Of a stretch of DNA of 64,000 nucleotides, positions 1 through 64,000 are shown one piece after another; within the stretch, counting starts at the first letter, position 1, and every line of letters starts with the position of its first letter. The notes beneath the pieces were generated by a model. That model had not been told where the DNA came from and searched no databases. It worked only from the letters and a program-made list of their open reading frames with translations. Source of the DNA: a virus; the IMG/VR virus record IMGVR_UViG_3300021425_002093, positions 79,935-143,934 of that record. One strand, written 5' to 3'. Position numbers and translations under genes: made by a program.

Positions 1-136
1 GAATGTATCCTTCTCCCATATAAATCTTGAAGTACTTATTATGTAGCTTGGGAATTGATGCGCTTTCATATGCAATGTTAGTCATATCAATTTCGCAGTC
101 GCCTTCCCATTCACGAACAATATCTTCAATCTTCAT
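1..136 (-). CDS. uvsY: UvsY-like recombination mediator, N-terminal part (runs off the window edge)
   Basis: Hand-translated from ATG at 136: MKIEDIVREWEGDCEIDMTNIAYESASIPKLHNKYFKIYMGEGYI. The W..D..ID..N...ES..IP.LH.KY pattern is that of T4-like UvsY. GGAG SD upstream; follows gp3 as in marine T4-like phages. Not in the ORF track because it is truncated. Confidence 0.8.
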   Translation of the reverse strand, partial: MKIEDIVREWEGDCEIDMTNIAYESASIPKLHNKYFKIYMGEGYI

Positions 137-171
137 TCACTTCTCCATACCTAATAACTTAAATAGTATCA

Positions 172-200
172 ATTATAACACAAAAAAGTTTACACTACAA
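172..200 (-). promoter_or_regulatory. Putative sigma70-type (early/middle) promoter for uvsY
   Basis: Minus strand reads TTGTAG-17 nt-TATAAT with an extended -10 (TGnTATAAT), about 35 nt upstream of the uvsY start. Confidence 0.5.
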
Positions 201-675
201 TATTATATGAATCATACCTAAACGAAACGTCAAATGTGGGCGGAGTTACATCTGCGTTTCTCGTATCCATCTGTATACCGCTTATTGATACCGGAAACAC
301 GTTAATAAAGTTGATTGTGATGTTAGCATTCTTTGTGCTATCAAGTATTACTAGAGACATGTCGGAAAGGGTCGACTGCGGAGACTGCTGTAGATCATCG
401 TACTGCTTATACTCTTTGGGGAATGTCAGCGATATAAGCCAATCTGAAACTTCTCGGAATGCTTTGAGATCTTCATCTGCTATCACACTCACAACGAGAT
501 CATCGTATTCAAGCTTTACACTTGGAAAGGGGAGCGTCTTAAACGGAGTTCCTGTGGCCGCAGGACTCGTGTTGAAGCCAGGTAGATTTACTGACTGCAC
601 ATAAAAACGAGTCTCGGGTAATCTATCAATTACAAGTCTAAACTCAATTGGTGATAGAAAATTAGAAGTAGCCAT
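190..675 (-). CDS. gp3: Tail tube terminator / tail completion protein (gp3-like)
   Basis: 161 aa; NFLSP..F, F..QSVNLPG, kleYddL.v....DEDL, F.NvFPvS.sg motifs; lies between gp23 and uvsY. Confidence 0.85.
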   Translation of the reverse strand: MATSNFLSPIEFRLVIDRLPETRFYVQSVNLPGFNTSPAATGTPFKTLPFPSVKLEYDDLVVSVIADEDLKAFREVSDWLISLTFPKEYKQYDDLQQSPQSTLSDMSLVILDSTKNANITINFINVFPVSISGIQMDTRNADVTPPTFDVSFRYDSYNIVV

Positions 676-707
676 ATTTCTAAAGTCTCAAGTGTTGTTG
701 TATCTAC

Positions 708-715
708 TATTTATA
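708..715 (-). promoter_or_regulatory. T4-type late promoter TATAAATA (gp3)
   Basis: Exact consensus in the intergenic region, directly after the gp23 terminator. Confidence 0.85.
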
Positions 716-718
716 AGC

Positions 719-745
719 AAAAAAAAGGGAGGCCGGAGCCTCCCT
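719..745 (-). terminator. Rho-independent terminator after gp23
   Basis: AGGGAGGC-TCCG-GCCTCCCT hairpin followed by a T-run on the minus strand. Confidence 0.9.
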
Positions 746-774
746 CAAAGTGTCCGTTAAGACGGATCTTTTTA

Positions 775-2085
775 TTATAGCAAGTTGGTGACCAAGCTAC
801 GACGATAGTAAACGTTGCTATTATTACTAATAACACCATACGCTTGGTTGGTACCTTCAGCGAAGGGATTAGCAACCATACCGTAGCGAGTCTTGAAGCC
901 CAGCTTAGATTGGAAGCTGTTCTCACCGACTGCACGAACCATCTGCAGAGGAACATATGGGCAGTAGAAGATACCAGCGTCAAATGCGCTTGCACCCTTG
1001 TAGCCTACTACCATGTAGTTAGAACCTGCATACGGATCGACGTATACACGGAAACGTCCGTTCAGTACACCAGCGAATGTATTGCCAGTGTCATCGGGGT
1101 TCAGGTTGTTAGCGTTAAGAGCAGGAGTGTAATCCAGAACGCCAGCCATCTGAAGAGCAGAAGCAACGTCTGAAGAACAAACGATGATGTTGCCCTTACC
1201 ACGACGAGTCGCCTTGGCAATTGCGTTTGCTTCTTTCTCGATTTGGAACATCAAGCCCTTGAACTTCTCTACTGACCAACGACCGTTAGCATCAACGTCC
1301 AAGTTGAAAGTACCAGCGGATGCAGTGTCTGCGGAACCAGTTACAGCAGAAGAGTAGATTGTGCGTACAACTTCACGGTTGATTTCAGCAAGCAACTCAG
1401 CAGAGAGCATGTTAGCAAGCTCTTGCTCAGCGTCAAGACCGTGGATTGCTTTCAGATCTTGAGCGAGTTCAGAAGTGTACTCAGCTTTCAACGCACGTGA
1501 CTTAGCAGTTACTGAAACCTTCTCGATTGCAAAAGACATTTCAGCAAAGTTAGTACCAGCACCATCACCCAGAGCTTCAGCTTGAGCAGTAGTCATACCA
1601 GTTCCAGTGTTAGCGATGTCATCAGATCCAGCAGTACCTGTAGCATTACCCTGTACACCGTCTGCAGCACCGTTTCCAGAGAAATCAGTATCAGCTTCGT
1701 TGTACATTGCTTCTACGTTACGATCATTGCCAGCGGCGTCTGTCTCGTACTCTGAACGCATAGCGAAGATCAGTCCAGTAGGACCAGTCATAGGCTGAAC
1801 GCCAGCGATGTCATATGCGATGAGGTTAGGCATTGCACGACGAACGAGAGAGATCAATACGGGATCGTAAGTACCACGGTTGGCACCAGAACCGAATACG
1901 TTTCCGTCAGAAGTAGCAGGTGCTTCCATGAGAGACATAGTAGCGCCGCCTTCTTCACGAATGGCGTTTTCTGTGTTTTCCAAAAGAGTAGCAGTTACTG
2001 CCTGCTTGTGGGAGTTGCCAATTGCAGGAAGAGCTTCATGCTCCAGAACTGGCTTCCACTTTTGAAGTAATTCTTCATTTCTCAT
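775..2085 (-). CDS. gp23: Major capsid protein
   Basis: 436 aa with hallmark T4-like MCP motifs: DPVLISLVRRAMPNLIAYDIAGVQPMTGPTGLIFAMR, KSRALKAEY..ELAQDLKAIHGLDAE, DAGIFYCPYVPLQM, FKTRYG. Confidence 0.99.
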   Translation of the reverse strand: MRNEELLQKWKPVLEHEALPAIGNSHKQAVTATLLENTENAIREEGGATMSLMEAPATSDGNVFGSGANRGTYDPVLISLVRRAMPNLIAYDIAGVQPMTGPTGLIFAMRSEYETDAAGNDRNVEAMYNEADTDFSGNGAADGVQGNATGTAGSDDIANTGTGMTTAQAEALGDGAGTNFAEMSFAIEKVSVTAKSRALKAEYTSELAQDLKAIHGLDAEQELANMLSAELLAEINREVVRTIYSSAVTGSADTASAGTFNLDVDANGRWSVEKFKGLMFQIEKEANAIAKATRRGKGNIIVCSSDVASALQMAGVLDYTPALNANNLNPDDTGNTFAGVLNGRFRVYVDPYAGSNYMVVGYKGASAFDAGIFYCPYVPLQMVRAVGENSFQSKLGFKTRYGMVANPFAEGTNQAYGVISNNSNVYYRRSLVTNLL

Positions 2086-2118
2086 AGTTGTTCTCCTTAT
2101 TGAGATTTTGTCTATTAC

Positions 2119-2126
2119 TATTTATA
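2119..2126 (-). promoter_or_regulatory. Late promoter TATAAATA (gp23)
   Basis: Exact consensus upstream of gp23; AAGGAG SD follows. Confidence 0.9.
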
Positions 2127-2130
2127 AAAA

Positions 2131-3087
2131 TCAGTTCTTAGCTGCAAAGCGGCTGAGAGACTCTACGTAAGCCGAAACCGAAGGATCAGTGTAGGCCTTT
2201 TCTTCTGTCTCTTCTTGCAGAAGATCATCGGATTCTTCCTCAGAAACAGGTTGAGCTACAGACTCAGAAACAAACTGATCACGAATAACTTCGATCTTCT
2301 GAGTAAATTCTTCTACTGATTCGTAAGAGACTCCTTCTGAAAGAACACGGAGCCTTTCAGCTTGTGTATCAGTCAGTCCTTCAACAACCTGCTTAAACGC
2401 AATGTCACGCTCAAGAGATTCTTTTTCATTTCGAGCTTCAAGTAACTGCTCGAAAATTTCATTGTATTCTTCGGTCTGCTCTTTGAGCTTGGCTTCTATT
2501 TCCGCAACACGATCAATTTCTTCTTGATCAATATTGAGGTTATGCTCAGAGGCCAAAGCCTTAAGACCATCCATCAATGATTCCGCAACTTCAAGCTTGA
2601 TACCGCTTTCAACCTGAAGTTCGTTTTCGCTCATCCAAGACTCAACTACATAATCGAGATATGCATCAACTTTCTCGACTACATCGTTAACTGCTTGATG
2701 GACTTGCTCTTCAAGATCTTGCTCAAACTTAGCTTCAAGTTCTTCTTGAACAGCAACAACTTTTTCTTGTACTGCAGCTTCAAAGATAGCAACAGTGCGT
2801 TGCTTGAAATCTTCTGAAAGATCTGAACCTTCGAAAATACCTTCGATAGACTCTTTCATGCTCTTCTTGTCTGCATGACGTGGAGCGGCTTTTACGCCTT
2901 CCTTGCCTTGGGGAGTTTTTACATCGTCTTCGATCTCGTCTGCCTTCATGTCGCCTTGGTGCTTGTCAGCTTTACGCTTAACACCAGTGCCACCAGCAGG
3001 AGCTACGGGATCAGCAGATTCAGAATCCTCACCATCAGCTTTGATCTCGTTGATAAGATCAGCGTCTTCAATGTATTGTTCACTCAT
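2131..3087 (-). CDS. gp22: Prohead core scaffolding protein
   Basis: 318 aa, acidic and coiled-coil-like; LSEDFK....IFEAAV and VDAYLDYVVESWM.EN motifs; between gp21 and gp23. Confidence 0.92.
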   Translation of the reverse strand: MSEQYIEDADLINEIKADGEDSESADPVAPAGGTGVKRKADKHQGDMKADEIEDDVKTPQGKEGVKAAPRHADKKSMKESIEGIFEGSDLSEDFKQRTVAIFEAAVQEKVVAVQEELEAKFEQDLEEQVHQAVNDVVEKVDAYLDYVVESWMSENELQVESGIKLEVAESLMDGLKALASEHNLNIDQEEIDRVAEIEAKLKEQTEEYNEIFEQLLEARNEKESLERDIAFKQVVEGLTDTQAERLRVLSEGVSYESVEEFTQKIEVIRDQFVSESVAQPVSEEESDDLLQEETEEKAYTDPSVSAYVESLSRFAAKN

Positions 3088-3123
3088 ATGAATTCTCCTT
3101 ACTATTAGTTATAGTTTATCTAT

Positions 3124-3131
3124 TATTTATA
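3124..3131 (-). promoter_or_regulatory. Late promoter TATAAATA (gp22)
   Basis: Exact consensus in the gp21-gp22 gap. Confidence 0.85.
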
Positions 3132-3135
3132 AAAA

Positions 3136-3816
3136 CTATATCTTTGTTAAAGATGATAGAAATCTTTCGAACATGACGCCGGCCTTAGCTTCTAAATCTT
3201 TGCTAGACACTTTCGCAGTTTCTTTAATTTCTTGTTCAATTTGATCAAAAGCATTAGCTCTCTCCCATGTAGAGGAAGCTATGTCATATACCCAATCAAC
3301 TCCTTCCATTACACCTTTGACAAATGCATCTGGCGCAGATGGATCAGCAACGATATCACCTGCTGTAGCAAGCATGAAATCCTTTTGGACTTCCATGATG
3401 CCACTTTTATTTTGCTTAAGCGAGCCCATTCCACGAGAAGAAATTCCGATTACAGCGCCTTCGTCGATGAGACTTTTAACAATCTCGCCCATCGGAGTTC
3501 CCATGACTTTTGCTCGACCAACTACATTGTCACCTTCTGTTCGCAACTCGGTGAACATGTGAGACACACGATCCAAATTGATTGTGGGACCAGCGGGATG
3601 TCCTAACTCACCGTATGCACGATTCTTTTCTACGTAATTTTTGATATAACGATTCGTTTCGTTAAACAAAACTTCAGAAGGATAAATGCGCCCGTTTCTA
3701 TTCTTGATGTTACCTTGCATGATAACACCTTCGACGAAATACGTCTTACCACCAGACTCGTTTTCTTCCGTGATATATTGAACTTCTTCAACAATTTCTT
3801 TTATGAGTAGTGACAT
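3136..3816 (-). CDS. gp21: Prohead core protease
   Basis: 226 aa; NRNGRIYP, GELGHP, INLDRVSH, GISSRGMGS, DIVADPSAPDAFV motifs. Confidence 0.97.
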   Translation of the reverse strand: MSLLIKEIVEEVQYITEENESGGKTYFVEGVIMQGNIKNRNGRIYPSEVLFNETNRYIKNYVEKNRAYGELGHPAGPTINLDRVSHMFTELRTEGDNVVGRAKVMGTPMGEIVKSLIDEGAVIGISSRGMGSLKQNKSGIMEVQKDFMLATAGDIVADPSAPDAFVKGVMEGVDWVYDIASSTWERANAFDQIEQEIKETAKVSSKDLEAKAGVMFERFLSSLTKI

Positions 3817-3828
3817 TTATTATTATCC

Positions 3829-4095
3829 TTATGCTCTATATGCAATCGCACTGGCCCAAACAACTGTAGTGGCGGCTGGAGCATCCAAAGTTTGAGCAGG
3901 CTCTTTTTCGATAAAAACAGTTCCATTTGGACTAACGTATATGCCGTTTCCAGTTTCCACTATAATAACCAGCGCTGGTGCTGGATCCATGTTTGTTACT
4001 GAAACCAAAGTAGCCAAGCTGATATCACTGGCCGCTCCAGAGACTCCGCTTGCGATATCTTCTGCTGGACTTAATGGCTTGACTACGCTAGGCAT
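3829..4095 (-). CDS. Small hypothetical protein in the head module (possible capsid accessory protein)
   Basis: 88 aa, beta-rich composition; TAATG overlap with the upstream gene. Confidence 0.6.
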   Translation of the reverse strand: MPSVVKPLSPAEDIASGVSGAASDISLATLVSVTNMDPAPALVIIVETGNGIYVSPNGTVFIEKEPAQTLDAPAATTVVWASAIAYRA

Positions 4096-4520
4096 TAAGC
4101 AGCCTCCCTAGCAAATTTTACAATCTCCTCAAATCCTTTCTTATTCTTCATCATCTTTTCGTGCATCTTTTTCTTGCTAGATCCACTCATAGATCCCATT
4201 ACAGATTTGATTGCCGAGGCATCTTCTTTGCCAATCATTACGGAAGAGCCATCTTGCAAGGTCATCTTACCGGGTTTGACTGACTCCTCTAAAGAAATAA
4301 AATTAGAGAATCCAAGCAAACGCTCTTCGTAAACTGCAGCGTCATTACCCTCTTCTCTGTCTGCCCGGCGCTTAGCCTTTTTAGACTTAGAAGTGAATTG
4401 ACTTTCTTCAGCTTCTGGATGATCTTTTTTATCTACAATATGCTTGTCGATAAAACGCTGTTCGTCTTCTGAACGAGGCTTATCAACAGCTTCCTGTATG
4501 ATGTCTTGCAAGGTTCTCAT
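4095..4520 (-). CDS. Prohead core protein, positional gp68 equivalent
   Basis: 141 aa, highly charged; lies between the gp67-like gene and gp21. Assignment is by synteny only. Confidence 0.5.
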   Translation of the reverse strand: MRTLQDIIQEAVDKPRSEDEQRFIDKHIVDKKDHPEAEESQFTSKSKKAKRRADREEGNDAAVYEERLLGFSNFISLEESVKPGKMTLQDGSSVMIGKEDASAIKSVMGSMSGSSKKKMHEKMMKNKKGFEEIVKFAREAA

Positions 4521-4523
4521 ACC

Positions 4524-4736
4524 TTACTCTCCTTCGATTTCCATTTCTTGTTCTACGTCATCCATCTCTGACTCTTCAAAGGACTCTTCCTCTGAAGCGG
4601 AAGCAAACATTTCGTCATATTTCATATCGACTGCATTTGCAACTTTGTTAGTCATGATATCGTTAAACGTATCTTTAAATTCGTCTGGCTTGGAGTTAAT
4701 AGCCTGTCTCACTAAATCTAATGTAGTATTATCCAT
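4524..4736 (-). CDS. gp67: Prohead core protein gp67-like
   Basis: 70 aa; helical N-terminus (DLV..AI...P..FK..F..IM..KV..A) plus very acidic tail; canonical position upstream of gp68/gp21. Confidence 0.6.
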   Translation of the reverse strand: MDNTTLDLVRQAINSKPDEFKDTFNDIMTNKVANAVDMKYDEMFASASEEESFEESEMDDVEQEMEIEGE

Positions 4737-4758
4737 AATTATTTCTCCTGTAGTATAT

Positions 4759-4766
4759 TATTTATA
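4759..4766 (-). promoter_or_regulatory. Late promoter TATAAATA (gp67-68-21)
   Basis: Exact consensus; GGAG SD downstream. Confidence 0.85.
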
Positions 4767-4772
4767 ATAAAC

Positions 4773-5384
4773 TCATATTCTGGCGATATACGAGTTACGC
4801 TTTAAGTTATCTTTCAGCTTTTTACCCGTAGATCCTGCTGTTTGATGCGAATTTAATTGCTCATCCCAAACTTGATCTGCGGCAGCATTTGCAATGTTCG
4901 TAATATCCTGATCTGTCAAACTCACACCAACAGCTTCTACAGTAATTAAATCAACGATATTCGATCTTACAAGCGAAACAGAAACACCTTCCGCAAAGTA
5001 AAACGGAGTCTGACCCGCTTCTCGTGTATATAAGTTTCCTTCAATCGTCAATGTATATGATGACTTTGAAGCAAAGGGCTGTATCCTCCATCCATTCTCA
5101 AGAAAGTATGTGACACCAAGATCTCTATCTTCAGTAATCGGGTCACCACCAACAGCAGTAAATGCTTTATCCCAAACTCTAGCATCGGGTGCTTCCGTCG
5201 ATGCAATATTCCATTCTTTCCAAGCGGAATACAAATCCGTCTTTACGTCTAACGTTGTCACTCCTTCATCTACAAATATCGTTCTTGTTGGCCCATCGAA
5301 TGCAACCTTTTGATTTGGGTATCCACCCTCATCAGCAGGAAGCCAATTCCATCGAGTCCCATAAAACTGATGAATCGAAGGCAT
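4773..5384 (-). CDS. Hypothetical structural protein of the portal-linked cassette
   Basis: ORF track starts at 5405, but the ATG at 5384 overlaps the upstream stop (TAATG), giving about 203 aa. Motifs DLYSAWKEW, AF..VGGDP, FLENGWRI. Confidence 0.75.
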   Translation of the reverse strand: MPSIHQFYGTRWNWLPADEGGYPNQKVAFDGPTRTIFVDEGVTTLDVKTDLYSAWKEWNIASTEAPDARVWDKAFTAVGGDPITEDRDLGVTYFLENGWRIQPFASKSSYTLTIEGNLYTREAGQTPFYFAEGVSVSLVRSNIVDLITVEAVGVSLTDQDITNIANAAADQVWDEQLNSHQTAGSTGKKLKDNLKRNSYIARI

Positions 5385-8071
5385 TACTGAAGTATCTCTT
5401 TCCAAGTAATGCTAAACATAATTCTAGGATCTTGCATATCCTTAATTTGCTCGTGTGCAAAGAAAGTCCAAGTCGAGCGAGATCCTGTAAATCCATGAAT
5501 AACAGGATTCACTGACGCAGGATCGAAAGCAAAATCAGTTGTATCCACAGGAATCGTAAGCAATCGATCTTGATACAAATACGCTTTCGTCAAGTTAACA
5601 ATCTTAATGAAAACAGTTCTTGGGAATGGATTTGCAATACCAGTAGAAGAGATACTATGACAATGCAATGCGCCATCTGCGGTATTTTCATTCAATGGGA
5701 ATGTTGCTGTTTGTGGTTCTCTTAACAGCCAACGATCACTTGTTTCTGGTCTACATTCAGCATCAGTCGGATCAATCGTAACGACTGGTGGTCGAGTCAT
5801 CGTAAACGTTTCAGCGCCAGAGAACGTTCCGGTTGTTGCTGAACTTAATGTGACTTGAGTTCCACTATCCACTGAACGAATTACAGTGTTTGCGGGAATG
5901 TTTGTTCCGCTGATCGCACCACCTTCGATTAACTTAATGTGCGTCAGTGTAGTCGCCGCAGGAATTGCCTTGTTCTGAATTGGCTTAGTTAGCGTCAACA
6001 CGCTTCCATTGATATCAAGAATGTTTGTTCCGTCAGATGTCAATGGAGTATTATTTGAATCAAGAACGGTTACTGATCCACCGATAACAAATCCAGTTGC
6101 GTCTGCTACTTCAATTGTAGTAGAATATATTGCGGTTGTTCCGACTGTCGTAGTTGTCGCAGTCTGATCGTCAAGTAAAAGCGTAGTGCTATTACCTACA
6201 GCATCAACAGCCGCTCCCACTCCTGTCGTTTCAATTGAATTGTCGATATCAGAAATAACTTGTTCTGCTACACCACCATCATCGGGTCTATTTTTCCAAG
6301 CACCGTTTTGTAGATTAATATAGCGATCTGTGAGAATATCTGTAAATTGCCCATTGAACATATCTTCAAATTCGATGTTCTTTGTATTTCCCAATAAGTT
6401 TGTGTCTTCGAATGAAGTACCAGCAGTTGAAATTTGAAAGTTAGTGCCTGGGATGTCTTGAAAATCGTGGCCGCTATGAACGCAATCTCTACCTATTCGG
6501 AAGTGTACAATTGCGTCACGATTTGCTCCCGCAGAAATCTCTCCCTCAGTATCCACATTATTATCATATGCATATGCAGTGATCTTTGTAGGAACAAAAA
6601 GACTATGATCTACTGAACCCGAAGCAAGCAATTCTTTTGGAGATAGAGTAAACAATGGTCTGAATCCAGCACCATCTACAGCCAAGTGCCCAGATGTGTA
6701 AACTTTTGGACGACCTAGTGACTGTAAATCGATATCTGTTTCCGTCCATACAGATGAACTCCAACTTCTCATGTAGACGTAGTTAGCATCTTCTGGTCTC
6801 GACGAAGTTAAGCCCAAACGAACAAGGTCTGAAGGAAGCGGCCCAAAGTTACCGTCTGTTCCCGACCCATCTCCATAAACAGCATGATTTTGCATTTCGC
6901 TGTCGCTGTAGTAGTACAGTTGTTGACAAGCCGGAAGTGATGCTGTTGCACTTAATGATTCTGTGTTGCGATTACCGTGGAAGTATTCATGAATAACGAG
7001 ACGTTGACCATCATTAAATGTGCCAAATCTTACTCGACCTGCGCCATGCCACTGAATATCAAGCCAGAAGATATTGTCCTTTGATAAGTCGAAGTCCATC
7101 TGACTACGATTGCTCAATGTTCTGGAGCCGTTAATTAAGTCGCCATTGAAGTTATCGAATCCGTCCGATGTATCCGATGATGCTAAAATATAATTCTTAA
7201 CAGATCCAGATACACTTGATCTTCTTACGAGATAAAGGACACCCGTTGGGCCGACACGAAACATAAATCCATTGTCTGCGTCAAAAAGTCCAAAATTTCT
7301 TTCCGTACCTGAATTAGTTGCAGGCAATGCACTTACTTTGCCAGTATCACTAAACAACATTGTTCCCATGAACAAATGACCAGAGCCGGGTATATAGTGA
7401 TGATAGGTCTTGCTTGAAGCCGCCGCAAAGTCTTGTTGTTCTTTTACTCTTGGCTCAATGTACTTTCCAGTATCACTAAAAAAGACATCTGCTTCTCGTT
7501 TTGCCCTTGCGCCTGTATTAAGATATGTCAACGAAAAGTTTTCTAAGAGTTCGTCAATATTAGAGTAAACATACTCACCTAAGTGAGTTGCGCCTGTTGT
7601 GCGAAGTTTACCGAACGCATCGAGAGTTGGGCGACCGTCCGCTAGTGTTACGAGTGCTGATCCATATGGATCAATGTCGAGCCCATATTCGGGATTGTCA
7701 TATCCCATGATATTTTGTGCTGGAATATAGACATCGTAAAATCGAACAACTTCACCCACAATTCGAGTAGCACCGCCATCGTCGGGATCGACGATTGTTT
7801 GACCAACGCTAGGCTCGTTATTCTCAAATTTATTTGCTTTTGAGTAGTGAACAGCAAGAACGCCAGTACCGTCACCTTTATCATAAACACCGTGAAGATG
7901 CACCATCCCAAATCCTGTGACAGTGTACATTGAGCCGATCTTCCAGTTGTATCCAATGCTATTTCCGCCAGTGTTCGTTCCGAACTCAATCTCGGCAGTG
8001 TGGATCATGTATACACGATCACCAGTACTCTCTGGTGGAATTCTAGTAAATCTTTTATCTCCGAGCGCCAT
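5384..8071 (-). CDS. Large putative virion protein with a lectin/concanavalin-like beta-sandwich core and inserted small beta domains
   Basis: 895 aa; DAFGKLR, HYIPG, FGLFDADNGFMF, DLSKDNIFWLDIQWHGAGRVRFG. The fold call is an inference. Confidence 0.7.
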   Translation of the reverse strand: MALGDKRFTRIPPESTGDRVYMIHTAEIEFGTNTGGNSIGYNWKIGSMYTVTGFGMVHLHGVYDKGDGTGVLAVHYSKANKFENNEPSVGQTIVDPDDGGATRIVGEVVRFYDVYIPAQNIMGYDNPEYGLDIDPYGSALVTLADGRPTLDAFGKLRTTGATHLGEYVYSNIDELLENFSLTYLNTGARAKREADVFFSDTGKYIEPRVKEQQDFAAASSKTYHHYIPGSGHLFMGTMLFSDTGKVSALPATNSGTERNFGLFDADNGFMFRVGPTGVLYLVRRSSVSGSVKNYILASSDTSDGFDNFNGDLINGSRTLSNRSQMDFDLSKDNIFWLDIQWHGAGRVRFGTFNDGQRLVIHEYFHGNRNTESLSATASLPACQQLYYYSDSEMQNHAVYGDGSGTDGNFGPLPSDLVRLGLTSSRPEDANYVYMRSWSSSVWTETDIDLQSLGRPKVYTSGHLAVDGAGFRPLFTLSPKELLASGSVDHSLFVPTKITAYAYDNNVDTEGEISAGANRDAIVHFRIGRDCVHSGHDFQDIPGTNFQISTAGTSFEDTNLLGNTKNIEFEDMFNGQFTDILTDRYINLQNGAWKNRPDDGGVAEQVISDIDNSIETTGVGAAVDAVGNSTTLLLDDQTATTTTVGTTAIYSTTIEVADATGFVIGGSVTVLDSNNTPLTSDGTNILDINGSVLTLTKPIQNKAIPAATTLTHIKLIEGGAISGTNIPANTVIRSVDSGTQVTLSSATTGTFSGAETFTMTRPPVVTIDPTDAECRPETSDRWLLREPQTATFPLNENTADGALHCHSISSTGIANPFPRTVFIKIVNLTKAYLYQDRLLTIPVDTTDFAFDPASVNPVIHGFTGSRSTWTFFAHEQIKDMQDPRIMFSITWKEILQ

Positions 8072-8105
8072 TTAATTATCCCGCTAAAATTGTTCTAATT
8101 TTAAT

Positions 8106-8113
8106 TATTTATA
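8106..8113 (-). promoter_or_regulatory. Late promoter TATAAATA (895-aa gene)
   Basis: Exact consensus in the intergenic gap. Confidence 0.8.
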
Positions 8114-8117
8114 TCGA

Positions 8118-10217
8118 CTACACTTCAAACGAATCGTAATTTCTATCTAGTGACTGAGAAATAGGAAAAGACGCATTTTCTGTTGTAATTGTTTGTTCTA
8201 ATAAGTAAACAGGTAAGCTACCCACTCTATAAATAAGCACATCAATGTCAGTTCCTGACGGCACATTAAATGTGTAAGTCGCATCTACTTTTTCTACAGT
8301 AACAGTTTCACCAGGCGAATCTACCAGATCTTGTTGCTTAATAGAGCTTTGTCCAACGGCAGTCACACCGATAGTATTTGCAGATATTGAAACTACCTCG
8401 AACTCATCAAATAAAGCAAGATTATCTCTATGAGTTACACGAATCACTTGGGGTGGCGTTGTAACAGCTAATCCAGTAATGTTTGTAAAATCTGTTGTCG
8501 TACTATCTATGAACAATACCGGACCGGCACCCTGAGGTACAGTAACGAATTCAATATCAGTTCCTGTTACAGCAGCCACAGTGTCTTCATTGAACAAAGT
8601 AGTTCGTGTTGCTCCGTTTTGACTGTAAGGAGAAGGGCTTTGCATTATCGATACTTCGGAGTTTCCTAATACACCTGATATTGACACCGAAACATCTGCC
8701 TGAATAGTGACTTGACCGCTTCCAGTATTATACACTGAAGGTATCTGACTTGTATTAGATACAGAAATTATTAAATTTGTTCCCGATAAAACTTCAACTT
8801 CAATAACAGCACCGGAATTTCCTTGCGGGCCTGTAGTTGCTGATTGAACTGCTCCATCATTATATCCAAGTTGTGCGTTTGGAGTAAATGAATGCCCATC
8901 ATATATGACTGTTACATCTCCTTGTCCACCAGCAATTTGACCAAGTAATAGCGCTCTACCATTTCCTGTAAAGTTACAGTTAGTGATCTTAGAAAGATCT
9001 GTAGCATTAGTCCCACTAACTTCAATTCCGGATGTTTCCGCCGTGTTGCTTGTCCCATTAACTGTACAAGAAGTAATAGTAGCACCATTTTGAATAACTC
9101 TTGCTTCAGTGTTTGTTCCAGCCATTGTATTAGATGTAATCGTCGCTGAAGTTGTTCCAAATGTGCAACGAGTCAGTTCTGTGTTCGCACCACCGCACTG
9201 AAGTAATCTAACACCAAAAAAAGAACAAGCTGTAAACTTAACGATAGGATTGTCAGTCGAATTAATAAGAATATCAATCGCATCTTCAAGAATAGTTACA
9301 TTTTCCCATTCAATATCAGAAGAAGAATTGAGTATTTGTATTCTATGTTTTCCGCCGTCGGTTTCAGTATTTGAATACCAAGGTGTAGCATCATTTTGTC
9401 TTCGAATAGTAACACCAGATGTATCACGCATAAAACAAAGCTGAGTTGAACTTCCTAGTCTTACTTCAGTGTTTAGAATGTATACGCCTCTTCGTTCAGT
9501 AAAAACACCTAAGCGACCATTGATGTTGTCACCACCGTCAAATCCCTCTAAGCCCGCAAAAGTAACTGGGTTGGCCGTTTCGCCTTCTACAGCATCAATG
9601 TATGCACCTCTTCGAATACCTTCAATCGCAAAAGGAGCACCTTTCGTCGGGCCTTGTGTGGGAATGCTTGCTCCTGCGCCGAAAACACTATAGTTTCCTC
9701 CTGCGCCATTTCCGACGGTGGTTAGCGCAAGACCATTTGCGGGAGTAACATTAACGTCAATAGATCCACAAACCCAGTCAGCACCATAGTCCTGTAAATC
9801 TGAGCCGGAAACGGAATATGCGTTATAGTTATTTGTATTCGGCCCAATGATTGCGTGTAGTCCACCTCGTTGGTTGAGGGGCAATACCGCTGTAGCTAAC
9901 GAGGCAGGAGCATTAAAGAACATCCAAATATACACGTACTGATTACCGCCAGGATTATTACCTGATGCGAGTGTTGTCGCAATATTTCCACCCGCATTTG
10001 TATCGTCAACAATACCCTTTTCTTGAGAACCGTTACCAAATGCGTTTTTAGAAATACATTCTGTTCCAATTAGATAGTAATCTGTTTCTTCGTTAAGACC
10101 AGCCTGTCCTCCGCCAACAGCGGCATAATCATTGACAACAAGAGAAGTTCCACCTGTCGCAGTATAGACTGAGCCGTCTAGTGTAACAATGTCTGTACCG
10201 TATGATGGAACTGCCAT
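8118..10217 (-). CDS. Hypothetical structural protein, probable beta-helix central region
   Basis: 699 aa, G/T/S/N-rich; repeated xxCxF turns (FTACSF, LTRCTF, ITSCTV, ITNCNF); C-terminal LDRNY motif. Confidence 0.7.
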   Translation of the reverse strand: MAVPSYGTDIVTLDGSVYTATGGTSLVVNDYAAVGGGQAGLNEETDYYLIGTECISKNAFGNGSQEKGIVDDTNAGGNIATTLASGNNPGGNQYVYIWMFFNAPASLATAVLPLNQRGGLHAIIGPNTNNYNAYSVSGSDLQDYGADWVCGSIDVNVTPANGLALTTVGNGAGGNYSVFGAGASIPTQGPTKGAPFAIEGIRRGAYIDAVEGETANPVTFAGLEGFDGGDNINGRLGVFTERRGVYILNTEVRLGSSTQLCFMRDTSGVTIRRQNDATPWYSNTETDGGKHRIQILNSSSDIEWENVTILEDAIDILINSTDNPIVKFTACSFFGVRLLQCGGANTELTRCTFGTTSATITSNTMAGTNTEARVIQNGATITSCTVNGTSNTAETSGIEVSGTNATDLSKITNCNFTGNGRALLLGQIAGGQGDVTVIYDGHSFTPNAQLGYNDGAVQSATTGPQGNSGAVIEVEVLSGTNLIISVSNTSQIPSVYNTGSGQVTIQADVSVSISGVLGNSEVSIMQSPSPYSQNGATRTTLFNEDTVAAVTGTDIEFVTVPQGAGPVLFIDSTTTDFTNITGLAVTTPPQVIRVTHRDNLALFDEFEVVSISANTIGVTAVGQSSIKQQDLVDSPGETVTVEKVDATYTFNVPSGTDIDVLIYRVGSLPVYLLEQTITTENASFPISQSLDRNYDSFEV

Positions 10218-10517
10218 TTAGCCCTCGATCATTTCTTCGTTTGCTTCTCTTACAGCTTTACGGATTTTAGCATCTCGCTCAGTTTCTTTCTTTTCGTCAA
10301 GCACTTTTTTATGCGCAAGAACTTCATCCATCTCAAACTCCCACGTAGACTCAGAATCCCCATCATCGACAAAGCGAACGGTTCCGTCATCGTTATAGAT
10401 CATATCTGTGGGGGGAACGAAATGCGCAGTGAGTTCATCGACCTGCTGAGCTTCCATAAGTAGCTCATCTTCCGTCAATGCAAGAATGTCTGCGGCAACT
10501 TGAATGTTGATTCTCAT
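10218..10517 (-). CDS. Small acidic hypothetical protein
   Basis: 99 aa; GAGGA SD; abuts the 699-aa gene with no gap. Confidence 0.65.
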   Translation of the reverse strand: MRINIQVAADILALTEDELLMEAQQVDELTAHFVPPTDMIYNDDGTVRFVDDGDSESTWEFEMDEVLAHKKVLDEKKETERDAKIRKAVREANEEMIEG

Positions 10518-10541
10518 AATAAATCCTCGTAAAGGTTAAAT

Positions 10542-10560
10542 GGGGGAGACTAGCTCCCCC
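10542..10560 (-). terminator. GC-rich hairpin after the 829-aa gene (leaky terminator or mRNA stabiliser)
   Basis: GGGGGAG-CTAGT-CTCCCCC followed by ATTTAACCTTT (weak U tract). Confidence 0.65.
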
Positions 10561-10571
10561 GTCAAAGTTAT

Positions 10572-13061
10572 TTATGGAGCATAGTTTCTTTCGAGAGGCG
10601 CTACCACAGTAATATTATTAGCGTTACCTTCGTTAATTATGAAGGGCGTTGATACCCACTGTGCTGTATCAGTACCAACTGCTCTAATTACTGTATTTAC
10701 CGCAGTATCAGAAAGTCGATTTTCTTCTCCGTTTGCAGAGTTGGGAGTCGTGTCACCAGTGAAAGCGTAGTCGAATGCGAATCCATTAGCATTGATGCTT
10801 CCAGAACCAGAGCCTGATATTTCACTTGTACCATTTGCTTGAAGTACAATAATCGCATCAGGCGAGTTAACAGGATTAAAACGGAAGTTTTCAGTTCCAG
10901 TAGTTTGAGCTTCGTTAGTGACCGCTCCATTTGGATTATCGTCATCTAACTTAGTTGCCGCAAAGGATGCAGTTGTATCAGCCGCACTACCAGCTACGAT
11001 GCTTCCAGTAACTTCCCAAACTCCATTGTTTCCAGCATTAGTGAATCCAGAGAAGTCAAGATAGTCTCCGACTGTCACTTCTGGCATATTATTAGTACCA
11101 CCGTCTGTAATTGTAGCAGTTTGACCTGAAGCAGATGTGACGGAAAGTGCCGTAACATCAAACTCACGAGTATACTCATAGTAGACTGTAAACGAAGGTT
11201 CGCTATCGTTAATTAAGTTGTCGTTGAATGAGATCGTACCAGAAGCAATCTTCGGGAAGAGTTCTAGCGATCCACCACCACCAGTGTATCGGAATGCTAA
11301 GTTACCAATATCTCCACTAGAGAAGTTAATGATAGCAACACCAGCATCGTTTGTAGCGCCGTCAGCGTGTTCTACAAGCAATGTCTGTAGAGTTGGTCCA
11401 ACGAATGTCAACAATTCGTCAGAAGTCTTACCAACCTGAACGATTGAATCCGCACCTTCGTCATCGACGTTAGTTGTTCTACGTAGACGATACTTAACCC
11501 AAGAATATAGCTCTTGAAGTGTAAGATTGCCAGTTCCAGTGCCATTCTCCGCACTGATCGTTACACCAAAGTTTCTGGATGTGTTAAGATCAACTCCACC
11601 AGAGTAGAGTGTAGCGGAAGAAACGTCAGCGGCGAGATAGTTGATCTCTGGACCATTACCAGCCGCAACATCATACTTTTCGTTAGCACCATCAGCGGCT
11701 TCGATAACCTTGTCAGAAATTGTATAATCAAGATCTCTCAACTCCGCAAGTGGGAATCGGAATACCTGATAGTTTACAGCCGCACCAGATGCGATACCAA
11801 TCGACACTGAGTCTGACTTACCAAACGTCTTACCTTCTTCACGAACGAAGAGAGAAAGTTCGTTAGTTCTGTTATCCGTAGTTCCATCAAACGTTTGAAT
11901 TGCTTCGTTTACGGCACCAGCATATGTAAAGTCAGCAGTCGTTCCGTAATTAATATTTCGAATATTAACAACATCAGCTTCAGTTGTGTTAGTCAACGGT
12001 GTTCCCGTCAATACAATGTTGTTACTAGCGGCTGTAGCAATTGTAAATTGGCCGTCATTCGTTCCACCCGATGTTCCAGAAATGACGATGATATCTCCAT
12101 TAGAGAACGAATCAAAATCTCCAGCCGCACCTGTAATTGTATTAGTAGCCGTGATAACAAGTCCAGCTTTTCTGAGAGCGGGACGGAATGCGTAGTAAAC
12201 AGTGTCACCGCCGCCAATTGTAACGGAAGCACCAACAGTTTCTGCGGTGAATGATGTTGCTGTGTCTGAAATGTAATCTTTAACTGTAAGTACGTCAGCA
12301 GTACCACCAGCACCGTCTGAAGTGACGTTAGTTACAACATATGTACCATCATTTCCGTTTGCGCTACCGCTAACAGTGATCGTGTCTCCTGCCACAAAAA
12401 TACCAAAGTTTTCTCCCGTTGATGTGATATCAGCACCAGAGAAGGAAATATCGGTTGCAGTGATATTTGTGATCGCTTTACCATCAACAGTACCCAGTGA
12501 GATAACTCCCACATACTCAGCAAGTACAGTACCAGTAGTTGTGATCTCTCTCCATCCAGCAGTACGAATCAACTTTCGTGTTGCATCTGAGTTTGGAGTC
12601 CAATCAAACGAAAATTCAAACTGCTCTGGAGTAATTGCCACGAGCGGGAAAGGATATTCGATCAGATGGTTGATAAACGTTACTGTATCTGTGCCAGTAA
12701 AGGTTGTATCAATATTTTTGTTTAGTGTTACTGTTGTTCCGCTAACACTAGCAACTTCAGTGGCGTCTAAAAGAACACCAGAACCAGAAGCGACTATGAC
12801 AGTCATTCCTGGCAGAATTTCTTCCGAAGAAGGGCCAGCGGCTTGATCGAGTACAAGATCAGCTTGACCGGACGCTCCAGAAGTTACGCCAATTGTAAAG
12901 TTTCGTACTCGCCACACCTTCTTGAGATATGAGTACATTGCCTGAAGAGTAACACCGTCTGGAGAAAGACCTCCGGCTAGTGCTAGTGAAATGTCTCTTG
13001 TTGCGGCATCTATCTGTAATTCTGTTCTTGATAGATCACCACCAGAAGTAATGATAGCCAT
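10572..13061 (-). CDS. Large hypothetical structural protein, candidate major subunit of the cassette
   Basis: 829 aa; GGAGG SD; own late promoter and downstream hairpin; motifs GVTLQAMYSYLK, YPFPLVAITPEQFEF, LIRTAGWRE; C-terminal LERNY. Confidence 0.8.
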   Translation of the reverse strand: MAIITSGGDLSRTELQIDAATRDISLALAGGLSPDGVTLQAMYSYLKKVWRVRNFTIGVTSGASGQADLVLDQAAGPSSEEILPGMTVIVASGSGVLLDATEVASVSGTTVTLNKNIDTTFTGTDTVTFINHLIEYPFPLVAITPEQFEFSFDWTPNSDATRKLIRTAGWREITTTGTVLAEYVGVISLGTVDGKAITNITATDISFSGADITSTGENFGIFVAGDTITVSGSANGNDGTYVVTNVTSDGAGGTADVLTVKDYISDTATSFTAETVGASVTIGGGDTVYYAFRPALRKAGLVITATNTITGAAGDFDSFSNGDIIVISGTSGGTNDGQFTIATAASNNIVLTGTPLTNTTEADVVNIRNINYGTTADFTYAGAVNEAIQTFDGTTDNRTNELSLFVREEGKTFGKSDSVSIGIASGAAVNYQVFRFPLAELRDLDYTISDKVIEAADGANEKYDVAAGNGPEINYLAADVSSATLYSGGVDLNTSRNFGVTISAENGTGTGNLTLQELYSWVKYRLRRTTNVDDEGADSIVQVGKTSDELLTFVGPTLQTLLVEHADGATNDAGVAIINFSSGDIGNLAFRYTGGGGSLELFPKIASGTISFNDNLINDSEPSFTVYYEYTREFDVTALSVTSASGQTATITDGGTNNMPEVTVGDYLDFSGFTNAGNNGVWEVTGSIVAGSAADTTASFAATKLDDDNPNGAVTNEAQTTGTENFRFNPVNSPDAIIVLQANGTSEISGSGSGSINANGFAFDYAFTGDTTPNSANGEENRLSDTAVNTVIRAVGTDTAQWVSTPFIINEGNANNITVVAPLERNYAP

Positions 13062-13098
13062 TTAATCCTCCGATTATAAACGGGTTGTTGTTCTATAC

Positions 13099-13106
13099 TA
13101 TTTATA
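13099..13106 (-). promoter_or_regulatory. Late promoter TATAAATA (829-aa gene)
   Basis: Exact consensus immediately after the collagen gene stop. Confidence 0.85.
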
Positions 13107-13109
13107 AAA

Positions 13110-14328
<1,219 letters not shown>

Positions 14329-14342
<14 letters not shown>

Positions 14343-16014
14343 TTTCTTCTGTTATAAGTTGATCGATCATTGATGAAAAATTTTCAATCAATTTTCTATC
14401 TTCTTCTTTCAGTTCATTATCCTCTTCTATATCCACCGTCAAAGTTCCATGATCAGGAATGACAGGAGCTTCTGGCGTGTAATCCATGTTCAGATCTTCT
14501 TCTTCCTCAGGCTCTTCCGCCTTTTCTTGTTCGATCTGATCCTTAATCTCTTCCACTTCATCTTCAGACATATAAAGTACTTGCTTCTGTACCCAATCTT
14601 TAGAGAAGTAAGTTCCACGATACTCATCGATGTCTCTCAGAAGCTGTAAGCGATTCTGTAAAATTTCAGACTGTTTCAATTCTGAGAAATGATTATCAGT
14701 TACAAAATCGTATCGAAGGGCTGCTTGAATTGCTGGCCAATCTTCAACAGAAACAATTCCCTTCAAAATCAATTGCTTTTCAAGTAATTTATCAAAAAGA
14801 ATTGCAAATCTTGAACGTAGTCGTGCGATAAACTTAGAAAATTTCACCTCATCTCTAGAGATTTCTGATGCACGTCCAAGCGAGAATCCAGCCTCAGACT
14901 CCATTCTAGTGATGGGGACATTCAATGCTTTAAGTAGTCTCTTTTGGAAATACAGAATATCTTCGATTTCGCCCAAATTCTGACCACCGGGCAATGTTGT
15001 GATTTCAGTTCCCCTTCCACCTTCTCTTCTTGGAAGCCAGAAATCATCTGTCATGGCCATATGTCTACGATCATCTTTGATGTCGCCAGTTCCAGCATCG
15101 TAGACTAAACGATTCTTATGCTTGACCATCATATCACGTAGATGTTGCTCAGCCTTCAATTTGGGGAGATTGCCCACATCAATATAAAAGATTCGACGCT
15201 CTGGTGCTCGTGAGATACGATAGATAACAACAGCATCCTCCATCATTCTCAACTGATTCAAAGGCTTGTATGCTTTGTGAAGATAAGATAGTACTAGATT
15301 TCCGTTTTCGTTTAGCAAGCCAGACGTGACGTTTACGATAGAGTCTTTTGCAATTTTTAGACCCTTGATATCCCCGCCGCTAAACTGTTGAACGTGAGAC
15401 GTGTTTAAATTATTGAATCCACGCTCGTTATAGATGAAATACTCGTTCTTGATTTTCTTAACAATAAACTTATTTTGATCACTACCAGCAGGCGCTTTAT
15501 CATACTCACGAACTTTACGAATTTTTCTTGGATCAATATAGCGAAGTTCTTGAATTCCTTTTCTGGGTGATTTTTCGTCGATCATTACATGATAGTTGAT
15601 TCTACCATCGACGTACCACTTCTGAAAAGTATCGTATCCAGTATTACCAAAGTCTAGCAGTTTTATAACATTGTCAAATTCTTCTCGAATCTTCTTTTTA
15701 ATATTATCGGGAAGGTCCACATCATCAGTGATACAATCAACTACTTTCTTGTCATCAGTGATTGAAATCGCTTCGTTTACAATATCATCTACAGCTTGAG
15801 ATACTTCGGGTTGCTGAAGCATAGTGCGATATCTTTGTACAAGTTCAGCTTCACTCTTTGCGGCTCCGTCCAAGTCAAGGAAAGAGCTAGATACTGATCC
15901 AGTTACGGCGATATTGACAGCGCCGTCATCATTGGTAGGCTCAACAAAAGACGTGATGTTTTTGTTTTCATCTTCCTTTCTTTTGATTTCAAAGCCAAAC
16001 AGTTCAATTGCCAT
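14329..16014 (-). CDS. gp20: Portal protein
   Basis: 561 aa; YIDPRKIRKVRE, YLHKA.KP.NQLRMMEDAVVIYRISRAPERRIFYIDVGNLPK, DFWLPRREGGRGTEITTLPGGQNLG. Confidence 0.99.
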
Positions 16015-16053
16015 TACAAGTTCCTTTAAGTGAAAAGTATAAAAGTCTCATAC

Positions 16054-16061
16054 TATTTATA
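16054..16061 (-). promoter_or_regulatory. Late promoter TATAAATA (gp20)
   Basis: Exact consensus following the gp19 terminator. Confidence 0.85.
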
Positions 16062-16074
16062 AGACCTAAAAACC

Positions 16075-16098
16075 AAAAAGGGAGGCCGAAACCTCCCT
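16075..16098 (-). terminator. Rho-independent terminator after gp19
   Basis: AGGGAGGT-TTCG-GCCTCCCT (UUCG loop) followed by TTTTGGTTTTT. Confidence 0.9.
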
Positions 16099-16123
16099 TT
16101 GCTTAGGAATCAAGCTATAAAGA

Positions 16124-16669
16124 TTAGGCGTTTGTGCCAGCGTCTCCAGTGACACCGCCAGAAACGTTCCACCAATCGTACTCGAATGTAACTTCAAACG
16201 TTTGAATTTCTTCAGATTCCCAATCGTTGTTGATTGCACTAAGCGCAACGGGGAACATACCATTGAAGTTGTACTCACGAATTAAAGATCCGCTCTTAGA
16301 GTACTGAAGGACTTGTGCCTGAGACTTATAGTTAACACCAGGTGCCTCTAGATTCAAGTTACCTACGTGAGAGTTGATGCTAGACATCCAATCTTCCATA
16401 GCATTTCTTACGAGGAAGTCTTCATCATTCATGACTGTTACTGACCACTGCTCAAAAGTTCTGTTTCCTGCGAACTTAACCTGGCGACCGAAATAAGGAA
16501 CAATTACAGTTCCGAGATTCGATGCAGGGAGAGTTGTAGCTCTAGCCATGAAAGACAGCTTAATGTCCCCAGTTGTATTAATTGGGTTAGCCATTCGGAC
16601 TTCAAACAGGGATGCTCTCGCACCCCCGAATGTCATCTGTTGTCTAATTTCATTGATATTAAAAGCCAT
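16124..16669 (-). CDS. gp19: Tail tube protein
   Basis: 181 aa; GGARASLFEV, LPAS.LG...VPYFGRQVKFAGNRTFE.W.VTV.NDEDF..RNA.E.W. Confidence 0.96.
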   Translation of the reverse strand: MAFNINEIRQQMTFGGARASLFEVRMANPINTTGDIKLSFMARATTLPASNLGTVIVPYFGRQVKFAGNRTFEQWSVTVMNDEDFLVRNAMEDWMSSINSHVGNLNLEAPGVNYKSQAQVLQYSKSGSLIREYNFNGMFPVALSAINNDWESEEIQTFEVTFEYDWWNVSGGVTGDAGTNA

Positions 16670-16688
16670 TTTCGTTTCTCCTTATCTG

Positions 16689-19352
16689 TTATACTGAACC
16701 AACGATTTCTTCGAATTCTACACCAGTTCTAACAGCAACGAAGTTTAGCTGAATGAAATTGATCGCACGAGCAGGCTTGATGAAGATGTCTCCAACAAAC
16801 TGATTACCGTCAATTACTTCTGCGGTATTGTTAGTTTCGTCACACACGACCTTGAAGTCGTAAATTCCACGACGACCCTGTACTTCACGTAAGAAGGGCT
16901 CCACGAGATTCTTAAACTGCGCTCTCGTGAACTCATCGTTGAATTCGAACAACAATGACTTAGAAGCAATCGAGATAGCCTTCTCAAGAACAATGAACAA
17001 TCTTCGGACATTGATTCTATCGAATGCGCTTGCAGTCGTAGCGAACGTCTTGTCACCAAACAGAATTGTTCCAGCGCCAGGCTCTGAGACAACAGGGTTG
17101 ACATTATTTACGTACAATAAGTCTCTTTCTGCTTTAGTAGGATTGATTCTCAGCTTCACAACATTCTTGATAACACCTCTATTCAATCCAGCAGGAGAGA
17201 ACCAAGGATCACGAACTTCGTCTGTTCTCGCACAAAGACCAGCGATATCGCCGTTGAGAGGCACCCAACGATATACATCGTTGAACTTATCGTATTGATA
17301 CTTGTATCCAGTATCGACGATCATGTATGTGCTTCCTGTCAATGTGCCTGCAAAGTCAATTACAGCACTGACTGTTGTGTCAGACTCTTCGGGTGATACA
17401 AACGCAACACAGTCTTTTCTAGACTCTGCAATATTGTTTGTGATGTAATTACCCAGAGTTGTACCTCTTGCTTTACCTTGCATAACAAGTGCAATGTCAA
17501 CTGTAGAAGCATCTTTGTACAGATCATAACCTTCAGCAACTTTACCGATGCTGATATTAGCTTCATCATCACCGTCGTAACCGAGAGTTAGTGATTGTTG
17601 CTCAGAAGTAGCAGTTGCAACAAGCGCTGAAGGGCTAGAGCAAGCAATGTAGTTTGACTTATCAGTAAGTACGTCAGCAAGATAGTTAACTGAACCATCT
17701 GACTTTGTAGCGCCTGGAACAGTGCTTACGTCTTCGTAAACTTCCAAGATCTGATTAACTACACCAGTAATTGATCCGTCAAGATCTCTTACAACAACGT
17801 GTACGTGGCTTGCAGTTGGCTTAGTGAGGAAAAGACCTGCGTCCGCCCACTGTACGCTGAATCCAGAATCGTAAGTAGTTGCTCCAGTATACACATTTTC
17901 GAACGTGACGTTCGCTGACCAGCTATCAGAGATACCAAACGTTTGAGTAACGCCGCCATCGACTCCACCGAATGAAGTGATATTGATTGCAGTTCCTGCT
18001 TCAGCATTTTCGTATGTTGTAGCCAGCTTGAAGTTATTTGTATCAACTACAATTGCGTAGTACACAGTTCCGTCTTCAAGACCGTCGATAGCATCGTTAT
18101 TACCGCCACCTACGTTATACTGAACAGCATCACCTGTTGTCAGACCGTGATTCTTGATGAAGAAAGTATCAGTAGCCGTGTATACAGATCCGTTAGGCTC
18201 ACCAGTAATTGTGATTGCGTTTGCGTCACCAGCATCAGCAGTTAGCGTTCCACCAGAAACAGTCAAGATGTAATTACCTGATCCGCCAGTATCATCTACA
18301 GCACTTACGACTGTAAATGTACCGTTGTTACCAGCTTCTGTTGCACCACTAATAACAATTGTTTCGCCGGGCTGGAAAACTGTAAAGTCTTGAGTTGGAG
18401 ACGCAATTGTTTCTGGACCTGTAGTAAAAATAAAACCAGTGCCAGTGACAGAATCTACCACGTTCGCATCGCTATTCACGATGTTCAGAGCAGTAGCACC
18501 AATGTTATCTTCTACTTGAACAGCGGCAATACTTTCGATCTTAAGATTTGTTCCGTCTTCCAGAATTACATTATCGCCTACATCAGCAAAGTTTTGGGCT
18601 TCCGTCTCAGTTGTAAAACCAGAAACGACTGAAGGATTTACAGAATCAAACGGAGTGATAGCAATTGTGTAGCCTGCATCAACAGCTTCAAATGCACTTG
18701 TGCCATTTGCTTGAGTTGAGCAGTAAGAAACAGCAAGACTATTACCAAGACGACCTTGATACTTTGCTTGGAAATTAGTTGAAAATGCGGCACGAGCGGC
18801 ACTGTCAACTACAGGACCTTCAGCAAATGTACCTGCGTCTGCGAGATCTTGAGCAATTGCGTAATTAGAAGTTACGCCTTCTACGATGATTTTAGTTGAG
18901 CTAGGAATTGAAGTTACTCTGTAGTAACCATCGTTGCTAGTAGAGCCAGATACTTCAATCTCATCTCCTACTTGTAGCTTAGTATCGAAATCGGCACCTG
19001 TTGCAGAAATAGATGAATCTGCAACAGCAAAATCCATCGTAGCAACCTGAACACGATCACCGCCAGTTGTACGAACTACGTACAAAGCATTTGAGTAGTT
19101 GAGGAAGTTTGATGCAGTGAAAAACGTTTCGTAGTTACGCCACTGACTCGTATATTGTGAATCTTTGAAATAAGAAGTGGGTTCACCAAAAGTGCTAACC
19201 AGTTGCTTCTCATTTGAAATCAGAACCCTTTCGTTCACAGGGCCCCATCGAAAAACGCCAGCGATAGCACCGACAGAGACCGCTACCGCTGGGACAACGG
19301 ACGTTAAGTCGATTTCGCTAACATTGACACCGGGACTTACTTGAAATGCCAT
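16689..19352 (-). CDS. gp18: Contractile tail sheath protein with inserted domains
   Basis: 887 aa; SPGVNVSEIDL, FRWGPV, YDKFNDVYRWVPLNGDIAGLCARTD, PWFSPAG, FDRINVRRLF, FEFNDEFTR. Confidence 0.98.
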   Translation of the reverse strand: MAFQVSPGVNVSEIDLTSVVPAVAVSVGAIAGVFRWGPVNERVLISNEKQLVSTFGEPTSYFKDSQYTSQWRNYETFFTASNFLNYSNALYVVRTTGGDRVQVATMDFAVADSSISATGADFDTKLQVGDEIEVSGSTSNDGYYRVTSIPSSTKIIVEGVTSNYAIAQDLADAGTFAEGPVVDSAARAAFSTNFQAKYQGRLGNSLAVSYCSTQANGTSAFEAVDAGYTIAITPFDSVNPSVVSGFTTETEAQNFADVGDNVILEDGTNLKIESIAAVQVEDNIGATALNIVNSDANVVDSVTGTGFIFTTGPETIASPTQDFTVFQPGETIVISGATEAGNNGTFTVVSAVDDTGGSGNYILTVSGGTLTADAGDANAITITGEPNGSVYTATDTFFIKNHGLTTGDAVQYNVGGGNNDAIDGLEDGTVYYAIVVDTNNFKLATTYENAEAGTAINITSFGGVDGGVTQTFGISDSWSANVTFENVYTGATTYDSGFSVQWADAGLFLTKPTASHVHVVVRDLDGSITGVVNQILEVYEDVSTVPGATKSDGSVNYLADVLTDKSNYIACSSPSALVATATSEQQSLTLGYDGDDEANISIGKVAEGYDLYKDASTVDIALVMQGKARGTTLGNYITNNIAESRKDCVAFVSPEESDTTVSAVIDFAGTLTGSTYMIVDTGYKYQYDKFNDVYRWVPLNGDIAGLCARTDEVRDPWFSPAGLNRGVIKNVVKLRINPTKAERDLLYVNNVNPVVSEPGAGTILFGDKTFATTASAFDRINVRRLFIVLEKAISIASKSLLFEFNDEFTRAQFKNLVEPFLREVQGRRGIYDFKVVCDETNNTAEVIDGNQFVGDIFIKPARAINFIQLNFVAVRTGVEFEEIVGSV

Positions 19353-19394
19353 GTCTCATTTCTCCTTGTTGAAATTGCGAATTACCTTATCATA

Positions 19395-19402
19395 TATTTA
19401 TA
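19395..19402 (-). promoter_or_regulatory. Late promoter TATAAATA (gp18-19)
   Basis: Exact consensus in the gp17-gp18 gap; a second exact copy lies at 19539-19546 inside the 3' end of gp17. Confidence 0.85.
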
Positions 19403-19413
19403 ATTTTCGCTAC

Positions 19414-21021
19414 TTAGTACTTAAACCATGTCTTAAATGATTGATCGTCGTCATGGTCGTCATCGTAGGAATTGAAGCCGATGGGCAATAACGATTCCAT
19501 CAACTCTTCTTCGTTTCTTTCTTTGAGCATGTTCATTGTATTTATATTTGTGATCTCTTTAAAGAACATTTGATCAGTCAACCAACCGAACAAAACCAAA
19601 CACATTACAAGGTCGTCATGACATCCCGCTTCAGCCTCATAAGAAGAGCGGCGTCTAGAAAAAGTTGAAAGCTCCCTAATAGATTCAAAATCATTTATTA
19701 CTAACTGATCCTGCTCAATGAGAAGTTTCAGCATATTACATCCAATTGTTTTCACCGATTTTGTAGTACGAATACCCCGCTCAACGGCCCCGCCAAATCC
19801 ACTGCTTATCCGCTTTCCTGCCCTTCCAGCAGTTTCCGTATACATTAAGGATTCTACTTCAAACTCATAGTGTAATAGATCTGCTACTTGTCCACCAATA
19901 TCATTTACTTCCACTAAAACATATGCATCTCGATATCGCCTTGATGCTCGATATAATATTTCAGCGTAGTTAATGGGAGTGACTGTGTTATCTCTAAACG
20001 TACAAACTTGCTCATAAGGCATAGAAGTCACATCAATTACTTGGAAAGCGGAATAGTCGAGTCCTTTTCCTCTGGAAACATCTGCGATGCAAACATAAAC
20101 ATGATCTTCTATAGCTTCTTTGTATATTGAAAGTCCATTTCCCTCCATAATTGGACTCTTATATACAAGCTGTTTGAGCTTTGATCCTTCAATCAGAGTA
20201 CCAGAACTCCCTAAGAATTGACACTCATATTCTTGCGCAAACTTTTCTTTGTCAAAATCCATTCCTTGAAGAGTTTCTGTCTTCCACTCTTCATCTCGAC
20301 CGGGTACATTATACCAAGGGACTTCTACGTATATATATCCGTTAATGTTTTCAATTGCACCATTGCAAGTTTTATAGAAATGATTCAGGCCATTGGGAGT
20401 AGAAGTAAGAAGTATTTTTGTCGTGTTACCAGACGAAATAGTAGGATAAACTGAACTAAAGAATTCATCCCATCCTTCGACAAACGCTGTCTCATCAATG
20501 TACAAAAAAGAAACTGACTTACCTCGAATTGCGCTCGATGATGTTGATCCAGCAAGAATCTTGCATCCATTCTCAAACTCTACAGATCCTTTGTTCCACT
20601 CGATAACACCTTGTTGAAGCCACTTTGGAAGTGCTTCATATGCAATCTTAATTCGAGCCAAGATCTCTCTAGCCGCATCTCCTTTGTTTGCAAGAAGTGC
20701 GACAGTTTTATAGTCATTGAAAAGAATGTACCAAAGAATAATAGCGACTGCAGTAGTCGTTTTACCCGCCTGACGGCTCGTGTTAACCGCCACACGGCGA
20801 TTTTCAGTGATAGACGTTATAATCTCTTTCTGATAGTCATATAATACAATTGGAATCAATCCATGATCTACATGAACAATCTGGATATATTTTTCGACGA
20901 AATAGATAGGATCTCTGGAGCATTTAACATACTCTGAAATCATATCTTGGGAGAATTCTATACTAGCATTCTTTCCCTTTAGATTTGTATTACCTAAGTA
21001 ACCCTTATCAGTCTTCAGCAT
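19414..21021 (-). CDS. gp17: Terminase large subunit
   Basis: 535 aa; Walker A SRQAGKT, Walker B LYIDE, TSTPNG.NHFY, nuclease ADVSRGKGLDYSAF, HDDLVM. No intein visible. Confidence 0.99.
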   Translation of the reverse strand: MLKTDKGYLGNTNLKGKNASIEFSQDMISEYVKCSRDPIYFVEKYIQIVHVDHGLIPIVLYDYQKEIITSITENRRVAVNTSRQAGKTTTAVAIILWYILFNDYKTVALLANKGDAAREILARIKIAYEALPKWLQQGVIEWNKGSVEFENGCKILAGSTSSSAIRGKSVSFLYIDETAFVEGWDEFFSSVYPTISSGNTTKILLTSTPNGLNHFYKTCNGAIENINGYIYVEVPWYNVPGRDEEWKTETLQGMDFDKEKFAQEYECQFLGSSGTLIEGSKLKQLVYKSPIMEGNGLSIYKEAIEDHVYVCIADVSRGKGLDYSAFQVIDVTSMPYEQVCTFRDNTVTPINYAEILYRASRRYRDAYVLVEVNDIGGQVADLLHYEFEVESLMYTETAGRAGKRISSGFGGAVERGIRTTKSVKTIGCNMLKLLIEQDQLVINDFESIRELSTFSRRRSSYEAEAGCHDDLVMCLVLFGWLTDQMFFKEITNINTMNMLKERNEEELMESLLPIGFNSYDDDHDDDQSFKTWFKY

Positions 21022-21412
21022 CTTCGTCTTTCATGTTCTTTATCAGTTTTTGAAGATCAGCAGTGCTTCCGACAAACAGATTGTTGTTTGTCACAGCCTT
21101 CTCTTGTTTTGCTTCTTCTTTACGAGTCTTATCTCCCATCGACACAAGATCTTTGTTTGCATCAACAAGGGTTTTCATTAGCGTAGAGACAACTTCATAT
21201 GCTCTAGGATGCTCAGACGCTTTTGCTACGTCTAGCATTTGCTGAAGCGCTTCTGTCCCAGTTTCTATGATATTGTAAAAGTTATCTCTCGCATACTCGA
21301 AGTCTTTCTCCGCTTCAGAAGGAGCCTTAACGATATCCTTCGTTGGAGATTCGATGAGTTCACCTTCGATTGGATCAAGTCCTAGAGATTCACTTATTTT
21401 GTCTGTAGTCAT
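21008..21412 (-). CDS. gp16: Terminase small subunit
   Basis: 134 aa; DFEYARDN, ASEHPRAYEV, TNNNLFVGSTADLQK. Confidence 0.95.
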   Translation of the reverse strand: MTTDKISESLGLDPIEGELIESPTKDIVKAPSEAEKDFEYARDNFYNIIETGTEALQQMLDVAKASEHPRAYEVVSTLMKTLVDANKDLVSMGDKTRKEEAKQEKAVTNNNLFVGSTADLQKLIKNMKDEDAED

Positions 21413-21418
21413 AAATCA

Positions 21419-22210
21419 TCATTCCACACTCTGCACAATAAACTTCCAATCGTCATCGACACTAATGTCTGAGAAAGGAATAGTTTCAGCGATGTCCGTA
21501 GTTCCAACGCCGCCTGCTGTCAAACCGGGCTGTGTTGTAAGCGCTGAATCTCGTACTGTATCTTGAAGATCATCGTAGAGATTTGACTCAACAAATTTGA
21601 TAATCTTCTTATTCTGTACGGGGCCAAAATAGTAGCCTTTGAGTGTGAAATTAAGAGTCCATATTAAAGTTCTTCGTGTTAAGAAGTCCGCTTCATATGC
21701 ATCTTCAAAACTCACACTGTTTAAAATAACAGGTATATCAAGATAAAAGTCAAAGTTATCAATTAGCCTCACGGACACTGTAACATCGGGTTTAAAGAAA
21801 GGAAGAATCTGCTCCAGAATCTTCGTTCCGTCTTCATTATACTTAGCCATGATATTTAGCTGAAACTCAATATCGTATGGTGCTGGAGCATAAAGTTTGT
21901 TTAAAAAATTAGGATCGACATCTACTTTTGTTTGTCGAGTAAGACTTGTCAACTTTCTTTCTGGATTATATGTCATTCCAGTAATTTCAAAAGACATACG
22001 AGGAAGCGTCATAGCAGGCGCATCAAACGTAGGATCTTGATCAAGTCTCGACAAAATCTTTTGAATAGGTGCATAATTGATAGGAATCAGCATCGACTGT
22101 ACAGTATCATTGGACGTATTTTTACGTGTGATTTGCATATCATTGAAAAGAGTACCAAATACAGCAACGTATCTTCGAGTTGTTTCGTTGTAAAATCTAT
22201 TACCAAACAT
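21419..22210 (-). CDS. gp15: Tail sheath stabiliser / completion protein
   Basis: 263 aa; FYNET.RRYV..FGTLFND, LPRMSFE, ILEQILPFF.P. Confidence 0.95.
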   Translation of the reverse strand: MFGNRFYNETTRRYVAVFGTLFNDMQITRKNTSNDTVQSMLIPINYAPIQKILSRLDQDPTFDAPAMTLPRMSFEITGMTYNPERKLTSLTRQTKVDVDPNFLNKLYAPAPYDIEFQLNIMAKYNEDGTKILEQILPFFKPDVTVSVRLIDNFDFYLDIPVILNSVSFEDAYEADFLTRRTLIWTLNFTLKGYYFGPVQNKKIIKFVESNLYDDLQDTVRDSALTTQPGLTAGGVGTTDIAETIPFSDISVDDDWKFIVQSVE

Positions 22211-22869
22211 TAGAAGTCATCCTCACCAAATGGATTTGTTGCTGTAAAGTCAACAATATTGTCGCCAATTGTTTCGATAGACTGATTGTCTGCAATAGGA
22301 TCGATTTCTTCCAACTCTTGCAATGTTGTTGCGGATGTGGTATCGTATGCATCGAACTTAGTATCAACCTCTTCAATTCCAGTGTCAAATCTTTCATTCG
22401 AGTATTCAAATAGCTCACAACGTAGATCATATGTCTGAAGATCGCCAAGCTGATAAAAGATTGATTCGTGTTCAACATGCATAATCTTGAAGATCTTGTT
22501 ATTCAGAGGAAAGTAAAGCAAATCTCCTTCTCTTGGTCGAGCCGTATTATTGTATCGAGCGACTTCTTGCTCGTACTGTCGAATCGATACAGTCATTGTC
22601 ATCGAATCTCGAATTTGAAGTCCAAACTTAGACAGGAAGTCTCCTTCTCCTTCGAATCCGTCAATGTTCTTGACATACATTTCCACTGAATACGCTTCAT
22701 CGTAGATTGGCAAGTCATCTTCGTTAAGTATTGGGTCACGGTTCGTGCTGGAGCGACTAATGTACCATGTGTCGATTCCATATATACGAATAGACTCGAT
22801 TACCAAGTCCTCAATTAAGGCTTGCTCTCCAGAATTCGAATAGTTTTCAAAGTAAAAGTTCTTTGCCAC
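22210..22869 (-). CDS. gp14: Neck protein
   Basis: 219 aa; EQ.LIEDLVIESIRIYG, GFEGEGDFLSKFG, RPREGDLLYFPL, FYQLG, NPFGE. Confidence 0.95.
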   Translation of the reverse strand: MAKNFYFENYSNSGEQALIEDLVIESIRIYGIDTWYISRSSTNRDPILNEDDLPIYDEAYSVEMYVKNIDGFEGEGDFLSKFGLQIRDSMTMTVSIRQYEQEVARYNNTARPREGDLLYFPLNNKIFKIMHVEHESIFYQLGDLQTYDLRCELFEYSNERFDTGIEEVDTKFDAYDTTSATTLQELEEIDPIADNQSIETIGDNIVDFTATNPFGEDDF

Positions 22870-22874
22870 GACTC

Positions 22875-23618
22875 TTATCCAATAAGATCATGCACAGGAA
22901 TAGAGTAAGAGACTATCATTTCTTCTTCAAGTCTCTGTAGCTCTTCTCGTGCATCGTTAAGTATTTGCTCTCCGTTGAATTGAACCCCGCCAGGTAGTTG
23001 CATTCCGGTAAACTTAGTTAGATTGGTCCCCCACTGATATTTGATCTTTGCTGTTGCATAGTTTTGAAGCCAACGATCTTTCCACATATCAGCATACACT
23101 AAAGGATCTAATACTTTATATGCTTCAACAATTACATACTCATCAATATTAAGTTTTTCCCAATTAGCATCAATGTACAGCTTATTTACATGACGATTAT
23201 AGCGAATTGGTTGTGCGCCCACTAATAGCTCTTCCATGAACTGCAAGTGATGCATCGTCATATAATAGTTTGTCAGATTGTAGTTGACGATATCGTGAAT
23301 GTTGTTCAGCACAAACTGATACTGAACGTTGAACATGCCAGTACTTGCTGTCAAGCTAGTGCTAAGCGGAAAGATGTTGACAACGCCGATTACTTCTTCT
23401 GGAATCGTAATATACTCGTTATCAATATCTGTTTGAGTAATCTGATGCTTGAGATACGTCTTTTCTACACCATCGAAATGATAGTCATTCCAGTATGCGA
23501 TTGCTTCGTCCACACGATCATCGACTTGATCTTGATCAACATTGACCTCAATAACAGGCTTTCCCAGCTTTCTGAGACACCATTCTTTAAAATCTTCTCT
23601 TGTAGTTGGTTGCGCCAT
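22875..23618 (-). CDS. gp13: Neck protein
   Basis: 247 aa; CLRKLGKPVIEVNV, YHFDG, QWGTNLTKF.G.QLPGGV..NG. Confidence 0.96.
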   Translation of the reverse strand: MAQPTTREDFKEWCLRKLGKPVIEVNVDQDQVDDRVDEAIAYWNDYHFDGVEKTYLKHQITQTDIDNEYITIPEEVIGVVNIFPLSTSLTASTGMFNVQYQFVLNNIHDIVNYNLTNYYMTMHHLQFMEELLVGAQPIRYNRHVNKLYIDANWEKLNIDEYVIVEAYKVLDPLVYADMWKDRWLQNYATAKIKYQWGTNLTKFTGMQLPGGVQFNGEQILNDAREELQRLEEEMIVSYSIPVHDLIG

Positions 23619-23650
23619 TTTCGCCTCTAAAGACTAAATTTATATATTGT

Positions 23651-23658
23651 TATTTATA
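23651..23658 (-). promoter_or_regulatory. Late promoter TATAAATA (gp13-17)
   Basis: Exact consensus upstream of gp13. Confidence 0.85.
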
Positions 23659-23671
23659 AGTACCTATATTA

Positions 23672-24247
23672 CTATTCAGGTTTTTCAGGCCAAGTAAAAT
23701 TTTGAGGAAATCCTGCCTGTTCTGTGATATCTCTAAGAGCTTGACGATAGTCTAGCCAGGCCTGAGTTGGAGACGGGGTATCTGAAAGCATCATATAATC
23801 AGTTTCAGTCAGTCTATTATTTCTATCCCTACGTATAAGATACGTTAATCTTTCTTCTACAACGGGTATTTCTTCTTCGGTTAAGGGAACTACACTATAA
23901 GTTGTTCTGATTTCTGTAGGTGTTTCTACAATACTTTCCTCGACTCTTTCTGTAAAAATATCGTAAGAAGGATAATCATCAGATACAATGCTTTGTGGAA
24001 GCGCATGTGTGTGCGTAGTTGTTATTTCTTCTCCTTCAAAATCAACCGCATCGGGAGCCGCACTTATATCATTCCAGTTGGCCACAATCTTTGTCGCATA
24101 TCGTTCCGCCATTTCTTTTAGCGCTTCTTTTTCCATTGAACTTGCAACAAAGTTTTTTAATTGATCGGGATGCCCTTCAGCAGAATATCTTATCTGAACA
24201 AAAAGATCTTTAGGGCGAATTTTTTCAAATTTGTATGTGTACTCCAT
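23672..24247 (-). CDS. Tail fibre assembly chaperone-like protein
   Basis: 191 aa; C-terminal R..RN..L.ETDY..L.D.P....W..YRQALRDI..Q.GFP....WP.KP typical of Tfa-type proteins. Confidence 0.8.
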   Translation of the reverse strand: MEYTYKFEKIRPKDLFVQIRYSAEGHPDQLKNFVASSMEKEALKEMAERYATKIVANWNDISAAPDAVDFEGEEITTTHTHALPQSIVSDDYPSYDIFTERVEESIVETPTEIRTTYSVVPLTEEEIPVVEERLTYLIRRDRNNRLTETDYMMLSDTPSPTQAWLDYRQALRDITEQAGFPQNFTWPEKPE

Positions 24248-24266
24248 TATTGTAATATCCTTTGTA

Positions 24267-25373
24267 CTAAACCGTTATCGTTAACGCCTGACTTGCCCCG
24301 GTAATTCCACTGGCGCTCAATGTAGTATCTAAAACACCGTCTACATATACTCTAATTCTTCCTGCGGCACCTCTTGCACCATTTGTTCCAGTGAATGCAG
24401 TCGGGGTTATTTGTGGAATTGAGTTCAATCCTGTTCCATCGTATCTGGCAGAACCGCCACCGCCACCGCCAGCGCCGTATGCTCCACCCGCTCCGCCTCC
24501 GCCGGATGGGGCTCCTCCACCGCCTCCACCGCCTCCGGAGTCGCTAGCGTCAATAGCATTTCCTCCAATCCCGCCGTTATATTGAGTACCGCCCGATGAT
24601 CCGCCAAATGTGTTAGTATTGCCAGCAGAGCTTTCTCCACCTCTTCCGCCAGCGTTAGAAACAAGTCCTCCTTGAGAAGATACAGCACTTGTGCCAGCGT
24701 TTCCAGCATATCGACCAGTTCCTCCACGTCCTCCATCCGTTCTAGTAGATTGCTGTCCTCCTCCTTCGCCACCTTTAGCCTCCGCTGTAGTGCCACCCAG
24801 AGGTCCGAAATTATCCGGTGTGCCGTCATCCGAAAATCCATTTAAGCCGGGACTCAAGTAGTAAGGATATGAAGTATATGCAGTCCAGATTCCACTGTAT
24901 CCAGCACCAAATCCACCTCTTCCTCTATTTGCTGTACCAAGATCAGCATAGCCAGCACCGCCTCCGCCCCCTGCGACACCTATAGTAACAGCAAAACTAC
25001 TTCCGAGCATAGTAACGTATGATCCTGCTCCGCCACCGCCTGCTTCGGCTGCTGCATTTCCGTCTTCTCCACGTCCTCCTGCATACAAATTAAAAGAGCC
25101 TGATGCAGAAAGATCGTATGTTAATAATGTTTTGCCCCCGTTTCCCCACTGAGTATTTAAATCTCCTGCTCCGCCTCTAGCTCCCTCTATATCAAATTGG
25201 ACAGACTTAGAAAAGCTAGCACCATAAAAGTCATCAAATGAAACTTCTGTGTTCGCAGTAGAAGTAATCAACGCTCGAATGTCAGCATCATTTAAACTTG
25301 CAGTCGTTCCGGTTACCCCGCCTGCTTCAACGTGTATTTCATTTAAGTCAATTGATCCAGTTAAGGGTAACAT
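24267..25373 (-). CDS. Glycine-rich fibre-tip adhesin (polyglycine type, functionally gp38-like)
   Basis: 368 aa; N-terminal LP..G.I.L..I...F.DFYG module; GARGG, GGGGAGS, VAGGGGGAG and long Gly runs; directly downstream of the S74 fibres. Confidence 0.75.
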   Translation of the reverse strand: MLPLTGSIDLNEIHVEAGGVTGTTASLNDADIRALITSTANTEVSFDDFYGASFSKSVQFDIEGARGGAGDLNTQWGNGGKTLLTYDLSASGSFNLYAGGRGEDGNAAAEAGGGGAGSYVTMLGSSFAVTIGVAGGGGGAGYADLGTANRGRGGFGAGYSGIWTAYTSYPYYLSPGLNGFSDDGTPDNFGPLGGTTAEAKGGEGGGQQSTRTDGGRGGTGRYAGNAGTSAVSSQGGLVSNAGGRGGESSAGNTNTFGGSSGGTQYNGGIGGNAIDASDSGGGGGGGGAPSGGGGAGGAYGAGGGGGGSARYDGTGLNSIPQITPTAFTGTNGARGAAGRIRVYVDGVLDTTLSASGITGASQALTITV

Positions 25374-25447
25374 ATTTTGATAATCTTATTATGGTTGAAT
25401 GCACTAGAACTGCTTGATGTAATTATTGTTTCTTGATATCCCATAGT

Positions 25448-26167
25448 TTACTGTCCTATTTCTAATTGAATGTTTGCCTGTCCTATCATAGTAACATCAT
25501 TGACGAACAATTTAAGACCAATAAGTCTAGTGCCCGCCCCCTGGCCGGAGTTTGCAATTGTAAAAGTTTTACCTAAAGTTTCATTCTGAGCGACCGCTTG
25601 GGATACTCCGCTTGAAGCACTATATGTCCACGTCCCATTGTTTTGTTCAAAAAACGTCTGCACGCCAGAGGAGCTAATCGTAGTCCAGTTTGCTCGTAGT
25701 GTACTTAGACTAAATGGAACTTGTGGAAAAGGAAATGCATTTCGAATATCGCATTGCCCCGCCTGCAGCCAAGTTGTAGAAAGAGTAGTATTTCCTAACG
25801 TACTTTCTATAATTGACGCAGTAGTTGATCCTCTTTGATACTCCATTCGCATTCTCCATGCACTATTATCACCTCCTACGAATGAGCCACTAATCCTAAA
25901 TCGCATCGAAGCTTGAGTACCAGTAGTTCTCACTATCACTTTTGGATTTGTGGTGTCAGTCAATCCATTTTGATACGTCATATACCTACGGCATGAGCCG
26001 TAAAAGTTATCAAACCCGGGTACACCGTTTCCGATCTGAGGAGAGTCATCGCCATATCCTATAGCATATCTAAACTCATCAACACTATCTGGTCTGGATG
26101 GATAAGACGGATCATGCTCACTTGCAATTTGATCCAAAGTGATTGTGCCGCTTGTAGCAAGTCCCAT
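25448..26167 (-). CDS. Second putative fibre-tip adhesin
   Basis: 239 aa; N-terminal L.TSG.I.L..I...F.NFYG module like the 368-aa protein but an unrelated beta-rich C-terminus; TAATG overlap with the upstream fibre. Confidence 0.65.
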   Translation of the reverse strand: MGLATSGTITLDQIASEHDPSYPSRPDSVDEFRYAIGYGDDSPQIGNGVPGFDNFYGSCRRYMTYQNGLTDTTNPKVIVRTTGTQASMRFRISGSFVGGDNSAWRMRMEYQRGSTTASIIESTLGNTTLSTTWLQAGQCDIRNAFPFPQVPFSLSTLRANWTTISSSGVQTFFEQNNGTWTYSASSGVSQAVAQNETLGKTFTIANSGQGAGTRLIGLKLFVNDVTMIGQANIQLEIGQ

Positions 26168-29100
26168 TACTGTTTCTCCAATAGGTGCTTAACCATTGCT
26201 TTCAGTTCGTCAATTTCTTTCTTTTGATCCTTCACTGCTTCAATCAAATATCCAACTAAGTTACCATATGATACACTTTTATATTCTCCATCTTGTACTA
26301 ACTCTGGAGCAACTTCTTCAAGTTCTTGTGCGATAACACCAGAGCCGGATTGTCCATCTTTGATGAATGATACACCACGCATATCATAAACTTTCGATCC
26401 GTCAAGTGTTTCAATGTCCGTTTTCAAACGAACATCTGAGAATGCGCTTACGTTGCCACTAGCCGTGATACTGCCTGGGAAAGAAGAGTTTCCTGCCGCA
26501 TCGTTAATAGTTGCCGTGTTTCTTTGAGACCAAGCGGTAGCAGTGTAAAAATTACTAGCACCGTCATTCCAGTTATTAGGATGACTAATTACTTGCAATC
26601 CACCTTCCGCTACAACGTAAACAATCTCACCAGTCAAGGAACCACCAGAGCCGTTTGTAATAGCGGTGTATGATTCACCGCCAGTTATTATTACTTCCTG
26701 TCCAGTCGAGTTATCGTAGACTTCAGCGGTGACCCTACCATTGGAGGGTAGAGACAAACTGTTCGCTGATATTGTTCCTGTGAAAATTGCATTTCCAGTA
26801 GCATCAATTCGAAAGGGAACTGCTGTGGTGACCTGAGTACCACCAGTAGCGCCAGTGATCTGCTCAAATCTAATTTCACCAGTTTCTCTTAGATTCATTG
26901 CGCTATAGGCCGTGGCGCTCGGATTCATTTGTCTTAACTCTGCGCCATAGTAGTATCCGCCAGAGCTAGCAACTAAAGAGCCATTTACATTTCCTATAAA
27001 AGAGTTTCCGCTGTTTTCTTCCAAAATATAATGATAGTTTGCTCCACCATAAGTGTAATTTTTTGTAGCGCTGACCGTAGTTCCGCTGACTATCGAAGTT
27101 CCCGAAATTAGCTGTCCATCAGTCTTGAAAGTGGCGTTTCCGCCTCCGCTTCCAGATTGCTTTGTACCGTATTCTGTAATATGCTCTAAAGAGTTTCCAA
27201 CGAAGCTATGTGATCCTGTAAACGTAATTGCTTCATTTCCTTGCGGATGGACTTCAACGGCGATATTAGTACTAGATGATGTAGCTTGACCGTGCTTAAT
27301 CTCTAGTGCAAAATTGTCATTATTATCGCTAGTAATTCTAATAGCAAGTGGAGTATAGAATCCAGAATCAGTTCGAATAAAAATATCTTGCGAATGATTT
27401 ACTATAATGTAAGCAGTAACTGCTACCACAACATTATTAGACGTTCCGGAAAAATTAACTTGCAATGCTGAACCATATCCATTTCCGTCACATGTAAACA
27501 CTGTCGTATAGGTAGTATCATTTACACCAACAGCAGTTGCCCTTGTTCTTAGTGCAGGAGTACTATTGTCAGCATATATTATATCATGACCTGAAGTAAT
27601 CCGGATGTTTTCGTCAACTGTAAAATCACCAGCATCCTCAAAGTATGCGGCGAATTTACCGAGCGTATGATTATACCAGCCAAATCCACTAGCGACTGTT
27701 CCCGTATTATCTCGGCCCATCCACCACTTATCTGAAGCGTCATCAGCAAAGATAATTGCTCTCTCAGTGTTGCTTGGCCCGTCAATTAAAATATGGGGAT
27801 TCGTATTAGAAGTGTTGGTTTTATACAGATGCAATAGGTGATCGGGACTCGTGGTTCCAATGCCAACATTTCCATCAGCCCGAATCGTCATAGCATCCGA
27901 TTGGACTGTAGTTTGTATGAGCCTTGCTGTTGTATCAGTTGTAGTTCCTACTACATTTGTGTTCGTTGGTCTAGCTAAAAACTGCGTATTTGATGGAACA
28001 GAAATGACAGTGTAGCTACTAGCGAACGCACCACCGATTATAGCAATCTTTTGTCCAACTGTAAACGATGCAGTCCCATGACTAACAGTAACAATGTTAT
28101 CACTATCTACTGATATAGACGTTGTGTTTGCTGCAGAAGTTTGTCTACCCACTTCAAAGATAAAGCTTTGTGAACATTCCTCATTTAATCCCAATGTATT
28201 AGTAGAGTTTTCACTTCCCACTTTAATTCTAGATTGACCCGCTGAGTTAGTGTCACTATTCTTAAATACAATTGCACTACCAGCAACCGATGCGCCAACA
28301 TCACCCCTATATGTCTCTATCGTCAGTACGTCAGAAACACCAGAGTTCCCAATGTCAAATACATGAAATTGCGAATCAGGTTCAACTAAGATGTTTCCAC
28401 GACCTATTCCAGTATTACCATTACTTCCCTTAATTCTTATGTGGCCTAATTCGTTAGTACCTAAAATTAGATCCCTAACATTGCTGTTATGATAGATATG
28501 AGCCGCTTCAGCATCTAGAGCAAATCCTAATCTATATCCATTGCCTTGTATTGTAGCTTGTCCAGTACCATTGACGTTCATGCTGAGATCAGTTTCATCT
28601 TTCACATGAAGTTTAGCTAATGGTACTCTCTCGCCTATACCCACATTTCCTGTTGGTAATAGATTCATTCGACTATTATCGTCAACAAATGTTTCACCGT
28701 AGCTAAAGGATAATTCATCGTCTTGATTTAATCCAACAAACCAATACTCAGATCCGAGGCTTGTATTTCTAATGGCAAGAGCAGGTTCTCCTGCTGTCGC
28801 ATTATCATTTTCTATCAAAACGCCACCCGTGAAAGTACCGTCACCAGCGCCATTATTGCGCACATGAAGTTTAAATGCAGGATCGACTTCTCCAATGCCG
28901 ACGTTCCCGTTGCTCTTCATTCGAAGAACTTCTTGATATGTTGTAAATGAATTTAATCCACTTGTAGAAATATCAAATCGTAAGTTTCCAGCATCGAGAA
29001 CTTGTCTCCACCAAACATCCGGATCTTGATCAAGCTCTCCAAAGTAAATATAAGGAGCTGCTGAAGATTCTAGTTCTAAGCTTTCCGCATTTACTCGTCC

Positions 29101-31116
29101 AGAAAATGTGGCAGCATTCGTTTGATAAGAAAGCTCCAAGGCATTCTGGACACCATCGAAGAAAGCAAACGAAGTACTGCCCGGCCCAGTTAATCCAAAT
29201 CTCCAAAGGTTAATTGATCCTTCATCTCTAAATGCAATTTGAGATCGACCTGTAGCGGATGCTCGATCAATCGCTAGACCAGCATCTCCATCAGCGAGAG
29301 TAATAACAGTAGCATTTTTTGAGGATAGTTTTCTAGCAATTGCAACATCACCATTATTTTCACATGTTATAAAGCTTGTAAACGCACCAGATACATCCGT
29401 ATTAGCAGATTGTCCCGTAAATCCAAAAAGACGCATTCCTCCATTACTATACTCAAGATCAATTGCAGATCCATATGTTGCTGTACTAGTCCAACCATTA
29501 TTATAATAGACATTGGAAGAAATATGAGCATTTTGAGTAGTTAAGAAAAGCGTGCCCGTACTTCCCGACCCGAATCCTGCAACAGTTTGAAAGCCTGCTC
29601 CAGTTGGCTTTTCGAATAATACATAAGTGCTATCTGGACTAAAGGTGCTTATTCCGTTCGCCTGAAGTCCTTCAACAGTTGCTGTACCAAGTAGCGACAT
29701 AGCACCTGATGGCTGAATTATCATTGGATATGTTAATGCACCAATCTCTCCAGTTGCAAACTTGAATTTTCCCCCACCTCCAGCATTTGCATTTGAGTGT
29801 AAAACAATATCAGAGATACTAGAAAGTACTGTCTTATTTGATCCGTCGATATAGTTTGTTGTATCGTCATCAAACTCTAAGAAATCATATGTGCCATTTG
29901 AAACTAGTTGTGTGGAAACAGTTCCCTCAAAAGTTGCGGCTAAAGATGTGCCACTTATAGTTAGAGCTAATGCCGAATTTGCTGTTGAGGTGCTATTTGC
30001 ATCTCCATCAACGTATAACTGAAAATCCCCACGATTGTTTCTGACAACAATTGAGCCTCCGTCATCAGTTAATAGAAGATCTGCAAACTGATCATTGGCG
30101 TTTCCTACAAATAACGAATTTGTTGTATCTGGCGAAACAGTTACCACAGAAATTGTACTGCTAGAATTAATATCTGGAGAGTCGATGGATGATGCAGTGA
30201 GACTACCAGAGTGAATCGCTCCAGCGACACCAAGTCCTCCAGCGAGAGTCATTGATCCAGTTGTTGTACTTGTTGATGCTGTCGTATCTGTCATATTGAC
30301 AGTGCTGTATGCTGTCGTTGGGCCAAACCTATTCCAATCATATCCATAGTTTAGTCGATTTGTATTATATGCGACTAAGAAAAGATTATTGATTCTTACA
30401 GCGCCACTGACGTTGTTCGGATTTTTAAGTGTGTATCGAACCGCTGTAACACCATTCGCATTGTTTCCCGCAACTGGACGTACAATGGTGTTTTCAGTTC
30501 CGTTTGTAATGTCACACTCAGTTTGCCATGCGCCGTTTCGAAACGTTTCTATTTTTACGTCTCTAGCACGAAATGATCCTGATCCAAAAGTAATTCCTAC
30601 AATAGCGGAATATGTTGTAGCGTTAACATCAGTGATTTCTATAACAAGTGGAGTTGTAGATGTCGCAAGCGTATATTGAGAAGGATTAGAATCACCAAGG
30701 AATTGACTGCCAGAATTAGAAACAGTTAGCCCATTGATTGTAGTCGTAACTGTATATTTTTTATCAGCGCCTGCTAAGACGTTGTAACTAGCGGGATCGA
30801 TAAATCCCTGATTTTCCATTGCATGTTCAGCAACTACACCTCTCAACACAGTTCCTGTAGAGGTCGAAGGAAATGTTCCGCTGAAGTTACCTACTCTAAG
30901 TTCATCAATTGTCACTCGATTAGCATTGTTGTCAAGTCGAATGATATCACCGTTTGAACCGGAGATCGTTAGATTCGCAACTCCAGCTACAATATTAGTA
31001 TTGAGTGTAATCGTGTCCGCTTCAGTACTAGTTGCTCCAGTAAACTCAATTTTAGGAACATTACTTGTAGATCCCACATTGGGCGTAATTAAAATGTTTT
31101 TATCTTCCCAGGCCAT
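26167..31116 (-). CDS. Long tail fibre with C-terminal intramolecular chaperone (peptidase S74), paralogue 3
   Basis: 1649 aa; N-terminus MAWEDKNILITPNVGS; GNVGIG..P...LHV repeats; SDVRLKTDI...GVIAQELE...YGNLVGYLIEAVK. Confidence 0.88.
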   Translation of the reverse strand: MAWEDKNILITPNVGSTSNVPKIEFTGATSTEADTITLNTNIVAGVANLTISGSNGDIIRLDNNANRVTIDELRVGNFSGTFPSTSTGTVLRGVVAEHAMENQGFIDPASYNVLAGADKKYTVTTTINGLTVSNSGSQFLGDSNPSQYTLATSTTPLVIEITDVNATTYSAIVGITFGSGSFRARDVKIETFRNGAWQTECDITNGTENTIVRPVAGNNANGVTAVRYTLKNPNNVSGAVRINNLFLVAYNTNRLNYGYDWNRFGPTTAYSTVNMTDTTASTSTTTGSMTLAGGLGVAGAIHSGSLTASSIDSPDINSSSTISVVTVSPDTTNSLFVGNANDQFADLLLTDDGGSIVVRNNRGDFQLYVDGDANSTSTANSALALTISGTSLAATFEGTVSTQLVSNGTYDFLEFDDDTTNYIDGSNKTVLSSISDIVLHSNANAGGGGKFKFATGEIGALTYPMIIQPSGAMSLLGTATVEGLQANGISTFSPDSTYVLFEKPTGAGFQTVAGFGSGSTGTLFLTTQNAHISSNVYYNNGWTSTATYGSAIDLEYSNGGMRLFGFTGQSANTDVSGAFTSFITCENNGDVAIARKLSSKNATVITLADGDAGLAIDRASATGRSQIAFRDEGSINLWRFGLTGPGSTSFAFFDGVQNALELSYQTNAATFSGRVNAESLELESSAAPYIYFGELDQDPDVWWRQVLDAGNLRFDISTSGLNSFTTYQEVLRMKSNGNVGIGEVDPAFKLHVRNNGAGDGTFTGGVLIENDNATAGEPALAIRNTSLGSEYWFVGLNQDDELSFSYGETFVDDNSRMNLLPTGNVGIGERVPLAKLHVKDETDLSMNVNGTGQATIQGNGYRLGFALDAEAAHIYHNSNVRDLILGTNELGHIRIKGSNGNTGIGRGNILVEPDSQFHVFDIGNSGVSDVLTIETYRGDVGASVAGSAIVFKNSDTNSAGQSRIKVGSENSTNTLGLNEECSQSFIFEVGRQTSAANTTSISVDSDNIVTVSHGTASFTVGQKIAIIGGAFASSYTVISVPSNTQFLARPTNTNVVGTTTDTTARLIQTTVQSDAMTIRADGNVGIGTTSPDHLLHLYKTNTSNTNPHILIDGPSNTERAIIFADDASDKWWMGRDNTGTVASGFGWYNHTLGKFAAYFEDAGDFTVDENIRITSGHDIIYADNSTPALRTRATAVGVNDTTYTTVFTCDGNGYGSALQVNFSGTSNNVVVAVTAYIIVNHSQDIFIRTDSGFYTPLAIRITSDNNDNFALEIKHGQATSSSTNIAVEVHPQGNEAITFTGSHSFVGNSLEHITEYGTKQSGSGGGNATFKTDGQLISGTSIVSGTTVSATKNYTYGGANYHYILEENSGNSFIGNVNGSLVASSGGYYYGAELRQMNPSATAYSAMNLRETGEIRFEQITGATGGTQVTTAVPFRIDATGNAIFTGTISANSLSLPSNGRVTAEVYDNSTGQEVIITGGESYTAITNGSGGSLTGEIVYVVAEGGLQVISHPNNWNDGASNFYTATAWSQRNTATINDAAGNSSFPGSITASGNVSAFSDVRLKTDIETLDGSKVYDMRGVSFIKDGQSGSGVIAQELEEVAPELVQDGEYKSVSYGNLVGYLIEAVKDQKKEIDELKAMVKHLLEKQ

Positions 31117-31125
31117 GTGAGTCCT

Positions 31126-34100
31126 TTACTTGTAAATCGCAGACATTAAAAAATCGAGTTTATCATTTATATTATTTATTGTCTCTTGCTGATCTTCTAT
31201 AACCTGCTGTTGCTCTTTGATTGCTTCGATTAGCAAAGGAACAATTCGCTCATAGTCAACAGTAAGAAACTCGTGATCAGTTCCAGACTTTTGCGTATAG
31301 TTTCCGTTAAACGGAGCAATCGATACAGCCTCAGGTAAGACTTCTTGAATCTCTTGTGCGAGAACACCCACTTCATGAGGCTTTGTAGGATGGAAGTCGT
31401 ACTCAGAAGTGATATCATCTATCCAATCATATTCAACACCACGAATCTTCTTGACTTTATCAATTGGATTAAGTATATTTTGGATATTTGTTTTGAGTCT
31501 TGCATCAGACGCATACGCTAAAACATTTCCCGTTGCACATACACTACCCGTAGTAGCATTGAGGAATATCCTTGCATTGCCATCAGCCGCTGCATATAGA
31601 CCCCAGCCATCAGCGTCCGCAAAGCCTATGAATGAAGCATTTGTATTCGTATATCCGATCCCATACATGTTAGATAAAGTTAGTGTGTCTGAAGATGGAT
31701 TATAATTGCTACCAATTGTATAAATTGGATTTGAACGTGCGGAGTTTTCCCCAATATTATTATATGATCCTTCAAGATGTCCAGAGTCATGCGAGCCTCT
31801 AGTTAACACATGACCCGAAGCTAAATTTATGTCTTGTTGATGTGTACTGAAATTAGTATACAACCCAACACCATCATTAAATAAATCCGCAAGTAATGAA
31901 ATTCTGGTTGAGGTGCCAGTCTGACCACCTATATCTGCTCCGCTAGAATTTTTGATCATTGCCGAAGATTGATCGGAAATTGGAGAAGGATTAAATCCAG
32001 TAGTATATGCTGTGACTACTGACTCTGTATGGAAGAAATAGTTTTCTCCACCACGCAAATAAACGATTATAAATCTTTGGTTTCCTGTTGTTCTGTATAT
32101 TCCGAGAATCGTTTTCTCGGTAGAATCATACACATTATATTCAAAACGATATCCAAACTGCATGTCTGAATATCCCTGTGGACGTGCCCATCCTACAACC
32201 ATATTGTTGTTATAAGGATCACTGCCAGACTGAGAGCTTTGAGACATAGTAAATTCATATGTGTTGTCGTAAGCACCACCTGTGGACTGAGATATCACAA
32301 CAGGATAAAAATTAGATTGGCTAAGTCCCGCTAGATTAATATTTTGTCGAGTTCTCTGAGGAGCATCCACTCCTCCGATTCTCAATGACGTACAATCTAC
32401 TGTATTAAGGTATGCATTTCTGCTCTGATCCAAAAACAGACTTGCACTCATGTACAGACCAGTTGTACCTGTCTGATTATTTCTAAAGTATACATCACCC
32501 CCGTCTGCTTGGAAATTTAGCGATGCGTTAGCGCCATTAGTTCTAGCCATGATTTCATTAGAGTCCATGATAATGTTAGCGCTATTGCTTGGACCAATCT
32601 GCAAAGCGTGAGTAGTGCTGGCCAAAGCCGCATCAGCAGTGCTTGTTAGCACTAATCTACTTGCTGTAACTTCACCATCGGAAGAGTCAATAATAACATT
32701 ATCACCACTACCACTATTTGCAATAAACTTAAAGTCTTGATCGACTCGGAAGCGATAGCTATTTTGATCGTTTACATCACCTTCACCCCAGCGCTGAAGA
32801 TTTGTATTTTCATCTCTTTTCTTAATATAAAGCTGAGAAGAATCACTGACAACTGTTCCCGTTGTACCAATCGCTAATACTTCTGGAACACTTACAAATC
32901 CAGTGTCGCTAACAAATAACTTTGAGTTTGCTATATATTCAGATTGGCCCCCAACTTCATCATATCCAACAGCCCAACCATTGAAGTTGTTATTGTAGAT
33001 AATTCCAGAGAACCACTCTTCGCCAGGAAATAAAGTATCAAGATATTTCGTCCCTATTCCACGTCCTTCATATCCAGTCATTTCAAAGATTGTTGTAGAC
33101 GCTGGTGCACCTGCCGTATCTGTTGCTTTAAGTCTTAGTACTGCACCTGTGACGTTTCCACCAAATGTATGTGATCCACCGGTCGCTGTTATCCCAGCGT
33201 CTGTCAGCGTAAGATCCGTAGAACTTAGTGACATTTTGACACTCATACTTACTGGATCAGATTCTGCAATTACAGGATTACCAGTTCCCTGATACCATTG
33301 GAAAATGTCGCCATTAAGCACAAAAGCACTTCTTTCGAGTGCTACTCCGCTAGAACTAACCCAGTCTCCTCCCCCACCTGTTGTAGCAGGCCAGACTCCA
33401 TATCCCATAACGGGACCACCGGACGATCTTTGTCCTCCCCAAGTAGCGATAGTGTCTGAATTATATCGTCCAGCAAGAATCCTAGATCCTGTTACAGTAT
33501 CTTCATCTCCAGCGTCAATTAGACCTTGAACTGTGACAGCTTGCGTACTAAAAAGAGTAGCATCACCCCGAATATAGTTTAGATACGTTCCAGCAGTGCT
33601 GTCATAATATCCGAAGTGTGTGCGATTATCTCCCTGATTTGTTCCATAATCATCTGTTGATAAGTATGCTTGTCCGTTCGGTATTGTGAAGGATCCAAAC
33701 TGAGATATCTGACCACTATTTACTTCCAGTTTTCCGCCAACTCGATAGCTGCCACTTGTGCTTGCGGACGAGGTTGCAACACTGTTGTCCAATTGTACTT
33801 CAGCAAGAAGTGTGTTGGAAGCAGTATAGGGTGCTAAAGCAGATTCAAATGTAGGCGGCTGTTGATTCGATGCAGCTCCCCAAGCACTACAGTATAAAGT
33901 AAATGCTGATATAGAACTATAAGTTAATTTAATCTGAACATACATGAGTCCGCTAGTATCGTCTCGAACTACTCGTGCTGCAGCTGCACCTGGCCAGGCA
34001 CCGTTTTGCGTCCATGTGCTTGCAAGATTGTGAATATATGCGGTGTTTGATGGTCCATATCCCACAGTTACAACAAACGTAGATGTAGAGTGAGCGGCGT

Positions 34101-35961
34101 TTTTCAGTCTAACATAAACGGGGGCATTGCTTTCAGTAACTTCAAATAATGTATACCAACTACCCGATACTCCAAATGTTGCAGTAGTATATGTTTTCTG
34201 CGATTCACGAGATAGCGGAAATCCGTTATCTTCAAATTGATCTGCGAAAACAGTGCCTGTAACTCTAACTGGGCGATTGAACGTAAATTCGTTTGCACCG
34301 TCGCTAGATGATAGAATCTCGAAGCGCACTGTATGGTCGTTCGTACCTGGCGAAACTTCGTCTTGACGATATCTAATATATCCGGTATTATCTGTAGTAT
34401 AAAGTTCGAAGTGCTGTCCCGCATCTCTACCCGTCCTAAGAATAGCATCACTTTCGCCTGAATAGTGAAATATGTCACCCCCCGAAGAAATTTCAAGTCT
34501 TTTTGTTGCGCCAGTAACAGGATCTGTAGTTCCAGAGTTACTTGTCGTTCCTGTGTAAAACTCAATCCCCCCGCCAGTGCCGACATTGCTTATAATTTGA
34601 AGTTGATTATCTCCTAAGCGAATCGCTGATTCTGTAATGTCTCCATCTTGCTTAAACCAAATGCCTGGGTGATCAGCTTCGCCTACATCATCCGTGTCTG
34701 CTTCAATAATAAGAAGTGAGCTTCCAGTGCCTCCAGATATATGCAACAACCCGTCCGGATTGTTAGTACCTATGCCAACTTTTCCCGTAGAGGTGATAAT
34801 CATTCTCTCAAAAAGACTATCAGCAGGACTATCGTTAGTGTAAAAAACTAAAGATCCTACAGCAGTATTACCTGTAGCTTCAGTAACGCCTTTAATGCCT
34901 GCTCTTGTAGTTCTTTGCGCACCGTTACCGTCAAAGTAGTTATCGCTGAATGTCAGCAAAGGCCCCTTTCCTACTGTATCAGATTCCCAGTTGACAAATA
35001 AATCCAATGCGGAATGTGTTAGTTGATGTTCATCTCCAAGAACTCTAGTGCTATCATCAATAACTTGTAGCTGTGTACTAGGATTTGAGGTGCCTACGCC
35101 AATTGCGCCGCCTGTAACAAGCGCACCACCCACTGTTACATCTTCGGTTGAAGAAATACTGAATCCAACGCCGGGTATATCGAAACTTGTATGTTGAGTA
35201 TTTCCAATTACAATTTCATTTGATGATGTCGCAGAAGTAGGCTCAGCATTCCATCCCAATAATAAGTTGTTTGATCCTGATGTAAGTGTAGATCCAGTGC
35301 CGTGACCTAGCGCAGTGTTTTTGTCTCCTGATGCTAAAAATCCGAAAGCACTGTGTCCAACACCAACGTTTTCATCTCCATCAACGTTTTGATCCATTGC
35401 ACGATAGCCGACCATGACGTTATAGTTACCCGTCTCGTTCAGTTCGAGCGCAGAGTATCCTATTGCGGTGTTTTGAGCGCCTGTCGTTTGATATCTTGAT
35501 GCAGACCAGCCAAGCGCTGTATTAGCATCGGTGGTCACAGCGTTTAGCGTAAGATATCCAATCGCTGTGTTTCGATCTACATTAGTCGCAGTAGATAATG
35601 CCTGAGCACCAACAACTGTATTTTCAAATCCTTGTACGTTCGCAGTATTTGCATTACGACCTATCGCAGTGTTATTTGAAGACGTACTAACAGCATTTGC
35701 ATTCAGTCCAAATGCAGTGTTTGTGGATGATGTGGTACTCGGGCCACCACGACCTAATATGAGTCCATCAACTGACATATAAGTGTCAGTTGTAAGCTGA
35801 CCGCCCGTTATTGCTAGAGACGTATTAGTTCCATCAAAACTAGTTGTGAGAGTAACAACACTGTTTGCTGTTGCGTTAGCGCCCGTAAATTCAATCTTAG
35901 GATCGTTAGAATTTGATCCTACATTGGGAGTAATCAGTATGTTTTTATCTTCCCAGGCCAT
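31126..35961 (-). CDS. Long tail fibre with S74 chaperone, paralogue 2
   Basis: 1611 aa; MAWEDKNILITPNVGS; NTAxGxxA repeats near the N-terminus; SDARLKTNI...GVLAQEIQ...VDYERIVPLLIEAIKEQQ. Confidence 0.88.
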   Translation of the reverse strand: MAWEDKNILITPNVGSNSNDPKIEFTGANATANSVVTLTTSFDGTNTSLAITGGQLTTDTYMSVDGLILGRGGPSTTSSTNTAFGLNANAVSTSSNNTAIGRNANTANVQGFENTVVGAQALSTATNVDRNTAIGYLTLNAVTTDANTALGWSASRYQTTGAQNTAIGYSALELNETGNYNVMVGYRAMDQNVDGDENVGVGHSAFGFLASGDKNTALGHGTGSTLTSGSNNLLLGWNAEPTSATSSNEIVIGNTQHTSFDIPGVGFSISSTEDVTVGGALVTGGAIGVGTSNPSTQLQVIDDSTRVLGDEHQLTHSALDLFVNWESDTVGKGPLLTFSDNYFDGNGAQRTTRAGIKGVTEATGNTAVGSLVFYTNDSPADSLFERMIITSTGKVGIGTNNPDGLLHISGGTGSSLLIIEADTDDVGEADHPGIWFKQDGDITESAIRLGDNQLQIISNVGTGGGIEFYTGTTSNSGTTDPVTGATKRLEISSGGDIFHYSGESDAILRTGRDAGQHFELYTTDNTGYIRYRQDEVSPGTNDHTVRFEILSSSDGANEFTFNRPVRVTGTVFADQFEDNGFPLSRESQKTYTTATFGVSGSWYTLFEVTESNAPVYVRLKNAAHSTSTFVVTVGYGPSNTAYIHNLASTWTQNGAWPGAAAARVVRDDTSGLMYVQIKLTYSSISAFTLYCSAWGAASNQQPPTFESALAPYTASNTLLAEVQLDNSVATSSASTSGSYRVGGKLEVNSGQISQFGSFTIPNGQAYLSTDDYGTNQGDNRTHFGYYDSTAGTYLNYIRGDATLFSTQAVTVQGLIDAGDEDTVTGSRILAGRYNSDTIATWGGQRSSGGPVMGYGVWPATTGGGGDWVSSSGVALERSAFVLNGDIFQWYQGTGNPVIAESDPVSMSVKMSLSSTDLTLTDAGITATGGSHTFGGNVTGAVLRLKATDTAGAPASTTIFEMTGYEGRGIGTKYLDTLFPGEEWFSGIIYNNNFNGWAVGYDEVGGQSEYIANSKLFVSDTGFVSVPEVLAIGTTGTVVSDSSQLYIKKRDENTNLQRWGEGDVNDQNSYRFRVDQDFKFIANSGSGDNVIIDSSDGEVTASRLVLTSTADAALASTTHALQIGPSNSANIIMDSNEIMARTNGANASLNFQADGGDVYFRNNQTGTTGLYMSASLFLDQSRNAYLNTVDCTSLRIGGVDAPQRTRQNINLAGLSQSNFYPVVISQSTGGAYDNTYEFTMSQSSQSGSDPYNNNMVVGWARPQGYSDMQFGYRFEYNVYDSTEKTILGIYRTTGNQRFIIVYLRGGENYFFHTESVVTAYTTGFNPSPISDQSSAMIKNSSGADIGGQTGTSTRISLLADLFNDGVGLYTNFSTHQQDINLASGHVLTRGSHDSGHLEGSYNNIGENSARSNPIYTIGSNYNPSSDTLTLSNMYGIGYTNTNASFIGFADADGWGLYAAADGNARIFLNATTGSVCATGNVLAYASDARLKTNIQNILNPIDKVKKIRGVEYDWIDDITSEYDFHPTKPHEVGVLAQEIQEVLPEAVSIAPFNGNYTQKSGTDHEFLTVDYERIVPLLIEAIKEQQQVIEDQQETINNINDKLDFLMSAIYK

Positions 35962-38900
35962 TAGGATTCCTTGCGATCTTTTTCGAGAGCATCAATACGT
36001 TGTTGCATATTATTTATTAGCTCTTGTTGCTCTTTTATAGCCTCGATAAGAAGCGGAGTAATTCTCTCATAGTCAACAGTCAAGAAGTTATAATCTTCTT
36101 GCATTGCTTCTCGTTCTTCAATAGGTAATTCTTCAAACTTATTCTTTGCTTCTTCTTTTGTAACTTCACGGCCAAGCTCTTCTTCCATTTGTCGCTGAAT
36201 CTTAGACCATCCAGTTTTCTGAGAGTAGATGCCATTGAATGGAGCAGTAGTCACAACCTCGGGAAGAACTTCTTGTACTTCTTGAGCGATAACACCAACC
36301 TCATGCATCGCAGTCGGTGAGAATTCATATTCTGTTTCGATATTATCTACCCAATCATATTCTACACCACGAATTTTACAAACTTTATCAAGTGCGTTTT
36401 CAATCTTTTTGACATTAGTTTTTAAGCGACCGTCTGATGCGTATGCAGTGATATTTCCTGTTGCAAAAATGTTTCCATTTGTTGCCTGCAACCATATTCT
36501 TGCATCACCATCTGCCGCTACATACATGCCCCATCTAGCGGTGTCATATGGTAAAAATGTTGCGCTTGAATACGTATATCCAACTCCATAAAAATTACCA
36601 AGAGTTGTGGTGCCGGGATACCAACTATTACCAATGCAATAGATAGGACCTGTAGTATTTGTCGTTCCTGCATTTTCTATATCAGGATAATTGCCGTTTA
36701 AAAATCCACGACCAGCGCTAATTCGACGATAAGAATCACTAACAAGTATTCCACCCGTAGCAGAGTTTGTTGTAGTTTCAGCATTTAAGTCGATGATGAC
36801 TTTATTGCTTCCGGCCCCTTTGAATCGATACTGATTTCCAGTTCCATACCATTGTAGTCCCCAAGCATCAGCCGCTGTAGCATTGCTAGGATAATATCTT
36901 TCGCTCAAGCCATGAATATCGTGATCACCATCACCTTGATCGCCTCTTGATATAAATCCTTGTCCTAGTACGGGTCGATTTGCAATCGCAGTCGGGAATG
37001 TGATCTGTCCTGCGGCAGTATCGTCAGTATCCGATCTTAAAAAGATTCCTGAATTACCTGTGTGATAAACTTCGTACCAATTTCCCCAAGTATTTGCATT
37101 GTGTCTACGAAATGCAAGTCTACCATCAAAACCCGTCATTCCCCATGCTAATTGTCCACCGTATTGATTTCCGTCACTCTCTCCGCCTCGATGACGAACA
37201 TTTACTAAATTATACCAAGCATTTCCAAACGGAGTATTTGCATTTGCGTTAAGCGCTCCAACATAAGTTGTAACTGTTTGTGTATTAAAATCTCCAGTAG
37301 GACCATTTGGAGAGGTGACTACTTTATATCCACTGGTATACATGTCACCAGCAACGGTAAGGTCTCCAGCACTTGTATCAAAAGTCATTTGGGTTAAGAC
37401 ATTAGAACCACTATTTGTTCCCCATGTAAAGTCCCCATTCATTCTATGCCAAGCATTAGGTACTCCGGTATTAACCACAGAAGTATCAGCAAAGAAATGT
37501 CCCGCTGCAGAATATTGGAGTTCTCCTGCTGATTGCAAGGAAGCGTTATATCCTCCTCCATTACCCAGAGATCCGGTAAAGCCAATTCCTCCGCTTAAAC
37601 CGGGGCTACCATCATCTTGAAAAGTAATACGGTGTCCAGTTCCATTATTTTGGTTTCCTGTTAAAAAAAGTTGTCCATTACCATCAAATCTAGCTTTTTC
37701 AGAACCCGCACCATCTCCAAAATATGTTCCGTTTGTAGTGTTAGCATACCAGTTTAAATAAATTCCATATCCACCCTCAACACAATCTACGTGTAAGTTT
37801 CCGCTGGAAATTGCTATCGATGCTCTGTCTGCGGCCGGCCCCGCATTATTACCCCCTATTCTTAAAGTGTTTGCCGCTGGATTACTATTCGGGCCAAACG
37901 TTAGTGTATTATCTCCAGTTAGTGTTGGACTTACAGAATTTGCACCTTCATGAATAACTCTATACTGTACAGTATCACCATCAGCGTATATCGGACCAGT
38001 TGTTGAAATGCCGCCCTGTGCTATTTGATTTAAGTCCAATCTAGACGCTTCAGTGAAGGACGCCCATGCGGATGTTGTTCCGTTTGTCGAATTACTTGCG
38101 GTTGAGACATTACCCGGGTCCGTAGCATCTGGTATCCAGTCTTTTAATACCCAACTAGGAGTTTGGACGTTATCTCCAACAATAGCGGCTCTAACTTGAT
38201 TAGAACCATCATCAATATAAATTTGAACTGCGGCTCCATCATATGTACCAAGTTCTTTAATGCGAATATATCTAAATGGATTTCCCGCAAAGTAGGAATT
38301 CATTAAGCACGTTAAAGTGTTAGACGCATCGGTACCATAATGATGAGCGGCGTAAAACACAACCATCTGATGGTCACTACTATTGATATCCCAAATAGCA
38401 AATCGAGCGCCCGCTCTACCAGAGCTGACAGTTGCAATTGTGTACCACCCAACAGCTAAATTAGTTGCTGTAACGTTATCGACATAACTATCGTCAAGGA
38501 ATTCGTCAACTTGAGCTTGAGTATAGTAACGGGTGTCGGTAGTTGTATTATAATTTGCTGTCGTTAGAATCTCATTTCCATCGACTGTGGCAATGCCTCC
38601 AGTCGGAGATAATCTAACCTCGCCTTCCGTGTTTCTTAGAGTCAATATGTCATTACCAATGCTTCCAAGGCCAACCCAAGCTGTTTCTGTGCCTTGTCGC
38701 TGAAAACTGACATAACCTATTTGATTTGTCTGGGTAGTAGCATTGGTGTCATTCACTTCCAGTACGGGAGAGCCAGTAGCTATCTCTAAGTTTCCGCTGA
38801 GAGATCCCCCCGACAACGGAAGCGCTCCGATTTCAGCTAAACTCCAAGATACATTTGCTCCACCGTTGACTGCTTTTCCAGTATTTCCTATAGTAAGAGT

Positions 38901-40085
38901 TCTTGATGTTGTCCACTGATCTGCGTTTGGATGATAGTCATCCATGAAGATTCTTTGCCAAGCACCAGGTGCTCCAGTAGAATTATTTCTACCTCTTACG
39001 TAAAGAGGAACAGAAGACGTGCTAGTTTTAAATAGATCAAAGTGTCTGCCCCAGTTACTACCATTTGCTCCACTAATCGGCCTGAATCCCCAAGTTACAC
39101 CAAACTGACTTGGAAAGTTTGTGCTACCTGTAGTGTTCACGTCACCTGAGATGACGAATTCTCTTGTGTCGTTTTCATAGCCAGTGAGATATGATGCATC
39201 TGCGGCGAGATAAGTATCATAAAAGTCTACGTAGTCATCTGAGCTAAATGCGTTTGTGCCTAGCGCTCTTGTGCTTACTTGATCTGATCCATTGATCATT
39301 AAAGCGGTTGTCTGAGCATCAGCACCAAGACCTGCGATAGTCAATCCGCCTTGAATATATAATCCATCAGTCGGAGGTGTAGTTCCATCTGAAGCGGCAC
39401 CAATCGTTGTACCGCCGTCAATATGAAGCTTTTTACCGACTATGCTTGATCCGCCCCCACCAATGGCAAACGTTCCGGTTAATCCTCTGTACCAGAGATA
39501 ATCTGTAGCATCAACATCAGTAAATTGTATACCAGCGTAAGTAGTTCCATTTCCGTTTAGAATTAGCTGTCTGTCAGAGGAATTAGTAAGCGTTAGGATA
39601 CCTGTCATAGTATCGTCAGCATCGCTTCGGACAAACTGTGTTGAGTTTAAGGAGTCTAATGTACCCGCATCAAGAGTTCCTTCGTCTGCTGTTGTAAGTA
39701 CTCTGTTTCCACCAACGTCCAATTGTGCGTTTGTGTGATCAGCACCATCGCTAGTAAGTTGTAATTCCGCTCCACCTGTACCCGATACAGTAGCGATCAG
39801 TTTTCCGTCATCATTCTGATAGAAAAGCCAATCGAAGCTTGCGAGAGTGTTGTTGAAATCGACTCGCCCGTTAGTGCCAGTTCCCGTCAACTTTAAATTG
39901 TTTCCGTTGAGTAAAAAATCAGCGGCAGCTAACGTGAGTTGAGACTTGGTCGCACTGATATGATCAACGGACAGCGTGGCCGTATTTAGCTCTGTACTAG
40001 TCGCAGAGGTAAACTCAATTTTGGGATCGTCCGAAGACGACCCTATATTGGGCGTAATTAAAATGTTCTTATCTGTCAAAGCCAT
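35961..40085 (-). CDS. Long tail fibre with S74 chaperone, paralogue 1
   Basis: 1374 aa; MALTDKNILITPNIGS; LDS..S.QFVRSDADD shaft motif; SDGRLKTNV...GVIAQEVQ...VDYERITPLLIEAIKEQQ. Confidence 0.88.
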   Translation of the reverse strand: MALTDKNILITPNIGSSSDDPKIEFTSATSTELNTATLSVDHISATKSQLTLAAADFLLNGNNLKLTGTGTNGRVDFNNTLASFDWLFYQNDDGKLIATVSGTGGAELQLTSDGADHTNAQLDVGGNRVLTTADEGTLDAGTLDSLNSTQFVRSDADDTMTGILTLTNSSDRQLILNGNGTTYAGIQFTDVDATDYLWYRGLTGTFAIGGGGSSIVGKKLHIDGGTTIGAASDGTTPPTDGLYIQGGLTIAGLGADAQTTALMINGSDQVSTRALGTNAFSSDDYVDFYDTYLAADASYLTGYENDTREFVISGDVNTTGSTNFPSQFGVTWGFRPISGANGSNWGRHFDLFKTSTSSVPLYVRGRNNSTGAPGAWQRIFMDDYHPNADQWTTSRTLTIGNTGKAVNGGANVSWSLAEIGALPLSGGSLSGNLEIATGSPVLEVNDTNATTQTNQIGYVSFQRQGTETAWVGLGSIGNDILTLRNTEGEVRLSPTGGIATVDGNEILTTANYNTTTDTRYYTQAQVDEFLDDSYVDNVTATNLAVGWYTIATVSSGRAGARFAIWDINSSDHQMVVFYAAHHYGTDASNTLTCLMNSYFAGNPFRYIRIKELGTYDGAAVQIYIDDGSNQVRAAIVGDNVQTPSWVLKDWIPDATDPGNVSTASNSTNGTTSAWASFTEASRLDLNQIAQGGISTTGPIYADGDTVQYRVIHEGANSVSPTLTGDNTLTFGPNSNPAANTLRIGGNNAGPAADRASIAISSGNLHVDCVEGGYGIYLNWYANTTNGTYFGDGAGSEKARFDGNGQLFLTGNQNNGTGHRITFQDDGSPGLSGGIGFTGSLGNGGGYNASLQSAGELQYSAAGHFFADTSVVNTGVPNAWHRMNGDFTWGTNSGSNVLTQMTFDTSAGDLTVAGDMYTSGYKVVTSPNGPTGDFNTQTVTTYVGALNANANTPFGNAWYNLVNVRHRGGESDGNQYGGQLAWGMTGFDGRLAFRRHNANTWGNWYEVYHTGNSGIFLRSDTDDTAAGQITFPTAIANRPVLGQGFISRGDQGDGDHDIHGLSERYYPSNATAADAWGLQWYGTGNQYRFKGAGSNKVIIDLNAETTTNSATGGILVSDSYRRISAGRGFLNGNYPDIENAGTTNTTGPIYCIGNSWYPGTTTLGNFYGVGYTYSSATFLPYDTARWGMYVAADGDARIWLQATNGNIFATGNITAYASDGRLKTNVKKIENALDKVCKIRGVEYDWVDNIETEYEFSPTAMHEVGVIAQEVQEVLPEVVTTAPFNGIYSQKTGWSKIQRQMEEELGREVTKEEAKNKFEELPIEEREAMQEDYNFLTVDYERITPLLIEAIKEQQELINNMQQRIDALEKDRKES

Positions 40086-40090
40086 TTGAC

Positions 40091-43000
40091 TTAGCCCTCG
40101 TATTCTACATCAAATCTTTCTGTATCTTTTCTCTCCCCAAAGATGGTGTAGAAACAATCGAGTTCGTATGTTGATTCAATGTAGACTTTATTATCTTCTA
40201 TTCGATCTACCCACATTTCATTGTATCGTCCACATGCAGTTAAGTTGACCGTGATAGTGTCCTCATGGACAAGCCCTGTCCAATAGTCAGGTAGTTCGAT
40301 AACACGACTTCCCTTGAGTCTACCCCTAACATAAACTCCGTTTTCGGGCCCTTCGAGTGAGCCGTATCGTAGACGCATTCCTTCTTTTGTTGGATGCTCA
40401 ATATCGAAAGATTTTGTCGTTGCTGAAATCGTGCCTTGGAAATCATATGTACCGTTATTGAGACTCCAAGAAACCATTGTTGTACCAGTGTCAGTTTCAA
40501 CAAAATCTACAAGATCGTCACTTCCCAGTCCAAGCTGACCATCAGCAATTTGTCTTACATATCCATAGCTAGTTCCGGTAACCTCGTTTCCGAAATAAAT
40601 TCCTCGGTTATTGACATTCGCAAAGACAATATCTCCACTCATTCCAAGACCGCCAGCGACAGTAAGTGCGCCAGTAGTGCTTGATGTAGATGCTGTAGTG
40701 CTACTAATCGAGACATCGCCCCCGATACTAAGTCCACCAGCAAAGTCTACATTATTATTTTGTCCCTCAAACGTAACTTGATTTGTCCAGGCTGCAGAGT
40801 CCAGCCTGCGCTGAATAACAAGAGGAATATCTCCATTCAAATTATCAAACGAAACAATCCTATGTCCGTATCCATTTCCCGCTGTCGCTGTAACGAATTC
40901 TATGCCGCCGTATGCGGCTGGTACTGTCTGACTTCCTCCATTAGCTAGTTTCAATAAGCCACCTTGCACCGAAGGAGCATTATCTAAATTCTCGCCGATG
41001 TTTAAGCGCCCGCTGAACTTTCGAATCGCTCCAGTTTGTGTTGTACCGAGTCCAGCAATCATAAAGTCACAAAGAGGAATCGCTGTGAGTACAGGATCTG
41101 TTGTCGTTGCGCTTACATTTAAGAATCCAGTGGTTGAGGCTGCTGTTAAACCACTAACATCAAAGACATAAGTCTGATCTGATCCTACAGCACCAATTTC
41201 AATCTTAACCCAAATATTTGCTGTTTCACTACCGACATATTCAGCAAAGACTTCTCCGGTAAGTTCTGAGAAACCAGAATCACGTTCAAATCTAGAAATA
41301 TGTACACCGTCGTGATTGTTTCCAGTGGGCGTACTTTCAAAATTAAGAATCGCTGTAATTCTAGCTCCGTGATACGAAGAGTTTCCTCTTGCGGCAATAC
41401 GAATGTCATGAATACCTTCTTTAATTTGACAGACTCTTACCCAATAATTGTTGCTCGGACTTAAAACTAATACATCATCGTTTCCAGCAATGTAAGTTCT
41501 TTGCTGATTACCAAAAACTACTGCGGCGCTAGTCACTTTCAGTTGCGATAATCCACCAGTAGATATTGAAACAGTGTCAGCGGCCGGATGGAAAATACCA
41601 GTATTAGTATCGCCTGTCCAATACAGTGTTGGGGTTGCTTCTGCTCCACCATCTGTAATAGCGATTGAGTTTGGAGTGACTACTCCATTGATATCGACGA
41701 CTGTGCCGCTTGTCGAATCTGCATTTCTAAACGTATGCAAATCAGCATCAAAGAACATGTTGTTTGCTTGCGTTGGATGCGTTCCACCATAAAGTTCAAT
41801 GTTAGAACCAGTTCCTAGACCACCCAAGATTGTTATAGAATCAGTGTCAGCGAGAGACTGTATATTTCCACCAACATTTATCGATCCAGTAACTTCCGCT
41901 GTTCCGTTATTATTAAGTCTTAACCATTCTGTTTCGAAAGCAACTGTCTTTGGCGTAGTACCTCCACCATCTTCTGTTGTCGATCCGAAGATAAGTTTAT
42001 CGACACTTTCGTCCCAGAACATTCCAACATTATAGTTTGCCGCAGTTGCTGTAGAATATCTCTGAAGAAGAATACCTGTGTCACTTGCCGCAGTTGCTTG
42101 ACCTTTGTTCAGAGTGATTATGGAATCTTCGACATCAAGATTTGACGTATTGAGTGTGATCGTATCTCCATTGACGGTAAGATTTCCAGTAACAGTAATG
42201 TCTGTTCCGACTTCAAGATTCCCACCGACATACAAGTTTTCAGCAACACCCGCACCGCCAGCAACTGTCAATGCTCCTGTCGAGGTGCTTGTAGATCCAG
42301 TAGTTGATAGAACATCGACTGATTGATCTGAGCCAGCAACTGTGATTGCATTTGTCTCTACACCACTTGCGTTTGCTGTGCGAATCAGAAGATTTGTTAC
42401 TGTTGCTCCCGTTGCATGTCCCGCTGTAAGAACAGCATCTGATCCGTTGACACCTAAACCGATGTACTCCGAAGATTCGTCTGCGCCTGTAACTCGCAAG
42501 ATGACATTTGCGTCAGTGCCATTATGGAAATTAGCAAGATTCGTTGCGGATGAAGTACCAACTTCCAATCGAGAAAGCGCTCGAACTTCTCCAGTAACTT
42601 CGATGTCTCCACCAGCGTATACGTTTTCCGCAACTCCGACACCGCCCGCTACTGTGAGTGCGCCCGTAGCTGAAGATGTAGATGTCGTTGTAGCAAGAAC
42701 ACTAGCATCGAGCGTGACAGTTAAGTCTTGATTAATCGTAACACCATCTGCTGTTGTCGCTAGCATGACTGTACCGTCATGACTCAGACTAACTGCGCCT
42801 CCATCAACAGCAGTAATCTGTGCGGCGTTTGTCGTAGGTTGATATAGTCTCCAAGTAGCGGCGTCACTTCGATAGGTGGCTATTGCTTCCGAAACTTCAA
42901 ATTGATGATTGATTTGTGTGGTAGATGTCAAAACATTTACAACACCGTCAAAAGTAGATGTACCAGAAACTCTAAATGCACTTGAGCCTGGGGCAGCGCC

Positions 43001-43639
43001 ATTTACACCAAGATGTCCAGCATCTGTTATCGTGAGCCAAGTATCTGTATATGTTAGGTTGTTGTCAGATCCGTCTTCTGCCGTTTTACCTATGATCAAA
43101 GAATCCGCACTTTCATCCCAAGAAAAACCAACGTTATAGTTTGTAGCATCCGCAGTTTCATATCTTTGGAAAAGTAGACCAACGTCATTCAAAGGAGTGA
43201 CCTGATTTTTGTTCAGTGTTAATACGGCGTCAGTAATATCTAAGTTTGTTGTGCTAACAGTGGTTGTATTACCTGTTACTGTTAGATCCCCATCAACAGT
43301 AATATTTTTAACTTCAAGTGTTGATGTACTAGGAGTCCACGTAAAATCAGCAAGCGTACCAGTAGTGTCATAGAAGTTTACAACACCAACAACTTCAAGT
43401 CCATCTGACGTGATTGTGCCCACGACTTCTAGCGCTGTAGCAGGAGCGGTTGTAGCAATACCAACCCGACGATTTGCATCATCAAATGATATAATAGAGC
43501 CTGAGTCACCATTGATGTCCAAGACATCATTCGCAATCATCTCTACTGTAATTTCGTTTGTTGAATTCTCTATGTTATCTGTAAACGTAACATTCTGAGA
43601 AAACAAGCCATTTCTGACTTTAAATTGATTATTCGCCAC
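40091..43639 (-). CDS. Tail fibre segment protein (GTG start)
   Basis: 1182 aa; N-terminal FKVRNGL; three STS..TGALTVAGG repeats; C-terminal TKSFDIEHPTK..MRLRYGSLEGPE..VY.RG domain. Confidence 0.8.
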   Translation of the reverse strand: MANNQFKVRNGLFSQNVTFTDNIENSTNEITVEMIANDVLDINGDSGSIISFDDANRRVGIATTAPATALEVVGTITSDGLEVVGVVNFYDTTGTLADFTWTPSTSTLEVKNITVDGDLTVTGNTTTVSTTNLDITDAVLTLNKNQVTPLNDVGLLFQRYETADATNYNVGFSWDESADSLIIGKTAEDGSDNNLTYTDTWLTITDAGHLGVNGAAPGSSAFRVSGTSTFDGVVNVLTSTTQINHQFEVSEAIATYRSDAATWRLYQPTTNAAQITAVDGGAVSLSHDGTVMLATTADGVTINQDLTVTLDASVLATTTSTSSATGALTVAGGVGVAENVYAGGDIEVTGEVRALSRLEVGTSSATNLANFHNGTDANVILRVTGADESSEYIGLGVNGSDAVLTAGHATGATVTNLLIRTANASGVETNAITVAGSDQSVDVLSTTGSTSTSTGALTVAGGAGVAENLYVGGNLEVGTDITVTGNLTVNGDTITLNTSNLDVEDSIITLNKGQATAASDTGILLQRYSTATAANYNVGMFWDESVDKLIFGSTTEDGGGTTPKTVAFETEWLRLNNNGTAEVTGSINVGGNIQSLADTDSITILGGLGTGSNIELYGGTHPTQANNMFFDADLHTFRNADSTSGTVVDINGVVTPNSIAITDGGAEATPTLYWTGDTNTGIFHPAADTVSISTGGLSQLKVTSAAVVFGNQQRTYIAGNDDVLVLSPSNNYWVRVCQIKEGIHDIRIAARGNSSYHGARITAILNFESTPTGNNHDGVHISRFERDSGFSELTGEVFAEYVGSETANIWVKIEIGAVGSDQTYVFDVSGLTAASTTGFLNVSATTTDPVLTAIPLCDFMIAGLGTTQTGAIRKFSGRLNIGENLDNAPSVQGGLLKLANGGSQTVPAAYGGIEFVTATAGNGYGHRIVSFDNLNGDIPLVIQRRLDSAAWTNQVTFEGQNNNVDFAGGLSIGGDVSISSTTASTSSTTGALTVAGGLGMSGDIVFANVNNRGIYFGNEVTGTSYGYVRQIADGQLGLGSDDLVDFVETDTGTTMVSWSLNNGTYDFQGTISATTKSFDIEHPTKEGMRLRYGSLEGPENGVYVRGRLKGSRVIELPDYWTGLVHEDTITVNLTACGRYNEMWVDRIEDNKVYIESTYELDCFYTIFGERKDTERFDVEYEG

Positions 43640-43654
43640 GGTTCCACACTCCCC
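43640..43654 (-). promoter_or_regulatory. Leader motif GGGGAGTGTGGAACC directly before the GTG start
   Basis: Near-identical to the element at 50592-50605; includes the SD. A TATAATTA promoter variant overlaps the upstream stop at 43675-43682. Confidence 0.6.
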
Positions 43655-43677
43655 TTAGGCTTTAATTGTTATTGTAA

Positions 43678-46600
43678 TTATACGATTAGTGTTTCTACTA
43701 CGGTGTACTCCGTGTTAGCGGCAACTGCGGTTGAAAGAATTCTAACTGTCCCAGCATTGATATTTGCGATGTAAGTAGCAATCGGATTTGCTGTCGTATG
43801 AACGATAGCGTACTCGGTGATTTGTGCTGTAACTCCATCGTGAACAAGAAGCACTTCACTTGCCTGAACTTCGCCCGTAGCGTCCTTTGCCCGAATGACA
43901 AGTTTAGCCGCTGTGAAGTTAGCCGCATCAAACGATGCAATAATTTCAGCGCCTGTTGTCGTTGCTGTATATTCTTCAGCAAGTTGCTCTACAACATCAA
44001 CATCCAGGTCAGATCTGAATATGAAACTATCTCTAGAAGTGATATTATTCCTAACATTCAAGTTCTCAGCAATACCAACACCACCTGCTACTGTGAGCGC
44101 TCCCGTTGTGCTTGAAGTGGAAGTTGTGGTATCTATAATATTCAGACTAGGAACAGTCACTAGACCATTTGCAACAATCAAAGAGTTAGCAAAGCTAGCA
44201 CCACCTGCTGATATTTGTATATTATTATCAGTATGGTTATACGCCAGTCTACCAATTTGACTATTGTTGTCAGAGAAAAAGATTGTAGAGAAGCCGTCGG
44301 CAGCAGAAACAATATCTATTGCAGAGTCGCCAAATCCAACACTGCTAGAATCTACTGTAATATTACCAACAGTAATAGCATTTGTCGTAGTGTTGCCGTT
44401 ATCAGTAACCCTATCTAAATTAAACTCAGTCGATTGCAATCCATCAAACAAATCCGCATTCAAATTTGTGACAAGATCTGTCGATACAACAGTAAATGGA
44501 GCAGTTCCTATTGCGTTATTAAAATTAACTGTAGTACCGTCGGCCGCAGTTAACGTTGTACCCGAATCGAAGGTAAGTGTTCCATTCGTATAGTTGTCAT
44601 TTACGTTGCTTCGTAAGAAGTTAGACTGATCAAGATCATCGAGCAAGTCAGCATTTAGATTTGTGACTTTTGTTGTAGAGACAACTGTAAATGGTGCTGT
44701 TCCAATAGCATTATTAAAGTTAACAGTAGCACCGTCGGCCACAGTTAACGTTGTACCAGAGTCGTATGTAAACGTACCGTTTGTGTAATTATTGCTTACA
44801 TTGCTTCTCAAGAAATCAGTAGAATCTAAGCTATCAAGCAAGTCAGCGTTTAGATTTGTAACAAGATCACTAGAAGTAACTATAAGGGGCGGGCCAGATC
44901 CAAGTACACTGAGATTGCTATTAACTGTTAAATCACCAGCGACTTCAACAGTTCCGCTATTATCTCCGTGTGTAGCAGGATCGATGACGAATGTTGCTGG
45001 ACCTCTAATCTGACCAGTAAGTTCAACATCGTCACTATAAAGAGTATCTATCTGAAGATTCGCTAAAGCAAAGGACGGATCTCCTGTGTCAATAAAGACA
45101 GAAGCATCAGGCTCAGGCGTATACTCGTGGAATAACTTGAATCTCTCATCCGTTGCATCTCTAAAGATACCTGCATGAACAACACCAGATCCAGCGTCAT
45201 ACTCACCAGTAATGCCTAAATCTGGATTTGCTGAGATCTTTGCTTTAGAAGTACCACCGCTTGAATACGTGTCAGTAACTGTGCTTGCAATCGTAAACGT
45301 ATTGCTCGTAACCGCTGTGATAGACGTACTAGCAATATTAAAGCTTGGCGGAGTAACTCCAGTAACTTCTACGAGTTCACCGACGAAGTAGTTGTGATCT
45401 TCGGTTGTAGTGTAAACTACGTTTACTCCATCTCCAACTGCGTTTGCAATAGATCGCTCTTCAGGCTCGTTGAGCATGATCATGTTATCAGAGAGTGTTA
45501 GATTCGTAGCACTTACTGTTGTTGTAGTACCTGATACCGTCAGATCACCATCAAGAATCAAGTTACCGGATATACTTGTATTAGAGTTAACTTGAATCGA
45601 TCCAGCAATAACAACAGTGCCAGTGTCATCTCCATGAACAGCAGGATCAATAGTAAATGAAGCAGGTCCTCTTAGATAGCCAAGCGTCTCAATGTTGTCA
45701 GCAGTAAGATTTGCTACAGTTGTATTATTCGCATTAATAACGTCAGCAGTAAATGTTGATCCTGTTGCCGACACATCAACAATTGGAGAATTCGTGTAAA
45801 TCCCACCAGCAGTAGCATTGAATGTAAGATTAGCAGTAGTCGAAACAGTAATGTCATCTCCAGCACCTACACCTAATGTCGTCGTCGCTGTAATTTGTGG
45901 AGTTACAACATTCTGAGCAAACAAATCATTATTAGCTGTTATGTCATGATAGCCACTAATCGAACTAGTAATAGTACCTGTTCCGGTGATTGTCTCAAAT
46001 GCAGAAATTTCGCTTGCCGCATTCCCAGTTCCAGTAACTAACTGATATCCAGTGATTGCACTTCCTGTAGCGCTTGTTCCAGTAATAAAATGATAGTTTT
46101 CAATCAAACTGGTAGCGGTATTTGTTCCAGAAATAGTTTCAAATGAAGAAATGGTGCTAGGAAGATTACCTGTTCCGGTGATAAGCTCATATCCACTAAT
46201 TTGGCTATTTCCAGTTCCAGTTCCGGTAATTAATTCATAAGCTGAGATTTGACTAGTAGCAGTTCCTGTTCCTACAATAGTATCATATTGCGTAATCGTG
46301 CTAGCGACTACATTTGTTCCAATAAGGTCTTCCGCAGTAACGGACGCCACAGTAATAGAATTAGTTGTTGTATTTCCGTATCCAGTGACACGATCAAGCG
46401 TGAAGTCAGTGCTTGTTAAATCGTCAAATAAGTCAGCATTAAGATTATCGACTTTAGTTGTTGATACAACAATAAAGGGGGCGACTCCTATTGCATTATT
46501 AAAGTTAACTGTAGCTCCCTCTGCCGCAGTTAGCGTTGTTCCGTTATCAAATGTAAATGCACCGTTAGTGTAGTTATCGCTTGCATTGCTTCGTAAGAAA

Positions 46601-47307
46601 TCGCTTTCATCAAGACCGTCTAATAGATCAGCGTTTAGATTTATAACCTTAATGTCTGATGCTACAACTAAAGGTGGATCAATTCCATTATCGACTGTTG
46701 AAATGATTTGATTAGCAGTAAGATCGTTTACAAGTGTGATTGAACTAACATTAATATTCAGTGTGTTAACAGTAACAAAGTCGCCTAGTACATCGAGACT
46801 ACCATGAATCTGTACAAGACCATCAAGAGGATCGTCACCATCAGTGTTTCCAATATAAGGAGCAGGATCGATATCAAAGACCGCTGGGCCACGAAGATCT
46901 CCATTCGTGACTAGAGTTTCAGCAGTGACTGTTTGACCAGAGAAGCTACCTAGAGCATCACGAAATACGAAAGTGCTTCCTACATTTGTATGTGTGGAGT
47001 TTGCATTAATATCCGTTAGAACACCACGGAGAGTCGTTGCGTTTGTGTACTTGTACGCAAGAGGATTAATTACGAAAGTGGTTTCATCACCAGTGATAAC
47101 TCCGGAAGGATCAATCGATAACCCCGTATCGGTCGTGAAAAAACGTCTTGAGCCATCGGCGTTGGAGCCAATGAGAGAATCGTCAGCAGCAGGGAACCCA
47201 AAGTCAGGCTCCGCATTTTCAAGACTAAGGTATTCATATCGTTCGGGTGCTAAATCGCTTCCAACATTTTTCTTTGCTCGATTACTGAGCAGACCTATAC
47301 TACGCAT
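43678..47307 (-). CDS. Repeat-rich tail fibre / structural protein
   Basis: 1209 aa; five NLNADL.D motifs, three RGPA.F.IDPA motifs, a 16-aa tandem array; C-terminal AK...E.LLVHDG....TEY domain. Confidence 0.8.
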   Translation of the reverse strand: MRSIGLLSNRAKKNVGSDLAPERYEYLSLENAEPDFGFPAADDSLIGSNADGSRRFFTTDTGLSIDPSGVITGDETTFVINPLAYKYTNATTLRGVLTDINANSTHTNVGSTFVFRDALGSFSGQTVTAETLVTNGDLRGPAVFDIDPAPYIGNTDGDDPLDGLVQIHGSLDVLGDFVTVNTLNINVSSITLVNDLTANQIISTVDNGIDPPLVVASDIKVINLNADLLDGLDESDFLRSNASDNYTNGAFTFDNGTTLTAAEGATVNFNNAIGVAPFIVVSTTKVDNLNADLFDDLTSTDFTLDRVTGYGNTTTNSITVASVTAEDLIGTNVVASTITQYDTIVGTGTATSQISAYELITGTGTGNSQISGYELITGTGNLPSTISSFETISGTNTATSLIENYHFITGTSATGSAITGYQLVTGTGNAASEISAFETITGTGTITSSISGYHDITANNDLFAQNVVTPQITATTTLGVGAGDDITVSTTANLTFNATAGGIYTNSPIVDVSATGSTFTADVINANNTTVANLTADNIETLGYLRGPASFTIDPAVHGDDTGTVVIAGSIQVNSNTSISGNLILDGDLTVSGTTTTVSATNLTLSDNMIMLNEPEERSIANAVGDGVNVVYTTTEDHNYFVGELVEVTGVTPPSFNIASTSITAVTSNTFTIASTVTDTYSSGGTSKAKISANPDLGITGEYDAGSGVVHAGIFRDATDERFKLFHEYTPEPDASVFIDTGDPSFALANLQIDTLYSDDVELTGQIRGPATFVIDPATHGDNSGTVEVAGDLTVNSNLSVLGSGPPLIVTSSDLVTNLNADLLDSLDSTDFLRSNVSNNYTNGTFTYDSGTTLTVADGATVNFNNAIGTAPFTVVSTTKVTNLNADLLDDLDQSNFLRSNVNDNYTNGTLTFDSGTTLTAADGTTVNFNNAIGTAPFTVVSTDLVTNLNADLFDGLQSTEFNLDRVTDNGNTTTNAITVGNITVDSSSVGFGDSAIDIVSAADGFSTIFFSDNNSQIGRLAYNHTDNNIQISAGGASFANSLIVANGLVTVPSLNIIDTTTSTSSTTGALTVAGGVGIAENLNVRNNITSRDSFIFRSDLDVDVVEQLAEEYTATTTGAEIIASFDAANFTAAKLVIRAKDATGEVQASEVLLVHDGVTAQITEYAIVHTTANPIATYIANINAGTVRILSTAVAANTEYTVVETLIV
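44430..44880 (-). repeat. Tandem 195-bp (65-aa) duplication in the 1209-aa fibre; third copy near 46440-46680
   Basis: VTNLNADLLD..FLRSN...NYTNGT.T.DSGTTLT.ADG.TVNFNNAIGTAPFTVVST repeats; accgtcggcc recurs at 44536 and 44731. Confidence 0.85.
45928..46296 (-). repeat. 16-aa (48-bp) tandem repeat, 7 full copies plus a partial eighth
   Basis: ITQYDTIVGTGTATSQ / ISAYELITGTGTGNSQ / ISGYELITGTGNLPST / ISSFETISGTNTATSL / IENYHFITGTSATGSA / ITGYQLVTGTGNAASE / ISAFETITGTGTITSS / ISGYHDITANN. Confidence 0.9.
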
Positions 47308-47638
47308 TTAGAGACTCCAGTACACTAAGAGTAATCTTCAAAGTGCTATTGACTGATGCACTACCCTTTACTGAGTCTCCGTCTTCTAAAATAAGTTTTC
47401 CGGTAATCGCATTTACAGCATCGTTAGGTGCAACATCAAAATCTTTCACAAGCTCTGTTTCGATAGCGCCTGTTGTTTTGAAATGAGAAAAAGTCGTGCT
47501 GACCGGATTCGCAGTAATGTTAGTTATCTGCGCCATTAGGATAATACCAGTGAATCCTACTGGAGCAGTATACAATACATCGTTGCTCGTTGTCAACTCA
47601 GCCGTGACTGTTCTGAATACATTAAGTGGCGTGGCCAT
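47300..47638 (-). CDS. Small beta-sandwich structural/adaptor protein
   Basis: 112 aa; LNVFRT, LYTAP.G..GIIL.AQI.N, GKLILEDGD, ITLSVLE; overlaps the 1209-aa start. Confidence 0.7.
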   Translation of the reverse strand: MATPLNVFRTVTAELTTSNDVLYTAPVGFTGIILMAQITNITANPVSTTFSHFKTTGAIETELVKDFDVAPNDAVNAITGKLILEDGDSVKGSASVNSTLKITLSVLESLNA

Positions 47639-47642
47639 TTTC

Positions 47643-49844
47643 TTATCCTTCTATCGCTAATATGTAGGGCGTCAACACAGCAAAAAGTGATCTATCGAAG
47701 GTCACACCCTCAATAATACCTGCGTCCCTGTTAATTAAAAGTTCTGATCCAATTCTGAAATCACCTTTGTGATCCGTACTTGTAAAGTACACTTGTCCAG
47801 CATTGTTATCGTCAAATACAATTTCGTTCGCTTGAATTGGAATCGCACCTGTTCTCGGAGTATTATAGAATACTTCAGTGCCTGTTCCTATATATTCAAA
47901 TGTAATCGAGCTAGCAACAATCAGACTTCTTTGGAAAAACTCCATTGTAGTCGAATCAACAATATCCTGATCCAAAGACTCAAGAAGCGTGAGTGTTGCT
48001 GTATCACCATCTACTATAATTGTTGTAATTGTCGAAATGCTCGTTGTCACAATAGATTGTGTTGCGGGATCAATCGCTAATGCATTGATTTGATCTCGAA
48101 GATAGTTAATAGCGTCAACAGTTTCAGCTTCTTGCTCATTTACTACAACCGATGCGTTTGCTCTCTGATACGATGCACCAGCAAGCGTAGAGTTATAATC
48201 TGTACCAAGCGCAAGATCTCGTATTACCGCATCAACAATCAAACCAACGTCTCGACTACACTTTGCTTCATCGTAATCAAGTGCTGGATATGTTGTGTTA
48301 ATATATGTAATCACGTCCGCTTGAAGTGTTGCTTTTGCCGCTAAGATTGTGTTATAATCTGTCAAATCTACACCAGTAAAGTCTGGATCGACAACGGCAG
48401 GAAGATTGTCAAGATTGCCTGCTGTAATTACATCGATAATAATATCAACTAAGGCTTCAACACGATTAGTCTCTGTCTGACTAGCGGCTGCAGCATCTGT
48501 GTTCTGACCCATTGCTAGTTCTTGAACGATTTGTCCAAGCAAAGTTTTCAAATATTCATATGAGTTAATTGTTGCAGTAACTTGATCTGCGGGTAACTGA
48601 CTAACCGCTCCAACAAAGTATGCCTGAGCAACAGAAAGGGTTGCTGTATTACCGCCATACAAAATATCATGAGTAAGTGCATCAACGATGTAATGAATAT
48701 CTCTCTTACACTTACCGATGTTATACTCGATTTCCGGATAGTTTTCTTCAATGTATCTGACAGTCTTTTCTGACGCAAATGTTCTATTGTTTTGAAGTTG
48801 CTGAGACGCATTTAATTCATTTACAGTAGAACCTGGTGCCGCAGGATATACAATGTTTTCAATTTCTTCTGTAACAAAAAGACCCGATGTGTTTTCTACT
48901 GTGTGATACTTGTCAATCCCCGCAAACTTAATAGCATCTCCGTATTTGGGTCGCTCTGTAACATCTTTTAACTCAATCACACTCGTTGTTGCTCTAGCCA
49001 GTCCAGACGAAGTGGCTGTATATATGACACCACTCGTACCTGTTGCTCTCAACCCGTAAGTACCGAATGAGCAGTTTGAGTTTGTTAGAGAGCAGAATCC
49101 ACCGTTTTCCGCTAGAATCCCATCTTCGCACGAAATCGTAAACTGAGATACAAGCTGAGCATATCCACGATTCAGAAGATGAACGCCAATTCCGCCAAAG
49201 TTGATATTAGTGTATGCATCAGCAACCATTGAACGAAGACCGGAACAGTGATTGCCGTCGATTCTCATTCCTGTTCCGGTAGTTGTAATTGAACTACAGT
49301 TTTGAACATAAGGAGATGTTCGAATCTCGCCTGCTGATCCGTCTGGATTAAACGATACAGCCGCTGAAGGAGACACATAGTCTCTAAACGTTACACCGGT
49401 GAAGTGAGATCCGTTATTTACATAAAAGAGATCGTTCGTTGACACTGAAGGACGAATATTTGTTGTGCGAAGATTGTCTCCGACAATCGCAACTCTTTCT
49501 GGGATGTTTACACCACCTGCGCTATTGTCTAGAACATGATCTCCGCTCTTTAGAAAAATAGTTGTGCCTGGTTGGGCAACTGAGAGTGCTTGGTTAATTG
49601 TTGCGAAAGCTTCTGCAAGAGTCGTTCCATTGTTATCCGTATCGCTTCCAGTTTTCGAGACGTATAAGACATTATCAGTTCTCTCCGCTAAGCCTACTTC
49701 TCTGACGCTAATAGTTCCATCTTTATCACGAGTAAAGTACATCTTGCCATCATGAGTGTTGATAGCAATTTCACCAGTATCAATCTGTGTTGTTGTTGGA
49801 ACCCTTCCAGCAATGTCGCTTCTTTTGTGTCTTATTATTGACAT
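47643..49844 (-). CDS. Fibre/spike protein: fibre-type N-terminus, pectin-lyase-like beta-helix, two inserted helical KCxRD domains
   Basis: 733 aa; HKRS..AGRVPT.....GEIAIN..DGK.Y; LYVSKTGSD...G.T...AFATI..AL; GDNLR; SPYVQNCSS; KCKRDIHYIVDA and KCSRDVGLIVDA. Confidence 0.8.
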   Translation of the reverse strand: MSIIRHKRSDIAGRVPTTTQIDTGEIAINTHDGKMYFTRDKDGTISVREVGLAERTDNVLYVSKTGSDTDNNGTTLAEAFATINQALSVAQPGTTIFLKSGDHVLDNSAGGVNIPERVAIVGDNLRTTNIRPSVSTNDLFYVNNGSHFTGVTFRDYVSPSAAVSFNPDGSAGEIRTSPYVQNCSSITTTGTGMRIDGNHCSGLRSMVADAYTNINFGGIGVHLLNRGYAQLVSQFTISCEDGILAENGGFCSLTNSNCSFGTYGLRATGTSGVIYTATSSGLARATTSVIELKDVTERPKYGDAIKFAGIDKYHTVENTSGLFVTEEIENIVYPAAPGSTVNELNASQQLQNNRTFASEKTVRYIEENYPEIEYNIGKCKRDIHYIVDALTHDILYGGNTATLSVAQAYFVGAVSQLPADQVTATINSYEYLKTLLGQIVQELAMGQNTDAAAASQTETNRVEALVDIIIDVITAGNLDNLPAVVDPDFTGVDLTDYNTILAAKATLQADVITYINTTYPALDYDEAKCSRDVGLIVDAVIRDLALGTDYNSTLAGASYQRANASVVVNEQEAETVDAINYLRDQINALAIDPATQSIVTTSISTITTIIVDGDTATLTLLESLDQDIVDSTTMEFFQRSLIVASSITFEYIGTGTEVFYNTPRTGAIPIQANEIVFDDNNAGQVYFTSTDHKGDFRIGSELLINRDAGIIEGVTFDRSLFAVLTPYILAIEG

Positions 49845-49889
49845 AATGTCTCTTTACCTGTATAATTGCTTTAGGCGCTAAAAAATGTA

Positions 49890-50591
49890 TTAATAGATTC
49901 CACCGTCAATATATGCTTCAAGTTCAGCTAATTGAGCAGTGTTGGGATCAGTCCCTGTAGTCCAGTAATCATTGTCTTCATCCCAAAAGAACGAGACATC
50001 AGGCTCAGCACCACGATTTACAATCAAGCCAGCGTCTTCGAAGGGAACAACTTGATTAGAAAGATCTTCATTCAGAGTGAAGAAAGGCCCAGTAAATAAG
50101 AAGTCATCAGCGTTGATTGTTCCACCAACAGTGATATCTCCTGTTAAGTTTAGCGTAGATGCTTCAATGTTTGTTGCTTTTACGTCTCCACCAACTTCGA
50201 GTTCAACAGTTGGGCTGAGATTATTAATCCCGACACGACCTTGAGAGTCTACGAGGAGTCTTGGAACACCTAATCCATCCGCTAAAACAACATTCCCACT
50301 TGACGATGAAATGTCAAGCCCATTAGAGTTTCCGTTGAAATTACCAATAATGACGTTGTTTGATCCAGTGACCGCTTGCCCAGCGTTATTTCCAATAGCA
50401 ATGTTATTTTGTCCAGAGACATTATTTGCTAGAGGAGATACGCCGTATACAAGATTGTTCGCAACTGGACCTTCACCAACAGTAATACCGTTGATTGTCG
50501 CATCCTGTCCGATAGTAACAGCCTGACTGATCGTTGCGCCATTATTGACAACAAGACCATTTTTTACAATAAAATCTTGAAACGTAGCCAA
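49890..50591 (-). CDS. Short fibre connector protein (TTG start)
   Basis: 233 aa; N-terminal DFIVKNGL; NNIAIG repeats; DAGLIVNRG...FFWDE; ends IDGGIY. Confidence 0.75.
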   Translation of the reverse strand: MATFQDFIVKNGLVVNNGATISQAVTIGQDATINGITVGEGPVANNLVYGVSPLANNVSGQNNIAIGNNAGQAVTGSNNVIIGNFNGNSNGLDISSSSGNVVLADGLGVPRLLVDSQGRVGINNLSPTVELEVGGDVKATNIEASTLNLTGDITVGGTINADDFLFTGPFFTLNEDLSNQVVPFEDAGLIVNRGAEPDVSFFWDEDNDYWTTGTDPNTAQLAELEAYIDGGIY

Positions 50592-50605
50592 GGTTCCCTC
50601 TCCCC
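50592..50605 (-). promoter_or_regulatory. Leader motif GGGGAGAGGGAACC directly before the TTG start
   Basis: Second copy of the 43640-43654 element. Confidence 0.6.
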
Positions 50606-50620
50606 GTTGACCTTATGAAT

Positions 50621-50628
50621 TATTTATA
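50621..50628 (-). promoter_or_regulatory. Late promoter TATAAATA overlapping the 135-aa stop codon
   Basis: GTA TAA ATA forms the exact consensus. Confidence 0.75.
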
Positions 50629-51031
50629 CTAAAACTTCTATTCGACTAAATTTAATTGAAGTTCCTACAAAAAGCGGGCTAACAAGAAGCCTTACTTCAT
50701 TTGAGTTTGTGTCAATATCTGCGTCAAAGGTGAACAATGGTTGTACAGGATCACTCAATATCTCACCGTAGACACTAATAAAAGTTTCAGTTCCGTCATG
50801 TGTAAGATTCAACTCCAGCACATGAATTTCGTTGTTGTATGTTCCTTGAATCGCATACTTAGCAAATCTAACTGTATTAAGATCAAAGGAATCGAGCACT
50901 TGATTAGGAAGAATATTTTCAGTTGTAAATCCACCATTATTAAGTCCAAGTCCACCACCGCTTGCTCCAGCGGTGTAGTTTGTTACGACAATATTCTTTC
51001 TTGGGGCTACTGTAGCTTTAATATTTCCCAT
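50624..51031 (-). CDS. Small structural protein with an HDG-type domain
   Basis: 135 aa; AKY.IQ......H..EL.LTHDGT...IS.YG, homologous by eye to the C-terminus of the 1209-aa protein. Confidence 0.7.
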   Translation of the reverse strand: MGNIKATVAPRKNIVVTNYTAGASGGGLGLNNGGFTTENILPNQVLDSFDLNTVRFAKYAIQGTYNNEIHVLELNLTHDGTETFISVYGEILSDPVQPLFTFDADIDTNSNEVRLLVSPLFVGTSIKFSRIEVLV

Positions 51032-51042
51032 TATAGCTTACC

Positions 51043-51375
51043 TTAAATTCTAGTGATACCCGGTGTAACTGTCACAACTCCTTCTACAACTCTTGTGATG
51101 TCTCCACCCAAAGAAGTCATCTCTACATCATATAGGTAACGACCGGGAACGATATCTACTGTCTGTGCAGAGTTTAATGCCAGCGTGATCTGACCCGTTG
51201 CTCCGGTTTGGGCGGCGCTGAATGTGATCGCTGTTGTTGACGCATAGTTTTTACGCATTTGTGCGGCAACTGTATATCCCGACAAATCAAAAACTTCGCC
51301 GTCGATATCTGTAACGTCAATAGTTGCTGAAAAATCTGTGCCTTGATCAACGACAAGATTTGCTTTGATAGCCAT
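51043..51375 (-). CDS. Small Ig-like virion structural protein
   Basis: 110 aa; NL.VDQG.DF, DLSGYT..AQMRK.Y, GRYLYDVE, TRVVEG.VTVTP.IT, a pattern I recognise from T4-like marine phages; GGAG SD. Confidence 0.75.
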   Translation of the reverse strand: MAIKANLVVDQGTDFSATIDVTDIDGEVFDLSGYTVAAQMRKNYASTTAITFSAAQTGATGQITLALNSAQTVDIVPGRYLYDVEMTSLGGDITRVVEGVVTVTPGITRI

Positions 51376-51401
51376 TGGGATCTCCTAAGTAATCATGATT
51401 A

Positions 51402-51413
51402 TATTTATAAATA
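51402..51413. promoter_or_regulatory. Palindromic bidirectional late promoter TATTTATAAATA
   Basis: TATAAATA on minus (51402-51409) and on plus (51406-51413), between divergent genes. Confidence 0.8.
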
Positions 51414-51446
51414 CAATAAACCTTTCATTTAACAAAATGGATTCCT

Positions 51447-53951
51447 ATGTCTAGAAAATATCAAAAGTTTGGATTGAGAGCAGATAAAAATTTAGCTGAT
51501 CTCTCGAATCCAATATCGGCTCTCACGAATCTGCTAGATAATATCTCAGTGTCCGGAGATGGATTTATTCCAGACGATTTGCTAATCATCGACGGACTGA
51601 GAAACACTGCGATTAGTCCAGATGACTTTCGAGAGCTAGATGGTAGAGTCGTAACATTTACTCGACTTTCAGATGGTGCTAATCTTCCAGTAACACCGCT
51701 TCTAAGAATCCAAGATTTCATTAGTAACTTCCAAACAATCTTTGGTGATCCACCATTTATTGGTGGAGGTGACGGATTTTTAGCAAACTTTGTTCCTTCT
51801 ACTCGGGTAACTCCAACAGCATCTGCAACAACAACTGGAAATAGTCAAGCAGTCGCTGTAACGGATAAAGACGATTTAGTCGGAACAGGAAATCTATTCT
51901 CGACTTATGTACCAGATCCCGCTGTAGAGCCAGGTCATCCATTTTTAAGACGAGATATTATTGGGCCAGAATTCTTTTGGGATAGAGGTATTTTTTCTTT
52001 TGATGGAAAGTTGCACCCAACATTTCCGGATGCATATGGTCTAATACAATGGACGGGATATATGTCCAGTGACTTCAGTTTCGTTTTTGAAACAACAGGT
52101 ATGTTTTTAGTAGAAGAAGATACCTTGAATGACGGTAACTGGATAACAAAGAAGAACATTTACGATCAAACACGAGAAATACCAATAGGTAATGTCACTG
52201 TCCAAACTGCTTATGATGGATCATCTACTGTCTTAAACTACGGAGATGATATTCGATACGTAGCTAGCGGAGATGTTATCACCACAAACCCAGGCGGTAC
52301 ATATGATCCAAACACAGAATATACTGTAACTGCAATTGATGAAGTCGCTCAAACAATCACCGTCGAAGGGGATCTTGATTTTGTTGGAGGGGGTGGAGGA
52401 CAGACAATTCTTTATCATTACTTCGAAGTTGGTATTCAAGAAGTTAGGACAGGAATAATTTATATCACTCGTCCGAGGCTTGGACAAAGAACCAAGATAA
52501 GATTGACTTACTGGTTCCCACGTCCATCTGAATTGTCAATTCGACCCGGCGAGACTCCGGCAACCGACAACAAAGTGTATCGCTCAAAGGTTTTACTTGA
52601 AGATCAAGGAAACGATGATAGATTTCCCTTTACTGACGTATACTCTATACCTGCGGGTAATCAAACTTTTAGTCAGTACAGCTACAAAGTATTCGAAGAC
52701 GTAAGAGCCCGGCCCATCAATCAAGACATGTCTGAGCAACTCGATGTAAACGGAGTTTTACTACTAGACTACACTCCACCCCAAACAGCGGCGGAAAAAA
52801 CACTGGGTGGAGTTTCAGTCACGCACAGAGGATTTGGGCGACTTGAATGTGCGACCGCTATCAACAGCGATATTAAAGAAGGCACTTGGATGCTAATTGA
52901 TCTTGGTCAAGGATCTAGTTATGTTTACCAGGTGTTCAGTGTGCAAGAAGATCCGATTACTGGGCTTGACATCGTTTACGTCGATACAGACGATACAAAT
53001 CCTACGTTCGGCCCGTTTGCGTTAGATGGGGTCTATGATGTTGTGTTTTTCGACAATGCAGGATTGATTGGTCTATACAATTACAATGGATCAACGGGTA
53101 GTGTCACTCAAATTACTGGAGGCCCGACTCCTTCGATTAGCGTTTCTGGAGATATTACTGGAACTTATACTCCGATTGAAAGAAACATGCTTGTTATCGG
53201 ATATGCTCAGACGGCATCAGCAGGAAGTATTGTTGCGGGATCTCCACTTGGACCTAATGCTACGCCAGATCCGAGTGATGTCGCAGGTGCTGTTACGATG
53301 ACAACTCCCGTAGACACAAATCTACCAGGTGTGTCTTCTTTCGGAACATCAACATACGTGGTTGCAGTTTACTCCAATGCGGGATTAAAAGATCAAACTG
53401 CTATCATTCCATGCGAAGGTGTATTAGGAAAAGAGTTGGTTGTAGCCTCGCCAGCTACATTCTTACCTTCGGGATCGTCAACTTTAACATTGACAGATAC
53501 TGCTGGCTTAACCAATGGTGATTACGTTCAATTTGGAGATGCAATTCCAGCAGCAAGTAATGTTACACTTACTGTTGTCAATGGTACTGATATTACGTTA
53601 AGCTCGCCCACTTCGGAAGATATTCCAACGAACGTGACTATCGTATTTATTAGTCAATCATTCAACCCAGGCGGACAATCAAAAGAGTTTTGTGTTATTC
53701 CACTAAACACAGCACCTCCTTTCGCTGGAACAAATACTGGACTCAGCACCACAGCATCTAATCCAAATTTAAAAGTGGGAACAAATAGTACAGACACCCC
53801 CGCAAACGTTGCGTGTAAACTAGCATTTAGTGAATTAGAAATTGATGATCCATCTGGTTCAACTGTAACACTTCTGGGAGGAACAACAACAGCGAATAAT
53901 GTTGTTCCTATCGAATATGAAGGCGCAACTTTTAATCTACTAATACAGTAA
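51447..53951 (+). CDS. Large hypothetical structural protein, the only credible plus-strand gene
   Basis: 834 aa; N-terminal FGLRADKNLADL....SAL.NL; IQWTGY (PA14-like, weak); CVIPLNTAPPFAGT; the opposite strand has no long ORF here. Confidence 0.85.
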   Translation: MSRKYQKFGLRADKNLADLSNPISALTNLLDNISVSGDGFIPDDLLIIDGLRNTAISPDDFRELDGRVVTFTRLSDGANLPVTPLLRIQDFISNFQTIFGDPPFIGGGDGFLANFVPSTRVTPTASATTTGNSQAVAVTDKDDLVGTGNLFSTYVPDPAVEPGHPFLRRDIIGPEFFWDRGIFSFDGKLHPTFPDAYGLIQWTGYMSSDFSFVFETTGMFLVEEDTLNDGNWITKKNIYDQTREIPIGNVTVQTAYDGSSTVLNYGDDIRYVASGDVITTNPGGTYDPNTEYTVTAIDEVAQTITVEGDLDFVGGGGGQTILYHYFEVGIQEVRTGIIYITRPRLGQRTKIRLTYWFPRPSELSIRPGETPATDNKVYRSKVLLEDQGNDDRFPFTDVYSIPAGNQTFSQYSYKVFEDVRARPINQDMSEQLDVNGVLLLDYTPPQTAAEKTLGGVSVTHRGFGRLECATAINSDIKEGTWMLIDLGQGSSYVYQVFSVQEDPITGLDIVYVDTDDTNPTFGPFALDGVYDVVFFDNAGLIGLYNYNGSTGSVTQITGGPTPSISVSGDITGTYTPIERNMLVIGYAQTASAGSIVAGSPLGPNATPDPSDVAGAVTMTTPVDTNLPGVSSFGTSTYVVAVYSNAGLKDQTAIIPCEGVLGKELVVASPATFLPSGSSTLTLTDTAGLTNGDYVQFGDAIPAASNVTLTVVNGTDITLSSPTSEDIPTNVTIVFISQSFNPGGQSKEFCVIPLNTAPPFAGTNTGLSTTASNPNLKVGTNSTDTPANVACKLAFSELEIDDPSGSTVTLLGGTTTANNVVPIEYEGATFNLLIQ

Positions 53952-55292
53952 TTAAGCAGATTGTAATAGCAAGTAGTAAAGTTCCCCGTTAATCGTAGCG
54001 GGGAGCTTGTGCGTGTAATCGTTGATATTAATTGTAGACACAGACACTACGCCAACTCCACTGTTGAAAATAAACTCTGGCTGATTTCCCGTAGTAGGTT
54101 TAAAGCTAAGCTTGTTAATCTGAACGTCAACAATATTAATACCATCAGCATCTTGTTCCGTAAAGAGCCTATCAGTAGCAACATTAGGACCAGGTGTCGG
54201 ACTTGGGTTATCCGCTCCCCAAGGATTTGACAAATCTGTAAACGCTTTAATTGCAGTGCCATCAATTCCTCGAATGAACAAACCAGGTGCTGCGGGATTC
54301 ACTATGTTGGCTGGAGGTGGACTTGGGTTCGATATTTCTAAGTTTATTCCACTAAAGTTTGCGAGAGAGATACTACCATCAAAAGTGACGTTTGCGTTTA
54401 AAAGAGTATCCTTATTTGTAATAGGAACTCGACCTCTCTTATATGCAAACAGAGAAATTCTTTCTTGAATATAGGCAATCTGCTCCCCTAGACTAAACTG
54501 ATCAAACAGCGATGTAGACCCAGTTGCTTCATTTTCACCGTCAGCGCCCGGTGCGCCTTCTTCATCGTCTTGACTATTACCTTCGAGAAATGCTACTCCA
54601 GTATCCGGTCGGGGCGTGTTTAAGTTAAACAGATCGCTTTGCGTAATAGAGTCTGATCGATTAATGTTTTTAAACGGCGCAGTCGGAACAAAGGGAAGAT
54701 CTGTTGTTGTATCGATCAGAGAAAATCGAGTAAGCGTATCAGAGTCAGTTGCTCGATATTTGTAAGTAAATTCATCTGCCTCACCCTCATTCGCATAGGA
54801 CACCAAAGTTCCTTCAGCGTATGGAACAATACCTTCTCCTATGATTACAATCTCACCATCTACGACTTCATAGTTGGGTGCATTAGGCCCAACGATTGTT
54901 CCTTCTCCAGAAGACGTTACAATATCTTGAGCGTCACCACCAGAAGTTCCCGCAACAGTCAAAGTAGTTTGTTGCGGCTGTCCACTGACAGTAAACGTCC
55001 CATCATTCAGACCGTCTACTGTTTCAGATATGACTATTGTGTCGCCATCATTGAGTACGAGGAAGTTTGCTGTATTTGATACGATTGTATTGGGTGCGGT
55101 AAAAACAAAATCAGTTACTGCAATCGTAGGACTCTCTACTGCTTTGATTGAACTAACAGCACGAAGATTTCCATCGAACAAAAGGATATCATTCGTGATA
55201 CCGCTTCCTCCTAAGTTATCAAGGATGCCTCTGTCCGAAGCGCCCGTGTCACTTTCAAAGAAGTTATTTTGTATTACAAATCCTTGAGCCAT
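53952..55292 (-). CDS. Hypothetical structural protein
   Basis: 446 aa; N-terminal GF....NF.E.....DRGILDNLGG.GI..DI..F; ends HKLPATINGELYYLLL. Confidence 0.75.
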   Translation of the reverse strand: MAQGFVIQNNFFESDTGASDRGILDNLGGSGITNDILLFDGNLRAVSSIKAVESPTIAVTDFVFTAPNTIVSNTANFLVLNDGDTIVISETVDGLNDGTFTVSGQPQQTTLTVAGTSGGDAQDIVTSSGEGTIVGPNAPNYEVVDGEIVIIGEGIVPYAEGTLVSYANEGEADEFTYKYRATDSDTLTRFSLIDTTTDLPFVPTAPFKNINRSDSITQSDLFNLNTPRPDTGVAFLEGNSQDDEEGAPGADGENEATGSTSLFDQFSLGEQIAYIQERISLFAYKRGRVPITNKDTLLNANVTFDGSISLANFSGINLEISNPSPPPANIVNPAAPGLFIRGIDGTAIKAFTDLSNPWGADNPSPTPGPNVATDRLFTEQDADGINIVDVQINKLSFKPTTGNQPEFIFNSGVGVVSVSTININDYTHKLPATINGELYYLLLQSA

Positions 55293-55305
55293 TTTCGTAT
55301 TCCGC

Positions 55306-58014
55306 TTACGGTGATAACTGAATAGACCAGCCGACTGATCTTAAGAAACTTAGATTGGGTCCAGCAGACTGATCACCAAGAATCGCTGATTCCGTCAGAC
55401 CATTTTGGTTAATCAGATTAACTGAAACTCCCCCTCTCGGGTTCGCATTATAATTAGCCGCAAGATCATTGATAATGTTTACACCGTCAGATGCAGTCAA
55501 GTTATTGTTACTGAAGTCGATTGTTTGGATAATCAAGTTAGATGCAATTGCTCCGGCAGTATATCCAGTAAATTCATTTTGGTTTAGATAAAGACGTAAT
55601 AGTCTAGGACACTGATCGTATGTAGGAATAATAGCGCCTGTAGTAACACCAGTTTTCGATCCGTTCCCACCAATATCGTTTTGCTGTAAGTAAACATATC
55701 GAATATTAGTTCCACTAAATGCTGGAAGTGATGTGAATCTATTTCCAGCCAAGAATAGATAGTATAATCCGTTCGAATCAAAGGCTGGACACGCCCCAGT
55801 AAACTTGTTGTAATCCGCTCTTAGATAGTACAGTCTAAAGTTTGCGGCAAAAGAAGGCAGCGGTGCACTAGGAACATCATTCAACCTAGTACCAAACGAT
55901 GTGTTACGAATATAGATAACTCTCAGATTAGTGTTAGTGCTTAAGTCTGGAAGATCGCCACCAATGTTAATGTTATTATAGCAGTAAAGATATCCGAAGT
56001 TGGGTGTTTTTTCAAAAATAGTTCCGGCATCAGGTGCGCCAGTATTTACACTGAAAAAATCATCTCTTGCAAGATCTGGATTCGGATAGCTTGGGTTTCC
56101 GTGTAGACTTCCTGAGACTAAGAATACTCCCATGTTAGGAGTACCCACGAAAGAGTCGGAGCTAAATCTACCATACATTCTAGACCATCTAGTATCAAAT
56201 CGATAAAGTCTAGGTAGATTAGAGAATGTATTTTCTATATCGTCTTCGCAGTCTGTTGCATAGAAATTCATATAGTATAAGTTAGTGCAACCTTGAATTT
56301 TAGTATTCAATGTGCGTCCAGCGCCTTGTGCTTCTCCCGCTGGTTGCTGACCCAGCCCAACAGTAGCTACTGATTCCGAATCACTAAAAGTGGGCAAACC
56401 TCTGGAGTATCTGTGCCAATAATAAAAAATAGAGGTATTGCTATTGAAGTTAACAATGTTATGACTATTACTATATGAGTAGAAATAATCAATAGTTGGA
56501 GATGCAATTGTCAACGCTTTTTGTATAGGCGAAGCTGACGCATTAGGAACGTCTGCGTTGTTGTTGTCTCTCGCAGTTTCTCTTCTTACAATATCGCATA
56601 AAGTAATATCAAGTCTACTCAATGTAGTAGAATCGCATACTCCGTCTGCAAGTCTAGAATAAGGCTGTCTTGTAACATTATAGCTTACGATTCCTGGGTG
56701 AACTCTTGGCGAAGTGCCGTTTTTAGGCTCCGCAGCGTTAGCGAGATCGGTATCCGTCGAGCCAGTCATCGCACGAGCGGCATCACGAGTATAAAAAGTA
56801 TCCATTGATATCGTTGTTAAATTGGTCAGATAACGGAGATCAATTACTTCACTATCTGAAAACGTACCATTCATCGTTAATGACGTAAGAGTAGTAGGAA
56901 GATATTGTAGTTGCACATTTGCTGTAACTTGATCGCCGTTAGAATCTAGCGCTCTACTCATATTATTGCCTGTGAGTATAAGCGTTTGAAGATTTGGCGC
57001 AAGAGCAACGTTAGTTGTAATAGATCCGTAAGCGCCTGTACCCTGACCGAACTTAGGCATCTCAAAAAAATCGTTTAGTCTGATATCTAAGTATTCTAAG
57101 TTACTGATACTTACACTAGGCCAGTCGCTCAAATTTACACCTGTAATGTCAAGACGTAAAATTCTATCCGGCGGATAAAAGAACTCAATCTTTCTTGCTT
57201 TTGCGCCCGGATCTCGAAATGTATATACGCCTGGTGACGCTACAGTTCCTGTTCCGATTGGGGCTTTGATCGTACCATCACCAGAGTCGTAGCTAAATCC
57301 GTTATCTTCGTTGACAATTCTCCAAGTGGCGGGAATCGTTCCCAATCCATCAGTAAGACCTCCGCTATTCACAGCGCTACGGAAATCAGCATCTTTAAAA
57401 AACGCATCAAATTGAAGTGGAATTCCCTTCATGGCATATGCAGTTCTTTGTACAGTGCCCCCTCCGGCCGCTGTAAACTTCAAAGCAATTTCATGTGTAG
57501 CAACTTCCGCTCTGAAAGTTTTTTGAATGGGCGCTTGTGTAAGCCTAAAGCTACCTAGTTCTATCTTGTCTCCAGTAACTAGTAGCTCGCCACCGTAGAA
57601 TATCTTACCGGGCTCAGTTGATGACCAAGAAGAAATTCTCGATGTGGAAATGTCAGCAGACTTTTGTACGGGATTTAAAATATCGGAAAGATCAAGATAG
57701 TTATACTTAATCGCAGACCCAGACAACTTGTTGTCGATTGTCAAGTTAAAGTCGAACGGGTTTCTGAAATCTTGCAGAGACTCTAATCGTCCACCCACCT
57801 CTTTTGCTGATTCGGCGAGAGACACAAATTCTTTACGCTGATCGTCCTGTAGACCCGCTAGAAGACGAAGCTCCACGCCACTTACAACATCGCTAATCCC
57901 TCGAATAGCATCGAGATCTTGGATATTGATTCCCAAATTTTGTAAAGCCTCGTCTTTATCATCGACATCATTGAGGAATCGATTAACATTTAGTCCACGA
58001 AAAATTGTAGCCAT
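55306..58014 (-). CDS. Leucine-rich-repeat protein
   Basis: 902 aa; LxxLxLxxNxL/F repeats (NLEYLDIRLNDF, NLQTLILTGNNM, RLYYLRADYNKFTG, GLYYLFLAGNRF, RLLRLYLNQNEFTG, IQTIDFSNNNL). Confidence 0.85.
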   Translation of the reverse strand: MATIFRGLNVNRFLNDVDDKDEALQNLGINIQDLDAIRGISDVVSGVELRLLAGLQDDQRKEFVSLAESAKEVGGRLESLQDFRNPFDFNLTIDNKLSGSAIKYNYLDLSDILNPVQKSADISTSRISSWSSTEPGKIFYGGELLVTGDKIELGSFRLTQAPIQKTFRAEVATHEIALKFTAAGGGTVQRTAYAMKGIPLQFDAFFKDADFRSAVNSGGLTDGLGTIPATWRIVNEDNGFSYDSGDGTIKAPIGTGTVASPGVYTFRDPGAKARKIEFFYPPDRILRLDITGVNLSDWPSVSISNLEYLDIRLNDFFEMPKFGQGTGAYGSITTNVALAPNLQTLILTGNNMSRALDSNGDQVTANVQLQYLPTTLTSLTMNGTFSDSEVIDLRYLTNLTTISMDTFYTRDAARAMTGSTDTDLANAAEPKNGTSPRVHPGIVSYNVTRQPYSRLADGVCDSTTLSRLDITLCDIVRRETARDNNNADVPNASASPIQKALTIASPTIDYFYSYSNSHNIVNFNSNTSIFYYWHRYSRGLPTFSDSESVATVGLGQQPAGEAQGAGRTLNTKIQGCTNLYYMNFYATDCEDDIENTFSNLPRLYRFDTRWSRMYGRFSSDSFVGTPNMGVFLVSGSLHGNPSYPNPDLARDDFFSVNTGAPDAGTIFEKTPNFGYLYCYNNINIGGDLPDLSTNTNLRVIYIRNTSFGTRLNDVPSAPLPSFAANFRLYYLRADYNKFTGACPAFDSNGLYYLFLAGNRFTSLPAFSGTNIRYVYLQQNDIGGNGSKTGVTTGAIIPTYDQCPRLLRLYLNQNEFTGYTAGAIASNLIIQTIDFSNNNLTASDGVNIINDLAANYNANPRGGVSVNLINQNGLTESAILGDQSAGPNLSFLRSVGWSIQLSP

Positions 58015-61000
58015 TATTGTTCCTTCGAAGTCAAGCTCATTTCTATATTACCTGACGTAACGCCATCTGTAGACGTAGCGGTAAAGAAGATTGCTTTATT
58101 ATTTAGCTGACCTCTTGACAAAGACTTTCTATCGTAGTTAAAAATATTGTCAAGTCTAAATGTTTCCGGTTTATTCTCTTCAACGTAAAACGAGTATATC
58201 ACATTACCGGGTCGAAGTGGATTTTCAGTCTGCGAATCGTATCTTAACCCAGACAGCCTTTCAATATCTTTGAAGTTTGATGGGGGATTGTTTTCACTAG
58301 AGTTGCCAAATCGATCATATGTTAATGACTGAGATTCAGTTGTTCCTGTAATAAACTGTGGTGTATGAGTAAATCTAGCTTCAGGCGTAATCTCTTCCAC
58401 TGAAATATTGTTTACTGCAGCATAGTCTCGGAGCGCCATGACAAGATAGAAAGGCTGACTATTAAATCGCAAAGCCTTTCCTACAGTAAATTCTTGCTGA
58501 GTAAATCTTCTCTCGGGAGGATTAGCTGGATCAACTTCCACACCTGATGGGAAAGACGATAGCTCCCACTGATCTTCTAGTATTAACTGCTTAGTTTGAA
58601 CGCTTCCTGCATCTAAAATGTTCTGAATAGTAATGCCGGGTCCAGTATCTACTTGCCTAATTCTAATAAATCGATCTGTTCCGTCAAGCTCCGATTGACC
58701 AACGTAGAACCAGCCAGTGCCTTCGGTGTTAATTCCGACTTCTGACGTAAGAGATGTCGGATCTTCATCAAGCAATGAATTCGGCGGAAAACTTGATATA
58801 CTTGAAAAGTAAAGTCGATAGAGTCCGGTTGATTGTAGCTCTGATTGTGCTTGAGCTAAATCACTTTGAATATCATAGTCGCTAAACGTTACAGATCCTT
58901 TGAACGCTGCGATATATCCGTCATTGCCGCCATCGGGGGCTGGTTGACGAGAATCGATCATAAACCGCTCACCAAACGCAGGATCCCATTCTCGATACTC
59001 CGCTTTGTTAATAAAGTCAAATTGAGAATCGTAATGATGGTATTCGACAAATGGATTTAATTTAAGATCAATTTCTTTTGGTACTAAACCTGGATCTAGT
59101 GGATCTACAAACGCTAATCTCTGCTCTCCATTGTCACAGAAAGCAGTTTGAGGAACGGAAGATGTAAAGGTAAATCCGAAGTCTGCATAGTGATAGCTTG
59201 CGTATTCTGGATCTCTCGGATTTGGAACCATAAAGTGAACAATAAATTCATTGGCATAAATTGGTACAGTAGACGCAGTTATTGTATTATATGCACTCAC
59301 TCTTGCATCAAATCGATCACCAGCTTCAACAAGTGTTTGGCCATCAGTTTTAACAAATTTGCTAATTGTGTCTACACCGAGTAAATACTGTCTTCTTCTT
59401 AGTATTGCTGAAGAGAGTAATTGATCATTTAAAATTGCATTTGCTTCATACTGCAAATATACGTTGTATATACCATTCCCGATTAGTTTTGCTTCGTCTT
59501 CGGTTTCTTTAATTCCAGTTGTTTTGATTGACACTGCAGCAGAATCAGCATTACTGTCGTCTCCACCTGGGAATCCGTTTACTGTAATGTCTGGTTGAGC
59601 ATCGGGGAGGTATCGAATTGACAATTCATTATTTGGTTGATCGTAAGAAAGCACAAGATATCTTCCATCTTGCGATGTAGATCCACTTACAAGGATTTCA
59701 TCACCGGGCTGGAAAATAGAAAGATCTTCAGTCGGATGTTCTATATAACTAGCATCAAAAGTAAATCCGGTGACGTTGCTAATAGAAGGTAGCTCGCTTT
59801 CTCTCAGCGAAATGGAATCTATTGCAGGCTGATCCTCTGCTTGATTTCCACCCGCTCCTTCTGTACCAAAAATAAATGGAAGTTCTCTTGAAAATGGACT
59901 CTCCGCATTAATTAAACTTGGCTGAAATGTAAAGTGCTGCCCAGATGGAGCACCTACCACTTCTTCAATATCGATTCTTACATTTGTATCGGAAGCGACA
60001 GAAATTGTATCTGGGTACCCTTTCTTAAAGTTATCGATTTCAAATCCATCTTGATTTAAAATAGACTCTTTAGGTAGTATACCAATAATTGGTTTCCGAT
60101 TCAAGAACTCTTTTGAATCAGTCGTAAATGTCGAAAGCCTAATTGTTCCTTCATCGCCGCCATCGATGTAGTAAGAAGATCCATACTTGAAAACATATAG
60201 AGGCTGAAAGATTCTAGAAGTATCTGTAGCGTACAGAAGATACTTGAACTTCATATCTGGATTCTGCATGATCGGACCATCCATACCATTCTCAATAACG
60301 AGAGTGTGCATGAGAACCCAACGTGCTTCTCCGTTGTCTACGGGAACATATGCATAAAACTTTGCACCAATAGCGCCATACCACGAAAACTCAATTTTGT
60401 ACATGGTAACGTCTTCGAACGAAAGAATATAACCAGATGGGCCGGAACCATCTAGCTTATCTCCATTCCAATCACGTCTCTCAAACACAGTCTCCCATAA
60501 TGGATTTTCATTTCCAAGTCCTACAGGATACTTTAGAATCTGATCATCGAAATTTTTACCAAATCTATCTTCAAGTAACTCTTGAGGAAATGGGACAACA
60601 CTTCGACGTACAATGTTTAATCTTGAACCAACCAACTGAAACATATATTCATCAGTTGAGTTAGAGCATCCCCATTCGATATAGTTCGCTGAAGACTGAG
60701 GATCAGCCTGCAAACGAATACCAAATGTGAATCCAGAAATACGTCCGGGTTGATATCGATATGTGTTTTTACTTTCAAGAATTGCAAACGATTCCGCTGT
60801 AGAACTCGCACCAGGCCGACAGTTTTGAACAGCGAATGTTTGAATCGCATCAAAGTCCTCTGTATCTACGAAGTTTCCCGAAGATCCGCCAGTGAATCCA
60901 TCTGGCAATTGAGCAGTTCCGTCTTGAATTTCAATGAAAAGCTCTGTCCACTTTTCAATCTGATCAAACGATGATTGTAAATTTGGACCGTAGTCTACGT

Positions 61001-61754
61001 CAAAATAATCTTGAGCATTTAGGAGAAATCCGCTTGTTCTATCTCCTATAGTATACTGAAATTCACCAGCATCAATATTGATAACATCACCATTGGTATT
61101 TGCTACAATTTGAATATCGTCATCTAAGAAGTATAACTCAGCAAAAGCGCCCGCAGACGATCCGGAGAATCTTTTATATAAAACTTTACCGAGAGCGATA
61201 AAGTTCATATAGTTTCTAAACTGAGAGCCTGGCTCATCTTCTCTGCTTTCAATAGGACCACGTGGAAATGTGTACTGTGTAGGAAAAGATTCTAAATAAA
61301 GCGCTTGCTCTTCAGTGCCCTCGTAGAAATCAGGATATCGTCTTCGACCAAATTTAGTGTTCTCTTTAGTGAACCATTCAATAGGATACTTTGTTGGTGA
61401 GCTGAATGTGTAGTAGTTCCAATTATCTTCATCTAGACCATATGTAGATACATCAGAAAAAAGACTCAATTGTTCTTCACCACGAGGAACGCCTAGTAGT
61501 GAGCTACTAACCTCAGACTCTAATGGAAACTGCTCAACGACAGGAATGGATTGCTCTTTTCCTGTATTATTTGCGACAGTTGATAGTGCGGCTTCAGCCC
61601 GAGCGAAAGACCCAAGAATAGCATCCTCTTCTGTAAGCAGAGGGTTCCCCGCTGAATCAGTAAGGGGAATACCCTCGATATCGACGAGTTGAGGAAACTG
61701 TTTGGTTACAGGGGCTGGTACCTTGTCATAACCAATCTGTATTTGCTTTGGCAT
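58014..61754 (-). CDS. Large virion structural protein with a beta-sandwich core
   Basis: 1246 aa; YRYQPGRISGFTFG, VTMYKIEFSWYGAIGA.FYAYVPVDNGEARWV, KYGSSYYIDGGD.GTIRL. Confidence 0.75.
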   Translation of the reverse strand: MPKQIQIGYDKVPAPVTKQFPQLVDIEGIPLTDSAGNPLLTEEDAILGSFARAEAALSTVANNTGKEQSIPVVEQFPLESEVSSSLLGVPRGEEQLSLFSDVSTYGLDEDNWNYYTFSSPTKYPIEWFTKENTKFGRRRYPDFYEGTEEQALYLESFPTQYTFPRGPIESREDEPGSQFRNYMNFIALGKVLYKRFSGSSAGAFAELYFLDDDIQIVANTNGDVINIDAGEFQYTIGDRTSGFLLNAQDYFDVDYGPNLQSSFDQIEKWTELFIEIQDGTAQLPDGFTGGSSGNFVDTEDFDAIQTFAVQNCRPGASSTAESFAILESKNTYRYQPGRISGFTFGIRLQADPQSSANYIEWGCSNSTDEYMFQLVGSRLNIVRRSVVPFPQELLEDRFGKNFDDQILKYPVGLGNENPLWETVFERRDWNGDKLDGSGPSGYILSFEDVTMYKIEFSWYGAIGAKFYAYVPVDNGEARWVLMHTLVIENGMDGPIMQNPDMKFKYLLYATDTSRIFQPLYVFKYGSSYYIDGGDEGTIRLSTFTTDSKEFLNRKPIIGILPKESILNQDGFEIDNFKKGYPDTISVASDTNVRIDIEEVVGAPSGQHFTFQPSLINAESPFSRELPFIFGTEGAGGNQAEDQPAIDSISLRESELPSISNVTGFTFDASYIEHPTEDLSIFQPGDEILVSGSTSQDGRYLVLSYDQPNNELSIRYLPDAQPDITVNGFPGGDDSNADSAAVSIKTTGIKETEDEAKLIGNGIYNVYLQYEANAILNDQLLSSAILRRRQYLLGVDTISKFVKTDGQTLVEAGDRFDARVSAYNTITASTVPIYANEFIVHFMVPNPRDPEYASYHYADFGFTFTSSVPQTAFCDNGEQRLAFVDPLDPGLVPKEIDLKLNPFVEYHHYDSQFDFINKAEYREWDPAFGERFMIDSRQPAPDGGNDGYIAAFKGSVTFSDYDIQSDLAQAQSELQSTGLYRLYFSSISSFPPNSLLDEDPTSLTSEVGINTEGTGWFYVGQSELDGTDRFIRIRQVDTGPGITIQNILDAGSVQTKQLILEDQWELSSFPSGVEVDPANPPERRFTQQEFTVGKALRFNSQPFYLVMALRDYAAVNNISVEEITPEARFTHTPQFITGTTESQSLTYDRFGNSSENNPPSNFKDIERLSGLRYDSQTENPLRPGNVIYSFYVEENKPETFRLDNIFNYDRKSLSRGQLNNKAIFFTATSTDGVTSGNIEMSLTSKEQ
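60314..60347. repeat. 34-bp exact direct repeat, copy 1 (copy 2 at 63047-63080)
   Basis: gaacccaacgtgcttctccgttgtctacgggaac is present in both paralogous genes. Confidence 0.9.
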
Positions 61755-61757
61755 AGA

Positions 61758-64000
61758 TCACTGCTCTTCCCACGTTATTCCTATACTTATATTGTCATCT
61801 AGATCGTTTTCCGCTGTATCAGAGTCAACAGCAAGATACAAAGATTCCGTAGTATCAGTAAGTGGGAATGACAAATATTCTTTGTTATAATCGAAGTATG
61901 ACGCCAAATCAAATTGCTCAGTTCCTTGCTGTAGATAAACTGTCGCTACGTTAATTCCAGTACCGGGTATAGGAACAACGGGATCAGTTGCAATCAAGAT
62001 AGAACTCAGTCCTTCCTTCTCTTCAGTGACTTTAGTCGTTGTGGTGTACTCAACACCTCCGACATCAAATCGCTTATCAGGTAGGAATGCATCAAGCGTT
62101 AATGTAATTACACCGCTAAATGTTGTTTTAGCATCGAAATAATATTCATCCGCTTCTTTGTACAACCGACCGAATACTGTGACAGAAGAAGTCGAATCAA
62201 TCAGCGCTCTGAACCAGCCGTAAATTTCTTCTCCGTTTGCCATGTATGTTCCAGCGCCACCAGACTCAGTAACGTCGAGCGGAAGATTAGCTGAAGTGAT
62301 ATCATACAAAGATGCAATTGTCAGCGTACCATTGGGCTGTACTTCAGTCTGGAAAATTGGAGTCTTTCTCATTCTCAAACGAACAGGGTTGTTACCGATG
62401 TTTGAAGTAGACATCTTAGTGGGATAAACCTGAACTCTGTTACGAACAGCGTTACCTTCTTCCGTACTTAAAATAACTCGCTTTGTTTCAAGACCGTAAA
62501 CATTGGTTGCACGATCAGCGATCAAGGTAAAGTTGCTAACAGTTGTGTCCTGCGGAGCGGAAGACAGAATAAGCTTACCAGTCGATCCTGAGTCTAATCC
62601 ATTTGCATAAATTACTCGAATGTTTTGATCAGCCGCATTGGTTGTCTTTAGCAATGCTCCCATGAAATACGTCGAGTTAATAGTATCGTTTGACGTTCCG
62701 CTGAGATTAAGTGTAATAGCAGGACCATCTGGATCAGCCGCATTGTATGTGCTTGTACCATTAGACAATGCCCAGTTCTTGCCTGCGGCTGGAACGAGAC
62801 TTTCATTGTTGTGAGAGTAAAGTCTTACTGTTCCTCTATCTCCACCATCGATATAGTAAGAAGCACCATACTTTACAATGTTGTGAGAGTTTGTTTCGTA
62901 GTTTGCTCCGGCTGGTGTCAAAGACTCTTCTTCATCGCCGAGTGCAAGCGTATCACCACCGCCGTATACATTATACGTGATTGGAAGTGTAGCGTTACCA
63001 AGCGAAGCAATCTTCAACTGATTCGACGCTCTCAAGTGATGGACTCGAACCCAACGTGCTTCTCCGTTGTCTACGGGAACGTATGCTAAGAACAATGCAC
63101 CTACCGCACCGTACCATGAGAATTCAATCTTAAGCATCGTCACTTTCGTGAAGTCAAAGCTATACAAACTATCGGCTGTAGCAATCTGTCCGCCCGGTGC
63201 ATATGCTTGTCCGGGTCGAACGATACCAGTATCACCAGTTGCTACGTCACTGTATACTCGATATCCATGCTTGGCCGATGAGTTTGACTTTCCGTCAAGT
63301 TTGTCGAAACTATATCGACTTCTTGGAACTCGATATTCATATACGCCCCAGAATTCTGGCTTGACGTTATTTTTAACCCAGTTAATATACTCGGGAATAA
63401 AGTTAACAGCATCAATTTGCTTTCGTAGCTCAAGCGCCTCCTGCTGATTTGTAATCGCCCATGCTGTGTTAATAAACCCAACGAGAAGTCCACTTTCAGC
63501 GACCGCTTGTGCATCCGCAGTGCTTGTGGGCATATAGCCATCACTTGAGTATTGATAAGGGAACATCATTCCTTCTGGGAATGGATCCGCTGATTCTTGG
63601 ATTGGGTTACCAGAGCCTCCAAGCCCAACCGGACGATAGATATCTGGATCATATCCATTGTATGTAACGTTACCTGTTGTTACAGCCTTATCGGGCATTA
63701 AGAAAGGAACAACTGTCTCGAAGAAGACATTTGCGGGATTGCCACCATTCGCTTCCGCTGTTGCAAACTGAGCTTGAGTAAAGTTAATTGCTGTTACTCC
63801 ATCCGTAGACTTCAAAGTAAACTCATTACCCTTCGGGCCAACTACAGAATCTACTTGATAAATTGCACCAGGCTCTAAGCCTCCAATAGTCGCAACTGTA
63901 TCTCCGGCTTGAGCGAATCGAACGTGTTGTCCAAATGTTACTTTACCTTCAGTTAACTTCAACTGATTATCAGTATCACATACAACTCGAATCTTCTTCT
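61758..64000 (-). CDS. Large virion structural protein, paralogue of the 1246-aa protein (5' truncated)
   Basis: The frame stays open from 63962 to the window edge (KKIRVVCDTDNQ before the TTG); VTMLKIEFSWYGAVGALFLAYVPVDNGEARWV, KYGASYYIDGGDRGTVRL; ends ITWEEQ. Confidence 0.8.
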   Translation of the reverse strand, partial: KKIRVVCDTDNQLKLTEGKVTFGQHVRFAQAGDTVATIGGLEPGAIYQVDSVVGPKGNEFTLKSTDGVTAINFTQAQFATAEANGGNPANVFFETVVPFLMPDKAVTTGNVTYNGYDPDIYRPVGLGGSGNPIQESADPFPEGMMFPYQYSSDGYMPTSTADAQAVAESGLLVGFINTAWAITNQQEALELRKQIDAVNFIPEYINWVKNNVKPEFWGVYEYRVPRSRYSFDKLDGKSNSSAKHGYRVYSDVATGDTGIVRPGQAYAPGGQIATADSLYSFDFTKVTMLKIEFSWYGAVGALFLAYVPVDNGEARWVRVHHLRASNQLKIASLGNATLPITYNVYGGGDTLALGDEEESLTPAGANYETNSHNIVKYGASYYIDGGDRGTVRLYSHNNESLVPAAGKNWALSNGTSTYNAADPDGPAITLNLSGTSNDTINSTYFMGALLKTTNAADQNIRVIYANGLDSGSTGKLILSSAPQDTTVSNFTLIADRATNVYGLETKRVILSTEEGNAVRNRVQVYPTKMSTSNIGNNPVRLRMRKTPIFQTEVQPNGTLTIASLYDITSANLPLDVTESGGAGTYMANGEEIYGWFRALIDSTSSVTVFGRLYKEADEYYFDAKTTFSGVITLTLDAFLPDKRFDVGGVEYTTTTKVTEEKEGLSSILIATDPVVPIPGTGINVATVYLQQGTEQFDLASYFDYNKEYLSFPLTDTTESLYLAVDSDTAENDLDDNISIGITWEEQ
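63047..63080. repeat. 34-bp exact direct repeat, copy 2
   Basis: Identical to 60314-60347. Confidence 0.9.

Follow-up and report, generated by a model that had tools for sequence, protein, structure and literature searches.

A conserved RNA hairpin at the ribosome-binding site of tail-fibre genes in T4-like phages

Many contigs of uncultured T4-like phages, and several cultured cyanophages, carry a small RNA hairpin on the ribosome-binding site (RBS) of tail-fibre genes. It is conserved and covarying, keeps to a set position and strand, and is specific for one class of gene; its features suggest a translational control element not described before. Our preferred reading, which we hold with moderate confidence, is that it is a widely conserved translational operator, or RBS-gating hairpin, on late tail-fibre mRNAs.

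The two leaders of the window and their flanking genes

The window (the whole 64-kb stretch of DNA that was analysed, from a 144-kb genome) holds two such leaders, which are copies of one small RNA hairpin. Read directly from the sequence, they are GGGGAGTGTGGAACC-GTG-GCG (43654-43634, minus strand) and GGGGAGAGGGAACC-TTG-GCT (50605-50586, minus strand), lying 38 and 32 nt from upstream stop to start; here our reading and the first-pass annotation agree in their coordinates. The canonical hairpin (50586..50612, minus strand) has a 5′ stem strand GGUCAA(C)GG (50612-50604, C 50606 being bulged) that pairs with CCUUGGCU (50593-50586) across the loop GGAGAGGGAA (50603-50594), and the 3′ stem strand contains both the TTG start (50591-50589) and the Ala codon. 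The same fold is returned by minimum free energy (MFE) folding (-7.2 kcal/mol), and this hairpin is the window's top match to model CM R1 (24.5 bits, E 1.4e-4). The variant hairpin (43635..43660, minus strand), assigned from sequence and an MFE fold that agrees with it (-6.1 kcal/mol), has an outer stem of GCC (43660-43658) with GGC (43637-43635), an inner stem of GG (43654-43653) with CC (43641-43640) and an 11-nt loop, GGAGUGUGGAA (43652-43642); its GTG start (43639-43637) is paired in part. It belongs, with L040 (GCCGAAGG[GGAGAGUGGAA]CCGUGGC), L004, L017 and L086, to a UGGAA variant class, and is missed by CM R1, which models a 10-nt loop.

Within the 64 kb, GGAG-N1-5-GGAACC occurs only at the two leaders (0.18 sites expected), while GGAACC by itself is not enriched (12 observed, 14.4 expected). 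The first-pass annotation had seen this leader before no other gene, and that holds across the whole 144-kb genome. It had also remarked on a purine-rich spacer, GGAACC and weak starts that a Shine-Dalgarno (SD) sequence left unaccounted for; these now find their places, GG...CC forming the stem and GGA...GAA the loop, with starts often in the stem. GTG and TTG are the sole usable starts, because in-frame TAA codons lie 5 and 7 codons upstream.

Downstream of the leaders are genes for a 1182-aa fibre protein (GTG start; 40091..43639, minus strand; N-terminus VANNQFKVRNGL), which has PHROG matches to C-terminal fibre-associated families, and a 233-aa fibre-like protein (TTG start; 49890..50591, minus strand; N-terminus LATFQDFIVKNGL, placed by alignment of the N-terminal family). 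The two have a common region (E 2e-6) and a common FxV[KR]NGL N-terminus, their ‘plug’ end. Upstream are genes for a 1209-aa fibre protein (43678..47307, minus strand) and a 135-aa protein (50624..51031, minus strand), and both do carry the HDG domain ascribed to them earlier: a region of ~93 aa is common to their C-termini (28% identity, E 4e-6); this HDG/gp9-C-like domain forms the last ~95 aa of the first (about 43681-43965) and makes up essentially the whole of the second, the ‘socket’.

Both upstream genes terminate GTA TAA inside an octamer, as had been observed. TATAAATA (50621..50628, minus strand), an exact match to the T4-type late promoter core, overlaps the 135-aa gene at its stop, with 8 nt between its end and the stem; TATAATTA (43675..43682, minus strand), a late-promoter-like octamer with one mismatch that overlaps the stop of the 1209-aa gene, is a putative promoter. 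That exact arrangement is not general, since stops often merely overlap the late promoter. Of the 76 related hairpins, 50 have ATAAATA at most 60 nt upstream, in most cases 8-30 nt from the stem; the rate in random 60-mers is 0.56%.

The shared GTA TAA ends, together with gaps that are both 2 mod 3, might suggest that recoding (frameshift, bypass or readthrough) joins the HDG ORF to the FxVKNGL ORF, and for the first gene one tRNA-Val could read both GTA and the GTG start. However, the TTG start of the second gene offers no matching landing codon, and the in-frame TAA codons stand in the way of both fusions. The same frame offset, true of the window, is a coincidence: across related loci, gaps fall 18/15/13 by remainder mod 3 and are 15-73 nt long, and they contain late promoters, joined by terminators in L081 and L096. 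Recoding, which the earlier note had kept as a lesser alternative, is thus refuted by the in-frame stops and the lack of a conserved frame relation, and we give it practically no chance.

Conservation of stem and loop across phages

A forward scan of IMG/VR with a coding-only pattern (xTG-GCN then FxVKNG) returned 103 genes. In 74 of them the 32 nt upstream contain at least 10 of 14 matches to GGGGAGAGTGAACC, a score that 0.56% of random 32-mers reach. The hairpin loop precedes 79 of the 103, by a pattern that permits at most one substitution and so partly builds in loop invariance; about 8 of the genes that fail it are indel variants. In the reverse scan, 120 exact 14-mers were followed by a strict FxVKNG N-terminus in 82 cases and by near variants in about 13 (about 95 together), with about 6 before other fibre-like N-termini and about 19 apparently by chance; IMG/VR contigs are interrelated, and the counts from both scans are not independent events. 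Five complete cultured cyanophage genomes (190-209 kb) contain one strong match each (27.7-30.4 bits), always at the fibre gene. At one copy per cultured genome, a dedicated regulator would serve a single mRNA, a point against the operator reading.

Fibre genes of other classes, some with unrelated N-termini, carry the hairpin as well. Judging from these scans, the leader is more general than one window could reveal. When the window from 40000 to 52000 and the leaders of S-SM2 and L088 were submitted to cmscan against Rfam release 15 (E up to 10), the hairpin found no match, only unrelated families at chance level being returned, and we found no similar element in Rfam or in the literature searched.

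The stem consists of GG/CC with flanking bases, often including the start codon, and we found more than 40 different stem sequences. Over 73 distinct sequences its covariation score is 0.551 against 0.207 when shuffled (0 of 500 shuffles reach 0.551), and registers slid along the alignment score at most 0.19. Paired cells amount to 71.5% (50.0 +/- 1.9 shuffled), and both sides of the pair have changed in 117 cells where 55 are expected. The two closing pairs form in 96-100% of sequences and include exchanges of GC for AU and for UA. Base pairs are therefore kept through compensatory change, as in structured cis-regulatory RNAs, and the comparison across phage genomes that the first-pass annotation had proposed comes out in favour of its conserved cis element. 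Among the three inner pairs there are 16 G.U to 3 A.C, which indicates that it is the sense strand that folds. Against our reading, the fold is of low stability (-5 to -8 kcal/mol), and z-scores from comparison with shuffles are not significant.

The loop, GGA-N-AG-K-GAA, is nearly invariant over its 10 nt (11-12 nt in the UGGAA variant). Entropy is close to 0 at G1, G2, A3 and G8 and 0.10-0.33 at A5, G6, A9 and A10; the free position is N4, the last G of GGAG. The FxVKNG codons next to the loop are saturated at their synonymous third positions (V 1.58, G 1.65, K 1.00 and N 0.97 bits), and the loop, invariant beside them, appears itself to be under selection.

Could these leaders be ordinary SD regions, alike only because leader and N-terminal module were inherited together? 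The downstream genes are indeed paralogous at the N-terminus, fibre modules are known to move between phages, and the motif holds GGAG at the proper distance from the start. Against this, the stem covaries, the loop stays invariant where neighbouring synonymous sites do not, the one free position is GGAG's last G, displaced copies retain the loop and add a separate SD, and the same hairpin stands before unrelated N-termini. Covariation and the synonymous-site contrast already largely refute this explanation, to which we leave a slim chance; the leader is, as first proposed, a cis element on the RBS that goes beyond an ordinary SD.

A second alternative places the function in DNA or in RNA processing: the element could be a cassette boundary for fibre swapping, where late promoter, hairpin and docking N-terminus supply homology in the manner of T4-type PeSL cassettes, or a site of RNase cleavage or stability. 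The genes with the hairpin at their 5′ edge are indeed the most exchangeable ones; in L085 four copies, identical in their stems also, precede four different fibre genes; and shuffling has a precedent in the PeSL promoter/stem-loop cassettes (PMC2839356, PMC4122927). However, exchange by homology requires neither compensatory stem changes nor an invariant loop, the excess of G.U over A.C and the fixed orientation and start-codon position point to a sense-strand fold, and RNase III would need a much longer stem. We consider such a role improbable as the whole explanation, and it could coexist with a translational one.

Proposed gating of initiation and candidate readers of the loop

The hairpin lies on the start codon or within ~20 nt upstream of it; in 68 of 79 cases no more than 5 nt separate the end of the loop from the start, and in both window copies the stem includes the start codon. 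It thus overlaps the SD, the start codon or both, as RBS-sequestering hairpins do. Of 25 starts directly next to the motif, 13 are TTG or GTG; of 33 that lie 2-3 nt beyond its end, 1 is. In 8 of 10 abutting TTG cases the stem extends into the start codon.

We propose that late tail-fibre mRNAs carry the hairpin in their 5′ untranslated leader, where the folded form would tie up the start codon and part of the SD; in the window copies the stem includes the TTG or GTG codon and reaches the Ala codon, of which it covers the first bases. Since it falls inside the footprint of the initiating 30S subunit, it would have to gate initiation. The loop would be a specific recognition surface, most likely read by a trans-acting factor that sets the amount of fibre protein; both this effect on translation and the nature of the ligand are inferred. 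Within the operator reading our first choice of factor, at somewhat less than even chances, is an RNA-binding protein of phage or host; the second, a less likely one, is the 16S rRNA 3′ tail, which is complementary to GGAG and GUGA.

If the 16S tail is the factor, the hairpin would be a self-contained ‘SD-in-loop’ ribosome-binding site that needs no protein and offers GGAG and GUGA from its loop as an extended SD in two parts; pairing would melt the weak stem and free the start codon, and the hairpin would insulate the RBS from sequence context, which would suit an often-exchanged gene module. The loop is a perfect anti-16S sequence, GGAGGUGA, with one inserted A, its closeness to the start is right for an SD, and hosts need share no factor. 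An ordinary AAGGAG pairs with the 16S tail at -9.3 kcal/mol, the consensus at -13.0 (window copies, -9.0 and -11.8), and a structured SD of unusual strength that needs no other factor is therefore possible. However, N4, which is due to pair with a 16S C, is free, the unpaired A5 and A10 are conserved, and the K7 = G variant breaks GUGA. None of the 11 displaced hairpins (loop ending at least 7 nt before the start) has G at N4; they pair weakly with the 16S tail (-6.8 kcal/mol), and most of those read (P-TIM68, L138, L137, L088) have a separate SD, with the loop unchanged. Other late genes of the same phages do without the hairpin. Pairing to 16S also leaves the free N4 and the conserved A5 and A10 unexplained. 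Loop conservation appears separable from the SD, and we think a factor-free site rather unlikely.

The first-pass annotation had suggested instead that the upstream HDG protein senses the leader as an operator, matching the amounts of both partners. The order HDG domain, hairpin, FxVKNGL gene does recur in 46 of 130 loci, and the two proteins probably bind each other. Their adjacency may have a structural cause. The AF2 model of the 135-aa protein (pLDDT 90.9), whose fold was assigned by alignment, modelling and Foldseek, superposes on T4 gp9 residues 165-284 with Z 13.5 (rmsd 3.2 A, 112 aa), well above unrelated rows, and Foldseek gives E 3.2e-5 and TMq 0.61 against gp9; neither the 135-aa nor the 1209-aa protein matches a Pfam family at E <= 0.01. 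The HDG domain is thus predicted to be an eight-stranded beta-sandwich with the fold of the gp9 C-terminal socket, the domain to which the long tail fibres attach coaxially (PMC3004832). Here, unlike in gp9, a baseplate protein with N-terminal and middle domains, the socket domain ends a 1209-aa fibre or stands alone. The T4 gp34 N-terminus, MAEIKREFRAEDGL, resembles in the same register the MAxxKxFxVKNGL of the hairpin genes; hhalign of 53 N-termini against gp34 1-50 placed 4-21 on 5-22, the expected register, at a level that is not significant (E 0.012, probability 3.5%). A fit between a gp9-like socket (HDG) and a gp34-like plug end (FxVKNGL) would explain the recurring gene order. A structural socket of this fold shows no sign of RNA binding, 84 of the 130 hairpin genes have no HDG-like domain upstream, and in S-SM2 a distance of 60 kb separates the hairpin from the only one found. 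Sensing by the HDG protein is therefore very hard to sustain, and we give it a very small chance.

Returning to the operator, we suggest, as a possible but doubtful extension, that it belongs to a dedicated RNA-binding regulator that couples fibre translation to assembly on gp9-like sockets. If so, a fibre-specific translational feedback circuit would be conserved across marine T4-like phages, and the regulator and the hairpin would form a new RNA-protein recognition pair.

Comparison with known operators and cassettes

One close likeness is to the coat-protein operators of the RNA phages MS2, Qbeta and PP7, small RBS hairpins with the start codon in the 3′ stem strand, a covarying stem and a few invariant loop bases beside a free one, where protein binding represses translation. 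The present hairpin shares the RBS position, the start in the stem, the covarying stem and the invariant loop bases beside a free one, but it belongs to dsDNA T4-like phages, its all-purine loop is longer (10-12 nt) and of other sequence, and the gene it would regulate is one for a tail fibre.

T4 itself has control at the RBS region (gp32, gp43 and RegA; genes 38 and 25), fibre and baseplate genes included. A RegA homologue is encoded in the present genome, but the known specificity of RegA is another one: its sites are AU-rich and on early mRNAs. The split-RBS hairpins of T4 genes 38 and 25 lie between SD and start and bring the two together, whereas here the SD-like bases are in the loop, and T4 gene 34 itself has no such hairpin.

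Like CsrA/RsmA sites, the hairpin shows GGA in a loop at the SD, and the K7 = G and UGGAA variants carry two GGA motifs; unlike them, it lacks the A(N)GGA / ACA-GGA-UGU context, and its commonest loop has one GGA. We rejected a CsrA binding site on that missing consensus and on the absence of a CsrA gene from the present phage genome; to our knowledge, cyanobacterial hosts lack CsrA.

PeSL cassettes, in which an early sigma-70 promoter and a terminator-like stem-loop flank ORFs of hyperplastic regions (PMC2839356, PMC4122927), differ in that the hairpin here comes after a late promoter, on the RBS, with an invariant loop and at fibre genes only. Like them, it forms a conserved regulatory cassette bordering variable genes of T4-like phages, and could promote their modular exchange.

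Two leaders in the window and their partner genes

The leader that had first been noticed before two genes encoding N-terminal FxV[KR]NGL motifs lies where it was placed, with GGGGAGTGTGGAACC-GTG-GCG at 43654-43634 (-) and GGGGAGAGGGAACC-TTG-GCT at 50605-50586 (-), and with stop-to-start gaps of 38 nt (copy 1) and 32 nt (copy 2), also as reported then. The stop codon of the 1209-aa gene before copy 1 lies in TATAATTA (43682-43675, -), and that of the 135-aa gene before copy 2 in TATAAATA (50628-50621, -); the 'GTA TAA' ending shared by these two genes is not a signal but follows from the overlap of late promoter and stop codon. Copy 1 (43635-43660, -) precedes a 1182-aa gene and copy 2 (50586-50612, -) a 233-aa gene, whose sole possible starts are GTG (43639) and TTG (50591), since the reading frame is closed by TAA 5 codons before the first and 7 codons before the second. 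These stops lead us to reject recoding that would fuse each pair of ORFs, which is further disfavoured by promoters, and sometimes terminators, within the gap. The frame offset shared by the two gaps does not hold across loci, where the gap modulo 3 is split 18/15/13. Translational coupling to the upstream ORF is also unlikely, as the distance from stop to loop varies from 3 to 59 nt, with promoters or terminators between.

The window is the final 64 kb of the 144-kb IMG/VR record of a T4-like myovirus, and a list of all gene leaders in that record shows mostly AGGAG-type Shine-Dalgarno (SD) sequences with ATG starts and no further copy of the leader, so that it is indeed peculiar to the two FxV[KR]NGL genes. 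GGAG-N1-5-GGAACC occurs in the window at these two sites only (0.18 expected); GGAACC by itself is not enriched there.

Scanning IMG/VR for the leader gave 43 matches, mostly due to chance, three of which precede MANRNFRVKNGL, MAYRNFRVKNGI and VANDKRFVVKNGL. A coding-only scan of IMG/VR (xTG-GCN, 3-4 codons, then TTY NNN GTN AAR AAY GG), in which the leader was left unspecified, found 103 credible genes; 74 of these match GGGGAGAGTGAACC at 10 or more of its 14 positions in the 32 nt before the gene, as do 0.56% of random 32-mers drawn from these loci. In the reverse test, starting from the exact 14-mer, a start codon and a strict FxVKNG N-terminus lie 0-13 nt downstream in 82 of 120 matches; some 13 others precede near variants (FIAKNG, FVVKHG and others) and about six precede other fibre-like N-termini, while the remainder look like chance matches in GC-rich contigs. 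The coding-to-leader and leader-to-coding tests thus agree, and the association is two-way. No match to the locus was found by megablast against 50,697 phage records, and a search for related loci with the 135-aa protein found none.

A conserved, covarying hairpin on the ribosome-binding site

The first-pass annotation had suggested comparing the regions upstream of FxV[KR]NGL genes across phage genomes; this comparison showed the motif to be conserved and its stem to covary. When aligned, the variants share a loop of 10 nt, GGA-N-AG-K-GAA, on a stem that differs in sequence among phages (AUGAU/AUCAU, GGAG/CUCC, ACUG/CAGU, CCGU/ACGG, UUUGAC/GUCAAA and CAUAG/CUAUG, for example); the stem is most frequently GG(G)/CC(C). 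The loop is present with at most one substitution in 79 of the 103 genes from the coding-only set; a stem of at least 3 bp closes 59 of those 79, and one of at least 4 bp closes 37, against 16.5 and 5.3 expected with 3' flanks swapped among sequences. An ungapped alignment of 73 distinct hairpin copies has 71.5% of its cells paired (50.0 +/- 1.9 when shuffled) and a covariation score of 0.551 (0.207 when shuffled), which was reached by none of 500 shuffles; slid registers all score 0.19 or less. Each of the two closing pairs is intact in 96-100% of sequences, with exchanges of GC for AU and for UA. At the three inner pairs G.U exceeds A.C by 16 to 3, which fits folding of the sense strand (mRNA). 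RNAfold recovers the hairpin for copies 1 and 2 and for four further ones at -5.5 to -8.3 kcal/mol; such small energies do not differ significantly from those of shuffled sequences, which is no surprise given the size of the element.

The fold of copy 2 is GGUCAA(C)GG[GGAGAGGGAA]CCUUGGCU, with the TTG start and the Ala codon fully paired, and this copy is the top match in the window (24.5 bits, E 1.4e-4) to R1, our covariance model of the 10-nt-loop hairpin. Copy 1 folds as GCC..GG[GGAGUGUGGAA]CC..GGC, a member of the variant class whose loop has 11-12 nt and ends in UGGAA; the other members are the related loci L040, L004, L017, L086, L099, L075, L078, L135 and L158. R1, which models a 10-nt loop, misses copy 1. 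One other R1 match (5878-5853, -; 16.5 bits), inside an 895-aa ORF, was dismissed as chance since no start codon follows it.

The consensus can pair with the 16S tail (GGGGAG.GUGA, -13.0 kcal/mol, against -9.3 for ordinary AAGGAG). Reading the leader as a plain SD inherited by shared ancestry is contradicted by the covariation of the stem, by the invariance of the loop beside saturated synonymous sites, and by displaced copies. Loop entropy is about 0 at G1, G2, A3 and G8, 0.10-0.33 at A5, G6, A9 and A10, and 0.75 at K7, while N4 is unconstrained (1.80 bits). Variation is saturated at the synonymous third positions in the adjoining F-x-V-K-N-G codons, so that recent common ancestry cannot explain the identity of the loop. 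Nor does 16S pairing explain the pattern, because N4, which should pair, varies freely, while conservation is seen at A5, which would be bulged, and at A10, which would be mismatched. Eleven copies have a loop that ends at least 7 nt before the start; N4 is G in none of them, the loop is unchanged, and most of the displaced copies read have a separate SD, such as that of cyanophage P-TIM68, where GAGG[GGAUAGUGAA]CCUC is followed downstream by a separate GGAG SD and then ATG. The role of the loop is separable from the SD. A minority of phages place the hairpin 11-20 nt before the start (L265, which is P-TIM68 24400-24431, and L138, L137 and L088); there the following SD is GGAG, AGGAG, GGAGG or GGUGAU, and loop position 4 is never G.

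The first-pass annotation was also right that the weak start codons go beyond a plain SD: TTG or GTG starts are found in 13 of 25 genes where the motif abuts the start, against 1 of 33 where it ends 2-3 nt before. The stem extends into the start codon in 8 of 10 abutting TTG cases, e.g. (C/U)AAGG...CCUUG, and this accounts for the weak starts.

Occurrence, and the proposed socket and plug proteins

Of 76 copies, 50 have the core of the T4-type late promoter, ATAAATA, ahead of the stem, mostly at a distance of 8-30 nt (0.56% in random 60-mers), so that the hairpin is part of a short 5' UTR on late mRNAs. The FxVKNG genes that lack it are for the most part internal paralogues starting right at the preceding stop (L095, L133, L161), or have a variant loop. 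In the tandem FxVKNGL arrays of those three loci (L095:8407-12101, L133 and L161) only the first gene has the hairpin, and later genes begin on or close to the stop codon before them (...cuaaAUG), as though their translation were coupled.

Among cultured cyanophages, S-SM2, Bellamy, P-TIM68, S-B05 and SynMITS9220M01 have the hairpin and B23 does not. Each of the five complete genomes has exactly one strong R1 match (27.7-30.4 bits), always at an FxVKNG-type gene, annotated as 'baseplate wedge initiator' or 'tail fiber'. T4 gene 34 lacks the hairpin. Other N-termini, mostly fibre-like, also follow it (L133, L144, L170, L172, L179, L237, L238). In locus L085 (6501-8990, +) four hairpins with identical stem and loop, GGGU[GGAGAGUGAA]ACCC, precede four different fibre-like N-termini (FxVKNG, MAYIGRQL.., MTVVNPKSISGINS.. 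and MTSEIRVNKIENRSG..), a pattern that points to copies having spread or been homogenised inside this genome, or to a small regulon. The coding pattern gave one true case in cellular genomes, with the hairpin present, among the 120 matches listed, so that among those matches the family looks phage-restricted. This case (L374, FZLS01000138.1) is a 5.9-kb contig in a Rhodobacteraceae MAG, with coverage of about 80, carrying the hairpin and MANDKRFIVKNGL; it probably represents a phage fragment that ended up in the bin, not a prophage. The contig of L004 is just 9% complete, which excludes reading it as a small podovirus.

The 135-aa and 1209-aa proteins share a C-terminal HDG domain. Of 130 hairpin genes, 46 have this domain in the ORF that ends 15-73 nt before them. 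An AF2 model from an alignment of 40 HDG domains (pLDDT 90.9, eight strands) has as its closest structural match the C-terminal domain of T4 gp9 (Foldseek E 3.2e-5; in VIA, 112 residues aligned to gp9 residues 165-284 with Z 13.5 and rmsd 3.2 A), followed by a Klebsiella phage baseplate protein and then by tailspike C-terminal domains from Acinetobacter phages. Long tail fibres are attached coaxially to this gp9 domain (PMC3004832). They dock there by the N-terminus of gp34, MAEIKREFRAEDGL, which reads in the same register as MAxxKxFxVKNGL, although hhalign gives this likeness weak support (E 0.012). We infer that each window pair would be a socket gene followed by the gene for a fibre that plugs into the socket. 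Such pairing accounts for the synteny without RNA sensing by the HDG domain, and the earlier suggestion that the HDG protein is the sensor of the leader is unsupported.

The sole HDG/gp9-C-like domain found in S-SM2 (L263, 89712-91376) is at the end of SSM2_107, a 'tail fiber protein' encoded between gp16 and gp17. SSM2_032, the gene with the hairpin, is not next to it, and socket and plug can therefore be encoded apart. Just downstream of the 1182-aa gene in the window, three tandem giant genes (26167-40085, -; 1649, 1611 and 1374 aa) with nearly identical N-termini (MAWEDKNILITPNVG in two, MALTDKNILITPNIG in one) appear to form an array of paralogues for fibre-like proteins. A 110-aa protein encoded immediately before the 135-aa socket protein (51043-51375, -) matches LtfC-like/L-shaped tail-fibre assembly families (Pfam PF23926 at 25.8 bits, slightly below the cut-off; phrog_3304 at 1e-22) and may be a fibre chaperone or accessory protein.

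Proposed control of fibre synthesis

The late fibre genes thus carry on their ribosome-binding site a conserved, covarying sense-strand hairpin with an invariant loop, and often with the start codon in its stem. We infer that this hairpin gates 30S binding and so would set the output of fibre protein, and we favour its being an operator read by a trans-acting factor, which could be a protein or the 16S tail; the invariant loop predicts a specific binding partner. As to candidates, no CsrA was found in this genome. A RegA homologue is present outside the window (G000:C1:63485-63850, -; PF01818, 144 bits), but known RegA sites are AU-rich and in early mRNAs, and we do not favour it; RegA was found in this genome and one other record, the remaining records being fragments 9-43% complete. 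A search of the 144-kb genome for a complementary RNA partner found nothing that stood out beyond the antisense of the motifs themselves.

Tail fibres determine the host range of phages and are their most frequently exchanged genes; to our knowledge, almost nothing is known of the control of their synthesis outside T4. The motif marks the true starts, many of them TTG or GTG, of these fibre genes in uncultured marine contigs and cultured cyanophages and, being sharply defined, both aids annotation and is a candidate for a new RNA family. On the socket-and-plug reading it would be part of a portable junction, which runs from the socket domain through late promoter and hairpin to the plug N-terminus and may explain the chaining and swapping of fibre segments. 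The presence of the hairpin in several cultured Synechococcus and Prochlorococcus phages makes the question experimentally tractable.

Rfam gave no relevant match for three regions, we found no description of the motif in the searchable literature, and the main text of a survey of >10,000 candidate structured RNAs from viruses and phages (PMC10690425) mentions neither tail nor fibre. A hairpin on the ribosome-binding site, or translational operator, is a well-known kind of element; what appears to be new is this motif, its restriction to fibre genes and its place in a junction of socket, hairpin and plug. The hairpin may, in addition, act at the DNA level as a cassette boundary, by analogy with PeSLs (PMC2839356, PMC4122927).

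What the first reader, a model, noticed from the sequence alone, without database searches (positions are those of the whole stretch)
48005..48820. Two phycobiliprotein-like domains with the chromophore Cys-x-Arg-Asp motif inside a fibre protein
Seen: a helical block interrupts a beta-rich protein, with two units whose Cys codons (48710, 48260) are 150 aa apart: L.NNR.F.....V.YI...YP...KCKRDIHYIVDALTHDILYGGN...TINSYEYLK...VEALVDIIIDVI and I...K..L...VI.YI...YP...KCSRDVGLIVDAVIRDLALGT...TVDAINYLR. Established (sequence recalled from memory): phycocyanin alpha has ..[46 protein letters not shown], where Cys84 binds the bilin and Arg86/Asp87 contact it. Unit 1 matches 9 of 22 positions without gaps, and the flanking helices fall in the same order. 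Inference: globin-fold phycobiliprotein homologues on the virion that may bind a bilin or other tetrapyrrole (photoprotection, light sensing or host mimicry). I recall similar repeats in other marine myovirus structural proteins but know of no described function.
Basis: partly seen in the sequence, partly recalled or inferred. Interest (0 to 1): 0.8.

Follow-up and report, generated by a model that had tools for sequence, protein, structure and literature searches.

The report
Phycobiliprotein-like pigment-site domains in phage fibre
A tail-fibre protein of a T4-like marine phage contains two domains truly related to the light-harvesting phycobiliproteins, with their pigment-attachment site intact, and the phage, which lacks photosynthesis genes, carries its own pigment-synthesis genes, so the virus particle may carry a bilin pigment; nobody has tested this.

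Summary
The gene at 47643-49844 (-) encodes a 733-aa fibre protein: N-terminal beta domain, beta-helix, two helical units, C-terminal beta domain. The unit cysteines are Cys379 and Cys529, exactly 150 residues apart.

The units are real phycobiliprotein-type globins:
- Pfam PF00502 passes its cut-off on homologues.
- A 75-unit profile places the viral Cys on phycocyanin Cys84.
- hhalign against real CpcA gives 93.7% probability (shuffled controls at most 1.3%).
- The AlphaFold model (pLDDT 98) matches allophycocyanin, phycoerythrin and ApcE best (Z 12-14).

The units lack the N-terminal X/Y helices. Cys-x-Arg-Asp is intact in 879 of 982 distinct units.

New here: this is not a classical cyanophage. 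No psbA, psbD, hli or cpeT was found. A 99.9%-identical longer contig carries a heme oxygenase plus PcyA/PcyX-like bilin reductase cassette just beyond the record's start. The closest cultured match for that reductase is in a Pelagibacter phage. A complete syntenic relative has the same combination.

Best reading: fibre domains that covalently bind a phage-made bilin. This is inferred, not shown. Two reductase-bearing phages lack the units.

This scan noted the same domain family earlier on other DNA (31 notes). I found no paper describing it.

The parts
47643..49844 (-). Fibre or tailspike gene, 733 aa (P0001)
   Evidence: ORF list and translation. PHROG tail-fibre families phrog_17885 at 2.8e-79 and phrog_5342 at 1.4e-60. 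The identical protein occurs on 8 public contigs.
49680..49844 (-). N-terminal beta domain (residues 1-55), Mtd_N-like attachment module
   Evidence: Homologues carry Pfam PF18454 Mtd_N at residues 5-45. The full-length model shows beta strands with pLDDT about 50-60.
48885..49670 (-). Right-handed beta-helix (residues 59-320)
   Evidence: pLDDT is above 90. Foldseek matches pectin methylesterase, rhamnogalacturonan lyase, PL6 alginate lyases and phage tail fibres. A precomputed weak Pel9A-like beta-helix hit, PF22842, is on record.
48375..48812 (-). Phycobiliprotein-like unit 1 (residues 345-490)
   Evidence: jackhmmer envelope. AlphaFold pLDDT 98, pTM 0.91. VIA-align gives allophycocyanin 8or7_A at Z 14.3, rmsd 1.9 A over 112 residues, aligned to chain residues 39-159.
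48699..48710 (-). Cys379-Lys-Arg381-Asp382, the CXRD bilin-site motif of unit 1
   Evidence: It aligns to phycocyanin Cys84-x-Arg86-Asp87. The triad is intact in 879 of 982 distinct units.
47964..48362 (-). Phycobiliprotein-like unit 2 (residues 495-627)
   Evidence: jackhmmer envelope, 117.5 bits. The full-length model shows helices 495-612 in the same order as unit 1.
48249..48260 (-). Cys529-Ser-Arg531-Asp532, the CXRD motif of unit 2
47646..47960 (-). C-terminal beta domain (residues 629-733)
   Evidence: It is conserved at the extreme C-terminus of nearly all 111 homologues, whatever the order of the other modules. It matches the C-terminus of phrog_3442. The model shows beta strands with pLDDT 50-80.
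50621..50628 (-). T4-type late promoter TATAAATA heading the 233-aa ORF and the fibre gene
   Evidence: Twelve such sites lie on the minus strand against two on the plus strand. Most sit 30-45 nt upstream of structural-gene starts. This one lies about 30 nt upstream of the start at 50591, and the fibre gene follows 45 nt after that ORF.

Best explanation
The two helical units are truncated bilin-binding globins of the phycobiliprotein/BBAG clade: helices B, E, F, G and H are present and the X/Y hairpin is absent. They sit between the beta-helix and the C-terminal domain of a late-expressed tail-fibre or tailspike protein. Shown: the homology, the fold, the intact Cys-x-Arg-Asp site and the phage's own heme oxygenase plus PcyA/PcyX-like bilin reductase. 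Inferred: during infection the phage cassette turns host heme into a reduced bilin (phycoerythrobilin if the enzyme behaves like characterised PcyX). Each unit then attaches that bilin by a thioether to Cys379 or Cys529, probably without a lyase, as BBAG-1/3 and ApcE do. The released virion would then carry six bilins per trimeric fibre. The bilin would serve as a structural cofactor that holds the globin fold together, as a light-responsive element that conditions adsorption, or as both.
For: Homology:
- PF00502 scores 37-38 bits (cut-off 22.2) on homologues P0071 and P0077.
- The 75-unit profile hits phycocyanin alpha chains in the PDB with the viral Cys on Cys84.
- hhalign against CpcA gives Prob 93.7, E 2e-7; shuffled controls give Prob at most 1.3.

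Fold:
- pLDDT is 98, and the top eight VIA-align rows are all allophycocyanin, phycoerythrin or ApcE at Z 11.8-14.3.
- The top twelve Foldseek rows are all phycoerythrins or cryptophyte phycobiliproteins.

Site under selection:
- Cys-x-Arg-Asp is intact in 89.5% of 982 distinct units.
- 769 of 1006 units have exactly one Cys.
- When Cys is lost it is mostly replaced by Tyr, Trp or Phe, and Arg is lost with it.
- All 8 units of relative G012 keep CxRD.

Pigment supply:
- ENA contig k141_1016285 is 99.91% identical to the record's first 15 kb. About 5.5 kb beyond the record's start it carries overlapping heme oxygenase and Fe_bilin_red genes.
- The complete syntenic relative G012 has the same cassette plus an 8-unit fibre.
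- A complete 382-kb phage, G044, has the reductase plus 9 units.
- None of these has psbA, hli or cpeT.

Literature:
- CXRD is the bilin-attachment motif, and BBAG-1/3 that carry it self-assemble without lyases (PMC10151467).
- The purpose of hemO plus pcyX/pcyA in phages of non-phototrophs is 'still enigmatic' (PMC11480375).
Against: - No chromophore has been shown.
- P0001 itself does not reach any Pfam threshold, and only 3 of 75 units hit PF00502 singly.
- The reductase occurs without units in Pelagibacter phage Mosig and in the complete 230-kb record G059. The units therefore cannot be the only reason for the cassette.
- The cassette is not adjacent to the fibre gene and has no late promoter within 120 nt.
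- The X/Y helices, which contribute to pocket and interface in true phycobiliproteins, are missing.
- I could not inspect the model's coordinates, so pocket size and Cys exposure are unknown.
- Co-occurrence rests on very few complete genomes, some of them chosen on one of the two traits.
- BBAGs tested so far were photoinert, which weakens the light-sensing variant.
Confidence: 0.5

Rival explanations
1. Apo-globin spacer. The domain was recruited only as a compact helical module that sets fibre length or geometry, which would explain why 2 to about 40 copies occur per protein. The Cys-x-Arg-Asp residues persist for folding or packing reasons, and no ligand is bound.
For: Copy number varies widely. 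Modules are shuffled, with the beta-helix before or after the units, as expected of a structural spacer. Units without the triad exist, 103 of 982. Reductase-bearing phages without units exist.
Against: A lone, about 92%-conserved Cys in a protein exposed outside the cell is hard to explain by packing. Cys and Arg are lost together and Cys is replaced by bulky aromatics, which looks like a pocket being filled after loss of a ligand. Both complete unit-bearing, psbA-less genomes that were chosen only for their units carry a bilin pathway.
Confidence: 0.3
2. The site binds a different ligand or has a different chemistry. Candidates are biliverdin or heme held non-covalently, a metal held by the conserved Asp382, Asp388 and Asp393, or an inter-chain disulfide through the Cys that locks the trimer.
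For: BBAG-2 globins bind biliverdin without CXRD, and many globins of this fold bind heme. The viral units have their own invariant residues that phycobiliproteins lack: Asp388, Asp393, Gly-Gly-Asn 397-399, Tyr409 and Thr425.
Against: The full CXRD triad is the specific signature of thioether-linked reduced bilins. The best structural matches are bilin-binding rather than heme-binding globins. The phage encodes a reductase that goes beyond biliverdin.
Confidence: 0.12
3. Recent capture of a host phycobiliprotein gene by a cyanophage, acting as a decoy or mimic of the host antenna.
For: Among cultured phages, tblastn finds the units only in Synechococcus and Prochlorococcus phages.
Against: Identity to real phycobiliproteins is only 12-17%. 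No viral-type unit was found in 301 sampled plus 5 named cyanobacterial genomes. This phage and its relatives lack psbA, psbD, hli and cpeT, while the same search finds psbA and psbD in S-PM2. A fibre acts outside the cell, where it never meets a phycobilisome.
Confidence: 0.03

Closest known systems
Light-harvesting phycobiliproteins (Pfam PF00502: CpcA/B, ApcA/B, CpeA/B, ApcE bilin domain)
   Same: They share the globin-like fold (Z 12-14, rmsd about 2 A over 108-125 residues). The Cys84-x-Arg86-Asp87 motif is in register. There is detectable profile-level sequence homology, strongest to phycocyanin alpha.
   Different: The viral units lack the X/Y helices that form the alpha-beta monomer. 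They occur as 2 to about 40 tandem copies inside giant beta-rich virion proteins. Identity is only 12-17%, and they have their own invariant residues (Asp388, Asp393, GGN 397-399, Tyr409, Thr425). They are found in phages, not in the cyanobacterial genomes searched. No chromophore has been shown.
BBAGs, bilin biosynthesis-associated globins of heterotrophic bacteria (Rockwell et al. 2023, PMC10151467)
   Same: They are non-antenna bilin-binding globins, some with CXRD. [quoted passage not shown] They attach bilins without lyases, which is what the phage units would need, since no lyase gene was found.
   Different: BBAGs are single-domain soluble proteins clustered with their HO and FDBR genes. 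The phage units are tandem modules of a structural protein, tens of kilobases from the cassette. I had no BBAG sequences, so their direct relationship to the units was not tested.
Phage hemO plus pcyX/pcyA two-gene cassette (Ledermann et al.; PMC11480375)
   Same: The window's phage and its relative G012 carry overlapping or adjacent heme oxygenase and PcyA-like reductase genes. The reductase is 52% identical to that of Pelagibacter phage Mosig and only 22-30% identical to cyanophage PcyA.
   Different: The literature gives no acceptor protein for the bilin in such phages. Here a candidate acceptor sits in the same genome. The enzyme's product (PEB or PCB) was not determined here.
Giant tail-fibre proteins of T4-like cyanophages (e.g. 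S-PM2 p091, T4-like GC 830)
   Same: They carry the same unit family: 9 units in two S-PM2 giant proteins by the same profile. BFVD structural matches include S-WAM2, S-H9-1, S-CAM1 and S-PM2 tail proteins.
   Different: Those phages infect phycobilisome-bearing hosts and carry psbA. The present protein is small (733 aa, 2 units) and fused to a beta-helix. Its phage has no photosynthesis genes.

Membership tests
Phycobiliprotein (Pfam PF00502) | Sequence passes the Pfam gathering threshold | tested here: inconclusive
   P0001 has no hit. Homologues P0037, P0045, P0071, P0077 and P0110 pass, with 25.5-37.9 bits against a cut-off of 22.2. Only 3 of 75 single units reach E 0.01 or better.
Phycobiliprotein (Pfam PF00502) | Globin-like fold with helices B, E, F', F, G, H | tested here: met
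   The AlphaFold model has pLDDT 98. The top VIA-align rows are allophycocyanin, phycoerythrin and ApcE at Z 11.8-14.3. The top 12 Foldseek rows are phycoerythrins or cryptophyte phycobiliproteins.
Phycobiliprotein (Pfam PF00502) | N-terminal X and Y helices that build the alpha-beta monomer and the (alpha-beta)3 ring | tested here: not met
   Model residues 1-130 align to chain residues about 39-160. Only about 34 residues precede the Cys, against 83 in phycocyanin.
Phycobiliprotein (Pfam PF00502) | Cys84-x-Arg86-Asp87 chromophore site | tested here: met
   Cys379/Arg381/Asp382 and Cys529/Arg531/Asp532 are present. They are in register with Cys84 in the HMMER and hhalign alignments. The triad is conserved in 89.5% of units.
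Phycobiliprotein (Pfam PF00502) | Covalently bound bilin | not testable with these tools
   This needs expression with bilin synthesis genes, a Zn-blot and mass spectrometry.
BBAG (bilin biosynthesis-associated globin) | Gene clustered with heme oxygenase and a PcyA-type reductase | tested here: not met
   Both genes are in the same genome but not adjacent. The cassette lies about 5.5 kb beyond the record's start, and the fibre gene is at record position 127.6-129.8 kb.
BBAG (bilin biosynthesis-associated globin) | Lyase-independent self-attachment of a bilin | not testable with these tools
   Absence of cpeT fits self-attachment but does not show it. S/U-type and E/F-type lyases were not searched for.
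Phage tail fibre or tailspike | Virion attachment module, trimeric beta-helix, late expression | tested here: met
   PHROG tail-fibre families match. Homologues carry Mtd_N. The beta-helix is modelled at pLDDT above 90. A late promoter lies upstream. Trimer state and presence in virions were not tested.

The most novel reading that the evidence does not exclude
The fibres of this psbA-less T4-like phage, and of hundreds of related aquatic phages including jumbo phages of about 350-380 kb, are covalently pigmented with a bilin made by the phage's own hemO plus pcyX cassette. The pigment acts as a virion-borne light sensor that gates adsorption. This would give the enigmatic bilin genes of non-cyanobacterial phages a function and explain light-dependent phage adsorption.
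Probability: 0.2. Interest if true: 0.92.

Novelty: new variant of a known kind. Interest (0 to 1): 0.78.

Why it matters
Phages of aquatic bacteria have been known for two decades to carry heme oxygenase and bilin reductase genes. For phages whose hosts have no phycobilisomes, the purpose is openly called enigmatic (PMC11480375).

A family of bilin-site globin domains built into tail fibres gives a concrete candidate acceptor. At least 1,672 protein clusters carry it, with up to about 40 copies per protein.

The idea can be tested with a simple co-expression experiment. It can also be tested by re-searching existing virion proteomes for bilin-modified CxRD peptides.

If pigment is attached, it would be the first chromophore-bearing phage virion protein. 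It could explain light-dependent adsorption of cyanomyoviruses (PMC2984593). It would also add a phage branch to the history of phycobiliproteins and BBAGs.

If no pigment is attached, the family is still a striking reuse of an antenna fold as a fibre building block.

Tried and rejected
Searches that found nothing:
- Megablast of the gene against 50,697 phage records: no match.
- Single-sequence Pfam and PDB searches of P0001 and of the two-unit region: nothing significant.
- PF00502, PF05996, PF01126, PF06206 and PF00124 in the 144-kb record: none. The HO and FDBR genes turned up only by walking onto a longer identical contig.
- Look-up of the 1246-aa neighbour: not on record. The called gene uses a GTG start, so it could not be matched.
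- Pfam and PHROG scans of neighbouring ORFs for a lyase or chaperone: only an LtfC-like hit.

Ideas tested and dropped:
- The 387-aa PLP enzyme next to the cassette region was tested as a possible viral AlaS. It is a serine hydroxymethyltransferase.
- An AOX-like gene was checked as a possible cyanophage PTOX. It matches only Phage C48C1, not cyanophages.
- 'Classical cyanophage' and 'recent host capture' were rejected (see rivals).
No cpeT was found in this record, in G012 or in G044.

Attempts that did not work:
- A neutral sample of relatives through gp41, meant to build an unbiased units-by-reductase table, returned almost only contigs under 30 kb, so I gave it up.

Limits:
- The viral profile against 5 named and 301 sampled cyanobacterial genomes gave only two marginal hits of 19-20 bits.
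- I could not read model coordinates, so no pocket analysis was done.
- I had no BBAG sequences, so there is no units-versus-BBAG comparison.
Full report
**Observation.**
The ORF at 47643-49844 on the minus strand encodes a 733-residue protein, P0001. The finding's range covers residues 342-614. Cys379 (codon 48708-48710) and Cys529 (48258-48260) lie in KCKRD and KCSRD, exactly 150 residues apart. The two units align to each other without gaps at 29% identity, E 6e-11. Real CpcA from a Thermosynechococcus genome reads [22 protein letters not shown], which matches unit 1 at 9 of 22 positions.

**Anatomy of the protein.**
PHROGs place the protein in tail-fibre families, and homologues carry the Mtd_N attachment module. 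A full-length AlphaFold model (pLDDT 80) shows five parts:
- a weakly modelled N-terminal beta domain (residues 1-55);
- a confident right-handed beta-helix (59-320), which resembles pectin methylesterases, alginate lyases and phage tail fibres;
- helical unit 1 (341-475);
- helical unit 2 (495-612);
- a C-terminal beta domain (615-733), which is conserved at the very end of nearly all homologues.

In relatives the beta-helix can lie before or after the units, so the modules are shuffled. T4-type late promoters (TATAAATA) precede most minus-strand structural genes. One at 50621-50628 heads the 233-aa ORF and the fibre gene.

**The units are phycobiliprotein-type globins.**
Four lines of evidence agree.
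1. Pfam PF00502 does not hit P0001. It does pass its curated cut-off on five homologues, with up to 37.9 bits and E 2e-9.
2. A profile of 75 diverse units (alignment A1) finds phycocyanin alpha chains in the PDB at E 0.02-0.9. Four of its six hits are phycocyanins, and the viral Cys lies on Cys84.
3. hhalign of A1 against 40 real CpcA and CpcB sequences, taken from named cyanobacterial genomes, gives Prob 93%, E 3.5e-7 over 93 columns. Against CpcA alone it gives Prob 93.7 and score 46.5. Twenty column-shuffled controls reach at most 17.7.
4. AlphaFold folds unit 1 at pLDDT 98 and pTM 0.91.
   - The eight best VIA-align matches among 48,161 chains are all allophycocyanin, phycoerythrin or the ApcE bilin domain, at Z 11.8-14.3 and rmsd 1.9-2.8 A.
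   - Heme globin sensors and photocobilins follow at Z 10-11.
   - The top twelve Foldseek rows are all phycoerythrins or cryptophyte phycobiliproteins.

The model aligns to chain residues about 39-160. The unit is therefore a globin core without the X/Y helices.

**The site is under selection.**
Among 982 distinct units with aligned residues, Cys-x-Arg-Asp is intact in 879. Cys is kept in 92%, Arg in 92% and Asp in 96%. Of 1006 units, 769 contain exactly one cysteine. When Cys is lost it is mostly replaced by Tyr, Trp or Phe, and Arg is lost with it (YED, WAY, YTD, FGY and similar). This looks like a ligand pocket being filled in, not like independent structural residues. The units also have invariant positions that phycobiliproteins lack: Asp388, Asp393, Gly-Gly-Asn 397-399, Tyr409 and Thr425.

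**Distribution.**
A full HMMER scan of 1.84 billion representatives finds 1,672 clusters at E 1e-3 or better, and 734 at 1e-30 or better. Proteins reach 6,382 residues and about 40 units. Among cultured phages, tblastn finds the units only in Synechococcus and Prochlorococcus myoviruses. The profile finds nine units in two giant S-PM2 proteins. No viral-type unit was found in five named and 301 sampled cyanobacterial genomes. The family is therefore phage-borne and old, not a recent host capture.

**What this window adds: the phage is not a classical cyanophage.**
- The 144-kb record has no psbA or psbD, no hli, no cpeT, no heme oxygenase and no bilin reductase. As a positive control, the same search finds psbA and psbD in S-PM2.
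- The gp41 helicase is only 57-61% identical to any isolate. The list is headed by a Stenotrophomonas phage, followed by cyanophages.
- ENA contig k141_1016285 (175,969 bp) is 99.91% identical to the record's first 15,067 bases, so it is the same phage.
- About 5.5 kb beyond the record's start, that contig carries a heme oxygenase gene overlapping a 233-aa Fe_bilin_red gene. DsbA, gp32, baseplate genes and an AOX-like gene follow.
- The reductase is PcyA-like but below NCBIfam's equivalog cut-off.
- Its closest cultured relative, at 52% identity, is the reductase of Pelagibacter phage Mosig, which also sits next to a heme oxygenase. Cyanophage PcyA is only 22-30% identical.
- This is the hemO plus pcyX/pcyA two-gene cassette whose purpose in phages of non-phototrophs the literature calls 'still enigmatic' (PMC11480375).

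**Relatives.**
| Genome | Size and completeness | How chosen | Units | Bilin reductase | Other |
|---|---|---|---|---|---|
| G012 | 152,753 bp; syntenic with this phage at about 47% protein identity; its two ends map to adjacent genes here, so essentially complete | units | 8, all CxRD | yes, with heme oxygenase | no psbA, hli or cpeT |
| G044 | 382 kb, complete | reductase | 9 | yes | no psbA, hli or cpeT |
| G042 | 251 kb, 71% complete | reductase | 9 | yes | no psbA, hli or cpeT |
| G059 | 230 kb, complete | reductase | none | yes | |
| Pelagibacter phage Mosig | 141 kb, complete | reductase | none | yes, with heme oxygenase | no psbA |
| Phage C48C1 | 156 kb, complete | AOX-like gene | none | none | |

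In the few complete genomes available, units imply a bilin pathway (two of two genomes chosen on units). The pathway does not imply units (two of four chosen on the reductase). That is the pattern expected if the units need a bilin the host cannot supply. The numbers are small and partly biased by how the genomes were chosen. Many other unit-bearing IMG/VR contigs are estimated at 11-40% complete at 40-137 kb, which implies genomes of about 350 kb.

**Interpretation.**
- Rockwell et al. describe CXRD as the motif in which Cys makes the thioether to ring A and Arg and Asp hydrogen-bond the chromophore.
- They also show that BBAG-1/3 globins carrying the motif attach bilins without lyases (PMC10151467).
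- On that basis I think the most likely reading, at about 50%, is that each unit binds a phage-made bilin and the fibre is pigmented.
- Whether the bilin is a structural cofactor or a light-responsive element is open.
- Light-dependent adsorption of several marine cyanomyoviruses is on record (PMC2984593). However, the BBAGs tested so far were photoinert.
- The main rival, at about 30%, is an apo-globin spacer.
- Literature searches found no paper that describes phycobiliprotein-like domains in phage structural proteins.
- This scan has noted the same domain family on other DNA, with 31 notes in at least 25 genomes. One of those notes claims the domain always travels with cpeT, which does not hold here.

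**Limits.**
- No chromophore has been shown.
- I could not read model coordinates, so pocket geometry is unknown.
- About 15 kb of the phage genome was not seen.
- The host is unknown. A heterotrophic host is an inference from the missing photosynthesis genes and the pelagiphage-like reductase.

Noticed in passing
L216:18765-20004 (ENA ERZ27251128 k141_1016285; about 5.5 kb beyond the start of the window's record): Overlapping heme oxygenase and PcyA/PcyX-like bilin reductase genes lie in a contig 99.91% identical to this phage. They are followed by DsbA, gp32 and baseplate genes. The IMG/VR record is cut just short of them.
   Followed up: yes
L219:17419-17982 (same contig): An AOX/PTOX-family gene has Phage C48C1 (Kyanoviridae, no host given) as its only match among 50,697 phage records, at 62% identity. 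It does not match the PTOX of cyanophages.
   Followed up: partly
window 55306-58014 (-): A 902-aa protein among the fibre genes carries leucine-rich repeats (LRR_4, LRR_8) near residues 675-841. That is unusual for a phage structural region.
   Followed up: no
window 715, 2126, 3131, 4766, 8113, 13106, 16061, 19402, 19546, 23658, 50628, 51409 (minus strand): Twelve TATAAATA motifs lie on the minus strand against two on the plus strand. Most sit 30-45 nt upstream of structural-gene starts, as T4-type late promoters do.
   Followed up: partly
window 26167-47307 (-): Five consecutive giant ORFs (1649, 1611, 1374, 1182 and 1209 aa) lie here. Three have tail-fibre C-terminal modules, and one homologue carries Peptidase_S74. 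None contains the globin units. The 1209-aa protein has no PHROG or Pfam hit at all.
   Followed up: partly
IMG/VR relatives G001-G037 (loci L001-L079): Most contigs whose units are closest to this window's are rated 11-40% complete at 40-137 kb. That implies jumbo phages of about 350 kb. One complete 382-kb record (G044) has 9 units and the bilin reductase.
   Followed up: partly
units in P0002-P0111 and loci L001-L080: About 10% of units are degenerate. In these, Cys is replaced by Tyr, Trp or Phe and Arg is lost at the same time, as if the pocket were filled after loss of a ligand.
   Followed up: partly
record positions 5123-6286 (L202), outside the window: The phage encodes a serine hydroxymethyltransferase (543 bits). 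Near the bilin cassette it also encodes NifU-like, CobS-like AAA, peroxiredoxin and reprolysin-like proteins.
   Followed up: partly
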